Of a stretch of 55,216 nt of DNA, positions 1 to 55,216 are shown one piece after another. The DNA is from a virus. Lineage: Duplodnaviria > Heunggongvirae > Uroviricota > Caudoviricetes. The DNA lies in the IMG/VR virus record IMGVR_UViG_3300047274_000273, positions 1-55,216 of that record, one strand, 5' to 3'. A model generated the notes under the pieces. The model worked only from the letters and a program-made list of their open reading frames with translations, had not been told where the DNA came from and did no database searches. The first letter of the stretch is position 1. Each line of letters opens with the position of its first letter. The translations under genes were made by a program, and so were the position numbers.

Positions 1-531
1 GAATCAGTATACGAAAGATTACCAGGAGTTATATACGATATCAATCCTAGATTAAGACTCAATGGAACATTGAATCTTCTAGCAAACAAGTATTGTGACC
101 AGTACGAGTATATTTGTTTTATGGGGGACGACCATCGTCCAAGAACAAAAGATTGGGATGTTGCATTGTACGAGTCTATTAAAGACAAAAAATATGGAAT
201 AGCCTACGGTAACGATTTGATCAAAGGGCACAAATTACCTACTGCGGTATTTTTAGATTCTAAAATTGTAAAACAATTAGGATATATGGCGCCTCCAGAA
301 CTAACACATTTATATCTTGACGACTTTTGGAGAGACTTGGGTAATAAAATCGGAACTTTAGTATATTCAGAAAGTGTTGTATTAGAACATATGCATTATA
401 TAAGAGGAAAATCAGAGTTAGACGAAATATATGCAGAAGTAAATTCAAAAGAAATGAAACACAAAGATAAAGATGCATACGAGACTTATCTAAGAGAAAA
501 TTTTGATAATGACATAAGGAAGTTAGTATGA
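1..531 (+). CDS. GT2-like glycosyltransferase (5'-partial)
   Basis: Frame 1 is open from base 1 (ESVYERLPG...); FMGDD DxD-like motif and HLYLDDFW; next to an epimerase. Confidence 0.7.
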   Translation, partial: ESVYERLPGVIYDINPRLRLNGTLNLLANKYCDQYEYICFMGDDHRPRTKDWDVALYESIKDKKYGIAYGNDLIKGHKLPTAVFLDSKIVKQLGYMAPPELTHLYLDDFWRDLGNKIGTLVYSESVVLEHMHYIRGKSELDEIYAEVNSKEMKHKDKDAYETYLRENFDNDIRKLV

Positions 532-1388
532 AAATTTTAATAACAGGACATAAGGGTTTTGTTGGCAAATACTTTATGAAAAAGTATGCTGAGCATACTA
601 TTACTGGTGTAGATTTAAAAGATGGTAATGATTGTCGAGATTTTTTTAAACAACATCCAGATACATATTTTGACTTAGTAATTCATTTAGCAGCAATCGT
701 AGGCGGTAGAATGACTATTGAAGGCAATCCTTTAGCAGTTGCTGATGACCTTTCGATTGACGCTGAATTTATGCAATGGTGTTTGAAAACAAAACCAGAA
801 AAAGTAGTTTATTTTTCATCTTCGGCCGCATACCCTACAAATTTACAAGAACAGCCTTATAAATTAAAAGAATCCGACATTGATCTATCAAATGTCCGTA
901 GCCCTGACTTAACTTATGGCTGGGCAAAATTAACAGGTGAATATTGTCTGCAATTTTTACAATCAGAAAATATTAGAACACATGTCTTTAGACCGTTTAG
1001 TGGTTACGGAGCTGACCAAGATCTAACATATCCGTTTCCGTCGTTTATTAATCGTGCTAGATTGAAGTTAGACCCGTTCGAAATTTGGGGTGACGGAAAT
1101 CAGGTTAGAGATTTTATTCATATACTAGATATTGTAGATGCGGTAGATATCGCAATTCAAGAAAACATTCAAGGTCCAGTAAATCTTGGCTGGGGCCGCC
1201 CAACATCATTTAACGAGCTAAAAGATATTGTTTGCAAAATTGCAGGGTATACTCCACAAACACAACATATCATCAATGCACCAAAGGGTGTTGACTATAG
1301 ATGTTCTGATAACTCTAAAATGCTAAGTTTTTATAAACCAAAAATTAGTTTAGAAGAAGGCATCGAAATTTCGTTAAGGGGGCTGTAA
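528..1388 (+). CDS. NAD-dependent epimerase/dehydratase (extended SDR)
   Basis: ITGHKGFVG nucleotide-binding motif, FSSSAAY, YGWAK (YxxxK). Confidence 0.92.
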   Translation: MKILITGHKGFVGKYFMKKYAEHTITGVDLKDGNDCRDFFKQHPDTYFDLVIHLAAIVGGRMTIEGNPLAVADDLSIDAEFMQWCLKTKPEKVVYFSSSAAYPTNLQEQPYKLKESDIDLSNVRSPDLTYGWAKLTGEYCLQFLQSENIRTHVFRPFSGYGADQDLTYPFPSFINRARLKLDPFEIWGDGNQVRDFIHILDIVDAVDIAIQENIQGPVNLGWGRPTSFNELKDIVCKIAGYTPQTQHIINAPKGVDYRCSDNSKMLSFYKPKISLEEGIEISLRGL

Positions 1389-1969
1389 TGGAATGGAAAT
1401 TATTTGAAGGTGACACTTCTATTAAAACTACAAAAGAATGGTACTCTGAAAGAGAAGCTGCTCATCACCTAGAAGAAAATAAACATATTCCTAGATTAAC
1501 ACAAAGCGCATTGTTAGTTAAAGATTGTATAGATCTAGGAGCGTCGTCTGTAGTTGATTTAGGATGCGGTGACGGCGGATTTCTTTCTTTAATCAAAGAG
1601 TTTAATATTAAATCTTGGGGTTATGATATATCGATAAAAAATGTCGAATATGCTAAAACAGTTCGTAATGTTGATTGTCGATATACTGATTTTAGTAACG
1701 ACTCGGGTATAGAATATGGTGATGTTGCAGTATTAACAGAAGTTCTTGAACATTTAGCAGATCCGCATACTGTTATAAAAAATCTTCCTGCAAAATACCT
1801 TATTGCTAGCAGCCCGTGTAACGAGACTGACCAAACTCATTATGTTCATCATTTATGGGCGTGGGATGAAGAAGGATTTGAAAACTTATTAAAACTAGGC
1901 AATTATAAAATAATAAAAAAATTTATTCTATCAAAAAAGTTTCAACTAGTTTTAGCTGTAAAAGAATAA
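1388..1969 (+). CDS. Class I SAM-dependent methyltransferase
   Basis: VVDLGCGDG motif I; EVLEHLADP. Confidence 0.85.
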   Translation: MEWKLFEGDTSIKTTKEWYSEREAAHHLEENKHIPRLTQSALLVKDCIDLGASSVVDLGCGDGGFLSLIKEFNIKSWGYDISIKNVEYAKTVRNVDCRYTDFSNDSGIEYGDVAVLTEVLEHLADPHTVIKNLPAKYLIASSPCNETDQTHYVHHLWAWDEEGFENLLKLGNYKIIKKFILSKKFQLVLAVKE

Positions 1970-1970
1970 T

Positions 1971-2660
1971 TTACGGTTTGTATTTCACCCAGAACGACCC
2001 TCTAGTTAAACTTCGCTTACCGTCTTTCTTAGTCAATGCTATTCCCATTACGTAATTATGAATTTGTATTCTTACGTGATGCTGATTTATAGCATTGTCA
2101 GCAGGTAAGCAAGTTTTGCTATAAATTTCTAATAGTTTCTTTGCAGCGTGCGGTTTAATTGCATATCCGCAATTTCCTGGCATAGAACTTTGATGATAGT
2201 CTGCTGCAACTGGTGCACCTTCCGGTTTATCTAAGTAATGTCTATATTTTTCAGTTTTGCTAGGATGTCCTAGTGCAAGCACTAACACATCTTCCCATTC
2301 TACTGGCTGATAGCCTCTACTCAATACAATATCGTCTTCCCATATTGCAATAGGTTCGTTTAATTCAACGCACTTCTGCCACATCCTATAATGACTATAA
2401 AAACAGCCCTGTTCACCAATAGTTAAGTCTACATCTCTAAAAGGAATCTCAATTATTCCGTCTGCCGGAGGTCCTTTAATACCCCAAGGGTGCATTTTAC
2501 GACCTTCTTCTTCTATTAATTTAACTGCATCAGTGCCGTAGGTGCCTTCAAACAATTCTACAGTTTCACCGTACTCTTCTAATTGATTTCTAAGAGTGGT
2601 GGCCGTTTTTAACGAAGCTTCGATCTTAGAAAGACATATAATAAAATTTTTCATTGCCAA
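1971..2660 (-). CDS. Glycosyltransferase family 25
   Basis: GEQGCFYSHYRMWQKC...IAIWEDD, GYAIKPHAAKKLL, PADNAI. Confidence 0.85.
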   Translation of the reverse strand: MAMKNFIICLSKIEASLKTATTLRNQLEEYGETVELFEGTYGTDAVKLIEEEGRKMHPWGIKGPPADGIIEIPFRDVDLTIGEQGCFYSHYRMWQKCVELNEPIAIWEDDIVLSRGYQPVEWEDVLVLALGHPSKTEKYRHYLDKPEGAPVAADYHQSSMPGNCGYAIKPHAAKKLLEIYSKTCLPADNAINQHHVRIQIHNYVMGIALTKKDGKRSLTRGSFWVKYKP

Positions 2661-3469
2661 TATGCCTCTTTTCTTTTTATCTTAAGATCGTTAGACTTAC
2701 TACGCCCTAGATCTTTTCGATCACCTTTGAGATGATCCAGATAAGCACCCCATTCGGAATTAATCAGCGGATGTCCTTCACCCTTGACTATACCCTCGCT
2801 CCAGTTATGTTGTTTCAAGAAGGGAAATTTCCTACGAACAGCATCAAATACAAAACTGTCATGCCACTCTTCTAGTGTAAAGATTCCCGATTCAGCTTTG
2901 TCATACATTCGCTGGAATTCCATTAGAAACATACGTGTCTGTTCAGACCGTAGATTCATAGAATATAATCCGCATTCTGAATATTTGCCTTCTCGACCTA
3001 GATAGGCAAGATCTATTCCGGAAGAACAAAGTTGCTGTAATCGTTCTAGGGCGATCGGGCTATGACAAACAGTATCGGCGTCCATCCACAGCAGTATATC
3101 GGCATCTGTTTGTCTAGCACAGTCGAATATAGCATAGACCTTGTGAGCGAACCTCACAGCGTCCCACTTAAATCCCTTGCCTGCATCTTTTCTACGACTA
3201 CGCACAGGATCGTCAGTGACATCACCGTTGGCCTTGGGTACACCTTTCCACTGTTCTTTGAATTTTTTTAGTTCTTCAACTTCTTCAAGCCGTTTGAGTG
3301 TAATTCTACTGTGATCGAATATTCGGGGATTGCATTCTTCCGGATATAGATGCAGGGTAACTTCTTTAGGCCAGTTCTGCATGAAAGTATCGATCATGCG
3401 CTGACCATATTGCCTAAGGCCCTTGTCATTGAATGTGGTAACCACGCTAATTTTCATTGCATCTTCCAT
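2651..3469 (-). CDS. GT-A fold nucleotide-diphospho-sugar transferase
   Basis: LLWMDADT DxD motif, RFAHKVYA, WHDSFVFD, YLDHLKG. Confidence 0.7.
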   Translation of the reverse strand: MEDAMKISVVTTFNDKGLRQYGQRMIDTFMQNWPKEVTLHLYPEECNPRIFDHSRITLKRLEEVEELKKFKEQWKGVPKANGDVTDDPVRSRRKDAGKGFKWDAVRFAHKVYAIFDCARQTDADILLWMDADTVCHSPIALERLQQLCSSGIDLAYLGREGKYSECGLYSMNLRSEQTRMFLMEFQRMYDKAESGIFTLEEWHDSFVFDAVRRKFPFLKQHNWSEGIVKGEGHPLINSEWGAYLDHLKGDRKDLGRSKSNDLKIKRKEAYWQ

Positions 3470-3849
3470 ATATGATATTTTTTTGTGTAATCTACTACTT
3501 GAAACCTTTCTTTACGTAAAAATTTTACCTGCTCGCTGCTGCTTGACGGATCGCCCTCGATTATCAACAAACATCTGTTGCGTTTCCATAACGGTGCCAG
3601 TTCTCTGACTAGGTTAATCTGATCCGCATCTATCAAAACAAAATCTATTTCATAAAGACTGTATATTGATTCTAAATTTTCGCGATAGATTAGATTTTTC
3701 GCCCTAACTTCTGGATCTTTAGCATATACGATAAACACTGTGGCAGTATTCTCTAATAGATCTTCGAGATTTCCAAAACCTGAACCTATAACCAGCCCGT
3801 ATCGAACATGCTGACTGATTTTTTTTATTCTTTTTGAGAACTTTCCCAT
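3454..3849 (-). CDS. Hypothetical protein
   Basis: 131-aa ORF coupled to the downstream glycosyltransferase; TAAATA upstream. Confidence 0.6.
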   Translation of the reverse strand: MGKFSKRIKKISQHVRYGLVIGSGFGNLEDLLENTATVFIVYAKDPEVRAKNLIYRENLESIYSLYEIDFVLIDADQINLVRELAPLWKRNRCLLIIEGDPSSSSEQVKFLRKERFQVVDYTKKYHIWKMQ

Positions 3850-3885
3850 AAAATTTTATTAAATACTACTATATTTAGTGAAGAT

Positions 3886-4725
3886 ATGAAAGTCAAAATT
3901 TATAAAGAATACGGAGCATTAAATAGCTCGCCTGTGTTTGCCGCTGTTGAACAGGGGTTCAAGAAACTAGGCTGTGATATCGTGGAAGAAAACCCAGATA
4001 TAGAAGTCATCTGGTCTGTGCTCTTCCAGGGCAGGATGCTGCCTAACAAACAGGTCTATGAACAGGCCAAAGCTAATAATCGACCTGTGATGATCGTCGA
4101 GGTCAGCAACTTCCAACGAGGAAAATTGTGGAGACTATCTTGGGATAATGTTAACGGACTAGGCGACTTTGCCAACAAAGACGATCTGGATCTTGATCGA
4201 CCAAAAAAACTAGGAATTAATCTTAAACCCTTGGTTACTGACAAAAGACCCGAGATCATAATCATAGGACAACATCAAAATAGTCTGCAATGGACCGGAA
4301 AACCCAAAATGGTCGACTGGGTCAAAGACACAATCAACGAAATCAAGAAATATACTGATAGACAGATACTAGTGAGACCACATCCTAGACATCAGTTTAC
4401 TCTGGCCTATCAGAGAGTGATCATGCAGTATCCCAAAGCTGTGTCTTTTACTTACGACGAATTTAATTTTGATCCTAATTATCATTGTATCGTGAATTTC
4501 AACAGCGGTCCTGCCTTGAGAGCCGCAGTCGCCGGCGTTCCTGTGATTACTGATGGCTCTAGCCTTGCATATCCAGTAAGTGATCGCATGGAAAATATCG
4601 ACAATCCGCAACTACTGCCAAGAGATCAATGGTTTATAGAGATCTGTCATACCGAATGGACTATTCCGGAAATCGAACAAGGTATTCCACAAAAAAGATT
4701 GCTAGAGAGTCTTAAAAAATCTTGA
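3886..4725 (+). CDS. KpsC/KpsS-like capsule-biosynthesis (GT-B) protein
   Basis: LVRPHP and VNFNSGPALRAAVAGVPVI motifs. Confidence 0.65.
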   Translation: MKVKIYKEYGALNSSPVFAAVEQGFKKLGCDIVEENPDIEVIWSVLFQGRMLPNKQVYEQAKANNRPVMIVEVSNFQRGKLWRLSWDNVNGLGDFANKDDLDLDRPKKLGINLKPLVTDKRPEIIIIGQHQNSLQWTGKPKMVDWVKDTINEIKKYTDRQILVRPHPRHQFTLAYQRVIMQYPKAVSFTYDEFNFDPNYHCIVNFNSGPALRAAVAGVPVITDGSSLAYPVSDRMENIDNPQLLPRDQWFIEICHTEWTIPEIEQGIPQKRLLESLKKS

Positions 4726-4756
4726 CTTTAAGACAAAAATTTGCTATCATAGCAAT

Positions 4757-5944
4757 ATGACCTCTCCGGTATATGTTGAAGACATTTTCTTAAAGTTTTT
4801 CGATCTTGCTTGTTTAGATAAGATTGAACTTCTCCCCTATGATTGGAATATTTGTAGCAGTCTCAAGCAACAGCTGACTGATCAAAAACAGATCACTGCT
4901 AATCAGGGAAATTTTATTCTCAAGCTGTTGGGTAAACATGCGGCGATATCGGCAGAACAGGGCCTCGACTACGAGGATCAACTTCAAGTGCCGGTTTGGA
5001 AAAACGAATTTCGTGTGCTTGATCTAGAAAAGCGAGTTTTTCTAGAAAAAACCGACTCGGGCATTAATATCTGTTTCAAATTTCCCTACTCTCTAAAAAA
5101 TCTTTTCGATAAAGAGATCGACACAGACACGACATTTGGATCTAGCACTTGGGATAACGAAAGAAAACTTCGAGTCTGTAATTTTTACAATTATAATATC
5201 ATACGAGTCCATGAATTTTGCAAAAAACATGGATTCCATATGGACGAAAACTTCCTCGATGTGGTCAGTCAGGTCGAAGAAATCTGGGACCAACACGAAG
5301 AAATTGATTTCAGATCAAAGATCGAAGACAACGATGTTGTTTTAATCAATGCTCCTGAAGATACCCGCAATCAGTGGCAGGAAATCAAGACCGGTGATGT
5401 GTTCAAAGACAGTTTTTCGGCAAAATCTATGGGATATCCGGTCAAGTACGACCATGTGCCTAACACGGTCTTTGAGAAAATCTGTTCTGCGTCGGAAAAA
5501 CTGTTCTGGTTGAAAACCTATGAAGATTTTTTCTCAGTGCATCAAGCTGCGGGAGGCATTTCGGTAATCTTATTAGATAGGAATACCAAAGATATCGTGG
5601 AATATCTCAAAAAATTGGTTTCAACGGCTGATAATTTTGTAGATCGATCTGATATTAAAATTTGTTTCAGAGAAGAAAAATCAGAAAATTCGAATCTCAA
5701 TAACTGGATCAAATCTTCGGGTCTAGGCGGTAAGGTTGATCAGGGAAAAATCTTGATTTTCCTCCATAAACCTGCCAAGTGGTTGTTTGCTAAGAGCATA
5801 GATGTTAAAATTATAGGTACTAATAGTTATACCCCGCACATGGAACCTATCTCTGCCAGCTGGATACAGAGCCATCCCTGCATTTTATACGTAGACGATG
5901 TGAAACCAACATCGCCGAGGAACAAAAAAATTGTCAACTTGTAA
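4757..5944 (+). CDS. Hypothetical protein upstream of the helicase
   Basis: 395-aa ORF with a TTGACT...TATCAT promoter-like site upstream; overlaps the helicase start. Confidence 0.7.
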   Translation: MTSPVYVEDIFLKFFDLACLDKIELLPYDWNICSSLKQQLTDQKQITANQGNFILKLLGKHAAISAEQGLDYEDQLQVPVWKNEFRVLDLEKRVFLEKTDSGINICFKFPYSLKNLFDKEIDTDTTFGSSTWDNERKLRVCNFYNYNIIRVHEFCKKHGFHMDENFLDVVSQVEEIWDQHEEIDFRSKIEDNDVVLINAPEDTRNQWQEIKTGDVFKDSFSAKSMGYPVKYDHVPNTVFEKICSASEKLFWLKTYEDFFSVHQAAGGISVILLDRNTKDIVEYLKKLVSTADNFVDRSDIKICFREEKSENSNLNNWIKSSGLGGKVDQGKILIFLHKPAKWLFAKSIDVKIIGTNSYTPHMEPISASWIQSHPCILYVDDVKPTSPRNKKIVNL

Positions 5945-7385
5945 ACTTATCATCAAAGATGAAGTCAATATCAAGATAGAAGGACTGGCCGTTGAAACAA
6001 GACGAAAGATCGTCAACGAACTAAAGTTTGATCTGCCCTATGCAAGGCATATGCCAGCATATAAACTAGGAAGATGGGATGGAACAAAAACCTATTTTGG
6101 AATTGGCGGTAATGGTTATCTTGCTCATCTTGATGTTATACTTCCTATTATAGAAGACTCCGGATACGACATAGAGATAGAAGATCTCCGGCAACATCAG
6201 TCTCTTAAATTCCAACCCATAGGCGAAAATTATTGGGCCGATCAAGGCAAGACTTGGCCTAAAGGTCATCCACAGGCCGGAACGCCCATCGTATTGAGAG
6301 ATTATCAATACGATGTGGTTAATAAATTTTTAGAAAATCCACAATCATTACAGGAGGTAGCCACTGGTGCCGGTAAAACTATTACTACTGCGACGTTATC
6401 GCATCTTTGTGAGGTATATGGCCGTACGATGGTTATTGTTCCGAACAAATCGCTTGTTGTACAGACTGAAGAAGACTATAAAAATCTCGGACTAGATGTT
6501 GGGGTTTACTTTGGTGATCGTAAAGAATTAAATCGTACACATACTATCTGCACATGGCAGAGTCTTAATGTGCTAGACAAGAAAAGTTATGATGATGAGA
6601 CCTTGACCCTGGCAGAGTTTTGTGACGGTGTGGTAGCCATCATCGTAGACGAAGTTCATCAGGCCAAGGCCGATGTATTGACTAAGTTGCTGACACAAAA
6701 CTTTAGACACTGCGCCATACGTTGGGGTCTAACAGGTACAGTGCCCAGAGAAAAATGGGAGTTTCAAGGTATCCTTGCCAGCATAGGTCCTGTGATAAAT
6801 CAAGTATCTGCACATGATCTACAGCAAAAAGATGTGCTGGCACAACTCCATATCAATGTACTACAGACTACTGACGTTCAGGTATTTAGAAGCTATCAAG
6901 AAGAATATACATATTTGGTCACAGATGCTGCGAGAATTGATTGGTTTGGTAATAAGATCAAAGAAATATCACAAACAGGTAATACACTGATATTAGTCAA
7001 TAGGATCGATACTGGAAATAAGCTAATGACTTTATTACCCGAAGCAGTGTTTATTTCAGGCGCAGTAAAACTAGACGATAGAAAAGAAGAGTATGACGAA
7101 ATTAAAACAAGTGATAACAAGATTATTGTGGCGACTTACGGTGTGGCCGCTGTGGGTATTAATATCCCACGTATTTTTAATCTGGTTCTTCTTGAGCCCG
7201 GAAAGAGCTTTGTCCGCGTTATACAAAGTATTGGACGAGGCATTAGAAAAGCCGAAGACAAGGACTTCGTTCAAATTTGGGACATCACGAGCACCTGTAA
7301 GTACGCCAAGCGGCATCTTACGGAGAGGAAGAAATTTTATAAAGAAGCGAAATATCCCTTTACAGTAACCAAGGTAACAATATGA
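5931..7385 (+). CDS. uvsW: UvsW-like SF2 DNA helicase
   Basis: ATGAGKT, DEVH, GLTGT and QSIGRGIR helicase motifs; T4-like context. Confidence 0.88.
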   Translation: MSTCKLIIKDEVNIKIEGLAVETRRKIVNELKFDLPYARHMPAYKLGRWDGTKTYFGIGGNGYLAHLDVILPIIEDSGYDIEIEDLRQHQSLKFQPIGENYWADQGKTWPKGHPQAGTPIVLRDYQYDVVNKFLENPQSLQEVATGAGKTITTATLSHLCEVYGRTMVIVPNKSLVVQTEEDYKNLGLDVGVYFGDRKELNRTHTICTWQSLNVLDKKSYDDETLTLAEFCDGVVAIIVDEVHQAKADVLTKLLTQNFRHCAIRWGLTGTVPREKWEFQGILASIGPVINQVSAHDLQQKDVLAQLHINVLQTTDVQVFRSYQEEYTYLVTDAARIDWFGNKIKEISQTGNTLILVNRIDTGNKLMTLLPEAVFISGAVKLDDRKEEYDEIKTSDNKIIVATYGVAAVGINIPRIFNLVLLEPGKSFVRVIQSIGRGIRKAEDKDFVQIWDITSTCKYAKRHLTERKKFYKEAKYPFTVTKVTI

Positions 7386-7888
7386 AAATTTTAACACTAA
7401 ACAACAGATCTTTTGATCTCAATGAATTACCGGACGAAGTTGACGAAGACACTAGATTCTCAGTTTTAGACAATAGTAATGCAGCTGAACCAGATTTCTT
7501 CTTCATGCCGCTGATTTTTTTAGAATCTTTTAATAGTCCTGCTATTTTATTGAATATCGGTGGCCATGAAGTGCAGATGCCCCTAGACTGGTGTATGGTT
7601 GTTGGGGATCGAGACTGCGGCCTAGACCCAGAAGTTCTTCCTCTAACTAGCCTGAATGAGCGAGGGTTCGATGCCTTTGTCTTTAATCCTATTGGAGGAT
7701 TTAAATGCGAATACATGCCCATTGAAATAGTAAATATCTATCAAGATGTCCGATGGTATTTTCCTAAAATGAAAAACGGACAGTTGTTGACTGTGCCCTT
7801 ACACGACGACGAGAATCCTCCCTGTGTGTTTTTTGTTAAAGAGATTTCGAGACAAAGCGAAATAATCCAATTGGACAAATTGATCTAA
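7382..7888 (+). CDS. Hypothetical protein, possible Hint-like fold
   Basis: ATGA overlap with the helicase; beta-strand pattern resembles Hint but catalytic residues are absent. Confidence 0.6.
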   Translation: MKILTLNNRSFDLNELPDEVDEDTRFSVLDNSNAAEPDFFFMPLIFLESFNSPAILLNIGGHEVQMPLDWCMVVGDRDCGLDPEVLPLTSLNERGFDAFVFNPIGGFKCEYMPIEIVNIYQDVRWYFPKMKNGQLLTVPLHDDENPPCVFFVKEISRQSEIIQLDKLI

Positions 7889-8121
7889 TGCCTATGGATA
7901 GTCTCATGTGGAATAACGCTGATTTTAAACGTCGATGTATAGGTTGGCAATTAAAATTCAGCGTTTTTCCTCGTAGGTGTTTTTACACAGGAAAGTTTCT
8001 TTGGCTCAAAAAAGCATATTTTGGAGTAGGTATGATATGTGGACCAGGAGAGCCGGTCTATGAATATAGATGGTGTGAACGAAACAATTATCTATTCTTA
8101 AAAATGCAAGGAATCATATGA
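7888..8121 (+). CDS. Hypothetical protein
   Basis: Coupled 77-aa ORF. Confidence 0.55.
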   Translation: MPMDSLMWNNADFKRRCIGWQLKFSVFPRRCFYTGKFLWLKKAYFGVGMICGPGEPVYEYRWCERNNYLFLKMQGII

Positions 8122-8654
8122 AAGTAGGAAAAAAACTGCTGTCTGTGCCGGCCACACACACTACTAAGAATGCAGCTAATAGAAGAGAATTGTTTCTGAA
8201 CGATCTAGTTAGACATTTTCAGTGGACCGTAGGAGCAGAAATAGGAGTCCGAGAAGGTAGAACTTCATTTTGTCTTCTCGACAATAACGCCAACTTAAAA
8301 ATCTATGCAGTAGACAAGGATATTTCACAATTTTACGGTTCTCAGGTACGTGAAAAATATCAAAGCAGGCTAGTGGCGCTGGAAGGCATCAGTTGGGAAG
8401 TCTCAGCTGCTGTGGAAGATCAAAGTTTAGATTTTGTGTTTATAGATGCAGGGCATGGATACAAATCTGTGATCAGAGATCTAGAAGCATGGACGCCAAA
8501 ATTAAAAAAATCAGGATGGTTAATAGGTCATGACATCAATTTTCCTGCGGTACATCAAGCAGTATCGGAACGTTGTAAAGATTTTAAAATAGGGCCAGAC
8601 AATGTTTGGTTCTTGTCGCCCAACGGCGATTATAACATGTTGGAGAAACTATGA
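8118..8654 (+). CDS. Class I SAM methyltransferase (Methyltransf_24-like)
   Basis: GAEIGVREG, DFVFIDAGH, GWLIGHD. Confidence 0.85.
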   Translation: MKVGKKLLSVPATHTTKNAANRRELFLNDLVRHFQWTVGAEIGVREGRTSFCLLDNNANLKIYAVDKDISQFYGSQVREKYQSRLVALEGISWEVSAAVEDQSLDFVFIDAGHGYKSVIRDLEAWTPKLKKSGWLIGHDINFPAVHQAVSERCKDFKIGPDNVWFLSPNGDYNMLEKL

Positions 8655-9004
8655 TATCAGGTAAAGTATGGGGTAAAACAGAGCTGCTGGAAGCCAACGG
8701 AGTGTTGGAATTCCATAGGATCGAAACCAAGAAAGGTGGTGTTTGTTCAAAACATAAACACAGACATAAGTGGAATGGTTTCTTTGTAGAAAAAGGTGCC
8801 TTATTAATTCGTGTATGGAAAAACAACTACGATCTAGTCGACGAGACTGTATTAATGGACGGAATGTATACCAAGGTAGCACCCGGAGAATACCATCAGT
8901 TCGAAGCTCTAGAAGATACGATAGCATTTGAATTATATTGGGCTGAGTTCGATCACGACGATATAGAAAGAGAAACCGTAGGATATAAAAGTGGGAACTC
9001 TTAA
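8651..9004 (+). CDS. Cupin-domain protein
   Basis: CSKHKHRHKWNGF and PGEYHQF metal-binding motifs. Confidence 0.8.
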   Translation: MISGKVWGKTELLEANGVLEFHRIETKKGGVCSKHKHRHKWNGFFVEKGALLIRVWKNNYDLVDETVLMDGMYTKVAPGEYHQFEALEDTIAFELYWAEFDHDDIERETVGYKSGNS

Positions 9005-9239
9005 ACCTGGTGCGACCTATATCTATGAGCATGCCGATGGCATAACCTATGCTCGAGAAGCAGGTGCACCAGCTAGTGAGAGATTTGAAATCGGAAGATC
9101 GCTGGGTAGACAAGATCTGGACGATCATAAAGAATGGATAGAAATTAGATCAGCAGCCAAAGATAATCCGGCCTTGCAAAAAGCAGTAGATCATGTTAAA
9201 GTATTGTATAAGATAATTAAAGACCATGGGAAAAAATAA
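8991..9239 (+). CDS. Hypothetical protein
   Basis: Coupled 82-aa ORF. Confidence 0.6.
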   Translation: MGTLKPGATYIYEHADGITYAREAGAPASERFEIGRSLGRQDLDDHKEWIEIRSAAKDNPALQKAVDHVKVLYKIIKDHGKK

Positions 9240-9705
9240 ACACGTAGATCTTTTCAAGGACATGATCCCAGCAGTAGACATGGGGTTAAAAGAGCTTTGG
9301 GATGCTGCCACAGAAGATGGTCGAAAAGAAATCAAAGGCGATCTATGGAATCTGAATCGTTATATCAGCAGTGTGAAAACAAACAACAAAGAACTACAAG
9401 AGCATTATGTTCTCACTGTAAATGAATTCTATAATAAGAATTGGAATGAGATTTCTAAACATCCCAAGCTTCAATGGATGACTCTAACATTGGCCAGCCA
9501 CGAGAGTAAGAAAACTCAGTTCCATGAATGGCTTCCTCTTAAGAGAGAGAAAAACAAGAAAGAAGAATTCTTAGCCGGCCTATTTCCTAATATGAAATGG
9601 GCTGATATCGAAACCTTGGCAGCAACCACTACAGACAAAGAAATCAAAGAATACTGCGCACTGTTGGGTTGGGATAAGAAACAAATTGCAGAACTCAAAT
9701 TATAA
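9226..9705 (+). CDS. Putative clamp-loader small subunit (T4 gp62-like)
   Basis: Size, WNLNRYISS...HPKLQW...FHEW pattern and replication context. Confidence 0.5.
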   Translation: MGKNKHVDLFKDMIPAVDMGLKELWDAATEDGRKEIKGDLWNLNRYISSVKTNNKELQEHYVLTVNEFYNKNWNEISKHPKLQWMTLTLASHESKKTQFHEWLPLKREKNKKEEFLAGLFPNMKWADIETLAATTTDKEIKEYCALLGWDKKQIAELKL

Positions 9706-10372
9706 GTGTGAATACTGCGGCAAAGACTTTGCCAGAGAAAAAACTCTAGCCGTGCATATCTGCGAACAAAAACGCAGGCATCTCAGCAAGGCAGAAAAGC
9801 ATGTACAGGCCGGTCTTTTAACCTTTCAGCGATTTTATGATATCGCACAGAAAGGCAAGAGTAAAAAAACATTTGACGAATTCGCCCAGAGTCCTTATTA
9901 TACAGCCTTTGTTAAGTTTGGTAGTTTCTTAGTCAACACTGCTCCTATCTATCCTGAAAGATTTATCGACTTTGTAGTTAAGAGTGGGGTAAAATTAGAT
10001 CATTGGTGTAGAGACGAACTCTATGAACAGTATGTCTCGGAAATGATCAAAGCAGAACCTGCAGATGGGGCTATACAGCGTACTATCAAAACTATGATGG
10101 ACTGGGGAGATGCTAACAATGCTCCTTGGGAACATTATTTCCAATATGTAAACCTCAACAGGGCCACACACGATATCAAAGAAGGACTGGTCAGTCCGTG
10201 GATGGTGTTAAATAGCAAGTCAGGTAAAGATATGCTTAAAAAGATGAATGACGAACAATTAGAAATTATTGGACCTATTATAGATCCTCAATTCTGGTTA
10301 AGGCGATTCAGAGCATTGCCTGCAGATGTTGAGCTTATCAAAGATGTAATCAAAGAAGGTAAAATTTTATAA
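9686..10372 (+). CDS. Protein with N-terminal C2H2/C2HC zinc finger
   Basis: YKCEYCGKDFAREKTLAVHIC. Confidence 0.7.
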   Translation: MQNSNYKCEYCGKDFAREKTLAVHICEQKRRHLSKAEKHVQAGLLTFQRFYDIAQKGKSKKTFDEFAQSPYYTAFVKFGSFLVNTAPIYPERFIDFVVKSGVKLDHWCRDELYEQYVSEMIKAEPADGAIQRTIKTMMDWGDANNAPWEHYFQYVNLNRATHDIKEGLVSPWMVLNSKSGKDMLKKMNDEQLEIIGPIIDPQFWLRRFRALPADVELIKDVIKEGKIL

Positions 10373-10599
10373 TGCCTAAAAGACCCAAGCTAGAACCGCA
10401 AGTAGAAGAAGAATTATCCGAGAATGAAGAATTTATTTCTAGAGATGATATCGATATAGAAGTGGTAGTGGCAGAAGATGCTCCAGATGTATATGTAAAA
10501 TTTTCCGGGTTTGATGATCACGAGGATGCTGAAGAATATGCTCAATTTTTAGCAGACACCCTACCTTTACTACTTTTTGAAACAACGAGGTTACAATGA
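10372..10599 (+). CDS. Acidic hypothetical protein
   Basis: Coupled 75-aa ORF. Confidence 0.55.
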   Translation: MPKRPKLEPQVEEELSENEEFISRDDIDIEVVVAEDAPDVYVKFSGFDDHEDAEEYAQFLADTLPLLLFETTRLQ

Positions 10600-11456
10600 A
10601 AAAAATATTAATCATGGGATTGCCCGGTTCGGGTAAAACTTACTTTGCCGAGAGATTGAAAAAATTTCTCGAAGAAAATTCAACCATAGATCATATTCCT
10701 CCCGAAGGATTGATGTATCTAGAAATGTTACCGCATTCGTGGACGGCCAAAGTCAAATGGTTCAATGCTGACGAAGTTAGACAACGATACAACGACTGGG
10801 ATTTCAGTAGGGAAGGTCGAATTAGGCAAAGTATACGAATGGCCGAATTCGCACTAAAGTCTAATGCTGATTTCGTGATCTGTGACTTTGTTGCTCCGTT
10901 GCCTGAGATGCGACACAATTTCAAAGCAGACTGGACTATCTGGATCGATACTATCAGCGAAGGTAGATACGAAGATACTAACAAAGCATTTATACCGCCA
11001 GATGTCTATGACTTCAGGATCACCGAACAAAATGCTGAAAAATGGGTTGAGTTTGTAGGCATGCATATCTTGGAGAACAGACGCCGCCCAAAATTTGACT
11101 GGCAAAAGGAAACTGTGCAGATGCTAGGACGTTGGCAACCTTGGCATGACGGACATCGAGCACTATTTGAGAGAGCCATCGCTAAAACTGGCCAAGTAGT
11201 TATACAGATCCGTGATTGTCAAGGCTGGCAAGGCTCTAATCCTTTTGCAATTGAGCAGGTTAAAAACTTCATTAAAAAAGATTTAGATCCTATCTATCAA
11301 GGACAATACGAAATACAAGTAGTACCTAACGTTGTAAACATTACCTACGGTAGAGATGTAGGCTATAAGATCGAACAAGAAACATTCGATGAGTCAGTTA
11401 CTTCTATTTCTGCCACGGCTATTCGTAAACAACTTAAAGCAGCAGGTAAGCTCTAA
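10596..11456 (+). CDS. Adenylylsulfate-kinase-like domain fused to an HxGH nucleotidyltransferase domain
   Basis: GLPGSGKT P-loop, DFSREGRIRQ, ICDFVAP; C-terminal GRWQPWHDGH. Confidence 0.8.
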   Translation: MKKILIMGLPGSGKTYFAERLKKFLEENSTIDHIPPEGLMYLEMLPHSWTAKVKWFNADEVRQRYNDWDFSREGRIRQSIRMAEFALKSNADFVICDFVAPLPEMRHNFKADWTIWIDTISEGRYEDTNKAFIPPDVYDFRITEQNAEKWVEFVGMHILENRRRPKFDWQKETVQMLGRWQPWHDGHRALFERAIAKTGQVVIQIRDCQGWQGSNPFAIEQVKNFIKKDLDPIYQGQYEIQVVPNVVNITYGRDVGYKIEQETFDESVTSISATAIRKQLKAAGKL

Positions 11457-12034
11457 TGCCAGACATTGACATAGATTTTGTAGACCGAGAACAGGCACTA
11501 AAACATTTAAATTTTGTAGGTGCCAGCAGATTAGACGATAACCGTCTGGTCAAACACAATACCGGAGTTTATCTTCATGAAGTTCCGGTAGATGCGGTCA
11601 CAGGTCTGTGTCAAGTTCCCTATGAGCAAGCAGAAGAATTGGGTTACTTTAAGATTGATTTTTTAAATGTTGGAATCTACAAGGGTGTTCGTAGTGAAGA
11701 GCATCTTGTTCAGTTAATGTCAACGGAGCCATTATGGGATTTATTACAACAAACCGAATTTGTCGATCTGTTATTTCACTTGAACGGGCATGGGGATGTT
11801 CTGAAGAAGACCTGCCCTACTTCCGTGGAACAATTAGCTGCGGTCCTCGCTATGATCCGCCCAGCCAAACGTTATCTGATTGGGAAGCCATGGACGACGA
11901 TCATGCAGGAAGTTTGGACCAAGCCAGAGACTGGTGATTATTATTTTAAGAAAAGCCACGCTACTGCTTATGCTGTGGCCATCGTTGTGCAGATGAATCT
12001 AATCTGCGAAGGTGTGAGCTATGGCTTTAGTTGA
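11456..12034 (+). CDS. Miniature DNA polymerase III alpha (DnaE)-like protein
   Basis: PDIDIDF, FKIDFL, AMIRPA and FKKSHATAYA in 192 aa. Confidence 0.82.
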   Translation: MPDIDIDFVDREQALKHLNFVGASRLDDNRLVKHNTGVYLHEVPVDAVTGLCQVPYEQAEELGYFKIDFLNVGIYKGVRSEEHLVQLMSTEPLWDLLQQTEFVDLLFHLNGHGDVLKKTCPTSVEQLAAVLAMIRPAKRYLIGKPWTTIMQEVWTKPETGDYYFKKSHATAYAVAIVVQMNLICEGVSYGFS

Positions 12035-12602
12035 TCTAGACATCGATGCTTTTGCATCATCTCAGATTCAAAGTAAATTATGGCTTGTAAAAACTTTAGA
12101 AAAAACTCTACAAGAACATGAGCCGATCGAGCACGATCGAGGATATAAGATTTGGATATTGGCTGGTTGGTACGGTCTAGTAAATTTTCTTTTACAGGTA
12201 AGAAGTAACATTCGAATCGATCAAGTAAGATCATTTGATGTTGACCCTTCGTGTGCAGGTATCGCAGATCGAATCAACAGTTTATGGGTTTGGAAAAATT
12301 GGCAGTTCAAGGCCGAAGTTTATGATATTAACGAATTAAACTACAATAATCCCCCTGACATCGTAGTCAATAGTTCTGTAGAACATATGGCTCTAGATCT
12401 ATGGTGGGAGAAGATTCCAACAGGTACGGTGGTTTGCCTACAGGCCAGCGATATGGATCACGACGATCATGTTAATAAATTCCATAGCACACACGACATG
12501 CTAGTGTCTTATCCATTAAGTGATCTATACTACGAAGGCGTGAAAAGATTTGAATACGATGATTTCTCTTTTCATCGTTTTATGATAATAGGTGTTAAGT
12601 AG
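12021..12602 (+). CDS. SAM-dependent methyltransferase-like protein
   Basis: ILAGWYG, SFDVDP, VVNSSVEHM. Confidence 0.6.
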   Translation: MALVDLDIDAFASSQIQSKLWLVKTLEKTLQEHEPIEHDRGYKIWILAGWYGLVNFLLQVRSNIRIDQVRSFDVDPSCAGIADRINSLWVWKNWQFKAEVYDINELNYNNPPDIVVNSSVEHMALDLWWEKIPTGTVVCLQASDMDHDDHVNKFHSTHDMLVSYPLSDLYYEGVKRFEYDDFSFHRFMIIGVK

Positions 12603-12966
12603 GTTTTCGTACTAGAGTAATACTTTTACGCTTGATTCTCTTAACAATAATATCATTAAGGCTGGTACATGGTCCTAGATTGACCTTGACATCTTTGGTA
12701 GAAAAATTCCGTATAGCGTAGCGAAATTCAGCTATTTCTTTGAGTAGAAATATGTTGATCGGAATTTGACGGTTACTTTCCCACCACCATACTTCACCTA
12801 GTTCTAAAAACTTTGCTTTATCTGGATCGCTTTTAATCAGGCTATAATCATACATACTAGTGACTTGAGAATCCTGATTTATGATGATGCCTACATATTC
12901 CTGATCTACGTGAGTTAGTATACTGATAAATGGAAAATTTTGTTGTAAGTTTTCTGTTATTCTCAT
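12595..12966 (-). CDS. Hypothetical protein
   Basis: 123-aa ORF with a WWWESNR motif. Confidence 0.65.
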   Translation of the reverse strand: MRITENLQQNFPFISILTHVDQEYVGIIINQDSQVTSMYDYSLIKSDPDKAKFLELGEVWWWESNRQIPINIFLLKEIAEFRYAIRNFSTKDVKVNLGPCTSLNDIIVKRIKRKSITLVRKPT

Positions 12967-12995
12967 AGATAAATATTGCTAAGGGTCCAAAAATT

Positions 12996-13823
12996 ATGCA
13001 AGCAATTTCAGTTTATTTATATCCAAACAAACTAGATGTATTTACTAATTTACCAGACTCTTGGACTTCAGAGAGGTATCGCAGAGTGTACAATAGAACA
13101 TTAAAATTATATCGTGGTGTAACTAACAAGGTAGATATCCAGGTTAGAAATTCTGATGAAAAAGCCCTAGACATCACAGGCTACACTCTAGTCTTTAATC
13201 TAATCAACCAAGAAACTAAAGAACTTATCCTACAACAAGATTTCCAACCGATCGACGGTAGTAGTCTTTTAAGAGGTAGATTAAGTGTCAATCTAAGCGA
13301 ATCAGCTCTAGAAGGAGTTGAGCCAGGCTTCTATAACTACACAATAGTCAAAGAAATAAGAACCCAAATTGGCAATAATTACACTGTGACAGAAAGAACA
13401 CCTCTGTACATAGACAGCCAATATGGAACTTTTGCTGCTCTTGAGATCCACGATAATTTACTCGGAGAACCGCTAGACAGTGAAAAAATTATAGCATTCA
13501 ATCAATACAATCCGTTTGAAGATCCTAAATATTTTATCAGTAGTATCATTGATGCGAGACCAGAACTGTCGACTACACAGAGCCTACATACTTTCCAATT
13601 TAATATGACTCAGTATCACGGGCAAATCGTTATACAAGGTTCCCAGAGTGAGGGCGGTAATCCACAGATTTGGGTCGATCTTGAAGACGGAACCTTTGAT
13701 CTCTCAGGCGAATCTATAGCCTACAAAAACATCGTCGGTAAATTCAATTGGTTTAGGATAAAGCATTTACCAGATACTTCTATTAACAATTACGGATCAG
13801 TTGACAGCGTACTATACAGATAG
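12996..13823 (+). CDS. Putative virion structural protein
   Basis: Beta-rich Ig/BppU-like N-terminus; TAAATA at 12970. Confidence 0.5.
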   Translation: MQAISVYLYPNKLDVFTNLPDSWTSERYRRVYNRTLKLYRGVTNKVDIQVRNSDEKALDITGYTLVFNLINQETKELILQQDFQPIDGSSLLRGRLSVNLSESALEGVEPGFYNYTIVKEIRTQIGNNYTVTERTPLYIDSQYGTFAALEIHDNLLGEPLDSEKIIAFNQYNPFEDPKYFISSIIDARPELSTTQSLHTFQFNMTQYHGQIVIQGSQSEGGNPQIWVDLEDGTFDLSGESIAYKNIVGKFNWFRIKHLPDTSINNYGSVDSVLYR

Positions 13824-13835
13824 TATACTGTTTGT

Positions 13836-14864
13836 ATGACCCTGGTTGTTGACAAATTTCGTTCGCTACTCCCACCTCGAGCTAAACACAGCCCTTCTGG
13901 CTGGACTAGCTTTAATGCTCCTTGCTGCCAACATCGAGGTCATAGCCCTGACACACGTAAGCGAGCAGGAGTTCGATTCGACGGCAGCGGTATTGTCTAT
14001 AATTGTTTCAACTGTAAATTTACCACAGGTTGGCAACCAGGATCGCCTTTTGGCGAAAAGATGAAAACCTTATCTCGATGGTTAGGTGCCAACGACGATG
14101 ATATCAAAACCATGACCTTCGAAGCTCTTAAGACCGAAGGCGAAGAATATCAGCCCACCGAATATCAACACAAAGTAGATTTTGAAGAAAAATCTCTGCC
14201 AGACCATGCCATGTCGTTAATGGAGTGGAGCGGAATCATCGAAGGTGAAATTGAAGAACAGCTAGGCGCCCAATTTGTTGAAGTGCTACGATATCTTATG
14301 AATAGGGGCTATGATAACCCGTTTAATCATGATTTTTATTGGAGCCCTACTCCGGGCTATATTGATCGTGTTATCATTCCGTTTCGATGGCAAGGTAGAA
14401 TAGTAGGCAATACTGCGAGAAAGATCACCACCGGTAAACCTAAATATCTTTCTGATCAACATCCTTATTTTGTTTTTAATGTTGATACACAAAAAGAAGA
14501 ACATCAGTATGTGTTTGTCTGCGAAGGCCCGTTTGATGCGCTAGCCATAGGTGGAGTTGCTCTACTCACTAACGAAGTTAGTCCACAACAAGCTCGAATA
14601 ATTAATAGTATAGGCAAACAAGTAATAGTGATTCCCGATCAGGATCGGGCAGGTATTGTATTGATTTCACAGGCAGCTGAATTGGGTTGGTCCGTGGCAT
14701 TTCCTAATTGGCAAGACGATGTAAAAGACTGTGCAGAAGCGGTATCAAAATACGGAAAATTATTTACTATAGTCGATGCTATTGAAACATCAACTAATAA
14801 TCTTGCAAAAATAGAAATAGAAAAAAGAAGATTATTAACGAAATTGGAGATATCGAATGTATAA
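13836..14864 (+). CDS. DNA primase (gp61-like, zinc finger plus TOPRIM)
   Basis: CC..H...CFNC zinc site; VCEGPFDA and PDQDRAG TOPRIM motifs. Confidence 0.88.
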   Translation: MTLVVDKFRSLLPPRAKHSPSGWTSFNAPCCQHRGHSPDTRKRAGVRFDGSGIVYNCFNCKFTTGWQPGSPFGEKMKTLSRWLGANDDDIKTMTFEALKTEGEEYQPTEYQHKVDFEEKSLPDHAMSLMEWSGIIEGEIEEQLGAQFVEVLRYLMNRGYDNPFNHDFYWSPTPGYIDRVIIPFRWQGRIVGNTARKITTGKPKYLSDQHPYFVFNVDTQKEEHQYVFVCEGPFDALAIGGVALLTNEVSPQQARIINSIGKQVIVIPDQDRAGIVLISQAAELGWSVAFPNWQDDVKDCAEAVSKYGKLFTIVDAIETSTNNLAKIEIEKRRLLTKLEISNV

Positions 14865-14973
14865 AAAGATTTTAGATTTTTTGTTATATCCCATAACAAA
14901 ATATAGAGAACATCGGGCTTGGAAAAAACGTCTAGCTGAGCTTAAGAAGCGTGATCCATTTATCTACAAATGA
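14857..14973 (+). CDS. Small basic protein (38 aa)
   Basis: MYKKILDFLLYP...DPFIYK; overlaps both neighbours; not in the supplied ORF track. Confidence 0.5.
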   Translation: MYKKILDFLLYPITKYREHRAWKKRLAELKKRDPFIYK

Positions 14974-15940
14974 TTACCTGGGGAATAAATGCATTAAATC
15001 ACGATGCCAGCATTGCTGTAATGGTTGATAACGAACTACGTTTCTGGAGAAGAGCCAGCGAATATTCGAATATCAAAGGCGACGATAAACTAAACAGCGG
15101 ATTGATCAGAGATGCACACTAAATGCCGGTGGCGGGCGAGGTCCGGGAGATATTGTTTGGTATGAAAGACCATGGTTAAAAAAATCTAGGCAGTTGTATG
15201 CAGGACAGTATCGTTGGGCATTTGATTTTACAGAATTACCATCTGTGTACCTGAAAAAATTTAAATTAGATTATGCCAAGATACACTACATACCACACCA
15301 TCTAAGTCATGCTGCTGCAGGATTCTTAACTTCGCCGTTTACTGATGCAGTGGTTGTGGTATTAGATGCCATGGGTGAATGGGAGTCTGCAACTATCTGG
15401 CAGGGCCATCAGAATAGTCTTAAAAAATTATGGAGTCGCAGTTATCCTACTAGTCTTGGCTTGTTCTATTCTGCATTCACAGATCTTATAGGACTGCAAC
15501 CAGTAGGAGAAGAGCATTTCTTACAACAGATGAGTGAGAGAGGAGACCCTCATCGATACGGTGGAACCGTTTACGCATATTGGAAACGAAATTGGCGGTT
15601 GAAACACAATCTCCATAGAGGTGTAAGAAATTGGCCGCACCCCATACAAACAGATCAAGATCGATACGATATTGCTGCTGCTGTGCAATCTGTTTTTGAA
15701 CTGCAGGCCTATGAAGTCATACAGACAGCTAAACATCTGTCCACTAGCAGGAATCTAGTATATATGGGAGGTTGCGCCATGAACTCTAAATTCAATAAAA
15801 TATTGCCCGATGAGTTTGATCATACATGGAGTTTACCTATCCCAGGTGATGCAGCCAGTTCAATGGGTGCTGCTTTATACTTTAAAAAGACCAGACACAG
15901 ATACAAGGGCGATCTTGCAAAACACTTAGAAATCAAGTAA
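14970..15940 (+). pseudogene. Carbamoyltransferase N-terminal (Kae1-like) domain, frameshifted near 15117
   Basis: MITWGINALNHDASI in frame 3; YERPWLKK, HHLSHAA, LDAMGE and GGCAMNS in frame 2; an extra CA at 15117-15118. Confidence 0.8.
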
Positions 15941-15949
15941 AATAACTAT

Positions 15950-17374
15950 ATGATAAAAGATTACGGATACGAGATACAAAAACTTTATCTAGAATTGATG
16001 CTGGCAGATGCAGAAATATTTGTACGCTGTCAGGGTATTTTCGATCATACACTATTTGATCGTAAGCTACAAGATGCTGCCGAATTCATTAATATCTATG
16101 CTAAAGAATACAATGTTCTGCCCGAGTATGACATGGTCAATGCCAGTTGCAGAATCGACCTTAAGCGTCCAGAGGAAATAAAACAAGGACACAACGATTG
16201 GCTCATGGATGAGTTTGAAAATTTTACTCGTCATAAAGCCCTAGAACGTGCGATCATCAATTCGGCAGATTTACTTGAAAAGAAAGATTATGGCCAAGTA
16301 GAATCTATGATCAAAGAAGCAGTTCAGATTAGTTTGACCAAAGATCTAGGCACTGACTACTTTGAAGATCCTAGAGCACGTCTCATGCGCATCAAAGATA
16401 AAAATGGTCAGATCAGCACAGGTTGGCCTAGTCTTGATCGTAGGCTATTTGGCGGTATGAACAGAGGCGAATTGAACATCTTTGCAGGCGGATCAGGTGC
16501 AGGTAAATCTTTGTTCTTGGCGAACTTGGGCGTGAACTGGTGTTTGCAGGGACTGAATGTTCTGTATCTAACATTAGAACTTTCCGAAGATCTAGTCGCC
16601 ATGCGTATTGACGCGATGACCACCGGCATATCAACAAAAGAGATTTTTAAAGATCTAGAAAATGTTGAAATGAAGGTTAGGGTGATCGGTAAGAAAGCAG
16701 GTAAGCTACAGATCAAATACATGCCATCGGGTAAGACTGCCAACGACCTACGTGCATATATGAAAGAATTTGAAATTAAGACCGGCAGTAAAATTGATGT
16801 GCTGTTAGTCGACTACTTAGACTTATTAATGCCGGCTAGTCGTAAGATTTCCGCAGAAAACCTGTTTATCAAAGACAAATATGTGTCAGAAGAACTGCGT
16901 AACCTAGCAATGGAAAAACAATGTATTCTTGTAACCGCAGCACAGTTAAATCGCGGTGCTGTTGAAGAAGTGGAGTTCGATCACAGTCATATCTCGGGTG
17001 GACTGTCAAAGATCCAAACAGCAGATAACGTGTTTGGTATTTTTACATCCCGGGCTATGCGTGAGCGTGGCAGATATCAAATCCAGTTGATGAAGACTCG
17101 TTCATCTAGCGGTGTTGGACAAAAGGTTGATCTAGAATTTAATCTAGAAACACTTAAGATCAGCGATTTACCTGAAGAAGAACAAGAAAGTCATAACGGT
17201 GCTAGTCGCGGTAGTTCTAGCATCATTGAACAGATCAAACGTAAGACAGAAGTACAGCGTGAGGAACCATCAGACGGCACACCAGCTCCTAAAGTAAGAG
17301 CCCACGTAGAAAGTACCAAACTACGTGAGATTCTTAACAACATGGGCGGTGATGATGAAGACTCACCGTTTTGA
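15950..17374 (+). CDS. Replicative DnaB/gp41-like helicase
   Basis: AGGSGAGKS Walker A, YLTLEL, LVDYLD, TAAQLNR. Confidence 0.93.
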   Translation: MIKDYGYEIQKLYLELMLADAEIFVRCQGIFDHTLFDRKLQDAAEFINIYAKEYNVLPEYDMVNASCRIDLKRPEEIKQGHNDWLMDEFENFTRHKALERAIINSADLLEKKDYGQVESMIKEAVQISLTKDLGTDYFEDPRARLMRIKDKNGQISTGWPSLDRRLFGGMNRGELNIFAGGSGAGKSLFLANLGVNWCLQGLNVLYLTLELSEDLVAMRIDAMTTGISTKEIFKDLENVEMKVRVIGKKAGKLQIKYMPSGKTANDLRAYMKEFEIKTGSKIDVLLVDYLDLLMPASRKISAENLFIKDKYVSEELRNLAMEKQCILVTAAQLNRGAVEEVEFDHSHISGGLSKIQTADNVFGIFTSRAMRERGRYQIQLMKTRSSSGVGQKVDLEFNLETLKISDLPEEEQESHNGASRGSSSIIEQIKRKTEVQREEPSDGTPAPKVRAHVESTKLREILNNMGGDDEDSPF

Positions 17375-17606
17375 AATAGCTCGTTACTTTCCCGGAGAAT
17401 CAGACGGCACGGGCAATATCTATATAGATTGGCCCAGTGTACACAAGCAGGCAGGAATCGATCATATACAATGGATTACAAATCAAGATCCTCTAAAATG
17501 TCAGATGGTCTTAGAACGGCGTCCCGACGATTCTTATGTGTATGTGATAGCTGAAATTTACTCAGATAAGCTAGCTACACTCTACGGACTGTTATGGGCT
17601 AAATAA
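17352..17606 (+). CDS. Hypothetical protein
   Basis: ATG at 17352 overlaps the helicase end. Confidence 0.5.
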   Translation: MMKTHRFEIARYFPGESDGTGNIYIDWPSVHKQAGIDHIQWITNQDPLKCQMVLERRPDDSYVYVIAEIYSDKLATLYGLLWAK

Positions 17607-17609
17607 TGG

Positions 17610-18323
17610 ATGCGTTTAAGAGAATTAAAAGAACGATCAGAGGTCGTGACCGTAAATCGTCGTCTAAATCCCAAGATTTGGAACGATGCTGCCCTCAAGC
17701 CAGAAGTTAAATCTAAACTCATAGAAATCGCCCGTGCATTCGAAGAATTTGTGGGCATAGAGCTGGAAGTTGAAGATTATACTATCACTGGTTCTAATGC
17801 CAATTATACCTGGACTGAGTACAGCGATCTAGATCTGCATTTGATCATTCCCGGCACCCCCAGCGACGAGCAGCGAGAACTATTCAATGCTAAAAAAGCT
17901 CTATGGAGCGAACAGCATGATATCTCTATCAAGGGTCTACCTGTAGAATGCTATGTACAGGGCCAAGACGAACCGCATCATTCAACTGGTGTATATTCTC
18001 TTACCAAGAACGATTGGTTAGTCAAACCCAAGAAAGTTAAACCTAAGATTGACGATGCAGCCATCGAAGCTAAAAAAGATGCTATTCTAGCACAGATAGA
18101 ACATGCTCTACTCAGCAAAGATCTAGATCGCCTTAGAGCAGTTAAAGATAAAATCACACAGATGCGCAAAGCAGGTCTAGAACGTGCCGGTGAATGGTCA
18201 GTGGAAAACCTAGTGTTTAAGATTCTGCGCAATCTAGGTCTTATTGATCAAATCACAGAAAAAATAAGAGAGCTGGAAGATTCCGAGCTCTCTTTAGAAC
18301 AACAAGATAATCTTTTAGATTAA
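17610..18323 (+). CDS. Pol-beta superfamily nucleotidyltransferase
   Basis: TGSNANY...SDLDLH (GS plus DxD); PVECYVQ supplies the third acidic residue. Confidence 0.8.
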   Translation: MRLRELKERSEVVTVNRRLNPKIWNDAALKPEVKSKLIEIARAFEEFVGIELEVEDYTITGSNANYTWTEYSDLDLHLIIPGTPSDEQRELFNAKKALWSEQHDISIKGLPVECYVQGQDEPHHSTGVYSLTKNDWLVKPKKVKPKIDDAAIEAKKDAILAQIEHALLSKDLDRLRAVKDKITQMRKAGLERAGEWSVENLVFKILRNLGLIDQITEKIRELEDSELSLEQQDNLLD

Positions 18324-18454
18324 TCCATTCGATAACACTCGTACACATCCCAGCTAGAAATTTTATATACCATAAAATCTGTGGCCTGGGCAAGAGTTTC
18401 AAAAATTCTTGAGGACAATGTGCCTCCAGTCATGTAATAAGATACCTTATACAT
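18320..18454 (-). CDS. Small protein (44 aa)
   Basis: MYKVSYYMTGG...; TGATG coupling with the BI-1 gene. Confidence 0.5.
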   Translation of the reverse strand: MYKVSYYMTGGTLSSRIFETLAQATDFMVYKISSWDVYECYRMD

Positions 18455-19140
18455 CAGTCTTTGCGTTCACCGAACAGTTGTAGTAGGCTTAAGAACAGAT
18501 TGATGAAATCTAGATACAGAGTCAATGCACCCCAGATCTCAAATTTACCATCACTTTCATAACTGACTATTTCACGGATCTTTTGTGTGTCGTAGGCAGT
18601 AAGACCTGTAAAGATCAATACAGCGATCGCTGAAATAACCATCTGCATCACAGAACTACCAATAAAGATATTAACGATGCTGGCGATGATGATAGCGATA
18701 AGACCAATGAATAAAAACTGTCCTAGACTGGTTAGATCTCGTTTAGTAAAGTATCCGTAGAAGCTCATAACACCAAACAAGATAGCACCACTCATAAATG
18801 CACTCACGATCGAGCCTAGATTATAGACCACAAAGATAGTGGCAAAACTCAGTCCCATCAGTGCGGCAAACCCGTGTAGGAAAAACTGTAGCGTGGTCTT
18901 GCTCATCTTTTCAAAGGCAAAGCCTGCTACCAAGATAGCTACCAAGGGTGCGAAGATCACTATCCATTTCATAGCGCCTGTGAAGAAAAACGCCATAGCC
19001 GCTGGCGAACCTGCTACCAGCATAGAAACGATCATACTGGTCAACACAGCCAATCCCATGTGACCATATACTCTACCCATGGCAGAGTTGATATCGCTGG
19101 CCGAACGAGAAATGCCCTGTGTCATAGTTGTGTCAAACAT
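18454..19140 (-). CDS. Bax inhibitor-1/YccA family membrane protein
   Basis: About 7 TM segments; LTAYDTQKI and ALTLYLDFINLF signature. Confidence 0.92.
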   Translation of the reverse strand: MFDTTMTQGISRSASDINSAMGRVYGHMGLAVLTSMIVSMLVAGSPAAMAFFFTGAMKWIVIFAPLVAILVAGFAFEKMSKTTLQFFLHGFAALMGLSFATIFVVYNLGSIVSAFMSGAILFGVMSFYGYFTKRDLTSLGQFLFIGLIAIIIASIVNIFIGSSVMQMVISAIAVLIFTGLTAYDTQKIREIVSYESDGKFEIWGALTLYLDFINLFLSLLQLFGERKD

Positions 19141-19268
19141 ATTGGACTCCTTTAAGTTGTTTATATGTTTATTATAGTGTAAAATATTTAATATGTCAAG
19201 CCTAAAATGTCTGTAAAATCAGGTTTTTTAGTGAAGATAATAAATACGCATATAATAAGGTTGAAAAA

Positions 19269-19703
19269 ATGTTGCACATCATCGATAATCTACAAGATAC
19301 CCTACTTTCATTGATCAAAGACGATCCAGTACGTCCCGAAATTCCTGCAGACTTTCGGGTAGATCAACATGGGAAAATCTTCGTGCTCAAAGATGAAGAA
19401 GGCCATCCGTTGGCCGTGACCTGTGTGAAATTTTTAGCCGACATTCCACAAAATGTCGAAGACCTTACCACCCTAGCAGTGAACTCAAACACTGCTGTAT
19501 TCTATACTATTTGGTCGTATGCTTCGGGCGCAGGCCGTGAATTGATCGGTGAAGCCCAGTCTTGGATACGCAGCAATCGCCCTGAGGTGAACACCTATGT
19601 TACTCTAAGTCCAAAAACAGAAATGGCTAGGAAGTTTCATCACAAGAACGGTGCTACTACCTATAGAGAAAATCCAGATACTGTAAATTATCTGTATCAA
19701 TAA
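19269..19703 (+). CDS. GNAT-like protein resembling the malonyl-CoA decarboxylase catalytic domain
   Basis: AVFYTIWS..GAGRELI...VTLSP. Confidence 0.5.
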   Translation: MLHIIDNLQDTLLSLIKDDPVRPEIPADFRVDQHGKIFVLKDEEGHPLAVTCVKFLADIPQNVEDLTTLAVNSNTAVFYTIWSYASGAGRELIGEAQSWIRSNRPEVNTYVTLSPKTEMARKFHHKNGATTYRENPDTVNYLYQ

Positions 19704-19709
19704 CGTATA

Positions 19710-20597
19710 TCATCCGAGTATTCGGTCTATGCCTGTTTTGATTTTCCAGACTGTATTTTTATAATCGCGCTTACTTACATCTTTGAGGAATATCTCTATA
19801 CTCTTAGGGTTTAGCTCATTAGAGCATAATTCTGGATTTTCGTACCAATGTTCCCCGATGAGATCGGTTTTGAAATCTTGTTCTAGATCAAGCTTCTGAT
19901 CATTGACCAGTGCTGATAATAATTTATCTACTAGGATATCGTGATTGGTCAAGCATAGATGATTGTACCTACAGTCAAAGCCGTTGAACCAATTAGTTAA
20001 ACCTTTGTTATAGCGATCGCTTAGGAGATCTCGATGACTGTATTCTTCACCTTGTACTTTAGTTAAAAAACCTCGAGCTATATTCAGATCAGGGTAGTGC
20101 TCAGCAGATCCTAGATTCTGTGCGAATCCTTTGATTATCAGCGGTCTACGAAGACCACGTGCTGCACATTCATAGGCAATGTTAGCCAATCGATTTACGG
20201 TATGCAGATGATCTATTTCATCTCGCTGGATATGTTTGATATAATATTCTACAGCTTTAGCTTGATCAACAGTTATCCACTGATCGAAATCGATAATATT
20301 CCAATTAGTAAGATCTGGTTTATCTTTGAAAAACCAGTACCTTTGAGGACTAGTGAGGATCACTATCACATAATCGTTTTCTTTCATTAGGTGTGCGTTT
20401 TCAAGAAACTGTAGAGTTATCCAATCTTGAGAGCAGCCTATAAGACTATGATTTCTTAGCTGTACTGGATGGTTAATGCTGTTGCTTAACCGGTGACTCA
20501 GTTGACGAGTCCATACACGTTCGGGATCTGTCTGAGGGCTTAATGCACTCCAACTATCACCGAAAATCCACAAGCGAGTAAAATTATCCTGATCCAT
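19710..20597 (-). CDS. SGNH-hydrolase-like protein
   Basis: IFGDSW block I; NHL near the C-terminus. Confidence 0.55.
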   Translation of the reverse strand: MDQDNFTRLWIFGDSWSALSPQTDPERVWTRQLSHRLSNSINHPVQLRNHSLIGCSQDWITLQFLENAHLMKENDYVIVILTSPQRYWFFKDKPDLTNWNIIDFDQWITVDQAKAVEYYIKHIQRDEIDHLHTVNRLANIAYECAARGLRRPLIIKGFAQNLGSAEHYPDLNIARGFLTKVQGEEYSHRDLLSDRYNKGLTNWFNGFDCRYNHLCLTNHDILVDKLLSALVNDQKLDLEQDFKTDLIGEHWYENPELCSNELNPKSIEIFLKDVSKRDYKNTVWKIKTGIDRILG

Positions 20598-20631
20598 GAT
20601 CAGTATATATCTCGTGTCATTGAGCTAGAAC

Positions 20632-20823
20632 TTAACTACGAGTTTCGTAGATGTCTACTTCCGCTGCCCACTGTTCTCCAGTGACTTTTTCTTGTTGTTC
20701 AGCCAGAGCATGTGCCAATCTCCAGGCTTCGCTTTCATCTGTGACAGGCAGTCCTGATAATGTATTTCGCTCGATTCGTTGGCGTGTTTTAAGATTTCTA
20801 GCTAATATTCTATATGCTTGCAT
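20632..20823 (-). CDS. Hypothetical protein
   Basis: GGAGG RBS and TAAATA upstream. Confidence 0.6.
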   Translation of the reverse strand: MQAYRILARNLKTRQRIERNTLSGLPVTDESEAWRLAHALAEQQEKVTGEQWAAEVDIYETRS

Positions 20824-20842
20824 TTCCGGCCTCCTAGTATAT

Positions 20843-21418
20843 TTACCGAGGATCAGCTACAAAATTCCATACTAAACACGGACGATGTGCTGTGGTTTCT
20901 GGACGCCCGTCTGTGCGCCAATGAGTACCGTCAAATTCGTAGTAGGTATTGGCCACAGGCTCTATCTGCTGAGGCTCACCAAATTCTTCCGGCATATCCC
21001 AATTCTGCATCCAACTGCGCTCAGGATATACTAGTGTAGAACCATGACTAGTGACTGGAAACCACAGCGCAGTCTGATGAGGTCCGGTTATGTCTATATG
21101 AGGTCTAGTATCTGCCAACGATCCTGGAAAACTATTGATCAATCTGACCTTGAATAGATTAGTCAATTTACGATTGCTCTGTTCTAATGCCTGTGCTAGT
21201 ATCATAAGGCTGAGATCCATTAGGTGACTGTTTTCGTTGTCGGAATCATAGATTATGTGCTGCATTTGATACCAATTATATCGTCTAAGATCCATGGCCA
21301 CGCCAGGTGGAAACCATCCGTAATTGAGCAGTGGATCTAGTAATCTCTCACGGGCTAGGTCTAGTTGATTAGCTCCCAGCAGATTTTCGATGGTAATAAT
21401 TTTCGCTGACTCTTGCAT
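20843..21418 (-). CDS. 2OG-Fe(II) oxygenase-like protein
   Basis: PHID (HxD), distal H and R. Confidence 0.5.
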   Translation of the reverse strand: MQESAKIITIENLLGANQLDLARERLLDPLLNYGWFPPGVAMDLRRYNWYQMQHIIYDSDNENSHLMDLSLMILAQALEQSNRKLTNLFKVRLINSFPGSLADTRPHIDITGPHQTALWFPVTSHGSTLVYPERSWMQNWDMPEEFGEPQQIEPVANTYYEFDGTHWRTDGRPETTAHRPCLVWNFVADPR

Positions 21419-21475
21419 ATATTCTCCTTGTGCCAGTATTTATGATGATAAAAGTATCAGTTTATAAGTACTGAC

Positions 21476-22069
21476 ATGCAATCAAGTCAAGTAATGGGAA
21501 TATTTCCCGAACCAATAGCTAGATACAGTGTTTGGCCAGGCACATGGCCAGATCAGTTAGACCAAGTGGGCATGGAGTTTCGAGACAGCCACAGCTACAG
21601 TCAAGATCACCATGTATTGGATCAATGGCCTAGTCTAAAAAACACTATTGAATTATGTGTCCAGGCCTTTGCCCGAGAAATCATGGCTTTTCGTGATGTT
21701 CCCCGTATCACGCAGAGTTGGATCAATAGATACCAATCCGACCAATACATACATCAACACAATCACCCCAATAGCATGATCTCAGCTACATGGTATTGGC
21801 GTCTAGACAGCGAAGCTGAAATACTTTTCCATAAGCACGGATTAAACACTGGAACTACCTGGGTTCAAAAATTTGATAGAGATACCAACAAGGCCACAGG
21901 ATTTTCTGTAGAAACTACCAGCATCCGAGTCAGCGAAGGAGATCTGTTGATATGGCCCAGCTATCTCATACACTCTGTGCCTGCTTGGCAGGGCGTCGGG
22001 GAACGCTGTTCTCTGAGTCTAAATGCTCAGCCTGAAACTTGGGGTTCGGATCTATATCGAAGCCGTTGA
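21476..22069 (+). CDS. Putative 2OG-Fe(II) oxygenase (TIGR02466-like)
   Basis: SWINRY...HNHPNS...GDLLIWPSYLIHSV...RCSLSLN. Confidence 0.8.
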   Translation: MQSSQVMGIFPEPIARYSVWPGTWPDQLDQVGMEFRDSHSYSQDHHVLDQWPSLKNTIELCVQAFAREIMAFRDVPRITQSWINRYQSDQYIHQHNHPNSMISATWYWRLDSEAEILFHKHGLNTGTTWVQKFDRDTNKATGFSVETTSIRVSEGDLLIWPSYLIHSVPAWQGVGERCSLSLNAQPETWGSDLYRSR

Positions 22070-22071
22070 AT

Positions 22072-22302
22072 TTATCTAAAGCCAAACCAATAAATCAAGG
22101 CAGGAATTATGATAAAGAACTGCGGTAGAAAATTCATGATCAAAGCACGTTCTTGCCAACGCCAGCCCACATAGGTCCACCCCGCAGCACCCACTAACTG
22201 TAGAAGACTATTCCAGGGCGTCCAGCCCATGACATGGAATACCATGGCCACTAGGATCGTGGCCGCACTCAGCCATTTGATCCACCAGACATGATCTCTC
22301 AC
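22072..22302 (-). CDS. Small membrane protein
   Basis: Three TM segments, IKWLSA...PWN. Confidence 0.7.
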   Translation of the reverse strand: MRDHVWWIKWLSAATILVAMVFHVMGWTPWNSLLQLVGAAGWTYVGWRWQERALIMNFLPQFFIIIPALIYWFGFR

Positions 22303-22976
22303 TGAGCTATCCGTTGCTGTCTAGTGGGCTGGCAGCCTGCTAGTGTGATGTCATCTAGCCAATGATGCTCTATGCCCTGTACATATTTGTGATTGGCATC
22401 CGCTTCTATGAATCTCATGATATTAGGATCATCCCAGGCTATGGGGAAGTCTAGGATCCTGCTGACCCAACGTAGATAATGCTGTTGATGTAGGAAGAAT
22501 GCTTCGTGGTCTAGGAAGTGATAGTCGATGCCCGAAGGTATCAAGTGGTTGTAGTAGTAGTCCTGTGCTATGGGTGTGGTGTGCTGACCTCTGACACGTT
22601 CCTGCTGTACCCTGTTGATATTTTGATCACGTACTATGATGGCCACGCTGACCCGGATGCCCAGGCTCTGGGCTTGTTTGGCCACTTCGACGATCTTGGG
22701 CACATGCCTGACTCCGTCAAAGAAAAAAGGACAGCTGACATTGGCCAGATGATACTGCTTATGGGCGAAATGTTCAGCTGTGAGTAATTCGGGCCTTAGC
22801 CAATATTCCGCAAAGGGTTCTTGGTCGCTGGGCACCCAATATTCTTCTAAGAGCTTTTCCCAACCCTGTACTTCAGGGTGTAGGCTTAACAGCCTAGAAA
22901 AAATATGGTTACCCGAGCCCTGAGGCCCGGTGACGATCAATAGTCGTTTATCTTGCGTATCTCTGTTGTCCAACAT
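22299..22976 (-). CDS. Sulfotransferase-like P-loop protein
   Basis: IVTGPQGSGNHIFSRLLSLHPEV resembles GxxRSGTxLLxxLLxxHP. Confidence 0.55.
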   Translation of the reverse strand: MLDNRDTQDKRLLIVTGPQGSGNHIFSRLLSLHPEVQGWEKLLEEYWVPSDQEPFAEYWLRPELLTAEHFAHKQYHLANVSCPFFFDGVRHVPKIVEVAKQAQSLGIRVSVAIIVRDQNINRVQQERVRGQHTTPIAQDYYYNHLIPSGIDYHFLDHEAFFLHQQHYLRWVSRILDFPIAWDDPNIMRFIEADANHKYVQGIEHHWLDDITLAGCQPTRQQRIAQ

Positions 22977-23607
22977 AGGTTCTTACTTTCAATGGATTGA
23001 TTTCGTCTGTGGGGCCCGTACCAGAATCCGGAGCGAACACAAACAGGACCACTGGTTCCTCTTCAGTGATAAAGTTATGTAGCTCATTTCTACGCATGTA
23101 GAAAATTTCTCCCTGATTGATGTGGAAGTACTCATTGTTGTCCAATTCGATCTTGCCTCGACCCTGTAGCACTAGGCCAATCCTATGGCTGGGATGTGTG
23201 TGCAGAGTCTGATACATGTGTGCGGGGAAATGCACGTAGTTCACCACAGGATCACCCAACCTTCCAGGATTTACCGCTGTGGTATTGGTGCCTCCGTCCA
23301 TGTAGCTGAGATTGCCCATGTCTAGGTCATTCTGTACATAGTATCTGTTTTCAAGGCAGTGTAGACCGGGATAGTCTATGACGCAGGCCGTGCCTGAGCC
23401 CGTGTCAATGGTAAACTCGTCTGTGACCGCGAAGGCTGCTGTGACCTCAGTGAATCCTGCTTGGCTGCTGCGATAGCTGGCCTGGTTGAGCAGAACATAG
23501 CGTGTGCCCTGGGCGGCTGCAAATGTCTGTGTGTGATTGGCATTAACTTTGTGTATGGTCAGGGGCCAACGATCCCGGACCTCAAGTGTTGCTGTGACGT
23601 TAATCAT
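22948..23607 (-). CDS. Cupin-domain protein
   Basis: HTHPSHRIGLVLQGRG...ELHNF; ATG at 23607 with GAGGA RBS. Confidence 0.75.
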   Translation of the reverse strand: MINVTATLEVRDRWPLTIHKVNANHTQTFAAAQGTRYVLLNQASYRSSQAGFTEVTAAFAVTDEFTIDTGSGTACVIDYPGLHCLENRYYVQNDLDMGNLSYMDGGTNTTAVNPGRLGDPVVNYVHFPAHMYQTLHTHPSHRIGLVLQGRGKIELDNNEYFHINQGEIFYMRRNELHNFITEEEPVVLFVFAPDSGTGPTDEINPLKVRTYVGQQRYAR

Positions 23608-23624
23608 ATGTCCTCGTTGATCAG

Positions 23625-23654
23625 AAAAAAAAGCGAGTGGGGGTACCACTCGCT
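23625..23654 (-). terminator. Intrinsic terminator between the ferritin-like and cupin genes
   Basis: 9-bp stem AGCGAGTGG/CCACTCGCT followed by a T-run on the minus strand. Confidence 0.75.
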
Positions 23655-23670
23655 CCTTGGGGTCAGTGGA

Positions 23671-24369
23671 TTACCAACCGTAGGCGTCTGCTACCAATGC
23701 GCGACCGCTTTCGCTGGCCACGGTGTTACGGCAGCTGATGTCGTAGAGATCACGACGCATACGAGCGGCTAGCTCTAGTGCGCGATCAGCATCTGCATCA
23801 GTCTTGATCAATTGCTCTAGCTTTAGAGCACCGATGTTAGCGTGGAAGCCTTCATCGCGAGCGATCTTAGCATAGGTTGAGCTGATGAACTCGTCGCTGA
23901 CGCAGCGAGCCATTTCATCCCACACAGCTTCTGCACGACCTTCAGCTACTAGTTGATAAGCAGCTAGGGCGATAGCATCGTCAGCAGCACCGTACTGCTC
24001 TAGAAGACCTGCACCTTTGGCAGTTGGCTTGGCTGTTTCAGCAGCGATAGCAGCTTCAACATCTAGCTCTTGACCAGTGATGTGCTCAATGACTTCCTTG
24101 ACCATACGGAAGTGATTAGCTTCGTCGTGGGCCTGTTTGGTCAATAGTTGTAGTTCTTCTACAGAAGTGTCTGCAGGCATCTGGGCGATGGCTTGGCTGA
24201 TTTCAACCATGTTCATGCGCTCGTTGACCATACGACCGATAAAGTGTGTGACTAGTTCTTCTTGAGCTGGCTTAGAATCAAAGTAAGCTCTGACGTTGTG
24301 TTGGCTGGCAGCGAAAAGAGCTTGGTTTTCTTCGCGGATCTGCGCAACCACTTGACGTGCTTGTGACAT
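23671..24369 (-). CDS. Ferritin-like diiron protein
   Basis: Two DExxH motifs (DEANH, DEGFH) with preceding Glu residues; helical; strong RBS. Confidence 0.8.
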   Translation of the reverse strand: MSQARQVVAQIREENQALFAASQHNVRAYFDSKPAQEELVTHFIGRMVNERMNMVEISQAIAQMPADTSVEELQLLTKQAHDEANHFRMVKEVIEHITGQELDVEAAIAAETAKPTAKGAGLLEQYGAADDAIALAAYQLVAEGRAEAVWDEMARCVSDEFISSTYAKIARDEGFHANIGALKLEQLIKTDADADRALELAARMRRDLYDISCRNTVASESGRALVADAYGW

Positions 24370-24488
24370 ATAGATTTCTCCTTAAAAATATGCTTGGGTG
24401 ATCGAAATTTTTAGATATCTAAAAAAATTTTGTTCCTATCACGAAATTATTTATCTTTTAGAAAAAATTTCAGGGAGAAATGGATTTT

Positions 24489-25097
24489 TTATCCTCGTTC
24501 CCATACAGAAAACAGTCGATATCGATCTGCTCGACGGTGGTAGTCCCAGCAGAGTTCTGTGACGCGAAATGCAAAATGATCAGCCCACCAACGCACACGA
24601 TGTTCAGTCCAACAATAGGGCACACATTGATCCGGATCCATGAACAGTCCGCTCTGCTGCCGTTGTTTTAGAGTCACTAATCCCTGACGACTGCCCGCGC
24701 CCTGTGCGTTCTGTGCCAAGCGTAGATAGATCCTAGATCTGGGCTTGAGGCAACGTACTGTGGCAGCGATCTGGCGCTGTATGTCGTTGTGTGTGCCCCA
24801 ATTAAACACACTGAGGCAGAAAGCCACATCAAACAGGTCTTCCGGCGCATAGTCCTCGATCCTAGACTGATGATCCGCGGCCGCGAATGCGGGATCTATG
24901 CCCACTACGTTGGGCAAGAGTTGTTTGAACACATTGTTGGCACAGCCCACGTCCAGCACACGTTCCCCGGGCTGTATGCGATCAGCTAGACTAAGTCCGC
25001 TGAGAGGCCAGACCGAGGGATCTTCTCGCCATCCTCGGGAAGTGTTCTGTCTCCGGGTCTTGTAGTGTTCAAATATGACGTTTTGTTCAAAGCTCAT
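24489..25097 (-). CDS. Class I SAM methyltransferase
   Basis: VLDVGCANN, GIDP, FDVAFCL. Confidence 0.75.
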   Translation of the reverse strand: MSFEQNVIFEHYKTRRQNTSRGWREDPSVWPLSGLSLADRIQPGERVLDVGCANNVFKQLLPNVVGIDPAFAAADHQSRIEDYAPEDLFDVAFCLSVFNWGTHNDIQRQIAATVRCLKPRSRIYLRLAQNAQGAGSRQGLVTLKQRQQSGLFMDPDQCVPYCWTEHRVRWWADHFAFRVTELCWDYHRRADRYRLFSVWERG

Positions 25098-25099
25098 GT

Positions 25100-25324
25100 C
25101 TAGTCCAATAGTGTGCGTATGATCCTAGACTCTTCGGGATACTTCATGAGCCAGATATCCGCATAGAGAGGATTTGAAAACAACAGCCACCAATCCACGG
25201 GTATGGCCATGTTGTAGATGTCAGTGTGTGCGTAGCTTCTTGGCCAATAGTGAACCCAAGATTGCCAACTGGTCAATAGATCCAGCTGAGTCTTTTGGAA
25301 CTGTGTAAGGTACACGATCAGCAT
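25100..25324 (-). CDS. Hypothetical protein
   Basis: TAAATA 4 nt upstream of the ATG. Confidence 0.55.
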   Translation of the reverse strand: MLIVYLTQFQKTQLDLLTSWQSWVHYWPRSYAHTDIYNMAIPVDWWLLFSNPLYADIWLMKYPEESRIIRTLLD

Positions 25325-25361
25325 CCAGTATTTATCGGCGGAGCCGCGCGAGATTCTAGCA

Positions 25362-25381
25362 AGCGCGAAGCGCAGCGCAGC
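25362..25381 (+). repeat. 20-bp element AGCGCGAAGCGCAGCGCAGC, inverted copy at 44292-44311
   Basis: 19/20 identity to the reverse complement of 44292-44311. Confidence 0.85.
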
Positions 25382-25423
25382 AAAAAGGGGTAAGCGGTTT
25401 TCTAGTGGAGTTATCAGCGTAGT

Positions 25424-25678
25424 TTATTCGACGCCGAGATCTCGATCCAGCGTGTCAGCAAGGCCCGTGACCGGATCTGTGTGTGATGGAACCCTAGGAC
25501 AGTGATCAGCCCAGGTCAGCAAAAACTCTAAGAGCTGCTGTGGATCTGTGATCACAAAACGAGTGCGATTAAGGTGTGGATCAAGATCTATGTGCCGTGC
25601 TGACAACCATTCTATGACTTGAGCAAAATAGGGACTCTGCGAGTAGACACAGTATTGATTTAGTGTGTGCTGAGCCAT
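25424..25678 (-). CDS. Hypothetical protein
   Basis: 84-aa ORF. Confidence 0.55.
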   Translation of the reverse strand: MAQHTLNQYCVYSQSPYFAQVIEWLSARHIDLDPHLNRTRFVITDPQQLLEFLLTWADHCPRVPSHTDPVTGLADTLDRDLGVE

Positions 25679-25759
25679 AGATTCAAGAGATCACGTATGG
25701 GTATGAGTTCCCAGTGTACACAGACAGCCAGCACTATGAGCACTGTGATGATCATGCGA

Positions 25760-25960
25760 TTAAGCATGCAGAGACTCCCGAAAAGACTGCCAAGCTGTGG
25801 CAAAACCCTCAGTGTAGAGATATGACTCTTCTGAGCGCCATACACGAGGATAGTAGTCCTGTATGATCTGGACTAGATCTTCATCCGTGAATGGCTTGAG
25901 ATGTCCTTTGACTGTGTAGAACAGCCAGTAGGCGAATTCGCGATCCTGATCTGTGAGCAT
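25760..25960 (-). CDS. Hypothetical protein
   Basis: 66-aa ORF. Confidence 0.55.
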   Translation of the reverse strand: MLTDQDREFAYWLFYTVKGHLKPFTDEDLVQIIQDYYPRVWRSEESYLYTEGFATAWQSFRESLHA

Positions 25961-26113
25961 ATAAGATACTTAGCGGAAAGGGGAGTACAGCTCTAAAATT
26001 TGGCCGCGCAAAAAAATTAGATCCCGAAAAAGTTTTCAGGGTGGTGATTTTAGACCCCATACCAAAAAGTTAGCGCACACTTACGTATACGCTGTATACC
26101 GGTCGGCCACCAC

Positions 26114-26335
26114 TCAACACCGATCGGTCTGACCTGGTCGCCTCTGGTCGGGTCTCAGGTGAGCGCCACATCTCCTGACAGCTCGATCATCCCAAGCGGG
26201 CAGTTGATCTATGAGCTGACCTTGGCTGGGCCGGGGATCCCAGGGTGCATCTCTGTGATCCTTGTGCAGGACTGTGCAGCCCTGTAGCAGGACTAGGCTA
26301 ACAGTAGCGGCTAAGAACGTCTTGCGCGGCCGCAT
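26114..26335 (-). CDS. Putative small lipoprotein
   Basis: Basic N-terminus, hydrophobic stretch, LQGC lipobox. Confidence 0.55.
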   Translation of the reverse strand: MRPRKTFLAATVSLVLLQGCTVLHKDHRDAPWDPRPSQGQLIDQLPAWDDRAVRRCGAHLRPDQRRPGQTDRC

Positions 26336-26537
26336 AGTCCGTGTCCTCTTCTGTGTAGCGATCGATGACCTCTGCCATGATCAGCTGCTGTAGGCACTGG
26401 GCTCTCTGCTGATACTCTGGAGGCAACAGCCGGATCACTGCTTCGGGATTGGGGGCTGGGGAGTTCCACAGTAGGTCGCAGATCTTGACATCCTCTGCTG
26501 TGAGTCCCTGTATATTGATCTGGAATTCTTTCATCAT
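26298..26537 (-). CDS. Hypothetical protein
   Basis: AGGAG RBS before the ATG at 26537. Confidence 0.6.
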   Translation of the reverse strand: MMKEFQINIQGLTAEDVKICDLLWNSPAPNPEAVIRLLPPEYQQRAQCLQQLIMAEVIDRYTEEDTDYAAAQDVLSRYC

Positions 26538-26758
26538 CTGGGCAGTGCTCCTAGGCGCCAATTCTTTTCTATCTGTAGCTGTTCACGCCAGTATTCACGA
26601 CCCTTTTCGCTGGTCAGGTACTCGAGGCGCTGCGCCTGGGCATGTGCGACGCGAGCTTGATCTATGACATTTGGCGATGGGCTCTGTGGTATGTGATGCT
26701 GCTGTGCCTGTCCTGTGGCTATCACAGTGGCAGTGATCACCGTGGCTAGTAGGTCCAT
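26534..26758 (-). CDS. Hypothetical protein
   Basis: Coupled ORF with a hydrophobic N-terminus. Confidence 0.5.
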   Translation of the reverse strand: MDLLATVITATVIATGQAQQHHIPQSPSPNVIDQARVAHAQAQRLEYLTSEKGREYWREQLQIEKNWRLGALPR

Positions 26759-26759
26759 G

Positions 26760-26942
26760 TTATTGCTCCCTGCGCATCATCAGGGTAGCCGCCCACATCA
26801 GGAGCAGACCTAGGCCCGATACTGCCAGGCTCTGAAGCAGCTCTGTGTTCGTGATTGAGTTCTCTACACCGCCCACGCCCAACATGGTCAGTAGTATGCC
26901 CATGATCACGAAGAAGAATACTCGTGTGTCTGATCTAGCCAT
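26760..26942 (-). CDS. Small 2-TM membrane protein
   Basis: GVGGVE between hydrophobic helices; promoter and RBS upstream. Confidence 0.65.
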   Translation of the reverse strand: MARSDTRVFFFVIMGILLTMLGVGGVENSITNTELLQSLAVSGLGLLLMWAATLMMRREQ

Positions 26943-27008
26943 TTCGCTCTCCTTGTTTGTTTGTGTATGTGTCTAGTATACGATCTTTGGGCTCAGTTGT
27001 CAACCAAT

Positions 27009-27356
27009 TTAATCCAGACGTGAGCCAGCGTAGGCTTCGAAGCCGTACTTCTTGAACACTTGGGCCGCAGCTTCAGCACCCTTCTCAAGTGTATCCACGT
27101 TCTGGCAACCAAACTTTGAAGGATTCCACATCTGGAGCCCGCCTGAGTAGCTTGGACGGATATCGCAGGCTTTCAAGGCCTTGCCCAGTTTGGTATTGCC
27201 TTTGATGCCATAGATGTTCACCCAGGCAAAGCCGCAGGCGAAACGATCTTGACCGCCTAGTACCTTCTGGAAGTACTCAGAGGCCGCAGCGTAAGCAGCA
27301 GCTTCAGCTTCACGGACGATTTGGGGGATCTGCTCGGGGGTTGCTGTTACGGACAT
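27009..27356 (-). CDS. Hypothetical phage protein (CGFAWV motif)
   Basis: Promoter and AGGAGCGAAC RBS. Confidence 0.75.
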   Translation of the reverse strand: MSVTATPEQIPQIVREAEAAAYAAASEYFQKVLGGQDRFACGFAWVNIYGIKGNTKLGKALKACDIRPSYSGGLQMWNPSKFGCQNVDTLEKGAEAAAQVFKKYGFEAYAGSRLD

Positions 27357-27412
27357 AGTTCGCTCCTAAGTTGTTTACAGTGTTTACAGTATATGATCTT
27401 CGGGCTCAGTTG

Positions 27413-27643
27413 TCAACCAAAATGTTTCAATAGCCCGCCGAAGCATAGGGTTATCGCCACCACATTTATGACCATCTGCGGATAGTTCTTGACCCTTAGG
27501 GTCCAGATGAAATAGCTGATCCCGCCTAAGAGTCCGAAGACCACGTTCCAGGGATGCAGTTGCGGGAAGTAGCTCATCAGCACATACATCACGAGGATGA
27601 ATGCTGTGCCTACCCATTGTATCGTGTCGTTTATCTTGTCCAT
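27413..27643 (-). CDS. Small membrane protein
   Basis: Three TM segments, IQWVGT...PWN, similar to 22072-22302. Confidence 0.65.
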   Translation of the reverse strand: MDKINDTIQWVGTAFILVMYVLMSYFPQLHPWNVVFGLLGGISYFIWTLRVKNYPQMVINVVAITLCFGGLLKHFG

Positions 27644-27661
27644 GTAGTTATTGTACGATCT

Positions 27662-27907
27662 TTAGCCCAATTTGTCAACCTTTTGGCTGTTGCAGAATTG
27701 CCACATCTTGAGCTCGGCTCCCCGCAGTCCCAGCAAGACTCCCTCGAAGTCTCGATAGGAACAGCAGCCTGCCACGTTCGGATACACGGTGTAGCCATAG
27801 AACTGATTGTCCCTCCGCGCCCGAGTAACAGCAGCCTTGGCGGGTCCTGGCTTCTTATAATACTTGACCAGGTTCCCATTCTCGTCGTAGGTTACCCAGC
27901 CACCCAT
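27662..27907 (-). CDS. Hypothetical protein
   Basis: TGATG-coupled ATG at 27907. Confidence 0.55.
   Translation of the reverse strand: MGGWVTYDENGNLVKYYKKPGPAKAAVTRARRDNQFYGYTVYPNVAGCCSYRDFEGVLLGLRGAELKMWQFCNSQKVDKLG
27688..27705. promoter_or_regulatory. Palindromic box TGTKGC-N6-GCMACA (first of six)
   Basis: Other copies at 28674, 29434, 33746, 36985 and 40013. Confidence 0.7.
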
Positions 27908-28143
27908 CAAGCCACCTCTTTGTAGACCCGGTAGCCGTAGATTGCGAGTTTGCGGATCGCGGCCTGGATATCCTGATGATCCAACTCTAGGTCTTCCAGG
28001 CACTTCTTGGCTTCCTTGATGGTGTCTGCGGTGCAGGTCAGACCTGAGTAGATATGGCGGCAGTCGTAGTAGCGATCACCATCGTCTGTGACCAGTTGGT
28101 AAGTACCAAAGGTCTTGTACATGATCATTTCGCCTGTTTTCAT
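27907..28143 (-). CDS. Hypothetical protein
   Basis: Promoter and AGGAGCGAAC RBS. Confidence 0.65.
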   Translation of the reverse strand: MKTGEMIMYKTFGTYQLVTDDGDRYYDCRHIYSGLTCTADTIKEAKKCLEDLELDHQDIQAAIRKLAIYGYRVYKEVA

Positions 28144-28198
28144 AGTTCGCTCCTTTTGTGTTACTGTGTGTGTATTATATGGTCTTTTGGATAACCCG

Positions 28199-28405
28199 TC
28201 AACCAGCCATTCTCATCAGCTGCATCAAGCGGTTCTGCAGCTGATCTACCTCTGAGTTCTCCACGTAGAAGTCCGTGGTGGGATCCCAGTACTGGCCCTG
28301 TCCGGGATCATAGTACAAGACTCGATCTACGAACCAGAACGGACCTTCCAGTCCTGGTCTAGGCTGCCACCGGCGATCGCGATCGGCCACTGTGATCCAG
28401 CCCAT
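28199..28405 (-). CDS. Hypothetical phage protein (GLEGPF...LYYDP motif)
   Basis: GAGG RBS, ATG at 28405. Confidence 0.65.
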   Translation of the reverse strand: MGWITVADRDRRWQPRPGLEGPFWFVDRVLYYDPGQGQYWDPTTDFYVENSEVDQLQNRLMQLMRMAG

Positions 28406-28406
28406 G

Positions 28407-28601
28407 TTAACCTCTCTGATCGTAGTGGTCTGAGTTCTGCAGCGCCAGGCTGCCACAGGCCATCAGGGCCAGACCCAATATGGCCACTATGATCTGCTCA
28501 ATGAAGTAGGCTTCTTTGGCGGGGTCTTCCATGCCGCCCACTGCGCCAAAGGTTAAAAGTAGTCCAAACATGGCCATGGCAGCTGCTGTGCGAGTTTTCA
28601 T
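28407..28601 (-). CDS. Small 2-TM membrane protein
   Basis: GAVGGME motif, similar to 26760-26942. Confidence 0.65.
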   Translation of the reverse strand: MKTRTAAAMAMFGLLLTFGAVGGMEDPAKEAYFIEQIIVAILGLALMACGSLALQNSDHYDQRG

Positions 28602-28683
28602 TTAACGTGCTCCTAGTTGTTTAGTGTATGTGTGTATTATAGCAAGGTTAGTCCAATCTGTCAACCAATTTGTTGTTGCGTTT

Positions 28684-29244
28684 TTACAACTGGTCGAAGT
28701 ATTCTAGTTCTTCTAGGCTCAGGGCGGGTCTGCGTTTAGCACCATTGAGGCGGCACTGGCCTTTGGCTATGCGTGTTTCTAGGATGCGTGTTTCCATGGC
28801 AGCGATCTTCTCTTTGCCCACGCCTTCTAGATTGATGAAGCGGATGTATAACCGATCTAGGATCGTGGGCAGATCATAGCCCAGATCATGTAGATCTTTT
28901 CTCAGGGCTGCGAACTCTCGGGTGTCTGCCACGCGGCCCTTTGATGGTGCGCCCGAGACGGGATCTGCGAAGGATATGCCCGTGAGCTTGAAAGCATGGC
29001 TGAGCCAGCGTTGCTTGACCCCTTCGCGAGCGGTCTGCTTGTCCGCTCCGGAGATGCCTAGGTACAGCATACCGAATCCTGGGGTAGCTTCCGTGCCCTC
29101 TAACCATAGGGTGTAGATGCCCTTGGGCATCTTGGTATCGGAGTTGGTGCGGATGGTCTTCTTGTCGCCCTTGCTGCTGTCAGTGACATAGACGTGATCA
29201 GTGAAGGGGATCCGCTGTTTGAATTGCTCGATGATCTTGCTCAT
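28684..29244 (-). CDS. GIY-YIG-like nuclease
   Basis: GIY...LYLGIS...QRWLSH, conserved Glu and Asn. Confidence 0.6.
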   Translation of the reverse strand: MSKIIEQFKQRIPFTDHVYVTDSSKGDKKTIRTNSDTKMPKGIYTLWLEGTEATPGFGMLYLGISGADKQTAREGVKQRWLSHAFKLTGISFADPVSGAPSKGRVADTREFAALRKDLHDLGYDLPTILDRLYIRFINLEGVGKEKIAAMETRILETRIAKGQCRLNGAKRRPALSLEELEYFDQL

Positions 29245-29251
29245 AGGCTGT

Positions 29252-29365
29252 TCACAGAGCTGCTATGTTGACTAACAGTGCTGAGGTCAACAGCAGTGCG
29301 GCTTGGATGATGCCAGTGATCCAACCCACGTAGACCACAGCGATAAAACCGATCAGTTTCAACAT
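29252..29365 (-). CDS. Small hydrophobic protein (37 aa)
   Basis: Promoter and AAGGAGCG RBS. Confidence 0.55.
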   Translation of the reverse strand: MLKLIGFIAVVYVGWITGIIQAALLLTSALLVNIAAL

Positions 29366-29428
29366 ATGCGCTCCTTTTCTATCTAAGTGTTTGTAGTATA
29401 CAACCAATCGGAGGCTTTGTCAACCAAT

Positions 29429-29791
29429 TTATCCGTGGCTTTTTTGCAACAGTTCTGCGTCTGCGCCCTGTATCACGAAGTTCTCTGTGGGGAATCTCTT
29501 TTGGATGATCTGGAACAGCTCGTCCTGATCTCGCCCTTGGCCTAGGAACTGTTCTGTGTCTGCTCGGAAAGCATACAGGGTATCAGCATGGCACTCCAAG
29601 CGGATCTGGATCCTAGTCCCACCTACTTTAACTGCAGGCTGTCCCGTGATCTCGGAGTGTATGGCTTCCAGTTGCTGATCTTTGATGTCCAGCTTCTGCA
29701 TCAGGGAAGTGAACGCAGTGGTCATGAACCACTCACAGACCCTCCATCCGATGACTAGACCTAGGCTAAGGCCTATAAAGAAATCAATCAT
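29429..29791 (-). CDS. Hypothetical protein with N-terminal TM segment
   Basis: TAATG coupling at 29791. Confidence 0.6.
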   Translation of the reverse strand: MIDFFIGLSLGLVIGWRVCEWFMTTAFTSLMQKLDIKDQQLEAIHSEITGQPAVKVGGTRIQIRLECHADTLYAFRADTEQFLGQGRDQDELFQIIQKRFPTENFVIQGADAELLQKSHG

Positions 29792-30117
29792 TAGGTTCTC
29801 CGGGGTTTGAGCAGAGCCTGCGATTCCTTGCGTAGTAGTCCTGCTCTGCGGTACATGTCGTCGGCTTCTCGATTCATGGCATCTGATCTGGCTTCTGCGA
29901 GCTTGCTGCCGCCGAACTCTCGATCGACGTAGTATTGGATAAGGCTGTTCTTGATCATAGTGGGCAGATCGTGTCCTGTGTCCTCGGGACAGACGAAGCG
30001 TACAGGGCAACGGCCCCATCCACCATACTCTAGGAACTCTGCGTAGTAGCGTCTATGATCTTTGTTGTAGGGATCGAAGGCCACTAAGGGCCTACAAAGG
30101 AACTCAAGTTTGCTCAT
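29791..30117 (-). CDS. Hypothetical phage protein
   Basis: 108-aa ORF after the promoter at 30182. Confidence 0.65.
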   Translation of the reverse strand: MSKLEFLCRPLVAFDPYNKDHRRYYAEFLEYGGWGRCPVRFVCPEDTGHDLPTMIKNSLIQYYVDREFGGSKLAEARSDAMNREADDMYRRAGLLRKESQALLKPRRT

Positions 30118-30193
30118 TTACTATTGTGCGCCTCTCGGATTGTTACTTATATATCATTATTATACTGAAAGTATTGACTGATGTCAACCTTGT

Positions 30194-30226
30194 AAAAAAA
30201 CCCTAGTGTACGTGTGTACACTAGGG
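30194..30226 (-). terminator. Intrinsic terminator
   Basis: 11-bp stem CCCTAGTGTAC/GTACACTAGGG plus T7. Confidence 0.85.
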
Positions 30227-30232
30227 CACCAA

Positions 30233-30271
30233 GTTGCCGTTTTCCGGGAGCGAATCGGATTAAGCGGCAAC
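30233..30271 (-). ncRNA. Candidate 3'-UTR hairpin displaying AUUCGCUCC (copy 1)
   Basis: GUUGCCG..UCCG[AUUCGCUCC]CGGA..CGGCAAC; 18 bp identical to 37048-37065. Confidence 0.5.
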
Positions 30272-30565
30272 CGCTGCTGTCTTCGCGACAGTAGCCTTGA
30301 TCACTGCCTTAGGAGCAGGATTCTTCTTCTCTGCGTAGGCGATCGCAGCTTCCACAGCTGGATTACCTGCGCCGAAGCCAATGGTCTTGAGGTGTTGTAC
30401 AGCCTCAGCCTTGGTCATCTCTGTGGGCAGCTCCACGAGCTCCACATCCTTGTGGCCGTTCTTGGCCAGGATCTTGATACGCATGGTATCATTGGCAAAA
30501 CGCAGCTTGGTCTTGCCTTCAAGGGTTGAAACACCTGCAACCGCGAACTTTTTATCTGTAGCCAT
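30260..30565 (-). CDS. Hypothetical phage protein with Ala/Lys-rich tail
   Basis: GGAG RBS, own promoter and terminator. Confidence 0.75.
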   Translation of the reverse strand: MATDKKFAVAGVSTLEGKTKLRFANDTMRIKILAKNGHKDVELVELPTEMTKAEAVQHLKTIGFGAGNPAVEAAIAYAEKKNPAPKAVIKATVAKTAAVAA

Positions 30566-30647
30566 TTTACTAATCTCCAAAGTGTGTGTATGAAATAGCC
30601 AATCCATTTATTGGCATAGTTTACTATAGCACAACTATCCAAGTAAG

Positions 30648-30839
30648 TCAACCATTTGGTTGCCCAAATTGCGGGGTTACTTGGATAGTCACGCTCTCCT
30701 TCTCGTCTAGGGCGGCGATAAACTCGTCGTCCATGACCAGATCCTGCATGGCCAAATCGATCATCGATTCGACCCTATCTAGATCGGCTGCACCGTCACC
30801 GGCACAGCTCACCGTGAATGTATAGGTCAGAGTCCTCAT
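30648..30839 (-). CDS. Hypothetical protein
   Basis: ATGA-coupled ORF. Confidence 0.6.
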   Translation of the reverse strand: MRTLTYTFTVSCAGDGAADLDRVESMIDLAMQDLVMDDEFIAALDEKESVTIQVTPQFGQPNG

Positions 30840-31462
30840 GATGTCTTCAACTCCAATTTGTCACTACCTTCTTTGACGAAGCGATAGAGTTCTTCATCCA
30901 TACGCTGTTCCTCTTCGTATTCTGCTTGATTCTCAGAGATAGCGAAGAACTCGTCCAACTCCTCGGGCAACATGTCTTTGGCACCCTGGCTATCACCCCA
31001 ATCGGAGTAGCAGTCATCTGCGCCGTTGTCGTAGACGCCAGCGAAGCACATACCACCTTCATAGTAGTAGGCACGCACCGTGAAACCCTGTTCAACCAGA
31101 GCATCGTAGGCTCCGATGGGAGGGGCCCAGGCACTGTCGAAACTTGCGGTCAACATCAGACCGTCATCACGCACATCCAAGGTGCCATCATCACCACCTA
31201 CATCCCACTTAGTGCCCCAACGGCTAGTCTGGAAATCATACCAGTCCTTGGCACCGTAGAGTTCTAGGTTACGCTTCATCTGAGCCTCATGCTCAGCTCG
31301 CCGGTCTTCACCTACGAATCCTGACACTGTGTCAGTGAGGTCTTTGGGTGTGGGAATCGCGTAGTTGCAGAACTCACCGCGTTTGTAGGCTTCGGCTAGA
31401 TCTGTGATCTTCTGCGGGTCTTCGTGTCCCACTTCTACAAAATTACTGCACCAATTAGGCAT
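30836..31462 (-). CDS. YubB/DUF1281-like ferredoxin-fold protein
   Basis: MPNWCSN, WGTKWD, FDSAWAPP, YYEGG. Confidence 0.75.
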   Translation of the reverse strand: MPNWCSNFVEVGHEDPQKITDLAEAYKRGEFCNYAIPTPKDLTDTVSGFVGEDRRAEHEAQMKRNLELYGAKDWYDFQTSRWGTKWDVGGDDGTLDVRDDGLMLTASFDSAWAPPIGAYDALVEQGFTVRAYYYEGGMCFAGVYDNGADDCYSDWGDSQGAKDMLPEELDEFFAISENQAEYEEEQRMDEELYRFVKEGSDKLELKTS

Positions 31463-31496
31463 AAGTCGCTCCTTTCACTATAAACATATTATAGCA

Positions 31497-31721
31497 TCAT
31501 TGACTCAAAATGTCAACCAATTTCTTGTTCTGCAGATCCTGATAGTTGCGTGTGATCTGGGCATCTACAGCACCGATGAGATTCAGCTCGATGTCTGTGG
31601 CATTTTTGCCACAGATCTGTTCTAGAGTCCTTAAGACCTTACGCTGTGCCATAGGAGTCATTTCAGGATCTTCCAGTGCGGTCACGGCACGGCGAATGTA
31701 TTCGAATTCACTGGGGGTCAT
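31497..31721 (-). CDS. Hypothetical protein
   Basis: 74-aa ORF in the early region. Confidence 0.55.
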   Translation of the reverse strand: MTPSEFEYIRRAVTALEDPEMTPMAQRKVLRTLEQICGKNATDIELNLIGAVDAQITRNYQDLQNKKLVDILSQ

Positions 31722-31923
31722 ATTCTTTCACCATCCTATAAAGTGGGTCCAATTCTTCGGTATCTTCTAGCTCGAAATCGTCTGTGGCCCAATCGATCCA
31801 TTCTTCGGAGAACACATCGACACTGCCGTCTCTGAGCATCTCACGTGCGGCCTCTTCGGTTTCAGCCTCTACGATGTAGGTTTCTGAGACAATGGCATTG
31901 CGCCAAAAAGTAAATCGTTTCAT
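31708..31923 (-). CDS. Hypothetical protein
   Basis: Coupled 71-aa ORF. Confidence 0.6.
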   Translation of the reverse strand: MKRFTFWRNAIVSETYIVEAETEEAAREMLRDGSVDVFSEEWIDWATDDFELEDTEELDPLYRMVKEYDPQ

Positions 31924-32165
31924 CAGAAATCCGCAGTCATCGCGTGAGTCGCATGATCGTACTTGACAAAGACTTTGCCCGTTTCTACTCCCGTACCTGC
32001 ATCATCATGGTAAGTGACCTTGTAGCAGAAGTCCCCACCATTGGTGATGCCTAGGAACTCTGCTGTGTCAAATGAGCACATAGAGTAGCCGCTTTTGTCT
32101 AAGATCACAGCCAGGCCTTTAGGGCCGAATGAAGTAAGGGTTTTCAGTGTGTCTGCTAGAATCAT
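31923..32165 (-). CDS. Hypothetical protein
   Basis: AGGAGCGAAT RBS before the ATG at 32165. Confidence 0.65.
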   Translation of the reverse strand: MILADTLKTLTSFGPKGLAVILDKSGYSMCSFDTAEFLGITNGGDFCYKVTYHDDAGTGVETGKVFVKYDHATHAMTADF

Positions 32166-32214
32166 TATTCGCTCCTTTACTATACCTATAGTATAGCATC
32201 GTCCATCCAATCTG

Positions 32215-32556
32215 TCAACCGATTTCTGCCACGTGCTTGCAGTTACCACGGAAAGTGAATCCTGGGCAGGTACAGGTCCGTTCCTCTACATTAACGAAGT
32301 AGGAGTTGCCTTTGCTGCCCTTGACTTCTAGAACCATTGGCTCTTTCTTCTGGACGAGGGCTTTGAAAGGGTTAGGCTCGAGCTTTTCGAACTTACGTCC
32401 ACGCCGATCGATCTTGATCGTGCCTTTGAGGACTCGGATCTCTCCTGTGCCCCAAGGCCTGTAGGCAACCACTCGATCCCCGTCGAGCAGGTAGTCGTGG
32501 TTGGGTTGCCGATATTCAACGCCCGTCCAAACAGTGGTTTCACGTAGGGCCTCCAT
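32215..32556 (-). CDS. SWIM zinc-finger protein
   Basis: CTCPGFTFRGNCKH. Confidence 0.8.
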   Translation of the reverse strand: MEALRETTVWTGVEYRQPNHDYLLDGDRVVAYRPWGTGEIRVLKGTIKIDRRGRKFEKLEPNPFKALVQKKEPMVLEVKGSKGNSYFVNVEERTCTCPGFTFRGNCKHVAEIG

Positions 32557-32822
32557 TAACGGTAGTCCTTCTTGTCACCATAGCGTTCGTTGTAGTCATA
32601 GCCTTCGTTGTATTCAGCTCGGCTTAATTCGTCTGTGACTTCAACGCGGGGACCACTGTCTCCACCAACACCACCATAGTGAGCACCACGTGGACGACCA
32701 TAGTAGGAATCGGCACTGCCACGATCATAGAGGCTACCGTGATTTGTGCGGATGAACTGCCAACCACGCAGTGCTCGTACCACCTGCTTCTGCTCGTCTT
32801 CGGTCATGATATGTAGGTACAT
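32556..32822 (-). CDS. Hypothetical protein
   Basis: AGGAGCGAA RBS; YDRGSADSYYGR motif. Confidence 0.65.
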   Translation of the reverse strand: MYLHIMTEDEQKQVVRALRGWQFIRTNHGSLYDRGSADSYYGRPRGAHYGGVGGDSGPRVEVTDELSRAEYNEGYDYNERYGDKKDYR

Positions 32823-32899
32823 CTTTCGCTCCTTGTTATTCACTATACCCATAGTATAGCACCGAGTAGCCAAAAGGTCAACCAAAATATCGAAAGACC

Positions 32900-33256
32900 C
32901 TAGACGATCACGGGTTTCCTGGCAGGTGCCCGATCATCCCAGATCCGGTAGCTGTGGTTGGCACGTACCCAGTCTGCGAATGTCTGCGGCTCAGTCTTGA
33001 ACCATGCCATAATGTCGTCGGGTCCTATGTCATCCTGGCTGGTGAACACATAGATCTCGTAGTGCCTATGTGTGTTATACTGTGCCCTGAGCTTGAGCGC
33101 AGTGAGGTTGAAGCTCACGGGCTTCTCAACTCGCTTGCTCTGTTTGATGCTGTCAAACAGATGGTTCTTAGCCCAGTTGTCGGGGTGATGTTCCGTGATT
33201 TCTTCAAAGAACTCCACACCCTCACAGTCCCAAGAGACTAGGTAGTAGCGTGTCAT
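32900..33256 (-). CDS. Hypothetical protein
   Basis: ATGA-coupled start at 33256. Confidence 0.6.
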   Translation of the reverse strand: MTRYYLVSWDCEGVEFFEEITEHHPDNWAKNHLFDSIKQSKRVEKPVSFNLTALKLRAQYNTHRHYEIYVFTSQDDIGPDDIMAWFKTEPQTFADWVRANHSYRIWDDRAPARKPVIV

Positions 33257-33426
33257 GAATTGACTGTGTTGTGCGGGTCGAACTCGTCGGCTTCGTCCAA
33301 GGACTCTGACTGCATCCAATCATAGACTAGTTGCAGAGGACAGTCTAGGATCTTAGCGATCATCTTAGGACCGTGTCCTTCGATATACAGTTGCTCGATG
33401 TCGTAGGCAAGATCACTCACGCTCAT
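33253..33426 (-). CDS. Small HTH-like protein (57 aa)
   Basis: DLAYDIEQLYIEG...IAKILDCP; coupled on both sides. Confidence 0.6.
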   Translation of the reverse strand: MSVSDLAYDIEQLYIEGHGPKMIAKILDCPLQLVYDWMQSESLDEADEFDPHNTVNS

Positions 33427-33548
33427 TGCGCGGTCTCCTTCATGATAACCTGGGTTTTACTCACAGCCTTGTCAATGGCAGATGCTACACCCGACACACC
33501 TACCGTGGCCACAAACATACCTGCGATGAATGCTAGTAGAATTTTCAT
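33423..33548 (-). CDS. Small TM protein (41 aa)
   Basis: AGGAGCGA RBS. Confidence 0.55.
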   Translation of the reverse strand: MKILLAFIAGMFVATVGVSGVASAIDKAVSKTQVIMKETAQ

Positions 33549-33557
33549 GATCGCTCC

Positions 33558-33650
33558 TTAGCCTACAAAGATCCAATAAGAACCTACGGCAATCGCATAG
33601 ACCGCGACCGCGTAGCCCAATAGCTTGATGTCTTCGATTAACCACTCCAT
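33558..33650 (-). CDS. Small TM protein (30 aa)
   Basis: Promoter and AAGGAGCG RBS. Confidence 0.5.
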   Translation of the reverse strand: MEWLIEDIKLLGYAVAVYAIAVGSYWIFVG

Positions 33651-33777
33651 TTTGACGCTCCTTTCTTAACTGTCTAGCCTATAGTATAACACCAATCTGT
33701 CTAGATGTCAAGTTCGGATTTACGCACACACGTAGCAGCGGGGTCTGTGGCTAAAAAGCCACAACCCCTGGCACTCT

Positions 33778-34989
33778 TCAGGCCGCTTCCTTTTCGTAGA
33801 TCACAGTCTGTCCAAAGGGCGCCTCTGCCTGCGTATTACCCTTGACAACGAAGATCGTGTCGCAGTAGTCCTCTTCACCCCAACCACCGCAGGGATAGCC
33901 GTCTGTGAACATGATGAACTTCTTGGGCTGGATATCGTTGTCACGCATGAACTCCCAATTGACTTCAAAGGAAGTACCGCCGCCACCCTGAGGTTCGTAG
34001 TTGACAAGGTCTTCTGAGTTGTCATGAGTCACAGTCTGGTGATTGTAGATCTCAGTGTCAAAGCACCAGATATTGACCTTGAAGTCTTCGAACTGATCCA
34101 TGATGCCCTTGACCTCTGACAAGAACACTGAAGCATCTTCCTCACCGATCGAACCTGACATATCAATGCCAATGGCTACGTCGATGGTAGTTGCTTCCTT
34201 CATGCCCGGAAGGATCGCACCACTGTGAGCACTCTTACGGTTGAAGCGTTGGAACGAGAAGTCGTTGCGAACGATGCTTTGGATCTCTTGACGCACAAGT
34301 TCACGCCAGGAAATCTTAGGCTCAGTCATAGACTTGATCATACGCATGATGCCTGCAGGAGTCTTACCTGCACCAGCGGCCGCGGCACTCTGGATCATGG
34401 CTTCTTTGATCTCATCCTTGATGCGTTGTGCATCTTCCTTAGAGATCTTAGGACGACCCTTGCCATCCTTGTCGCCATCGCCATCACCTTCGCCGTTCTC
34501 ACCATCACCTTCTTTGATGTGCTCGTCGAGCAGGTCACCCAATTGCTTGAGCAGTTCGGGCATACTGATCTTCTCTGCTTTGTCGTAGAGATCATCGTAG
34601 ATCTCTTCCCAAGCCATGCCACGGTACTTTGGATCGTAGCAGATCTTGACCTGGGTGATCTTGTCACCGATACGCTCATCTACAAGGATTTGGTTTACGG
34701 CATAGTCTTGTGCGATGTTGCTGAGCTGACGATCACGGCTACCTACGCGACCAAAGTGGTCAAACACGCAGTGGCAGATCTCGTGACCAAACAAGAATTC
34801 AAGTTGTTTGATCGAGAGCTTTTCTACGAACTTGGTATTGTAATAAAAGTCACGACCGTTAGTGGCCGCGGTTGGGCACCAGTCGTCTGCATTGATCAAA
34901 CGCATACGAGTGGCCATGTTGCCGAAGAAAGGTGCTTTGAGTAGCAGTCCTACTCGGGCAGTGGTTAGTTTATCGATGATCGGGTCCAT
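33778..34989 (-). CDS. DUF2201-type HExxH metallopeptidase plus VWA domain protein
   Basis: HEICH; DMSGS MIDAS; GGGT; MFTDG. Confidence 0.85.
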   Translation of the reverse strand: MDPIIDKLTTARVGLLLKAPFFGNMATRMRLINADDWCPTAATNGRDFYYNTKFVEKLSIKQLEFLFGHEICHCVFDHFGRVGSRDRQLSNIAQDYAVNQILVDERIGDKITQVKICYDPKYRGMAWEEIYDDLYDKAEKISMPELLKQLGDLLDEHIKEGDGENGEGDGDGDKDGKGRPKISKEDAQRIKDEIKEAMIQSAAAAGAGKTPAGIMRMIKSMTEPKISWRELVRQEIQSIVRNDFSFQRFNRKSAHSGAILPGMKEATTIDVAIGIDMSGSIGEEDASVFLSEVKGIMDQFEDFKVNIWCFDTEIYNHQTVTHDNSEDLVNYEPQGGGGTSFEVNWEFMRDNDIQPKKFIMFTDGYPCGGWGEEDYCDTIFVVKGNTQAEAPFGQTVIYEKEAA

Positions 34990-35044
34990 TCGCTCTCCTT
35001 ACTGTATGTATCTATTATAGCACCTTCTGGCACCCTTGTCAACC

Positions 35045-35082
35045 AAAAAAGGCGGGCTAGAGCCCTGGGTGAGCCCTAGCCC
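35045..35082 (-). terminator. Intrinsic terminator after the MoxR-like gene
   Basis: GGGCTAG/CTAGCCC stem plus T6. Confidence 0.65.
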
Positions 35083-35098
35083 TACGATGGACGAGGTC

Positions 35099-36184
35099 TT
35101 AATTCTCCATCGCACTCAAAACATACTTGCCGAAACGCTTGTGGAACTCGTCGAAGCTCGTCATCTTAGTAGCGTCAAAGGGCAGGTTGTAGTTGGTAAG
35201 ACCGGTCTTGGCACCCATGACCACCAGCTCAGTCGGGAAGTTATCCATCATGTAGCGGAAGAAACGGTCTGCCTTCTCGTCAAACTTCTTGTCCTTCTTC
35301 TCAGCGGCATCCTTGAGCTCGTAGCAGAGGCTCACAGTCAAAGAATACATGGCTGACACTTCTTTGATAGCCAAGTCCTTGACCTTGCCGTCGAGGATGT
35401 CTTCTGCCTTGGGCAGTTTACCTGCGATCTTACGGTGAGCCATGAACTTGACAGCAAGACCGTCACCGATAGCACCTGCGACCAAAGTAGTCAGGGTCTC
35501 GTTGTCAACATCGTCGTCGTTGAGCAGGTCGCTGACGAAAACCCAAGAACGAGGAGTTGCGAAACTCTTGCTAGGGCTCTTAGGATCGAAGTCATAGAGG
35601 TCCTGCTTGGCGAAACCCACATAACCAACAACCTCAGGGTGAACATTGTTCATCACAGCCCACTCTTGGAAGTCATCGAAGTCTACCTTCATTTCCAAGT
35701 GCAGGAAGCGGTTAGCCAACGGAGCAGGCATACGGTAGGTAACACCACGGTCACCTTCGCGGTTACCAGCGGCAACGATGTCAACACCCTTAGGCAGAGT
35801 GTAGGTGCCAACGCGGCGGTTCAGGATCAACTGATAGGCCGCGGCCTGTACCGCAGGAGGAGCAGAGTTCAGCTCGTCCAAGAAGATCAGTGCGGTGGAC
35901 TCTGGGTCCGTAGGAAGCTCTGCAGGGGGAGCCCAGACCATCTTGCCTTGTTCTGCGTTGTAATAAGGAATACCCTTGATGTCGGTGGGCTCCCAAAGTG
36001 CTAGGCGAACGTCGATGACTTCGCGACCAGCATCTTCACCGATCTGCTTGACGAGATCGGATTTGCCAATACCCGGAGGACCCCACAGGAATACAGGACG
36101 GCGAACTGAAATCGCCTTACGGATCGCCTTCTTGGCCGACTTAGGACCAACTTGACGGACGGAAATATCTTGTGCTTTTGCCAT
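35099..36184 (-). CDS. MoxR-like AAA+ ATPase
   Basis: GPPGIGKS, FLDELN, AAGN, PLANRF. Confidence 0.9.
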   Translation of the reverse strand: MAKAQDISVRQVGPKSAKKAIRKAISVRRPVFLWGPPGIGKSDLVKQIGEDAGREVIDVRLALWEPTDIKGIPYYNAEQGKMVWAPPAELPTDPESTALIFLDELNSAPPAVQAAAYQLILNRRVGTYTLPKGVDIVAAGNREGDRGVTYRMPAPLANRFLHLEMKVDFDDFQEWAVMNNVHPEVVGYVGFAKQDLYDFDPKSPSKSFATPRSWVFVSDLLNDDDVDNETLTTLVAGAIGDGLAVKFMAHRKIAGKLPKAEDILDGKVKDLAIKEVSAMYSLTVSLCYELKDAAEKKDKKFDEKADRFFRYMMDNFPTELVVMGAKTGLTNYNLPFDATKMTSFDEFHKRFGKYVLSAMEN

Positions 36185-36261
36185 CTAAGACCTCGTTAAA
36201 AAAAGTTGAACTACTAATTGCTTTCCCAGTGTTAGTATTGTAGCACCAAACCACTCAGTTG

Positions 36262-36906
36262 TCAACCACTGATTTTCACATAGTTGAGCTGTGTTGTTTT
36301 ATCGCCACGGATGTTCTTGATCTTGCCCTTGATGCGCAGGGTAGCGTCCTTGGCTAGATCTTTGTTGAACCAGAAGTCCACGAAGCTTTCACCCATGCGG
36401 GCTTGGATCTTGAACTTGTTGAAATTAACATTGTAACGGCTGTTGATGACCACGATGTCACCTTGTACAGCATCCCCTTCAGCTCCTTGGAGCTGTTCCG
36501 AGGTATAGATTTCCCTCTTGAGCTCGGTACGCTGCTGATCACGTTGAGCCACAGAGGGCAAACAGCTGACCACAGCAAAGTCGTAGAGATCGCGTCCCGT
36601 GAATTGATCTTTGGCAGCGATCCGCATGGCAGTCTTTTGGAAGTCATTGAGCTGCCCTGTGAGCGCCAGCAGGGTATAGCTTTTGAAGTGATCCCGCGCC
36701 GAGCGACCTGCAGCATAGTCGGCCTCGGTGACTTCTACGAAGTTGCCGGTACGAAGCCAATCCTTGACCATGTTCTTGTTGGCTTCACGACCACGGCAGG
36801 GAGGAACAGCATTGGGTAACCATTCGGTTTCTTTGAGGTAGGCTCCGTTGATACGCTGCGCGGCAGCAGCACAGGCCCAGACTTGATCAGCAGTAAATTC
36901 CATCAT
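36262..36906 (-). CDS. Hypothetical protein, possible C-terminal OB fold
   Basis: Promoter and RBS; IKGKIK...TQLNYVKI. Confidence 0.65.
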   Translation of the reverse strand: MMEFTADQVWACAAAAQRINGAYLKETEWLPNAVPPCRGREANKNMVKDWLRTGNFVEVTEADYAAGRSARDHFKSYTLLALTGQLNDFQKTAMRIAAKDQFTGRDLYDFAVVSCLPSVAQRDQQRTELKREIYTSEQLQGAEGDAVQGDIVVINSRYNVNFNKFKIQARMGESFVDFWFNKDLAKDATLRIKGKIKNIRGDKTTQLNYVKISG

Positions 36907-37010
36907 CGCTCCTAATCTCTTAGTATGCGTCTATTATAACACTATGTATCCAAAGTGTCAACCACTTTTGGGAGTGCCGGCGGCTGTGGCTTTTTCGCAA
37001 CAAAGAGGTC

Positions 37011-37037
37011 AAAAAAACAGGGTCCTAAGACCCTGTT
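37011..37037 (-). terminator. Intrinsic terminator
   Basis: AACAGGGTC/GACCCTGTT stem plus T-run. Confidence 0.8.
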
Positions 37038-37038
37038 C

Positions 37039-37083
37039 AAAACCGCCCCGGGAGCGAATCGGATTGGTTTTGAGGAGCGAACC
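37039..37083 (-). ncRNA. Candidate 3'-UTR RNA with two UUCGCUCC motifs (copy 2)
   Basis: GGUUCGCUCCUC followed by the hairpin AAAACC..CCG[AUUCGCUCC]CGG..GGUUUU. Confidence 0.5.
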
Positions 37084-37359
37084 TTAGGCTACGGTCCAAC
37101 CAGCAGCCTTGGCCATGTAACCAAGTGCTACGATTTCGCGGCTAGGTTGACCCATTTCGTACTCGGTAACCTGCACACCATTGCCAGCCTTGCGACTGTT
37201 GCTGTAGACAGCATAGCCACCCTTGCGGATGCGGCTAGCTTCTGCGGCTAGATTCTTTACACCAAAACGCTTCTCAGCTTGTGAGGCTGTAAGAGTTTCA
37301 CCATTGTAAAGAGCTTGGAAGACCTTGAAAGTCTTGGTTTCGGGATTGAATCGCTTCAT
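37084..37359 (-). CDS. Winged-HTH-like DNA-binding protein
   Basis: LTASQAEKRFGVKNLAAEASRIRKGGYAV...wing. Confidence 0.65.
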   Translation of the reverse strand: MKRFNPETKTFKVFQALYNGETLTASQAEKRFGVKNLAAEASRIRKGGYAVYSNSRKAGNGVQVTEYEMGQPSREIVALGYMAKAAGWTVA

Positions 37360-37457
37360 TTTTTTTCCTCTATATGTTAACAGCTGATTACTTGTTCTTC
37401 AGCGTTCTTATAATATACTAGAATCCAAAGTATAATGCAAGAACTGTGATCGCCAAA

Positions 37458-37661
37458 TTACTTTTTGCTAACCTTCACGCTGGGCACCGCCATGATGATC
37501 GCAGCGGCCAACCATGTCCAGAACGTGTAGGGTAGCACAGATTCAGGCCAAAGATACCGCCCAAATTCATTTATGGCCCAGATAAAGGCCAAAGGTCCGA
37601 TGGCCACGAAGAACACGATCACGGCCACTAAACCAACGATAGTCATAAGTTTACTCATCAT
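37458..37661 (-). CDS. Small 2-TM membrane protein
   Basis: AGGAG RBS; hydrophobic. Confidence 0.6.
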   Translation of the reverse strand: MMSKLMTIVGLVAVIVFFVAIGPLAFIWAINEFGRYLWPESVLPYTFWTWLAAAIIMAVPSVKVSKK

Positions 37662-37881
37662 CTGCCTCCTGTGCAGCGGCCAAAGCAGCGATCTCGGCGT
37701 CGATGGCCTTTTCTTTCTTCTTACCAGCCAGGGCAGTGCCTCGCTGATAGACTCGCCAGTAGTGTTCACCGCAGTAGGCCTTGCCCTCTAGGGTCTTGGC
37801 ACCACAGTAATGAACAGGCCCCTTGCGGGGATCCTGTTCAGGACCAATCCACTGGCACTCACGGATTGGAATATCAATCAT
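37651..37881 (-). CDS. GcrA C-terminal-like zinc-binding protein
   Basis: CQWI...DP...YCG...GKAYCGEH...VYQ. Confidence 0.6.
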   Translation of the reverse strand: MIDIPIRECQWIGPEQDPRKGPVHYCGAKTLEGKAYCGEHYWRVYQRGTALAGKKKEKAIDAEIAALAAAQEADDE

Positions 37882-38981
37882 TAATGCATCCCCTTCATAA
37901 CAGTGACCTTGGCCATGTTCTGCCAGTTAGTAGGAAAGCTCTTGCGAAGATCCGCGACCTTGAGCACAGTACGCAGGCTCAGCTCACGCATTTGAGCACG
38001 ATGCTCTTTGATGAAGTTAACCACTTCGTCCTTAGCGATCTGCTCAAGCTCGTAGCTATCCAACATACCGTCCTTGACGATCTGCTCAATGCGCAAGACC
38101 TTCTCGCGATCAGTGTCCATGCGCAGGTCAATGTAGTGGCAACGGCTTTCAAGAGCGGCAAGGTGTTCTTGCAGTTTCTTGCTTCGCACATTCTCGAACT
38201 TCAAGTTCGTGATAAAGATAGCACCACCCTTGAACTCGAAACGATCTGGCACACCTTCCGAACGAAGCAGACGGCTGTCAGTGTTCCACGAGATAGTACG
38301 CTTCTTGGATGAATCCAAAGCGGCCTTCAAGATGTTCAAAGACACATCGTCCAACAGGATGCTGTCACAGTCATCAAACACAAGAATGCTCTTAGCGTCT
38401 GAGTACTTGTAGAGCTTGGTGTAGAGTCCAATGGCACTCATAGCACCCTTGACGATCTCGTACTTGGGCTTGCGTTCGCCCAGGGTGTTGAACAGATCTT
38501 CTTTGCTTAGTACTTCTTCAACACCAAAGCTCTTGCCCACGCCTGGAGGGCCAGTGACGATCATAGCACGAACATCACCGCCTTTGACAGCCTTGGTCAT
38601 CTCAGTGAGGATCTCAAAGCGCATGCGAGTACGCTCGATGATCTGCTCATCGGTCTCGTGTGCTACAGCCTCATCAGAAACCTTAACTTGGGTGAAGTCC
38701 GTGACTTCGACACCCTTGACGGGCTTGCTCTTAAGAGCTGTCAGCATTGCTACTCCTTGTGGAATGGGTTTGGCACTACCTGCAACATTGTAGGCACCCT
38801 GCTCGCAACGGATGCGGATGCTACGATCAGGGAAGCCAGGCTGGCTAGCACCTTCGACAGTGACATAGCCTGTACCGTCTTTGGCTACCTTGTAGTCTTC
38901 TACTAGTTTAAAAGTAAGCCCTGCAACATTGGTGGGTTGACCCTTGATGTTGTAGTAACCCTCAGTGAAAGTAATATACAC
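37881..38981 (-). CDS. P-loop AAA-like ATPase
   Basis: GPPGVGKS, VFDDCD, FITN, ALESR; GTG start after AGGAGCGAAC. Confidence 0.8.
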   Translation of the reverse strand: MYITFTEGYYNIKGQPTNVAGLTFKLVEDYKVAKDGTGYVTVEGASQPGFPDRSIRIRCEQGAYNVAGSAKPIPQGVAMLTALKSKPVKGVEVTDFTQVKVSDEAVAHETDEQIIERTRMRFEILTEMTKAVKGGDVRAMIVTGPPGVGKSFGVEEVLSKEDLFNTLGERKPKYEIVKGAMSAIGLYTKLYKYSDAKSILVFDDCDSILLDDVSLNILKAALDSSKKRTISWNTDSRLLRSEGVPDRFEFKGGAIFITNLKFENVRSKKLQEHLAALESRCHYIDLRMDTDREKVLRIEQIVKDGMLDSYELEQIAKDEVVNFIKEHRAQMRELSLRTVLKVADLRKSFPTNWQNMAKVTVMKGMH

Positions 38982-39076
38982 AGTTCGCTCCTGTTGTTTA
39001 TTGAACATACCTCTATTATATTACCAAACAGGGCTGTTGTCAACCCCGTTCAGTAATAACCCTACGATCTCTAGGG

Positions 39077-39520
39077 TTATTCGTCCTCTGCTACCTTGGC
39101 TTCTTCCAGGGCCTGTGCCAGAGGGCCGTCATAGCGTCCGTAGAACTCTACATACCACTGATCGTCCAACCGATAGCAGTAGTTGTATTCCTCGAACTGT
39201 GCTTCGGAACGATACTCTGCGTAGTTCTTGAACACGCGAGCTTCAACACCTGCTTCGCCACGATCTCGTCCGTAGGCCACGCACCAATCCTCTCGCTTAT
39301 CACCCTCGGTATAGCGAGCATCAAAATCGTGTGTCTCGCCGATCTCTTTGCGTAGGCTGCTGACATCTCCCAAGAGCATGAGTGCCAAGATCTTAGCACG
39401 ATCCTTGTAGTGTGTCTGCAGGATCTCACCGTTGTTATCCAGGTAACCGTCCCAGTGGCAGTAGATCTGCATGATCTCACCGTTGGGCTGTTCCATTGCA
39501 ATAGTGCTACGAGTTGCCAT
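39077..39520 (-). CDS. Hypothetical phage protein (YCHWDGY motif)
   Basis: Promoter and RBS. Confidence 0.75.
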   Translation of the reverse strand: MATRSTIAMEQPNGEIMQIYCHWDGYLDNNGEILQTHYKDRAKILALMLLGDVSSLRKEIGETHDFDARYTEGDKREDWCVAYGRDRGEAGVEARVFKNYAEYRSEAQFEEYNYCYRLDDQWYVEFYGRYDGPLAQALEEAKVAEDE

Positions 39521-39587
39521 GTTCGCTCCTGTTTGTTTAACTTAGCCTAGAGTATAACACGGGCCGGAGCCCGTGTCAACCAATTTG

Positions 39588-39941
39588 TTAAATACCCTGG
39601 AACGCTGTCAGGGCTTTCTGTGCATCCGCGTCCAGCATACAGGCGTCCATGGCTTTCTGCTTTTCTGCTTCCACGGTCTTGCGATATGCCGCCAGCTCTG
39701 CGACCTTGGCTTCCATAGCAGGCCACACTACATCGGATGGGTTGAGGTAAGGACCAGTATAGTCCACCTTGTCCTCTTTAAGGGTGATCTCGCCTGAGCG
39801 GATGCCCTCAAACACCATGCCCCAAGTAGGCTGTTCCGGACGTCCTGCAGGGCCATAGAGTTCCACTGCCTTGGCCTGCACCTTTTCACGTGCGATCTCG
39901 TTGAGACGACGCACAAAATACTCACGCTGGGTTTGTTCCAT
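39588..39941 (-). CDS. Hypothetical protein
   Basis: Promoter and RBS. Confidence 0.7.
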   Translation of the reverse strand: MEQTQREYFVRRLNEIAREKVQAKAVELYGPAGRPEQPTWGMVFEGIRSGEITLKEDKVDYTGPYLNPSDVVWPAMEAKVAELAAYRKTVEAEKQKAMDACMLDADAQKALTAFQGI

Positions 39942-39984
39942 TTTTCGCTCCTAAGTTGTTTAAAGGAAGTGCTAGTATAGCACC

Positions 39985-40476
39985 TTAACTGCCAGTTGTC
40001 AACCGGATTTGGTGTGGCTGATCTGCCACAGTGTAGAACGCCTCGATGAAGATGTGATGATCGTCGCCCGAACCTCGGATGCAGCGATCAGCAGCTGAGT
40101 AGAGATCACGCCACGTGGGTCCTTCGATGGGTTCAATGACCGCAGCTTCACCCCAGTGGTCCTTGTAGCAGATCTCACGTGCTGCTGTGTAGGAATGCGG
40201 CTGGTTAAGGTCTTGGACATCAAAGATGCTCCAGATTGAGCGCAGTCCCAGCTCTTCTTGCACGGTACTATAGTGCTCCATCTTGTCCTCAAACGCACGA
40301 TTGTCCTGCGCATAGGCATCTTCAAGTCCCGCTTCAAAGCTCTTGATCACCCTGTGCAGCTGACCAGCGAGGTCATCACTGATGATGCCGGTCAGTCTCT
40401 CCTGTATGGTGCGCAGCTCGCAGAGAGTGTTATGTACAGTGGTAAAGTCTCGGCCCTGAATGGTCACGGTTTCCAT
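39985..40476 (-). CDS. Hypothetical protein
   Basis: Promoter and RBS; DDHHIFIE. Confidence 0.7.
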   Translation of the reverse strand: METVTIQGRDFTTVHNTLCELRTIQERLTGIISDDLAGQLHRVIKSFEAGLEDAYAQDNRAFEDKMEHYSTVQEELGLRSIWSIFDVQDLNQPHSYTAAREICYKDHWGEAAVIEPIEGPTWRDLYSAADRCIRGSGDDHHIFIEAFYTVADQPHQIRLTTGS

Positions 40477-40512
40477 GGTCTGCTCCTTGTTTGCTCAGTG
40501 TCTATTGTATGC

Positions 40513-40875
40513 TCAGGCAGGGACTGTGTCAACCACTTTGGCTAAAGACCCTATGAGCCTGCGGGCTTCTTCACGTGCTTCCCGCATAGCTTCGTGGATC
40601 AGGTCCTCAGCAGTGCCGTCCTTGAGTACTTCACGGGCATCTTCGTAGCAGCATCCGCCCAAGTAGTGTGAGCCCAACTCATGCCCGTCAAGCATGACTC
40701 GTACACGCAGCATGAACCAATCAAGATCGTACGAATCGATCTTACGGCAAAGCTCGTCGAGGTCTGTGACAGTGTCATCAAAGCAGTCACGAGGGCTGAT
40801 GTCTTCCCAGGTCTTGTCTACGATGATGTCAAAGCCATCGCGCTGCATAGCAGCTAGAGTGTCCCAGTGTCTCAT
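40513..40875 (-). CDS. Hypothetical protein
   Basis: ATGA-coupled; YLGGCCY. Confidence 0.65.
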   Translation of the reverse strand: MRHWDTLAAMQRDGFDIIVDKTWEDISPRDCFDDTVTDLDELCRKIDSYDLDWFMLRVRVMLDGHELGSHYLGGCCYEDAREVLKDGTAEDLIHEAMREAREEARRLIGSLAKVVDTVPA

Positions 40876-41192
40876 CGTGGAATCCTCACTACCATGCCCT
40901 GGGCTGTGGATACCACTTCATAGCCTTTAGACTCTAGGATGCTGACTGCCTCTCGGGCCAGCGCACGATCACGCTTTATGGCACCCGCTATCTTTACCGC
41001 TATGAACTTCTTGCGATAATTGATATAGCTCTCTGCGTAGGCATAAGCAGTGTCCAGCAGGTCCAGGGCTCGCTGCGCTAGGCATTGCTGGGAGAGTGTG
41101 TAGGTCGCTGCCATCTCGCGATTGCGATAGTAGGCATTTACGGCTGCGCCACGGCCATTGTCCTCGGCGTCTCTGTATCTCAGTTGCTTCAT
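40872..41192 (-). CDS. Hypothetical protein
   Basis: Promoter and RBS. Confidence 0.7.
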   Translation of the reverse strand: MKQLRYRDAEDNGRGAAVNAYYRNREMAATYTLSQQCLAQRALDLLDTAYAYAESYINYRKKFIAVKIAGAIKRDRALAREAVSILESKGYEVVSTAQGMVVRIPR

Positions 41193-41254
41193 AGTTCGCT
41201 CCTATTTGTTCACTGTTTTAATAGTATAGCACCTCTAGCCCAAACTGTCAACCC

Positions 41255-41551
41255 CTACATCGTCCAGTAGAGCTCAGAGCTAGGATCGCAGCTTCGGGGG
41301 GTGTTTGCAGAGATCTCCACTTCAGCTCCGCTCATGAGATTCTTCACGACCCTACGCTTCTCTACGAACTGATGGAAGTAGGCACTGTCAGCGCAGCCCC
41401 AATCGAACAAAGGACCCTCGTTGCTGACGAACGCAGCATCCCGGCGCAGGTACTCGTTTTGCTTACGGGTACGCCATGCCAGTGCAGCAGCGCGGGTCTT
41501 AAGGGTCTTTTGGATCACAGTCGACTCTTTATCGTATACGTACCACATCAT
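41255..41551 (-). CDS. Hypothetical protein
   Basis: ATGA-coupled; TPRSCDPSSELYWTM. Confidence 0.65.
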   Translation of the reverse strand: MMWYVYDKESTVIQKTLKTRAAALAWRTRKQNEYLRRDAAFVSNEGPLFDWGCADSAYFHQFVEKRRVVKNLMSGAEVEISANTPRSCDPSSELYWTM

Positions 41552-41886
41552 GCACCTCTCTTGTCTGTGTTATAGAATGGGTTCAAAGCGCGGATCAATT
41601 CACGCTCACGACTGTGAGCAGCTGCCTTGCCCCGGACGATCTCTAAGACACGCACGTCTACCTCATCTTTGCTAGCATACGAGCGCAGTAGCGAGCAAAG
41701 GGCCCATGACTTGGTCTCAGTTTGGGCGCGATAGAAGTGTTTCGCGACACGCGACCGCACTGACTTTAATACAGTTGACTCAGTCTTAGCTGTTACACCG
41801 ATGTAGACACCCTCAGGACCCTGGATGGTGTAGATGATGTGATTACGATCTGATCGCTTGGCTCGCACTGTAGGCTCCTTCAACAT
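41548..41886 (-). CDS. GIY-YIG-like nuclease-domain protein
   Basis: IIY...YIGVT...RVAKH...ERELI..YN; ATG at 41886 after the promoter. Confidence 0.65.
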   Translation of the reverse strand: MLKEPTVRAKRSDRNHIIYTIQGPEGVYIGVTAKTESTVLKSVRSRVAKHFYRAQTETKSWALCSLLRSYASKDEVDVRVLEIVRGKAAAHSRERELIRALNPFYNTDKRGA

Positions 41887-41971
41887 ATGTATATTGTACG
41901 ATCTTCTGCCCAATCTGTCAACCAAAATACCTATAGTTGACCCTGCTCTAGGGTTTCTAGTCGCCCACAAG

Positions 41972-41991
41972 TTATCCACAACTTATCCACA
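41972..41991 (+). promoter_or_regulatory. Two tandem perfect DnaA boxes (TTATCCACA)
   Basis: At 41972-41980 and 41983-41991, intergenic. Confidence 0.6.
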
Positions 41992-41997
41992 GCCAAG

Positions 41998-42033
41998 AAA
42001 AGACCCTATACCCAACTCGAGTATAGGGTCTTT
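41998..42033. terminator. Terminator downstream of the tRNA cluster
   Basis: 13-bp perfect stem with T-runs on both strands. Confidence 0.8.
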
Positions 42034-42080
42034 CCCGCCTCACACGCGAAGTCTCTGATGCTGCTCAGCTGCTGCTGTCA

Positions 42081-42165
42081 TGGTAGGACCGACCGGAATC
42101 GAACCGGTATGCATTGCTGCGAGGGATTTTAAGTCCCTTGTGTCTACCTATTTCACCACGGTCCC
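42081..42165 (-). tRNA. tRNA-Leu(UAA)
   Basis: Cloverleaf, CTTAAAA loop, long variable arm, GTTCGA, 3' CCA. Confidence 0.93.
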
Positions 42166-42211
42166 GTAACGTTGTGCTGCTGTGTGCTGCTGCACACTGC
42201 TGCTGTTGTAG

Positions 42212-42288
42212 TGGCCTGCCCGGAGGGATTCGAACCCCCGACCGCATGCTTAGAAGGCATGTGCTCTATCCAACTGAGCTACGGGCAG
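42212..42288 (-). tRNA. tRNA-Arg(UCU)
   Basis: CTGCCCG/CGGGCAG acceptor stem, CTTCTAA loop, GTTCGAATC, CCA. Confidence 0.93.
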
Positions 42289-42340
42289 AAATATACTGTA
42301 AATTTACTTTGGTATTCCCTTAAAATTCACTCTGTTATTG

Positions 42341-42418
<78 letters not shown>

Positions 42419-42430
42419 GTGATCTATATG

Positions 42431-42685
42431 TTACTGTGTGTCTGTGTGGTTGTCAATGCCTTTTTTGATGAATCTGTGTAGATCTTCCATCTTGGTCGCG
42501 AACACATCAGGTGCAGCTTCAGCAGCACGATCTAGATCCCATAGGCTGGGATAGTGGCGCAGCAGGCTGCGTGCCTGTGCCCTAATGGTTTTGGGCACCC
42601 TAGGAGTCTTAGAGGGATCACAGAGATCCCGGAGGAACAGTTGCGTCCAATGTACCGCTCGATATCGCTCATCTGGTAGTGTCAT
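42431..42685 (-). CDS. Hypothetical phage protein
   Basis: MTLPDERYRAV...TPRVPK...LLRHYP. Confidence 0.7.
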   Translation of the reverse strand: MTLPDERYRAVHWTQLFLRDLCDPSKTPRVPKTIRAQARSLLRHYPSLWDLDRAAEAAPDVFATKMEDLHRFIKKGIDNHTDTQ

Positions 42686-42787
42686 AGAGTGTCTCGCTGC
42701 TGCTAGCCTGCGTTTCTTAAGCATGTGTATATTATACGATCATCGTGCCCGTGTGTCAACCGGAATCCTGGGCAGACGCCGTGATCG

Positions 42788-42997
42788 CTATAGTCTGCGC
42801 AGCGGGGCCTTGGCAGTTCTGCGATCTAATAACCGCATCTGATCAGTCCTAACTCCTAGACAGCACAATCTATAGTAGTAGTGAGCCACACGCCAACTCT
42901 GTGTTGATACGCACAGTGCGCCAGTGGCATCGTATACAGTATAGTAGGGAACATGCTCACGACGATCAACACAGATAGTTACATGGTGTTCGCTCAT
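42788..42997 (-). CDS. Hypothetical protein
   Basis: TAAATA 4 nt upstream of the ATG. Confidence 0.5.
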   Translation of the reverse strand: MSEHHVTICVDRREHVPYYTVYDATGALCVSTQSWRVAHYYYRLCCLGVRTDQMRLLDRRTAKAPLRRL

Positions 42998-43331
42998 CGT
43001 ATATTTACTGTGCGCACATGATCTCACGCAGCGGGGCCGCTGTATACAGGGAGTTTTACAGTCTAAGACGCTGGTCTCATGGTGGATCGTGGTGGGGAAA
43101 TGGTGCCGAAACAGTCAAATCAGGGGGCGAACAGTGGAAAAACACTGTGTGGACAGTGTGTCAGGGTGGTGGTATGACAGGCTATGCTAAAATGGTCACA
43201 CAATTCCACACTATTCCACACTTTTTACTACTTTTCTGCACTCCACCCCACCGTTTACGACCCATATACGCATGACTCCCATCAGTAGATCACACTTACT
43301 GACCTATCGCGCACGATACCGCAGCGGGGCC
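42798..43331 (+). repeat. Three direct copies of CGCAGCGGGGCC
   Basis: At 42798, 43027 and 43320. Confidence 0.8.
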
Positions 43332-43349
43332 GTGGCCAGTGCTGTATGA

Positions 43350-43439
43350 TTATTCACCATCGTCCCCCCACTGACCCCATACTATCAGGGCTATGACTGC
43401 TAGTATGATCAATAAGCTGGCTATTTCTCGTTCACTCAT
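43350..43439 (-). CDS. Small TM protein (29 aa)
   Basis: MSEREIASLLIILAVIALIVWG; ATGA-coupled. Confidence 0.45.
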   Translation of the reverse strand: MSEREIASLLIILAVIALIVWGQWGDDGE

Positions 43440-43570
43440 TCTAGGTCCTCACTCATTCTCAACAACATCAAGAACAAGGGCACTATGATCATCACTGTCC
43501 ATAGTTGATCTGTTCTTGCTGCTGCTACCAATGCCACTGCGAAGTATGCTACTAATAGGCTGTTTCTCAT
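43436..43570 (-). CDS. Small 2-TM protein (44 aa)
   Basis: ATGA-coupled to 43567-43812. Confidence 0.45.
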   Translation of the reverse strand: MRNSLLVAYFAVALVAAARTDQLWTVMIIVPLFLMLLRMSEDLE

Positions 43571-43812
43571 TCCAGTTCCTCTATGTCTAGGGTATCTTCT
43601 ACTATCACATATGTAGCATCAATCACAGTGCCATCCGGTAATTCACAGCGTTCTACTTCCCAGTTATCCACATTAGATCTCTCTACGCGAAGCGTGAAGC
43701 CCAAGCCAGAGTTTCGATGGCGTTGGGCGATCCTTGCGCCAGCAAGAGTCTGATACCAGCGCAGCCTTTGTTCACTGTGTAGATCCACTAGATAGTATAC
43801 TGTCTTATGCAT
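43567..43812 (-). CDS. Hypothetical protein
   Basis: 81-aa ORF. Confidence 0.55.
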   Translation of the reverse strand: MHKTVYYLVDLHSEQRLRWYQTLAGARIAQRHRNSGLGFTLRVERSNVDNWEVERCELPDGTVIDATYVIVEDTLDIEELE

Positions 43813-43848
43813 ATCAGTATATAGTCCTGATCACTGTAAATACTCAGT

Positions 43849-44037
43849 ATGTACACTCTAGACTACTCACTGGCACAGTTAGATCGACTACAGGACATGA
43901 TTGACTCAGGACAGCCTCTGCAGATCATGCACATCTTGACTTCAGCGGATGACGGCTTCGCTACTCATTGGGAAGATCGCTACATAGTTCTAGTGGACTG
44001 TGACCCTAAAATGTATACCTTATTATGTCTACTCTAG
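43849..44037 (+). CDS. Hypothetical protein
   Basis: TAAATA 6 nt upstream. Confidence 0.55.
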   Translation: MYTLDYSLAQLDRLQDMIDSGQPLQIMHILTSADDGFATHWEDRYIVLVDCDPKMYTLLCLL

Positions 44038-44273
44038 ATTCTATATTAAATCCCTCCATTGCCCTTGTGCCACGTAGATTGTTCTGCTATCGTTACTATG
44101 CCTGGGACTCAGACTATGATGAAGAAGCTGTATGGTCAGATGTGCAGCGTTGGGGCGGCCACCTAAGCATACGTCAGGACTGCATAGACTTTTGGATTCC
44201 TCCCCAGTATCAGGTATTCTTTAGGTTAAAATACCCTAGTTTGGTCGCACAGCCTCATCTAGACTACCTATAA
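44025..44273 (+). CDS. Hypothetical protein
   Basis: Overlapping ORF. Confidence 0.55.
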   Translation: MSTLDSILNPSIALVPRRLFCYRYYAWDSDYDEEAVWSDVQRWGGHLSIRQDCIDFWIPPQYQVFFRLKYPSLVAQPHLDYL

Positions 44274-44291
44274 AAATCCCTTGAAAAAATC

Positions 44292-44311
44292 GCTGCGCGG
44301 CGCTTCGCGCT
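44292..44311 (-). repeat. Inverted copy of the 20-bp GCGAAGC element
   Basis: Reverse complement AGCGCGAAGCGCCGCGCAGC. Confidence 0.85.
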
Positions 44312-44374
44312 AGGATAATTGCTGAGCTTCCTGAGGAATTTTGGTGTTTCTCTGCTATTGGTGTAAATACTTGT

Positions 44375-44752
44375 ATGAGAATCATCGTCATCGCCATCAC
44401 CATGCTGCTCGCGGGCTGTGCCACAGTGCAGACCTGGATACCCAGTTTCTGGGACGATAATCAAAGCCGTATGATCACGGATGCCAGGCTCTATGTGGAA
44501 CAGATCGACTGCGCACAGGCACAGGCCCCCCAGCTACAGCCTCTGCAGAGAGAACTGCGACGTTTCCAACTCTATTCAGAAGCCAAGGGCACACTACAGC
44601 GAGATGTTCTGCGAGTCATAGAGCCCATGCAGAGCACGGTCAAAGAGTGGGCAGATCGGGGTGAGGGTTCTCGAGTCTACTGCGAAATCAAACGGAAACT
44701 GTTAATACAACAGGGTGAGCGAGCCAGCCGAGTCATACTAGGGAGATTCTAA
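44375..44752 (+). CDS. Putative lipoprotein
   Basis: Signal peptide with LAGC lipobox; TAAATA upstream. Confidence 0.7.
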   Translation: MRIIVIAITMLLAGCATVQTWIPSFWDDNQSRMITDARLYVEQIDCAQAQAPQLQPLQRELRRFQLYSEAKGTLQRDVLRVIEPMQSTVKEWADRGEGSRVYCEIKRKLLIQQGERASRVILGRF

Positions 44753-44985
44753 TGATCGAACAACTACAATTCTTATCAACCTGCGGACGTCCCTGGGCTG
44801 AACAGCGAGCACAGTTCGCTCTAGAGATCACTGCTGCTGTTGAGCAGGGTCAGATCTCAGAATCAGAATATCAGGCCCTGATGGCTGACCTGATCCGCTC
44901 AGATAGATTAAACTCAGAAGCAGACGACATGGACATCAAGAACATGTTGGTCGCCTGCGTGATGATTGGAGCCAAATTAGCATGA
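44752..44985 (+). CDS. Hypothetical protein
   Basis: TAATG-coupled. Confidence 0.65.
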   Translation: MIEQLQFLSTCGRPWAEQRAQFALEITAAVEQGQISESEYQALMADLIRSDRLNSEADDMDIKNMLVACVMIGAKLA

Positions 44986-45473
44986 AAATCTCTGAAATCC
45001 TAAGAGAAAATATCTTTACCACGGACTATCACAAGGTCATGAACGCAGTGGCCAAACTCTATCAAGACCACTACGATGTTAACATCTGGGAAAACGGTGA
45101 CGCACACGATGATGCGGCCAAGGTCTTATTAAAAGTACATCCCACAGATGAAGAGCTGGACTATATCCTAGACACCGGAGAACTGCCCGAGCGTTTCATA
45201 GAACTGGACTTTCCCTTGAACGATGAAGTCATGTTTGGAGGCGGGGGCACCAGCGATCAGAACATAGACGAAGAACCCGCTAGCCGAGCACTCTGCACAT
45301 CAGGCAAGCCAGACTCAGCCCTGGGTGCCAGCCAATTGGCCAGCTGTAAGTCACAGGGCTATCGCAGCAGAGAGGGTGGCAAATCACACAAGGTTGGTTC
45401 GGAACGAGTCAAGGTCCGAGGCAAAAAGATCAAGGGCAAGAAGTACGGCGGCCCCTTACCAGACTGGAGTTAA
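44982..45473 (+). CDS. Hypothetical protein with acidic N-terminal and basic C-terminal parts
   Basis: ATGA-coupled; starts MKISEIL. Confidence 0.65.
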   Translation: MKISEILRENIFTTDYHKVMNAVAKLYQDHYDVNIWENGDAHDDAAKVLLKVHPTDEELDYILDTGELPERFIELDFPLNDEVMFGGGGTSDQNIDEEPASRALCTSGKPDSALGASQLASCKSQGYRSREGGKSHKVGSERVKVRGKKIKGKKYGGPLPDWS

Positions 45474-45478
45474 CCACG

Positions 45479-46036
45479 TTGTTAGAACTACACGCAGGCG
45501 ATCTACTCATAGCGCCACCTGCCATGCAGGACACCAGATTCCACCACTCAGTATTATTCCTCACACAGCACACCGCCCGTACCAGTTTCGCCCTGGCCAT
45601 AAACAGGCCCACAGAGCATAGAGTCAACGAAATACTAGAGCCCTTGAGCCTAGAGTTCGAAGAGAACCCCTTGATGTATTGGGGTGGGCCCGTGAGCCCC
45701 AGCACGGTATGGATGCTGCATGACAGCGATTGGCAGAGCCAGGGCACAGCCCCGGTCACTGATCAATGGAGCATTACCAGCCATGCACAGATGTTTACCA
45801 ACATACAGCAGTTGGGTTGGCCCCAACGATATAGGCTGATGTTTGGACACTGTGGGTGGGGGCCTGGACAGCTGGCCGCAGAGCTAGAGGGCAGAGAGCC
45901 CTGGTCACATCGCAGCTCGTGGCTGGTGCTACATCAGCCCGACCCAGATTGGTTGGTCAATGGCCCAGTGGATGAACTATGGCGTCAGGCCACGGCCTTC
46001 TGCGGACAGCAGACCGTGGACACATGGATGGCCTGA
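45479..46036 (+). CDS. YqgE/AlgH (DUF179) family protein
   Basis: LLIAPP...F..SV...INRP, GGPV, GHCGWGPGQL..E. Confidence 0.88.
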   Translation: MLELHAGDLLIAPPAMQDTRFHHSVLFLTQHTARTSFALAINRPTEHRVNEILEPLSLEFEENPLMYWGGPVSPSTVWMLHDSDWQSQGTAPVTDQWSITSHAQMFTNIQQLGWPQRYRLMFGHCGWGPGQLAAELEGREPWSHRSSWLVLHQPDPDWLVNGPVDELWRQATAFCGQQTVDTWMA

Positions 46037-46938
46037 TCACCCTTAGGCCTCGCTGGCCCAGCCCCGACTACGTGATAGATTGGTGGCTGATGAATCACAG
46101 CCGTCGACAGCCCCAGTCATGGCACCCCATACTCTATCAGGGCAACATAGCCCTACCCTGGCTCTCGGACTGCCTACGATTCCTAGATCAAGCACAGGCT
46201 CAGGCCCAACGTCAGGGTCTGGGTCTCACGATCAAATTCACAGGGGGTGAGGTCACAGAGTGGCAGGATTTTCCTGAACTGCTGGCCCAGGCCCATACCA
46301 GGGGTATAAGCACAGAGTTCGTCACTCAGGCCCAGACCCCCGCACTGCTCTGGCAGGAACTCATGATACATGCCCAGGCCGTGACCATGGACTATCATCC
46401 TGGCCTAGCCCAGACCAGTGTGTTCCTGCTTAATCTAGATCGAGCTCTAGCCCAGGGTGTGACAGTACGAGTGAATTTAAACATGACCCGAGAAGCCTGG
46501 GATGACCTGATCGATCTAGAAGCACAGATACGGGCTCGCGATGATCGCGTCGCGGTCTATAGGCATCTGCTGTTTGATGACCCTGTTTTTAATACCCAGC
46601 CCCAGGCCTACAGCCCAGAACAGCTAGCGGCCATGAAAGAACAGCAGTGTGATCTGATCTTGGGTGACCAGCTCACGGACTATACCACCCTGGTCATTGA
46701 AGCTCGCAATCGTTACCAGGGCTGGCAGTGTAGGGCCGGCCTAGATCAATGTATAGTAGATGCTTGGGGTAGGGTCTTCCGTGGCCACTGTAGGTACATG
46801 GGCTACATGGGCAGGATCGCTGACACAGACATCTCGTGGCCCACAGAACCCTTGATCTGTGGTGTAGAGGCCTGTGTCAACGCTTTTGATATAAGATCTG
46901 TTAAACGTCAGCTCGATGCTGCTCAACAGCCAGAGTAA
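46024..46938 (+). CDS. Degenerate radical-SAM-like protein with a Cys-containing SPASM/twitch-like tail
   Basis: FTGGEV and C-terminal CRAG...C...C..C; no CxxxCxxC. Confidence 0.65.
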   Translation: MDGLITLRPRWPSPDYVIDWWLMNHSRRQPQSWHPILYQGNIALPWLSDCLRFLDQAQAQAQRQGLGLTIKFTGGEVTEWQDFPELLAQAHTRGISTEFVTQAQTPALLWQELMIHAQAVTMDYHPGLAQTSVFLLNLDRALAQGVTVRVNLNMTREAWDDLIDLEAQIRARDDRVAVYRHLLFDDPVFNTQPQAYSPEQLAAMKEQQCDLILGDQLTDYTTLVIEARNRYQGWQCRAGLDQCIVDAWGRVFRGHCRYMGYMGRIADTDISWPTEPLICGVEACVNAFDIRSVKRQLDAAQQPE

Positions 46939-47416
46939 GGATCTCTTCCACCATTTTGTTCAAGGTGATGTCGCGATCATGTGCCATCTTCATGATCTGG
47001 AACAGCTCGTGATCTGGAAGATCGATGGGTACCTGTACACGAGTGTCGTAGTCTTGGCCGCTGAGGATAGCTCGAGCCTTGTCCAGCAGGTCTTCTGCTA
47101 GTTCAAGCTCGACGAACTTGATATCGTCCCAGGCCATGTCAGCCCACTCACCGTGTTCGCTGCTTTCCTGCTCGTGAGCAGCGCGGTAATCGGGGTTGGT
47201 CCAGCGATAAGCACGTGAACGGGCATAGTCAAAGGCCTCCAGCTGATAAACGGTCTGTGTGCCTGTGTCAAAGACTATGGTCACGGTATGCCCGTCTTGA
47301 TCTCCGTTCCAACTGTCCAGCCTATAGGCATTTGGACCAAAGCACTGCCAACCGTAGTCACTGCCTTCAGTGATACGAAAGTTCACGGTTTCCATAAAAT
47401 CTCTAAGACTAGTCAT
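46901..47416 (-). CDS. Hypothetical phage protein
   Basis: 171-aa ORF with RBS; C-terminal ribbon-helix-helix-like segment. Confidence 0.7.
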   Translation of the reverse strand: MTSLRDFMETVNFRITEGSDYGWQCFGPNAYRLDSWNGDQDGHTVTIVFDTGTQTVYQLEAFDYARSRAYRWTNPDYRAAHEQESSEHGEWADMAWDDIKFVELELAEDLLDKARAILSGQDYDTRVQVPIDLPDHELFQIMKMAHDRDITLNKMVEEILTLAVEQHRADV

Positions 47417-47428
47417 GTGGTTTCCTTG

Positions 47429-47896
47429 TTAAAAATTGTGTTTGTTAGACTGTGCCCAGCGGATTAGGCTGTAGAGATCCTTGCTGCCACCGGGCATCAG
47501 CTTCTTGCGCCAACTGTAGTCACAGTGTAGGCTCTTGTCCTTGAACAAGCGGGCCTTGAAACGAGTACCGGGCTTGGTCACGGTGATATCGTATTCATAG
47601 CCGTAGCCATGCCAGGAACTGCGCATCTTATCGCCACGGAAGGCTCGGATATGATAGCCTTCTGGAGTGCGGACTAGGAAGCCCGTGCCTCCGATCTTGG
47701 GGTTGGGATGTGCCACAGCTTCCCAGGTGTAGCCTTCGCAGACTTCTTGGATCTCTCGGCGATCTTCAGCTTCTTTGTGTAGGGCTACTAGCCTGTTGCC
47801 GATCTGTTGCATGTCGCGAGCAGTGAGACCCATGAGTTGGGCCTGGACTAGGATGCGTTCCTGCTTTTCGGACAGTTTTGCACGTTCACGAGCCAT
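47429..47896 (-). CDS. Hypothetical protein
   Basis: Promoter at 47951 upstream. Confidence 0.65.
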   Translation of the reverse strand: MARERAKLSEKQERILVQAQLMGLTARDMQQIGNRLVALHKEAEDRREIQEVCEGYTWEAVAHPNPKIGGTGFLVRTPEGYHIRAFRGDKMRSSWHGYGYEYDITVTKPGTRFKARLFKDKSLHCDYSWRKKLMPGGSKDLYSLIRWAQSNKHNF

Positions 47897-47952
47897 TTTG
47901 TTACCTTCTGTGTGTTAGTATGGTTATACTATAACAGAATTTTCACGGACTG

Positions 47953-48198
47953 TCAAGCGATCCTGCGTTCAGAGCGTTCTTTGCAGTAGATACAGAGTTG
48001 TACACCCGGAACTAACTTTCGACGCTGTTCGGGTATGTCTTCTCCGCACTCGATACAGGACTCAGCTGAAGGCATCTCGGCCTGTTTGGCCAATTGATTC
48101 CTCACAGCATCTACGGCGTTTTGATTAGTGAACAGAGCCTGTATCTGTGCGATCTCAGCTTCTTCTTCGTTATTATACTCAAATACTTCTTGAGACAC
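47953..48198 (-). CDS. TraR/DksA C4-type zinc-finger protein
   Basis: CIECGEDIPEQRRKLVPGVQLCIYC; GTG start after AGGAG. Confidence 0.88.
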   Translation of the reverse strand: MSQEVFEYNNEEEAEIAQIQALFTNQNAVDAVRNQLAKQAEMPSAESCIECGEDIPEQRRKLVPGVQLCIYCKERSERRIA

Positions 48199-48200
48199 AG

Positions 48201-48467
48201 TTACTCCTTGTCTGATGTTTTGATTGTAGTTAGTAGACTGTTGCGATGTTCTTGATATTTGGCCCAAGAACTTTTAAAAGCATCCCATATGGCCCATTTC
48301 GTAAAGTAAAAACCAAAAATCGATATAGAAATGCCCAGGATAACGGTCTGTGCCATGCCTTCAGCACTCCATCCTGCACCCAGACAGAACATGGCAAAGA
48401 TCCACCACTTCTGCCAGGTCTCCTGTTGTTGCCATGTCCACCGAGCCCATCCAAAAAATTCACGCAT
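48201..48467 (-). CDS. Membrane protein
   Basis: Two TM segments, Trp-rich. Confidence 0.6.
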   Translation of the reverse strand: MREFFGWARWTWQQQETWQKWWIFAMFCLGAGWSAEGMAQTVILGISISIFGFYFTKWAIWDAFKSSWAKYQEHRNSLLTTIKTSDKE

Positions 48468-48471
48468 AATT

Positions 48472-48711
48472 TCAATCTTTCTTTTTAAGTTGATCTATGA
48501 CCTGTTGTTTGGCACGATCGTTGAGATCGTGATCTTCTGCTTCTTTCATTTTGTAAGCGATCATGTTCATGAACTCTATGACAGCTTCTTTGCCTTCTTC
48601 GGTGAGATGGCTATAGCCTGCACCGACAGATGAATGATAATAGTAGTTGCGATTGTTTAATAACTCTAGCATACCACCATAGCAGAGATCTTTGATAGCA
48701 GACTTTTTCAT
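48472..48711 (-). CDS. Hypothetical protein
   Basis: ATG just after the ligase stop. Confidence 0.6.
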   Translation of the reverse strand: MKKSAIKDLCYGGMLELLNNRNYYYHSSVGAGYSHLTEEGKEAVIEFMNMIAYKMKEAEDHDLNDRAKQQVIDQLKKKD

Positions 48712-48712
48712 C

Positions 48713-50041
48713 TTAGATTTTTTCACCTCTCGTAAAGCCACGGAATCTAAGGAACCGTGGAAAGCGTAGCGACCAAGTGTCTTCACTATCTTGGCTCCGA
48801 GTCGCTGCATCTGCACGGACCTCCACGACCTGCCCAATGAGGCTATCTCGAGTCTCCCAAAATTCTGTTCTCTGTTCGTCTGTAAAACCCGAACCAACAT
48901 TGACCACAATTCTTTTATCATCATCGGTTCCTTCACATACGATAGCACCCAGCTTACCTACATTACGTCCTGTACCTTCTTCCACAGCAGTCACCGAAAG
49001 GCTTACTTCGATAAACGGCTTTTGTTTCAACCAGGCCACTGATCGCTTGCCTTGCCACTTGCCGTTGGGGTCCTTGATAAGGATTCCTTCAAAGCCCTGT
49101 TCAACCATGGCCTTGTTATAGTCTTTGAATTCGATTTCGTCTGTGAAAACATCAAGATCAAATTCTCGCTGCGGGATGATATCGATACAACCCGAATCGT
49201 TAAAAATCTTAGTGAAATTCTCACGTAGGAACGATGAACGCCGACGCTGTCCCATGATGGATTCACCTGCTTTGAATTCTACCAACGGTATGATATCAAA
49301 CAAACAGAGCCTAGCATCTGATGCATTAACGTTCTCTTTGCGATGCACGGTCTTCATAAGATCCTGGAAGCTCTTAGACACTACTTCACCATCGAACAAA
49401 TACGACCTAGCGAAGTTATCCATGTTATCTTCAAAGGCCTTGACGATGTGAGGAAAGTTTACTAATTCTTTACCGTTTCGTGTATACATGACCACAGTAC
49501 GACTTTCATAGTCTACCACGGTGAGCACACGAACACCATCTAGCTTAGGCTCTACTAGTTTCTTGCCTGTGATTTTACTTTCATGATTGGCACCATCATG
49601 CGCCAGCATACATTCAAATACAGGAATACTATACTGTGTCTTTTTTTGCTTTTTAGCCACAGTATTAACTGACTTTTCACCAAAACCTGCTCGCATGTCC
49701 TTAATAAGAATGCGACGGTACCAATCATTCCACTGTTGTTTGGTAGCCACATCCATGGCCAATTTGATAGCATCACGTGCGGCATGCCCTGTGAGCTCTC
49801 GACGATACAGGGCTTCGGCTAGCTGTTTGAAATTTGGCCACGAAAGACCTTGTCCGCCTTCTTCAATCTTTTCGGGAACCTGTTTAACACCAAAGGTATA
49901 GAGTTTATCTAAGGCCATTTTGAGTCCTTCAAAGAATTCATCAAGGCCTTCGTCCATAGCTTCAGCCAATATAGCTTCTTTGGCTAGACGACTATTGTCT
50001 GCTTCTAAACGTTGGATAATTGTTTGTGGCTGTGTTCGCAT
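48713..50041 (-). CDS. ATP-dependent DNA ligase
   Basis: EPKLDGVR, FDGEV, EGILIK, WLKQK, LRFPRF. Confidence 0.95.
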   Translation of the reverse strand: MRTQPQTIIQRLEADNSRLAKEAILAEAMDEGLDEFFEGLKMALDKLYTFGVKQVPEKIEEGGQGLSWPNFKQLAEALYRRELTGHAARDAIKLAMDVATKQQWNDWYRRILIKDMRAGFGEKSVNTVAKKQKKTQYSIPVFECMLAHDGANHESKITGKKLVEPKLDGVRVLTVVDYESRTVVMYTRNGKELVNFPHIVKAFEDNMDNFARSYLFDGEVVSKSFQDLMKTVHRKENVNASDARLCLFDIIPLVEFKAGESIMGQRRRSSFLRENFTKIFNDSGCIDIIPQREFDLDVFTDEIEFKDYNKAMVEQGFEGILIKDPNGKWQGKRSVAWLKQKPFIEVSLSVTAVEEGTGRNVGKLGAIVCEGTDDDKRIVVNVGSGFTDEQRTEFWETRDSLIGQVVEVRADAATRSQDSEDTWSLRFPRFLRFRGFTRGEKI

Positions 50042-50108
50042 CTTAGCCTCTGCTCCTAAGTTTTACTATATCAATAGTATAGCATCTTAGGAGCAGTCTG
50101 TCAACGGC

Positions 50109-51146
50109 TTATTGATCTTCCAAAGGAACCGATTTCTTATAGTTCATATGGACCTGTTCTGGGCCCGTAGTGGTTGGACGAGCATCCTCTTTTGGAACAC
50201 GGGCGGGCGGCTCATAGTTCCAATATGGACGATCTTGAACTTCTTCCTGTTCGTCTTCTGCCCAACCTTCGAACAGAGCATGAGCAGGATCTTGATAGGC
50301 CTGTAACTGACTTTTGTGGACAAAGAATCTTTCCATTTCTCTAGGAAACTTGTGCCAAAGTCTACCCGCAGGCTTACCTGTGCTCAGCGTGGGCACATAA
50401 TCACGATCATAAAACCAATCGTAGATCATTTGGCAGTTCCAATTGAAGCGGATCGGCTGATGCTCAACCATTTCTAATTGTACCACAGGAAGATATTTCA
50501 AGATAGTCTGTTCAGCACCCTGCACCACATCGAACTCGTGACCTTCGACATCGATCTTGATGATATCAACATCTTCAAATCCATAGCTGTCTAGAGTTCT
50601 CAATTCCACCTCGACCGTAGGAGGCTCTGTAGGTCGAGTTCTGATCTGACCAGTTCTAGTCGGTAGATGTAGGTTATCCAAATAGTTATGTCCAGCGTTG
50701 TCTTTCTTGATGATTATCTTGCTCTTGCCCGGGGCAGAGCTGAGAGCGACATCGTACATATGGATGTCTGCTGTGACTGTGGTATCTGCATAGCCTGTGG
50801 GGCTGGTAGTATCTTCGTACCAGCCTTTGGCTGAACCTCCCTGTGCCTGTGCTAGAGCTACTGTTCTAGTCAGCATAGAATGTGTCTGTGGTGTAGGCTC
50901 AAAACTATGAACTGTCTTGGCCCAAGTCGCGTACTCGATGGTATTCATACCAATATTCGCACCCACATCAATGATAGTACGAGCATTTGGTTTTAGATCA
51001 CGCAGCCTGATCAGATTTTTCTTTTGATAGGGGCCTGCATTGGCAATGCGTTGTTGATAGAACACATCATCGGAATAGATCCAGTACTGGCGTCCGTGGG
51101 TGTTCGTTACTAGAGACTCCGCAAAGGGAGTGAGAGGCTTTGACAT
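50109..51146 (-). CDS. FkbM-family methyltransferase
   Basis: IIDVGANIG, HSFEP, IKIDVEGHE. Confidence 0.88.
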   Translation of the reverse strand: MSKPLTPFAESLVTNTHGRQYWIYSDDVFYQQRIANAGPYQKKNLIRLRDLKPNARTIIDVGANIGMNTIEYATWAKTVHSFEPTPQTHSMLTRTVALAQAQGGSAKGWYEDTTSPTGYADTTVTADIHMYDVALSSAPGKSKIIIKKDNAGHNYLDNLHLPTRTGQIRTRPTEPPTVEVELRTLDSYGFEDVDIIKIDVEGHEFDVVQGAEQTILKYLPVVQLEMVEHQPIRFNWNCQMIYDWFYDRDYVPTLSTGKPAGRLWHKFPREMERFFVHKSQLQAYQDPAHALFEGWAEDEQEEVQDRPYWNYEPPARVPKEDARPTTTGPEQVHMNYKKSVPLEDQ

Positions 51147-51255
51147 ATTTTTCTCCTTGGTGTCGTTTACACAATGCTTCCCAAACGTGGGAACAAGGTT
51201 GTGTTGTATTGCGTTTTTATTTATGATTCGTACCGTTATTCAAAGAAATTTGCTA

Positions 51256-51780
51256 TCAATCTTCGACGTCAAAGATCGAGTTGAACATCTGATCAGTTAC
51301 TCTAGGCTTTTTAGCGATCTTTCGTTCGTCTCGAATATTACCAATTGGTAGATATCCAAAAGATCTTGCATGAAGATCTAGCAAAACTCGTTCGCACTCT
51401 AGAACTTCTTCTTTTGGACAATCCTGTACGGCGAACGGATAGCCAGTCATATCCCAGATCTTTATACAGACATTGGATTTATTGATGCCCGGAAAATGTT
51501 TGATAACATCTAGCATATCGTTACCGGCACTTTTTGGACTAGGCTTGGTAGGCCAACCTGGAATTTGAAATGCCTGTCGATATACCCTTTCACCATAACT
51601 GCCTCTCATCCAATCGTTGTCAGCACTCATGCCATATTTCATGACAACATTGTTGTAGAGAAATGCATAGGTATAGTATTTGATGCCAGCATTCTTCATT
51701 TCGGTTTTGATCTGTGCCGCATGCAGACATTGATTCAAGTCTATGATCGCGGTAGGTAGTTTTGAAATGTCAATGGTCAT
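51256..51780 (-). CDS. GIY-YIG-like protein
   Basis: YYTYAF...MKYGMS...ERVYRQ...ERVLL..GN. Confidence 0.45.
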   Translation of the reverse strand: MTIDISKLPTAIIDLNQCLHAAQIKTEMKNAGIKYYTYAFLYNNVVMKYGMSADNDWMRGSYGERVYRQAFQIPGWPTKPSPKSAGNDMLDVIKHFPGINKSNVCIKIWDMTGYPFAVQDCPKEEVLECERVLLDLHARSFGYLPIGNIRDERKIAKKPRVTDQMFNSIFDVED

Positions 51781-52169
51781 TTGGTTTCATCCTTTGAAAT
51801 CTTATAGCCCACATCGTCTTGTGTGATCGGAAAGTTTGCTGATAAAGGAGAGATATGGAACCTCCATCCAGCTATGGTTTGATTGACCTGTTCTATGATC
51901 TGATCGAGACCTTTGTCTTCGACCCATTCGCTCTCTCCTAGTTTATCGCTGGCGATATCCCAATGATAATGATTTTTAAGAGCTTGTTCGAGCTTGTCAA
52001 TTTGTTCAGCAGGCCCTTCCCACACATAGTCAAAGCATGCTCTATGACGTTTAGCACTATAGGCGCATTGATAGGTGCCTAGGCGAGATTTAGGATTGCT
52101 GGTAATACCAATTTTAACATCCAAAGACCCCATAGGGTCTTTGAACGCATATAGCCATTTCTTTGCCAT
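51777..52169 (-). CDS. T5orf172/GIY-YIG-like nuclease
   Basis: WLYAF...VKIGITSNPKSRL..YQ...LEQALK...SEW. Confidence 0.7.
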   Translation of the reverse strand: MAKKWLYAFKDPMGSLDVKIGITSNPKSRLGTYQCAYSAKRHRACFDYVWEGPAEQIDKLEQALKNHYHWDIASDKLGESEWVEDKGLDQIIEQVNQTIAGWRFHISPLSANFPITQDDVGYKISKDETK

Positions 52170-53395
52170 TACACACTCCAAACATAGTCTGCTTGGGGAA
52201 TAACAGCCAATCGGCCACAGTTCTGATTGTACAGATTGATCAGACCATTCATAACGATTTCTGTGTCGTTCTTGAGCAATCTGCCGCGACCTAGATTATT
52301 CGTGATGGCATTTTCATAACTTCTCTTGATGGCCAACTGCGAAGTTTCTGGATCACCATACTTGTTGGCGAGAATCGTTTCGAGCTCTTTGTCAAAGTCA
52401 TCGTCAAGCTCGTAATCGCCATGTTCAAATGCCTGATACAGATAACTCATTGGACGGAAGATCTCAAGAGTTAACGGAGCCATCGGCCACACTGTGCGAT
52501 GGAACTCTAGGGCGTGTTTCCAAAACACACCATTGCTGGCTTTGCCGTTGCCCAGCAGAAGGTCATAGCATTCTTCTCCAGAATTGATCTGTGTCCACGA
52601 TCCCGGAATCTTTGCCTTGCGTTTGATCACGCAGTTGGTAGTTTGAATGATACGATCTATCTTGATAGCTTTAGTATCACGTGTGTCAAATTGTATCATG
52701 AAACGGTCATAGTGTTCAAGACCACGCTTGTTAGTAGAGTTGATACGGATCATGTTCCGTCCTGCTAACCAGCAGCCGTATTGGATACGTCCTTCTTCTG
52801 TGTCAGCGAACCCTGCTGCTGTAACGACCTTGCCGTCGACTTCGTCAATATCGATATACCATACAGGAAACTCTGAATAGTTGCGCAAGCGAGCAGTCTG
52901 TACAGTGTGATGCCCGTCCCAAAGGCAGTAATAAACTTTTCCTTCCCAGGTAAACTTGATCGCGCAGGGAATGATCACAGCAGTGTCGTCCCAGTCTTTG
53001 TAAATCTTAGCCACATGCTTGGGGGCTAGATCACGCTGGAAGATGGAATATAGAAACAGTTCGTCCCACTTAACATAACCAAACTTAGGACGGAGCCCGT
53101 CACCTTTGACTTCTGCGTTGAAAACCAAATAGCCGTTGTTGCTAACGTTGGGTTGAAACTTGTTAGGATTATAATTAGGACCTAGAACACAAAGCAGTGC
53201 TTGATGAATGTCTTCTAGCGGAATGATTCCGTGAGTCACGGAATAGTTTTGACTCATCGTGCGCAGATCGATGATATCTGATTCAATATCAAACTTTATC
53301 TGGTAGTTGAGTAAAAAGTTACGAATTGCTGTCTTTTGATTCCAGACAGGCGTCCGTTGTTTGCTGGCGATCAGCGCCGCGGTTTGAGTTTTCAT
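52169..53395 (-). CDS. ParB-like (DGQH-type) domain protein
   Basis: FQRDL..KHVAKI...WDGHHT...RINS. Confidence 0.65.
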   Translation of the reverse strand: MKTQTAALIASKQRTPVWNQKTAIRNFLLNYQIKFDIESDIIDLRTMSQNYSVTHGIIPLEDIHQALLCVLGPNYNPNKFQPNVSNNGYLVFNAEVKGDGLRPKFGYVKWDELFLYSIFQRDLAPKHVAKIYKDWDDTAVIIPCAIKFTWEGKVYYCLWDGHHTVQTARLRNYSEFPVWYIDIDEVDGKVVTAAGFADTEEGRIQYGCWLAGRNMIRINSTNKRGLEHYDRFMIQFDTRDTKAIKIDRIIQTTNCVIKRKAKIPGSWTQINSGEECYDLLLGNGKASNGVFWKHALEFHRTVWPMAPLTLEIFRPMSYLYQAFEHGDYELDDDFDKELETILANKYGDPETSQLAIKRSYENAITNNLGRGRLLKNDTEIVMNGLINLYNQNCGRLAVIPQADYVWSV

Positions 53396-53505
53396 ATTTT
53401 TCCTTTGTCATTTGTAGAACAAAATTTTGTGCTAAGCCTACTTCAACCGTTTCGGCGCACAGTACATACTTTAACAGGACCCGAAGGTCCTGTCAAGCTG
53501 TCAAT

Positions 53506-54024
53506 TTACTCAATACCCAGGTAGTCTGCCCAACTTGGGTGATGGATATGATAACCTCGTTTCTTACGTTTGGCTACCAAATCCCAGAAGTGAGGCTTAT
53601 AAGGAGCCTGTTTTGGCTTCATCTTACCCACATGAGCAGCCTTACGATAGTTACAGGGCTTACAGGCTGTGGTAGAGTTTTCCCACGTGGTCTTGCCGCC
53701 TAAGCTCACAGGATGCACATGGTCTAATGTCGCAGTGGATTCTGTGACTTCACAGCCACAGTATTGGCAGGTGTACTCATCTCGCAAGAACACATTGCGT
53801 TTTGAAAGACGCATAGTATGTTTTGGTTTTTGGTATTCTTTGAGCAGCAGAACAGCAGGCACGGGAGTTTCCCAACGTGCTGAACGAACGATCCAATCAT
53901 TGTGCCATTCTAGAACTTCGGCCTTGTCCAAGACCATGTAGCGTATGGCTTCCTGCCAATCCACAATAGACAGTGGAAGCAGGCTGATTGGTTGCATGTC
54001 TGCGTTTAATAATAGTGTACTCAT
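53506..54024 (-). CDS. HNH endonuclease
   Basis: RNVFLRD..TCQYCG...TLDHVHP..GG...WEN..TAC..CN. Confidence 0.92.
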   Translation of the reverse strand: MSTLLLNADMQPISLLPLSIVDWQEAIRYMVLDKAEVLEWHNDWIVRSARWETPVPAVLLLKEYQKPKHTMRLSKRNVFLRDEYTCQYCGCEVTESTATLDHVHPVSLGGKTTWENSTTACKPCNYRKAAHVGKMKPKQAPYKPHFWDLVAKRKKRGYHIHHPSWADYLGIE

Positions 54025-54117
54025 GATTGTATTGCTCGAAGACAAAGTATTTAAGCCAATTCATATTATATACTCAGATAACGTCATTGTAAAGCTGTTT
54101 TTATCATAAGTACGATT

Positions 54118-54927
54118 ATGAGCAAATTTAAAAGATTAGTGGCCTACGGCTGTAGTTTCACCCAAGGTGGCGAACTCGTAGACGAAGATTGGTTTCCCGG
54201 AGCTGAAGAATTTAAAAAATCAAAAGGTATGTCTAAGTTCAACGATTTAACAAAAACGAAATTAGGCAATGAGGGAAAATTATGGGAATACCTCAATGAT
54301 TCAAAAAAGTTTTCCTGGGCGAATATTCTAGCAGAAAAAATGAATCTAGAATGTTCAAATCTGGCCGTGCCCGGAAATAGTATGTTAAGGTTAGTCTATC
54401 AGATAGAAAAAGATCTTTCCGAGAGCAATATAACTTCAGAAGATTTAATCGTAATCGGATTAACCACTCCTAATCGTTTATGTTGGTTGAGAGAAATAAA
54501 TTCTTCTATAAACCCGGCGAACATGCATCTTGCATGGCCAGATTCATTTCCTAAAGAATTGAAATCAGGCCATGAATATTTCGTTACTTGGTTTAACCTA
54601 GAAACTTCAAAATTCTTTCAAACAATCTTATTATCTCACCTGTTACGTCTTGCCAATACTACTCTATCGGGTAGGCTTTATTTTGTGGAATGTTATCCAT
54701 TTGAAGGTTTCCGAGGTATGCAAGATAATCATTGCGAAGAATATAACAGAGTCATCCAACGGATTTTTTCAGAATTCAAATCTTCAGGATTGATACTTTC
54801 TACATACAACCTGTTTGAAAAAACATCATTGAGCGACATACATGCAGGAGGTCATCCAATGCGACATATACACGATCGGTGGGCCAAACACATTTATGAA
54901 AATTGTCAAAAACTAGGTTTGACTTAG
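54118..54927 (+). CDS. SGNH-hydrolase-like protein
   Basis: AYGCSFT, NLAVPGNS, GGHP. Confidence 0.6.
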   Translation: MSKFKRLVAYGCSFTQGGELVDEDWFPGAEEFKKSKGMSKFNDLTKTKLGNEGKLWEYLNDSKKFSWANILAEKMNLECSNLAVPGNSMLRLVYQIEKDLSESNITSEDLIVIGLTTPNRLCWLREINSSINPANMHLAWPDSFPKELKSGHEYFVTWFNLETSKFFQTILLSHLLRLANTTLSGRLYFVECYPFEGFRGMQDNHCEEYNRVIQRIFSEFKSSGLILSTYNLFEKTSLSDIHAGGHPMRHIHDRWAKHIYENCQKLGLT

Positions 54928-54970
54928 AACAACAAATACTTTATAATAAACAGATCTATAAGGAATAAAC

Positions 54971-55216
54971 ATGACACTAGTACCAATGGTAGTTGAATCA
55001 ACATCAAAGGGTGAACGTGCTTTTGATATCTATAGCAGACTTCTAAAAGAGCGGATCATCATGCTGAATGGCCCAGTCGAGGACAATATGGCAAATTTGA
55101 TTGTTGCCCAATTATTGTTTCTCGAAAGCGAAAACCCAGATAAGGATATCAATTTATTCATCAATAGCCCGGGCGGAGTAGTCACTGCGGGACTGGCGAT
55201 TTACGACACTATACAG
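54971..55216 (+). CDS. clpP: ATP-dependent Clp protease proteolytic subunit (3'-partial)
   Basis: LVPMVVE...[17 protein letters not shown]...INSPGG; runs off the window end. Confidence 0.95.

What the first reader, a model, noticed from the sequence alone, without database searches (positions are those of the whole stretch)
11456..12034. 192-aa DnaE-like protein: a minimal C-family polymerase core in a T4-like replisome
Seen: PDIDIDF and KIDF (the three catalytic Asp positions), AMIRPA and FKKSHATAY are all present, with no PHP, clamp-binding or OB domains, and no adjacent fragments encode them. Known: DnaE is over 1000 aa, and T4-like phages replicate with family-B gp43. Inference: a stand-alone nucleotidyltransferase with a new role (priming, end modification or signal synthesis), perhaps partnered with the nearby zinc-finger protein, or one half of a split polymerase.
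Basis: partly seen in the sequence, partly recalled or inferred. Interest (0 to 1): 0.7.

Follow-up and report, generated by a model that had tools for sequence, protein, structure and literature searches.

The report
Half of split mini-DnaE polymerase
This 192-residue giant-phage gene is real and is the metal-binding half of a stripped-down, two-gene version of the bacterial replicative polymerase (Pol III alpha/DnaE); the enzyme was described from sequence in 2021 and has never been tested at the bench, so this is a correct re-discovery.

Summary

The protein lacks the nucleotide-binding GS-motif half of the palm. In relatives (RaK2, Phosso, three IMG/VR jumbo phages) that half is a separate gene of about 160-177 aa. 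It ends just before the point where this protein begins, and in the closest relatives it lies about 180 kb away. It is not in this 138-kb record, which is only 39% complete. Three natural 375-376-aa fusions and a controlled complex prediction link the two halves.

The relatives have no PHP domain or other DnaE piece, and they carry a gp43-like family B polymerase.

Iyer et al. 2021 (PMC7824862) described exactly this "split minimal Pol III alpha" of group 2.2 jumbo phages. This scan has also met it many times on other DNA. The function is still untested. Verdict: real, already known.

The parts
11456..12034 (+). C-terminal (metal-binding, template-contacting) unit of the split minimal Pol III alpha, 192 aa
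11459..11479 (+). PDIDIDF: catalytic strand. D3 and D5 correspond to E. coli alpha D401 and D403; D7 corresponds to D405
   Evidence: Sequence; phmmer alignment to the MPDIDIDF of Mtb and Taq DnaE; D3 90/91, D5 90/91, D7 88/91; in the complex model this strand touches residues 126-128 of the N unit
11648..11662 (+). FKIDF: K66 and D68 correspond to E. coli alpha K553 and the third catalytic Asp D555 (palm strand Pbeta5)
   Evidence: Profile alignment to E. coli alpha 539-641; K66 and D68 invariant in 91/91
11849..11866 (+). AMIRPA: R135-P136-A137 correspond to E. coli alpha R639-P640-G641, residues next to the templating nucleotide
   Evidence: Alignment; R135 90/91, P136 91/91; role of R639/P640/G641 taken from bioRxiv 10.64898/2026.06.29.735100
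11939..11971 (+). YYFKKSHATAY: Y162, F164, K166 and H168 correspond to E. coli alpha Y754, F756, K758 and H760 (helix-loop-helix lining the nascent base-pair pocket)
   Evidence: Alignment; Y162 63/91, F164 74/91, K165 84/91, H168 89/91; residue roles
11734..11937 (+). 67-codon ORF nested in frame +2 of the gene (candidate overprinted gene; a side observation)
   Evidence: ORF; the frame is stop-free in 23 of 27 distinct orthologous genes, against 0.2 expected under synonymous resampling; frame +1 is open in 0 of 27
9686..10372 (+). Context: C2H2 zinc-finger protein (phrog_11058), a conserved upstream neighbour
   Evidence: upstream on the same strand in 80 of 80 related loci, and also in Phosso and RaK2
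12595..12966 (-). Context: conserved small reverse-strand gene (phrog_11637)
   Evidence: present in 79 of 80 related loci; present in Phosso and RaK2
13836..14864 (+). Context: gp61-type DNA primase (Toprim)
   Evidence: phrog_47 at 9.4e-31, PF13155; downstream in 67 of 80 loci (limited by the flanks fetched) and in RaK2 and Phosso
15950..17374 (+). Context: DnaB/gp41-like replicative helicase
   Evidence: phrog_19 at 2.5e-71
5931..7385 (+). Context: UvsW-like helicase
   Evidence: phrog_16 at 7.8e-78; 46% identical to RaK2 UvsW

Best explanation
The gene encodes the C-terminal unit of the two-subunit 'minimal Pol III alpha' of RaK2-like (group 2.2) jumbo phages. This unit supplies the second half of a Pol-beta-type palm: the strand with D3/D5 (E. 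coli D401/D403) and the strand with K66/D68 (K553/D555). It also supplies a cut-down 'middle finger' that keeps the residues next to the templating base (R135-P136) and the incoming nucleotide (Y162, F164, K166, H168). The first half of the palm carries the invariant GRGS triphosphate-binding motif. It is a separate protein of about 160-177 aa whose gene lies far away, about 180 kb in the closest relatives, and beyond the end of this incomplete contig. Inferred: the two proteins assemble by completing one beta-sheet into a small template-dependent DNA polymerase. That polymerase has no PHP, thumb, index finger, clamp-binding or OB parts. It would work as an accessory short-patch enzyme (primer extension, gap filling or repair) beside the phage's gp43-like family B replicase. 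Shown here: homology, fold, residue conservation, existence and co-occurrence of the partner in relatives, and natural fusions. Not shown: assembly in vitro, any catalytic activity, the substrate, or the role in infection.
For: Family: phrog_11778 full length at 1.5e-66; 405 clusters at 50% identity, nearly all of 180-220 aa; 96 cultured jumbo phages carry it.
Catalytic and template-contacting residues are conserved and map to residues of known role.
The split point is constant: 89 of 91 C units begin at most 17 residues before DxDxD.
Natural fusions of N and C units, 375-376 aa, in three clusters with PF07733 hits.
Complex prediction of N unit (G002) with this protein: score 0.92, best of 3 controls 0.01. 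That mark was reached by 58 of 80 solved complexes and 2 of 110 mismatched pairs; these counts hold only roughly because my own alignments were used. The runs agree in at least 92% of contacts and the partner's pLDDT is at least 91. The lowest-error contacts pair N-unit residues 126-128 with C-unit residues 6-8. DnaE is solved as a single chain, so this pass may partly be memory of that fold.
No PHP domain in 5 relatives, including complete genomes. phrog_405 and PF17657 hit only the two units.
A family B polymerase of about 890-1010 aa is present in RaK2, Phosso, G001, G002, G003 and G004.
Published description of exactly this arrangement: Iyer et al. 2021, PMC7824862.
Against: The N unit was not found in this record. 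tblastn, a motif scan and an HMM search with filters off over the 138 kb gave a best E of 0.066, on a stretch without the motifs. For this particular phage the partner is therefore inferred from relatives and from the record being 39% complete.
No biochemical evidence exists for polymerase activity or for assembly. The held literature has nothing after the 2021 sequence analysis.
The index-finger residues that close on the dNTP in E. coli alpha (R709, R710, K714, K715) and the DNA-gripping thumb have no counterpart. Templated DNA synthesis is therefore not assured.
Pfam PF07733 does not reach threshold on this protein.
Confidence: 0.87

Rival explanations
1. The N+C heterodimer forms, but it is not a templated DNA polymerase. 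It would be a nucleotidyltransferase with another job, for example RNA-primer extension only, terminal transferase or end modification, or synthesis of a small nucleotide product.
For: The thumb, index finger, clamp-binding and OB parts that give DnaE its DNA grip, dNTP closure and processivity are all missing. The phage group already has a complete family B replicase. The gene sits 1.8 kb upstream of the primase in most relatives.
Against: Residues that in E. coli alpha lie next to the templating nucleotide (R639-P640) and stack on the incoming base (Y754, H760) are conserved in the family. That fits templated synthesis. No signalling-type effector or sensor gene is a conserved neighbour.
Confidence: 0.1
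2. One reading: the 192-aa protein is a stand-alone nucleotidyltransferase that works without other DnaE parts.
For: All three catalytic aspartates lie in this one protein, and no DnaE-like partner is in the 138-kb record.
Against: It lacks the hG[GS] triphosphate-binding element and the first strand and helices of the Pol-beta fold. Relatives encode these in a co-occurring gene that stops exactly where this one starts. Fused forms exist. The record is 39% complete, and the partner lies about 180 kb away in the nearest relatives.
Confidence: 0.02
3. It is a catalytically idle relic or a decoy, for example a DnaE fragment that binds host replisome parts.
For: Extreme reduction compared with DnaE; no experimental activity is known.
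Against: The metal-binding Asp residues, K66, R135/P136 and H168 are near-invariant across 91 members that share only 32-61% identity with this protein. The DnaE surfaces that bind beta, tau and epsilon are absent.
Confidence: 0.01

Closest known systems
Split minimal DNA polymerase III alpha of group 2.2 jumbo phages (Iyer, Anantharaman, Krishnan, Burroughs, Aravind 2021, Viruses 13:63, PMC7824862); C-terminal unit = phrog_11778
   Same: Same family, size and start point at the catalytic strand. The partner N unit is encoded far away. The arrangement occurs beside a family B polymerase and without any other DnaE domain.
   Different: Nothing essential. This copy comes from an uncultured phage fragment in which the N unit and PolB lie outside the captured DNA. 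Rare natural fusions of the two units (375-376 aa) are not mentioned in the passages of that paper that I read.
Bacterial replicative C-family polymerases DnaE and PolC (e.g. PDB 2hnh, 3e0d, 5lew, 3f2b)
   Same: Pol-beta-type palm with the D401/D403/D555 triad and K553. Also shared are the R639-P640 and Y754/F756/K758/H760 motifs, in the same order and the same fold.
   Different: About 350 aa in two chains instead of 1100-1400 aa in one. There is no PHP domain and no room for the thumb (47 aa where E. coli has 133). The index finger is gone (about 98 aa missing between residues 140 and 151), as is everything beyond E. coli residue 781. Pfam PF07733 is below threshold.
Full-length phage DnaE (phrog_405, e.g. 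Bacillus phage G-type, Pseudomonas phage nickie)
   Same: Weak but collinear profile matches of both units. The N unit finds these proteins by tblastn at 1e-5 to 3e-6.
   Different: Those are complete single-chain polymerases with a PHP domain and serve as the phage's only replicase. This one is minimal, split, and accompanies a PolB.

Membership tests
Split minimal Pol III alpha, C-terminal unit (phrog_11778; Iyer et al. 2021) | Full-length sequence match to the family profile | tested here: met
   phrog_11778 at E 1.5e-66; residues 3-185 match profile positions 8-193 of 197
Split minimal Pol III alpha, C-terminal unit (phrog_11778; Iyer et al. 2021) | Protein of about 190-200 aa that begins at the DxDxD catalytic strand and keeps the Mg-binding triad | tested here: met
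   192 aa; D3, D5 and D68 present, and kept in 90-91 of 91 members; members start 1-17 residues before the motif
Split minimal Pol III alpha, C-terminal unit (phrog_11778; Iyer et al. 2021) | Separate N-terminal NTP-binding unit (GRGS motif) encoded elsewhere in the same genome | tested here: inconclusive
   Not found in the 138-kb record, which is 39% complete. Found in Phosso, RaK2, G002, G003 and G004; about 180 kb from the C unit in G002 and G003 and about 167 kb in G004
Split minimal Pol III alpha, C-terminal unit (phrog_11778; Iyer et al. 2021) | Accompanies a family B polymerase in a T4-type replication set; no other DnaE domains in the genome | tested here: inconclusive
   This record: primase, DnaB-like helicase and UvsW are present, but no PolB in the fragment. 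Relatives: PolB present, no PHP domain
Bona fide DnaE/PolC (C-family replicative polymerase) | Pfam DNA_pol3_alpha (PF07733) above the gathering score | tested here: not met
   No Pfam family at E <= 0.1; no PF07733 match in the record at E <= 10
Bona fide DnaE/PolC (C-family replicative polymerase) | N-terminal PHP domain | tested here: not met
   The protein starts at the catalytic strand; no PF02811 match in 5 related genomes
Bona fide DnaE/PolC (C-family replicative polymerase) | Thumb, full fingers, clamp-binding motif, OB domain | tested here: not met
   192 aa span E. coli alpha 400-781 with about 190 residues missing, and the protein ends there; the C-terminal tail is not conserved
Bona fide DnaE/PolC (C-family replicative polymerase) | Palm fold with the catalytic Asp triad | tested here: met
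Pol-beta-type nucleotidyltransferase superfamily (as a self-sufficient domain) | hG[GS] motif together with [DE]x[DE] and a third acidic residue in one polypeptide | tested here: not met
   The acidic residues are present, but no GS motif lies upstream of D3 because the protein starts there. In relatives the GRGS motif sits in the separate N unit

The most novel reading that the evidence does not exclude
The reconstituted two-subunit mini-Pol III would be a dedicated primer-extension or gap-filling polymerase, physically coupled to the neighbouring gp61/gp41 primase-helicase, that hands over to the gp43-like family B replicase. That would make a phage replisome with a division of labour between a bacterial-type C-family enzyme and an archaeo-eukaryotic-type B-family enzyme. 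It would also define the smallest working C-family catalytic core, about 350 aa in two chains.
Probability: 0.2. Interest if true: 0.7.

Novelty: already known. Interest (0 to 1): 0.25.

Why it matters
C-family polymerases are the bacterial replicases and are normally over 1000 aa. A conserved two-chain core of about 350 aa in hundreds of giant-phage lineages marks what is minimally needed for that chemistry. Iyer et al. proposed it as a picture of the ancestral enzyme. It also raises the question of why a phage that has a full family B replicase keeps a second, tiny polymerase. None of this has been tested at the bench, so the biology is open. The observation itself is published, however, and this window adds only another member. 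It also adds supporting models, the exact split point, rare natural fusions and neighbourhood statistics.

Tried and rejected
1. Pfam on the protein: no family. PF07733 and PF00136 on the 138-kb record: no match. This says little because the record is 39% complete.
2. A motif scan for G[RK]GS in six frames found only an unrelated 224-aa CCA/poly(A)-polymerase-like NTase at G000 88278-88952. That protein has its own GG...DxD motif and is not the N unit.
3. Searches for the N unit in the record: tblastn with five N units and an HMM of 41 N units with filters off. The only hit was a sub-threshold match (E 0.066) to a 110-aa frame at 71729-71400 that lacks W66, Y72 and GRGS. I took it as chance.
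4. Folding the natural fusion P0085 was abandoned. MAFFT placed the N units against the C half in alignments A3 and A4. The N unit was folded alone instead.
5. P0051 (1386 aa, 20 repeated stretches) is a repetitive artefact. P0151 (350 aa on a 2-kb contig) has an unrelated N-terminal part joined to the last third of a C unit, probably a chimera. Neither was used.
6. The supplement of Iyer et al. is not held, so their accession lists could not be compared.
7. The 193-aa ORFs at 12021-12602 and 1388-1969 are not paralogues.
8. RaK2's DnaQ-like exonuclease (ORF117, upstream of UvsW) has no counterpart in this record by tblastn.
9. No paper after 2021 on this enzyme turned up in the held library.
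10. Pairing with the zinc-finger protein could not be tested, because the single complex job went to the N/C pair.

Full report
OBSERVATION. The ORF 11456..12034 (+) encodes 192 aa. Its ATG overlaps the stop of the upstream gene (TAATG). Single-sequence phmmer against PDB chains gives only weak matches to Pol III alpha. They are strictly collinear, however: residues 1-13 with Mtb DnaE1 413-425, residues 91-137 with 616-663, and residues 159-174 with 772-787. Pfam finds nothing. PHROGs gives a full-length match to phrog_11778 ('DNA polymerase', 197 positions, E 1.5e-66) and a weak one to phrog_405, the full-size phage DnaE.

FAMILY. tblastn finds the protein in 96 cultured phages, all at below 60% identity. 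The phages listed are nearly all jumbo phages and include Atu_ph07, Phosso, PA5oct, XacN1, RaK2, K64-1 and 121Q/PBECO4. An exhaustive HMMER search finds 405 clusters at 50% identity (E <= 1e-3). Of the best 150 hits, 91 are 180-225 aa long. IMG/VR holds at least 557 loci. In an alignment of 91 full-length members (32-61% identical to this protein), K66, D68 and P136 are invariant. D3, D5, D7, H34, G37, R135, K165 and H168 are kept in 90% or more. Eighty-nine of the 91 begin at most 17 residues before the DxDxD motif. A profile of this alignment matches E. coli alpha 539-641 and 739-768 at E 3.3e-6.

ACTIVE-SITE MAP. A 2026 preprint on E. coli Pol III ternary complexes (bioRxiv 10.64898/2026.06.29.735100) lists the residues around the dNTP and the templating base:
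- the GS motif R362-G363-S364 on Pbeta1;
- D401 and D403 on Pbeta2;
- R390 and K553;
- R639-P640-G641;
- Y754, F756, N757 and H760, with K758 as a pivot;
- R709, K714 and K715 of the index finger.
By the alignments this protein keeps D401/D403 (D3/D5), K553/D555 (K66/D68), R639-P640 (R135-P136), Y754 (Y162, 63/91), F756 (F164), K758 (K166) and H760 (H168). It has no GS motif and no index finger. The same preprint treats 271-393 as a rigid part of the palm and says the remaining part, which carries D401/D403, undergoes significant conformational change. The phage split falls at that boundary.

THE OTHER HALF. A six-frame search with phrog_405 in complete relatives finds a second small gene that matches profile positions 357-436:
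- Phosso 97210-97740, 177 aa, E 1.9e-10.
- RaK2 near 149.1 kb, 172 aa, E 3.3e-8.
- G002 (364 kb, 100% complete), G003 and G004, with E down to 1.3e-11.

IN THIS GENOME. The window lies in a 137,994-bp IMG/VR record that is rated 39% complete. No N unit is present in it. The motif scan, tblastn with five N units and an HMM search with filters off all failed. The best hit had E 0.066 and lacked the invariant motifs. No PolB is present either. In G002 the C unit is at about 12 kb, PolB at about 167 kb and the N unit at about 192 kb, all on one strand. G003 has the same layout, and in G004 the two units lie about 167 kb apart. Oriented like this window, both missing genes would lie upstream of the C unit. 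This record has only 11 kb upstream. Their absence is therefore what an incomplete contig predicts. It remains an inference for this phage.

DO THE HALVES BELONG TOGETHER? There are three lines of evidence.
1. The N unit ends and the C unit begins at consecutive DnaE positions, and this split point is constant across the family.
2. Three clusters of natural fusions exist (P0085, P0152, P0153). They are 375-376 aa, 78-81% identical to each other, and carry precomputed PF07733 hits. Each has an N unit followed directly by a C unit. They form one narrow clade, so fusion is rare.
3. A complex prediction of the G002 N unit with this window's C unit, each given as an alignment, scored 0.92. The best of 3 controls scored 0.01. 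That mark was reached by 58 of 80 solved complexes and 2 of 110 mismatched pairs; the counts hold only roughly here because my own alignments were used. The runs agree in at least 92% of contacts, and the partner's pLDDT is at least 91. The lowest-error contacts put N-unit W126-V128, the strand before GRGS, against C-unit I6-F8, the catalytic strand. This is the sheet completion expected from DnaE.
Because DnaE structures are solved as one chain, this pass may reflect memory of that fold. It shows likeness, not binding.

WHAT IS NOT THERE. No PHP domain (PF02811) is found in Phosso, RaK2, G002, G003 or G004, while the search rings in all 14 control genomes. phrog_405 (1190 positions) and PF17657 match only inside the two units. 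These phages do carry a family B polymerase of about 890-1010 aa. The enzyme is therefore truly minimal and is an addition to a gp43-type replicase, not a replacement for it.

NEIGHBOURHOOD. The window shows a T4-type module:
- UvsW-like helicase, 5931-7385.
- C2H2 zinc-finger protein, 9686-10372 (phrog_11058).
- 75-aa acidic protein, 10372-10599.
- the C unit, 11456-12034.
- small reverse-strand gene, 12595-12966 (phrog_11637).
- virion-structural-like gene, 12996-13823.
- gp61-type primase, 13836-14864.
- carbamoyltransferase-like insert.
- DnaB/gp41-like helicase, 15950-17374.
Among the 80 nearest IMG/VR loci, the zinc-finger gene is upstream in 80, the reverse-strand gene is present in 79, the structural gene in 75 and the primase in 67; the primase count is limited by the flanks fetched. 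The same order holds in Phosso and RaK2. The kinase/HxGH-nucleotidyltransferase gene just upstream (10596-11456) is in 0 of 80 loci. The 193-aa ORF just downstream (12021-12602) is in 7 of 80. Both are local insertions and not partners. The zinc-finger link is conserved synteny inside a conserved block; no interaction was tested.

LITERATURE AND EARLIER SCAN NOTES. Iyer et al. [quoted passage not shown] They suggest it may cooperate with PolB in the synthesis of one strand or in repair. I found no later experimental work. After I had reached this reading, I looked in the scan's own index. The same family has been noted many times on other DNA with the same conclusion.

MECHANISM AND RIVALS. 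Best reading (0.87 for identity and architecture): this is the C unit of a heterodimeric mini-Pol III. The polymerase role is inferred from the kept residues that contact the templating base and stack on the incoming base. Processive replication is unlikely without a thumb, an index finger and a clamp motif, so a short-patch role is the most economical guess. The short-patch candidates are primer extension next to the primase, gap filling and repair. The rivals are:
- a heterodimer with a non-polymerase transferase activity (0.10);
- a stand-alone transferase (0.02), contradicted by the missing GS half;
- an inert relic or decoy (0.01), contradicted by near-invariant catalytic residues.

VERDICT. 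The feature is real but already published, and the scan has met it repeatedly.

IN PASSING. A 67-codon ORF (11734-11937) lies in frame +2 inside the gene. Its ATG is preceded by GGAG with a 5-nt spacer. In 27 distinct 579-nt orthologous genes, that frame is stop-free over nt 278-476 in 23. Synonymous-codon resampling expects 0.2 of 27, and frame +1 is open in none. It is not open in RaK2. An earlier scan finding described the same nested ORF on another genome. The ATG is partly forced by the conserved W94 codon, and the orthologues are not independent, so this is suggestive and not proof.

Noticed in passing
window 11734-11937 (+): A 67-codon ORF is nested in frame +2 of the mini-DnaE gene, with GGAG 5 nt before its ATG. 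The frame is stop-free in 23 of 27 distinct orthologous genes, against 0.2 expected under synonymous resampling, and frame +1 is open in 0 of 27. It is not open in RaK2. This is a candidate overprinted gene of the freshwater clade, also noted by scan finding e1-5322465 on another genome.
   Followed up: partly
window 10596-11456 (+): A 286-aa fusion of a P-loop kinase (APS-kinase/KTI12-like, phrog_10255) with an HxGH cytidylyltransferase-like C-terminal part lies directly upstream of the mini-DnaE gene. It is absent from all 80 nearest related loci, so it is a lineage-specific insertion.
   Followed up: partly
window 12021-12602 (+): A 193-aa ORF overlaps the end of the mini-DnaE gene by 14 nt. 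It has no Pfam or PHROG match and is present in only 7 of 80 related loci. It is not a paralogue of the methyltransferase-like 193-aa ORF at 1388-1969.
   Followed up: partly
window 9686-10372 (+): A C2H2 zinc-finger protein (phrog_11058, function unknown) lies upstream of the C unit in 80 of 80 related loci, and also in Phosso and RaK2. A possible functional link with the mini-polymerase or the primase-helicase module was not tested.
   Followed up: partly
G000 88278-88952 (+), outside the window: A 224-aa Pol-beta-type nucleotidyltransferase with a GG...DIDIF motif (CCA-adding/poly(A)-polymerase-head-like) turned up in the motif scan for the N unit. It is not related to the split Pol III.
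   Followed up: no
window 14970-15940 (+): Carbamoyltransferase-like (NodU/Nol-type, phrog_1601) coding sequence sits between the primase and the DnaB-like helicase, which are adjacent in RaK2 and Phosso. It appears as two ORFs (14970-15122 and 15194-15940) and may be a broken or inserted gene.
   Followed up: no
proteins P0085, P0152, P0153 (metagenomic, ENA/Logan): Natural single-chain fusions of the N and C units exist (375-376 aa) and form one narrow clade. They would be convenient constructs for testing the enzyme.
   Followed up: partly

Follow-up and report, generated by a model that had tools for sequence, protein, structure and literature searches.

Candidate anti-leader RNA hairpins at the 3' ends of early transcripts in an uncultured T4-like water phage

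Two loop hairpins in an early gene cluster

The window (the whole 55,216-nucleotide stretch of DNA that was analysed) contains a cluster of early genes on its minus strand, and two genes of this cluster carry a hairpin with the same loop in their 3' UTRs. The features of the two 3' ends and of the ATPase transcription unit are as follows.

26975..42759, minus strand: early gene cluster, about 23 near-consensus sigma70 promoters (TTGACA-17-TATAMT) on one strand
30193..30227, minus strand: intrinsic terminator after copy 1, 12-bp stem and U7 (terminator scan and sequence)
30235..30269, minus strand: candidate anti-leader hairpin copy 1, exact 18-mer, covariance-model match of 29.1 bits, loop unpaired in the MFE structure; loop AUUCGCUCC at 30247-30255, closing stem CCG/CGG, outer stem GUUGCCG/CGGCAAC
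30260..30607, minus strand: carrier gene 1, protein of about 101-115 aa (ORF list)
37011..37035, minus strand: intrinsic terminator after copy 2, 7-bp GC stem and U7 (sequence and fold)
37037..37073, minus strand: candidate anti-leader hairpin copy 2, exact 18-mer, covariance-model match of 33.8 bits; loop AUUCGCUCC at 37051-37059, closing stem CCG/CGG, outer stem AAAACC/GGUUUU
37072..37083, minus strand: extra linear anti-leader copy GGUUCGCUCCUC, directly past the stop codon (sequence)
37084..37359, minus strand: carrier gene 2, 91-aa winged-helix protein (Pfam HTH_39, phrog_4973)
37881..38981, minus strand: early AAA ATPase gene (phrog_1250), own promoter (-35 at 39043), AGGAGCGAACUGUG leader

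The plus-strand 18-mer CCGGGAGCGAATCGGATT occurs exactly twice in the window, at 30244-30261 and 37048-37065; an exact search agrees on this with the preliminary description, and no further copy was found in the window even with three mismatches (shuffle mean 0.03). Both copies lie in minus-strand 3' UTRs, with the RNA sense on the minus strand, at or just past a stop codon and before a terminator. Copy 1 begins within the TAA stop of the ORF at 30260-30607 and is followed by a terminator hairpin (30227-30200) and a U-run, and copy 2 lies 19 nt past the stop of the ORF at 37084-37359, ahead of a GC hairpin (37035-37018) and U7. In the MFE structures both copies fold in the RNA as CCG[AUUCGCUCC]CGG, with the 9-nt loop as the core of the 18-mer, which confirms the earlier claim of a shared loop fold on different but pairing outer stems. 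The 5' arm of the copy 1 outer stem is within the last codons of carrier gene 1. In copy 2 the predicted probability that the nonamer is unpaired is 0.99, and the extra motif reported for this copy is GGUUCGCUCCUC, a 10-nt complement of AGGAGCGAAC.

Carrier gene 1, which has 19 homologous loci and no Pfam or PHROG match, is preceded by a sigma70 promoter of its own (-35 at 30651) and has the SD GGAGAUU; translation may in fact begin at its second ATG, at 30565. Carrier gene 2, with 132 homologous loci, is the final gene of the ATPase transcription unit and has a weak GAGGA SD followed by A7. As previously stated, the ribosome-binding sites of both carrier genes (GGAGAUU... and uagaGGAaaaaaaAUG) differ from the tagged leader described below. 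The loops are located at the 3' end of an early AAA-ATPase transcription unit; in relatives the ATPase ortholog itself directly carries the loop-bearing 3' UTR, and the window ATPase is 61% identical to the carrier referred to as type C.

The loop is complementary to GGAGCGAA, the dominant SD extension of very short leaders located behind sigma70-type early promoters, and this leader tag was counted 11 times in the window and in 434 unique contexts in relatives. Eight instances of AGGAGCGAA are on the minus strand vs 0.41 expected on both strands together. The 11 window sites have AGGAGCGA 2-4 nt before a start codon and 8-17 nt into transcripts from near-consensus sigma70 promoters, the site at 33551 having no promoter directly upstream. 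All are on the minus strand.

27360..27367, minus strand: candidate target leader SD AGGAGCGA(AC), promoter at 27416
28147..28154, minus strand: candidate target leader SD AGGAGCGA(AC), promoter at 28202
31466..31473, minus strand: candidate target leader SD AGGAGCGA(CU), promoter at 31516
32169..32176, minus strand: candidate target leader SD AGGAGCGA(AU), promoter at 32218; 9-nt complement of the loop, duplex -14.3 kcal/mol
32826..32833, minus strand: candidate target leader SD AGGAGCGA(AA), promoter at 32881
33551..33558, minus strand: SD of an internal gene, AGGAGCGA(UC)
36906..36913, minus strand: candidate target leader SD AGGAGCGA(UG), promoter at 36961; serves the first gene downstream of the copy 2 terminator
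38985..38992, minus strand: candidate target leader SD AGGAGCGA(AC) of the ATPase gene, promoter at 39043
39523..39530, minus strand: candidate target leader SD AGGAGCGA(AC), promoter at 39579
39945..39952, minus strand: candidate target leader SD AGGAGCGA(AA), promoter at 40002
41196..41203, minus strand: candidate target leader SD AGGAGCGA(AC), 3 nt before ATG, promoter at 41251; duplex with the loop -13.1 kcal/mol

The sequence is AGGAGCGAAC in five of the 11 leaders and AGGAGCGAAU in one, in agreement with the five 10-nt matches and the single 9-nt match counted before. Folding predictions leave both loop and leader accessible in the window. With the GC-rich closing stem included, a duplex-energy scan of every start region gave no significant result. 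Additionally, leaderless transcripts from sigma70 promoters are present inside the early cluster itself and no late class is defined, so that the proposal of a switch that spares leaderless late mRNAs is not upheld.

Conservation and exchange of loop and leader

The exact 18-mer is found in 84 viral contigs, while its 24 scattered matches in 596 Gb of prokaryote genomes are about what chance would give. No Rfam family, the C4 model included, matches the loop hairpin, and a search for a cultured close relative found none. Among 100 unique instances of the loop core in related viral contigs, the nonamer is fully unpaired (MFE) in 80, vs 22% of shuffled-flank controls. Both sides of the outer helix are changed in eight of nine pairs, 97.5% of cells are paired vs 32-50% with the partners slid, and the observed score was reached by none of 500 shuffles. 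The inner closing stem co-varies as well (CCG/CGG, GUG/CAC, CUG/CAG, CCUAGG/CCUAGG), as do the stems in the 3' UTRs orthologous to that of copy 1. Of 52 unique 3' UTRs orthologous to that of copy 2, about 42 keep the hairpin. The linear GGUUCGCUCCUC copy is kept in the closest relatives only (L112 and L149), and a motif copy right behind the stop is also frequent at the start of 3' UTRs in the second clade described below. A loop variant, ACUCGCUCC, occurs in one locus (L204), and the leaders of its contig still read GGAGCGAA. These results support the loop as a conserved, structurally displayed RNA element.

It is very improbable that the motif acts only at the DNA level, either as an inverted fragment of a promoter-leader cassette (PeSL-like) or as the site of a DNA-binding or recombination protein. 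T4-type phages do shuffle promoter/stem-loop/SD cassettes, with crossovers mapped to loops and to the interval from the -10 box to the SD (PMC2839356), and a double-stranded site reads alike in either orientation. However, the orientation of the motif relative to transcription is constant, and it is always a hairpin loop with co-varying stems in a 3' UTR adjoining a U-run. Loops and leaders have no more than the 8-9 nt SD core in common, and no inverted promoter or A-rich leader flanks the loops. Neither the invariance over 100 contexts nor the matching replacement in the second clade would be expected of relics.

GGAG+CGA is the dominant SD extension in relatives, at 30-40% of GGAG-N3...ATG sites; 95% of the 434 unique leader contexts are 16-22 nt past the -10 box, and position +8 of the leader is A in 69% of them. 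Since T4-type promoter-leader cassettes can stay alike through recombination (PeSL, PMC2839356), conservation of the leader alone needs no partner. GGAGCGA is present at 244 of 646 SD sites of loop-bearing wHTH loci vs none of 63 in ten loop-less loci. One complete genome (G004) has two loops and 17 leaders, and another (G001) has no loop and one leader of the GGAGCGA system; two further genomes, G012 and G002, have 10-15 leaders on one strand and then directly the ATPase gene and two loops. The preliminary description had proposed to judge its reading by relatives, and these bear it out: GGAGCGA leaders are missing wherever the hairpin is, and the loop does not vary.

A second clade, diverse and largely marine, has the same layout with (G/A)AGGGC(A) leaders and (U)GCCCUC loops. 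G001 also uses these leaders, and in G001 and the second clade the ATPase 3' UTRs display two to five (U)GCCCUC loops. UCGCUCC is found in 19/19 and GCCCUC in 0/19 of the GGAGCGA-leader loci, whereas GCCCUC is found in 37/37 and UCGCUCC in 0/37 of the AGGGC-leader loci (Fisher p = 2e-15, a value that overstates independence as two clades represent few independent evolutionary events). Relative to the sense-strand background, enrichment of the motifs is 100- to 460-fold. In clades that lack both leaders, both loops are absent too; one locus (L377) has UAGGAGAUC leaders, yet its UTR still contains one GCCCUC. Across these relatives the loop and the leader come, go and are swapped as a pair, a pattern that supports the view that their complementarity is not a coincidence. 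Because leader and loop switch together between clades, the predicted loop-leader pairing is strongly supported by comparative sequence evidence.

The same comparison bears on whether the loop chiefly binds a protein or the ribosome (for instance as the site of a phage RNA-binding regulator, or as a mimic of the 16S 3' tail that titrates a factor), with complementarity to the leader secondary. All nine loop bases are invariant, though about eight can pair with most leaders, and GAUUCGCUCC is loosely like the 16S tail GAUCACCUCC, as had been pointed out. The second-clade loop UGCCCUC, however, resembles neither the first loop nor the 16S tail beyond complementing the leader of its own clade, a match that a protein-site model does not predict. 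We therefore regard such a site as improbable, and the claim of anti-SD tail mimicry is not sustained.

Proposed control of early-gene translation

On balance we favor the reading that the hairpins are anti-leader RNA elements for RNA-RNA control of early-gene translation. This keeps the displayed loop and the complementarity to early leaders from the original anti-RBS proposal, and leaves out the 16S mimicry and the sparing of leaderless mRNAs. The nonamer would be presented single-stranded where early transcripts end, within the intrinsic terminator or immediately ahead of it. It would pair with GGAGCGAA, the private SD extension found in this phage on the approximately 25-nt leaders of many early genes driven by sigma70 promoters, through 8 bp at about -12 to -14 kcal/mol; the short duplex, the duplex-energy scan, the L204 variant and the L377 locus count against the proposal. 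Since the duplex would cover the SD, a block of 30S binding is the most likely effect, and all early genes with a tagged leader would then be translated less. Decay of the tagged mRNAs may be promoted too. The early cluster has few terminators, so nested transcripts would converge on the loop-bearing 3' ends, and because many of them would share one terminator, a terminator-protected 3' piece should build up in parallel with total early transcription, so that it could act as a delayed brake. We infer that pairing and repression would occur in the cell mainly in trans, through such a stable 3' fragment, and that an early-to-later switch, which the anatomy does not by itself imply, would have to work by accumulation, as loops and targets share early sigma70 units.

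A less likely reading, though one to be taken seriously, is that the loop folds back on the GGAGCGAA SD of its own, often polycistronic and nested, early transcript. It would then tune how well that message is translated or how stable it is, as is the case for icaR or hbs, instead of serving as a diffusible regulator of the whole class. The type C ATPase mRNA is a closed unit with a sigma70 promoter, GGAGCGA leader (19/21), ORF, two loops and terminator, and copy 2 of the window terminates the unit that starts at the GGAGCGAAC leader of the ATPase. The icaR mRNA demonstrates that the mechanism exists, and its authors leave cis or trans action open (PMC3868564). In contrast, the promoter-proximal gene of copy 1 has a GGAGAUU SD, leaving the shortest transcript without a cis target, and one or two loops are too few for the 10-15 tagged SDs per cluster. 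Cis action on one mRNA also leaves the CGAA extension on dozens of other leaders unexplained.

Comparison with known systems

The preliminary description knew of no such phage system, which holds for phages as far as we found, but close bacterial analogues exist and the c4 RNA of P1/P7 is related. The T4 endoribonuclease RegB cleaves within GGAG. RegB and the T4 repressor RegA (review PMC3014915) follow the same logic as proposed here, as early mRNAs are shut down as a class at their SDs, but these are proteins, whereas the effector proposed for the present phage is an RNA loop, with an SD extension to mark the class.

The c4 RNA has loop sequences that pair around the ribosome-binding site and block translation (review PMC12197685); it is likewise phage-encoded, and its specificity differs among related phages. 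It acts in the immunity of temperate phages on one target (ant/icd), which follows it in a shared operon, whereas the phage described here is T4-like and lytic-looking, with the element in a 3' UTR and a target class of many members. The PeSL cassettes of the T4-type phages RB49 and phi1 also repeat a conserved sigma70 promoter and SD before small early genes in a hyperplastic region, with stem-loop terminators between cassettes. Their stem-loops (GGGG...CCCC) serve in termination and recombination, and no complementarity to the SD is reported for them (PMC2839356); here most cassettes are without a stem-loop, and the special hairpins, whose loop complements the cassette SD, are only at unit ends.

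In Staphylococcus aureus, a C-rich 3'-UTR motif of the icaR mRNA pairs with the SD region of the 5' leader, which blocks ribosome loading and makes an RNase III substrate (PMC3868564). The phage ATPase mRNA also carries both partners. However, icaR is single-gene autoregulation with a UCCCCUG motif, whereas one or two loop sites here face at least 11 identically tagged leaders, and the phage motif is loop-displayed beside a terminator and co-evolves with a whole leader family. The CcsR1-4 or 'cuckoo' sRNAs of alphaproteobacteria (ccaF1-ccsR in Rhodobacter sphaeroides; PMC8034643, PMC4615179) have fixed loops on variable stems, as here. These are 3'-UTR sRNAs, whereas release of a fragment from the phage 3' UTR is a prediction, and the phage hairpin matches no Rfam model. 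The cuckoo loop is the generic CCUCCUCCC and its carrier is a DUF1127 gene; the phage loop is carried by an AAA ATPase operon and is complementary to a private extension of the SD (GGAG+CGAA; GAGGGCA in the sister clade), its presumed targets being the phage's own early class.

Hairpins and tagged leaders in the early cluster

The source record is a 138 kb IMG/VR virus with an estimated completeness of 39%, and the window comprises its first 55 kb. The 18-mer CCGGGAGCGAATCGGATT (+ strand) is present at 30244-30261 and 37048-37065, with no third copy in the window even when 3 mismatches are allowed (mean of 0.03 in shuffled controls). Since the genes around these sites are on the minus strand, the RNA form of the 18-mer is AAUCCGAUUCGCUCCCGG. 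Both copies are located in the 3' UTRs of genes that are referred to here as carrier 1 (ORF 30260-30607) and carrier 2 (ORF 37084-37359).

Hairpin elements in the window
30244-30261, minus strand: copy 1, starting within the TAA stop codon of ORF 30260-30607; next come a terminator with a 12-bp stem (30227-30200) and its U-run
37048-37065, minus strand: copy 2, 19 nt past the stop codon of ORF 37084-37359; next come a GC hairpin and then U7
37072-37083, minus strand: additional GGUUCGCUCCUC, immediately 3' of the carrier 2 stop codon

The preliminary description of this DNA had reported the 18-mer positions, the stop codons, the terminators and the additional GGUUCGCUCCUC, and everything it stated on the sequence holds. 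It was also right that the carrier genes do not use the tagged ribosome-binding site, as the SD of carrier 1 is GGAGAUU and that of carrier 2 is a weak GAGGA-A7. Carrier 1, a gene of unknown function, has its own promoter. Carrier 2 encodes a 91-aa winged-helix (wHTH) protein and is the last gene of a unit opened by an AAA ATPase gene (37881-38981) with the leader AGGAGCGAACUGUG.

The minus strand from ~27 to 43 kb contains ~23 near-consensus sigma70 promoters (TTGACA-17-TATAMT) ahead of small genes, and few terminators. There are 8 copies of AGGAGCGAA on the window's minus strand (0.41 expected for both strands combined), and AGGAGCGA sits 2-4 nt 5' of the start codon in 11 genes. Because 10 of the 11 AGGAGCGA sites fall 8-17 nt from the predicted transcript start, these ten would be very short primary leaders. 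One AGGAGCGA lies away from start codons; it is within the 5' arm of a hairpin resembling a terminator (23620-23660, minus strand) and composed of GAGCGAGUGG...CCACUCGCU and a U-run. Apparently leaderless early transcripts, in which TTGACA-17-TA(T/C)AAT is followed by six bases and the ATG, start at 42724 and 41886 (minus strand) and also at 27650-27640. Since the starts at 42724 and 41886 belong to the sigma70 early cluster, leaderless messages are not confined to a late class, and the earlier proposal of a switch that spares leaderless late mRNAs is not supported.

Several other features of this region were observed. Three tRNA genes (Leu-UAA, Arg-UCU and Met-CAU; 42081-42418, minus strand) are located within the early cluster, and a tRNA trio is likewise found near the ATPase unit in contigs of a second clade of relatives (L337, L345, L373 and L383). 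A MoxR-type AAA ATPase (35099-36184) lies beside a DUF2201 metallopeptidase-like/VWA protein (33778-34989; region 33778-36184, minus strand); numerous jumbo and T4-like phages share this pair, and their annotations frequently misname it an HNH endonuclease. For the AAA ATPase linked to the loops (phrog_1250, 37881-38981, minus strand), homologs of 31-40% identity are present in >1,300 GenBank phage records, many of T4-like coliphages among them, and often bear the label 'thioredoxin' or hypothetical. Among the nearest GenBank phages, identity is at most 40% for the ATPase and at most 35% for the wHTH protein, and no close cultured relative was found.

Structure and distribution of the RNA element

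The exact 18-mer was found in 84 IMG/VR contigs. A search of 185,579 prokaryote genomes (596 Gb) gave 24 occurrences in unrelated taxa versus ~17 expected by chance, so the 18-mer is phage-specific and is neither the end of a tRNA nor an att site, nor is it complementary to a conserved host RNA. In every contig the orientation of the motif relative to the downstream U-run is constant and the motif is inside a hairpin loop. Three genomic contexts were distinguished among the relatives.

Contexts of the loop in related viral contigs
Type A: 3' UTR of homologs of carrier 1
Type B: 3' UTR of the wHTH gene, with the loop retained in ~42 of 52 unique UTRs
Type C (commonest): ~150-nt 3' UTR carrying a pair of loop hairpins, the second of which doubles as the terminator

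The type C carrier is an ortholog of the window's AAA ATPase (61% identity), and its unit is arranged as a sigma70 promoter, a GGAGCGA leader (19/21), the ORF, two loops and the terminator. In two genomes (G012 and G002) a run of 10-15 GGAGCGA leaders on one strand ends with the ATPase and two loops immediately after it, and the loops therefore mark the 3' end of a leader-tagged early cluster.

The loop is AUUCGCUCC in 100 of 100 unique core instances. It is fully unpaired in the MFE fold of 80 of these (22% with shuffled flanks) and is enclosed by at least 5 pairs in 95. In a model-based alignment both sides of the outer stem change at 8 of 9 pairs; outer-stem cells pair in 97.5% of cases versus 32-50% when the partner is slid, and the covariation score was reached by 0 of 500 shuffles. 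The three-pair inner stem also co-varies (CCG/CGG, GUG/CAC, CUG/CAG, CCUAGG/CCUAGG). The invariant part of the element is the nine-base loop, carried on outer and inner stems that co-vary across the 100 unique instances, which bears out the conserved loop display claimed earlier. The features of a generic 3'-UTR-derived trans-acting sRNA (a seed, a terminator and a U-tail at the mRNA 3' end) are present, with the loop, the terminator and U7-8 found in all contexts. Apart from tRNA-type matches, no Rfam family (Rfam 15, E <= 1) was matched in the window, 10 loci of the first clade (GGAGCGA leaders) or 5 loci of the second.

Several other identities were considered and rejected. The element is not a plain intrinsic terminator, as the motif hairpin is an extra conserved element in types A and B and a conserved 18-20-nt loop within the terminator in type C. 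The 18-mer can be read as a T-stem and acceptor arm, but ARAGORN and Rfam call no tRNA there, and a tRNA 3'-end/att origin is also contradicted by the chance-level prokaryote count and by upstream copies that have just the core in common. A likeness of the 18-mer to the antisense of 16S rRNA helix 24 is not supported, as its complement is without genome-wide conservation and the clade 2 loop is unrelated. An antisense ORF using GGAGCGAAT on the + strand as its SD was dismissed because no conserved start codon follows GGAGCGAAT.

Additional conserved sequences were observed next to the terminators. A conserved box, GCCGGCACUCC(C), separates the terminator of copy 2 from the -35 element of the next promoter (36970-36983, minus strand). 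Most type B relatives (L113-L191) have it at the corresponding place, and many relatives of the wHTH gene retain it in variable surroundings; it may be an operator for the neighbouring winged-helix protein or an UP-like element. In type C loci (for example L006, L050, L080 and L213 1620-1660) a recurrent G-rich GGGGTCGG(G/C)N, followed by a TATA-like sequence, is found 10-60 nt past the loop-bearing terminator. This GGTCGG...TATA box, which may represent another promoter class, is absent from the window's genome. In G012 (L213 1556-1600) the terminator after two AUUCGCUCC hairpins has the loop AUUCCUCCCC, with the canonical anti-SD core CCUCC.

Co-evolution of loop and leader

The reverse complement of the loop reads GGAGCGAAU. 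Among SD forms of the relatives, GGAG extended by CGA clearly leads (30-40% of sites), and a -10 box precedes 95% of the unique leader contexts (n = 434). A occupies position eight in 69% of these contexts, and position nine holds C or A in 82%, so the realistic duplex is 8 bp; its predicted energy is -12.3 to -14.3 kcal/mol, with both partners predicted to be mostly accessible. The preliminary description held that the leaders should not persist where the hairpin is lost, and this expectation was confirmed: 244 of 646 SD sites are GGAGCGA in wHTH loci with the loop versus 0 of 63 in ten loop-less loci, and one genome (G004, 98% complete) has two loops and 17 tagged leaders versus no clade 1 loop and a single, chance-level tagged site in another (G001, complete, 357 kb).

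A duplex-energy scan of the loop and closing stem against 101 crude start regions was not significant, as 16 sites reached -12 kcal/mol or lower versus a control mean of 9.25 and 17 of 200 shuffles attained 16. Generic CUCC:GGAG pairing and a closing stem rich in GC overwhelm such a scan, and for this reason k-mer and comparative tests were used. Compensatory change was not found at the level of single variants, where a loop ACUCGCUCC (L204) occurs without matching GGAGCGAG leaders; GUUCGCUCC, the loop in L201, agrees with GGAGCGAAC leaders, which proves nothing.

The exchange of both partners was observed between clades. G001 has the same promoter array, but its conserved leader is different (...UAGGGCAAAC...(G/A)AGGGCAA...AUG), and AGGGCAA occurs 26 times on one strand within 11 kb. 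An initial anti-address query in G001 (TTGCCCT) gave only chance-level matches, and the actual motif, (G)UGCCCUC, was found via a terminator scan. UGCCCUC, the complement of GAGGGCA, has only ten forward copies genome-wide; three are within 85 nt in the 3' UTR of the ATPase ortholog, displayed by the loops of three hairpins of which the last is the terminator (fold z-score -6.9). In G001 (L215 12200-20000 and L216 1-3400) the address is doubled in each leader, with one AGGGCAAAC near the transcript 5' end and one as the SD, so that each leader offers two sites to three UTR loops.

Three spaced copies of TGCCCTC proved too unspecific as a criterion for scanning the collection, and ATPase orthologs were retrieved in place of that scan. 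The 80 orthologs obtained with the G001 protein show clade 2 to be a whole, largely marine clade. It contains 89 motif instances, whose bases are 82% unpaired versus 44% across the UTRs, typically as a six-base loop UGCCCU on highly variable stems.

Leader type and loop motif in unique ATPase 3' UTRs
GGAGCGA leader loci (n = 19): UCGCUCC in 19 UTRs, GCCCU(C/U) in 0
(G/A)AGGGC leader loci (n = 37): UCGCUCC in 0 UTRs, GCCCU(C/U) in 37

The Fisher p for this contingency is 2e-15, a value that overstates independence as the clades represent few evolutionary events. The UTR motifs are enriched 100-460x over the remaining sense strand. Where a clade uses neither of the two leaders, both motifs are missing from its ATPase orthologs, most of which are without a 3' UTR, and one contig (L377) has other leaders yet one GCCCUC.

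The anatomy of the hairpins, their complementarity to the leaders and the co-evolution of the two are evident from these sequences, and the pairing of loop and leader itself is strongly supported by the comparisons. A 7-8-nt module replaced on both sides is what base pairing would predict; a model in which the loop is a protein site or a relic does not predict it. Mimicry of the 16S tail, the alternative raised in the preliminary description, fails on the clade 2 loop. Recombination that homogenises cassettes, known for PeSL cassettes (PMC2839356), could alone keep the leaders alike.

Proposed mode of action and known systems

We infer that in the cell the loop base-pairs with the SD, and that the tagged early class would be translated less as the SD is covered. 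Many nested early transcripts would end at shared terminators, so the 3' fragment shielded by the terminator would build up along with overall early transcription, and the element would therefore act as a delayed brake and not as a switch from a later promoter. It is possible that the loop instead acts only in cis on the SD of its own message. The ATPase message has both partners; a cis-only action leaves copy 1 and many other tagged leaders unexplained. The boldest reading, to which we give slightly less than even credence, is that abundant aquatic T4-like phages may possess an RNA-only, class-specific translational shut-off, in which an address is appended to the SD (GGAGCGAA or GAGGGCA, depending on the clade) and matching 3'-end loops would build up, silence the early class and spare host, middle and late messages. 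It would be an RNA counterpart of T4 RegB/RegA, with address and anti-address evolving as lock and key.

If the pairing works as proposed, this would be the first case found of a lytic phage controlling a whole temporal class via a private SD extension and a matching 3'-UTR loop, and conserved bases 3' of an SD could be regulatory addresses and not just spacer. The system spans two large groups of uncultured T4-like phages, freshwater and marine, with kinship to phages that infect SAR11 and methylotrophs, and would bear on the timing of the infection cycle in very abundant environmental phages. The two natural pairs, GGAGCGAA/UUCGCUCC and GAGGGCA/UGCCCUC, are a ready-made orthogonal set that might serve as small translational switches. 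If the lock-and-key relationship is true, address and anti-address could set cross-regulation or incompatibility among co-infecting relatives.

In T4, the shut-off of the early class is carried out by the proteins RegB and RegA, which are near to the present system in logic. The preliminary description knew of no described phage system of this kind, and no paper on such a loop/leader system was found in the phage literature; functional analogues do exist, the nearest being CcsR/cuckoo, icaR and P1/P7 c4. The CcsR/cuckoo sRNAs have tandem hairpins with anti-SD loops and are released from a 3' UTR through RNase E cleavage (PMC8034643). The 3'-UTR position and the tandem hairpins are common to both, but the loops of that family carry CCUCCUCCC whereas those described here carry AUUCGCUCC (100/100 unique instances) or, in clade 2, UGCCCUC. 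The CcsR/cuckoo hairpins adjoin a DUF1127 gene and not an AAA ATPase, a wHTH gene or a gene of unknown function, and the curated covariance model gave no match (E <= 1) in the window or in the loci searched from clade 1 (10) and clade 2 (5). Complementarity of the 3' UTR to the SD of the same mRNA, as in the icaR anti-SD motif (PMC3868564), is also seen in the ATPase unit (19/21 type C loci and the window's ATPase-to-wHTH unit) and is absent for the promoter-proximal gene of copy 1; the icaR pairing keeps the initiation complex from forming and yields an RNase III substrate, and the predicted 8-bp duplex here is short for RNase III. The P1/P7 c4 RNA (PMC12197685) lies upstream of its icd/ant target in an immunity operon, whereas this element, which has no Rfam C4 match, lies in 3' UTRs of a T4-like early cluster. 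Comparison with PeSL cassettes (a sigma70 promoter, a neighbouring stem-loop and an SD, repeated around small early ORFs) gives a mixed picture: repeated promoter and SD modules are present, most of them have no stem-loop beside them, and the special hairpins occur solely where units end. By its loop sequence, model matches and gene neighbourhood the element appears to belong to none of CcsR/cuckoo, icaR, c4 or RegB/RegA, and it is set apart from all of the systems compared by the private SD extension of a whole temporal class and the anti-address that co-evolves with it.
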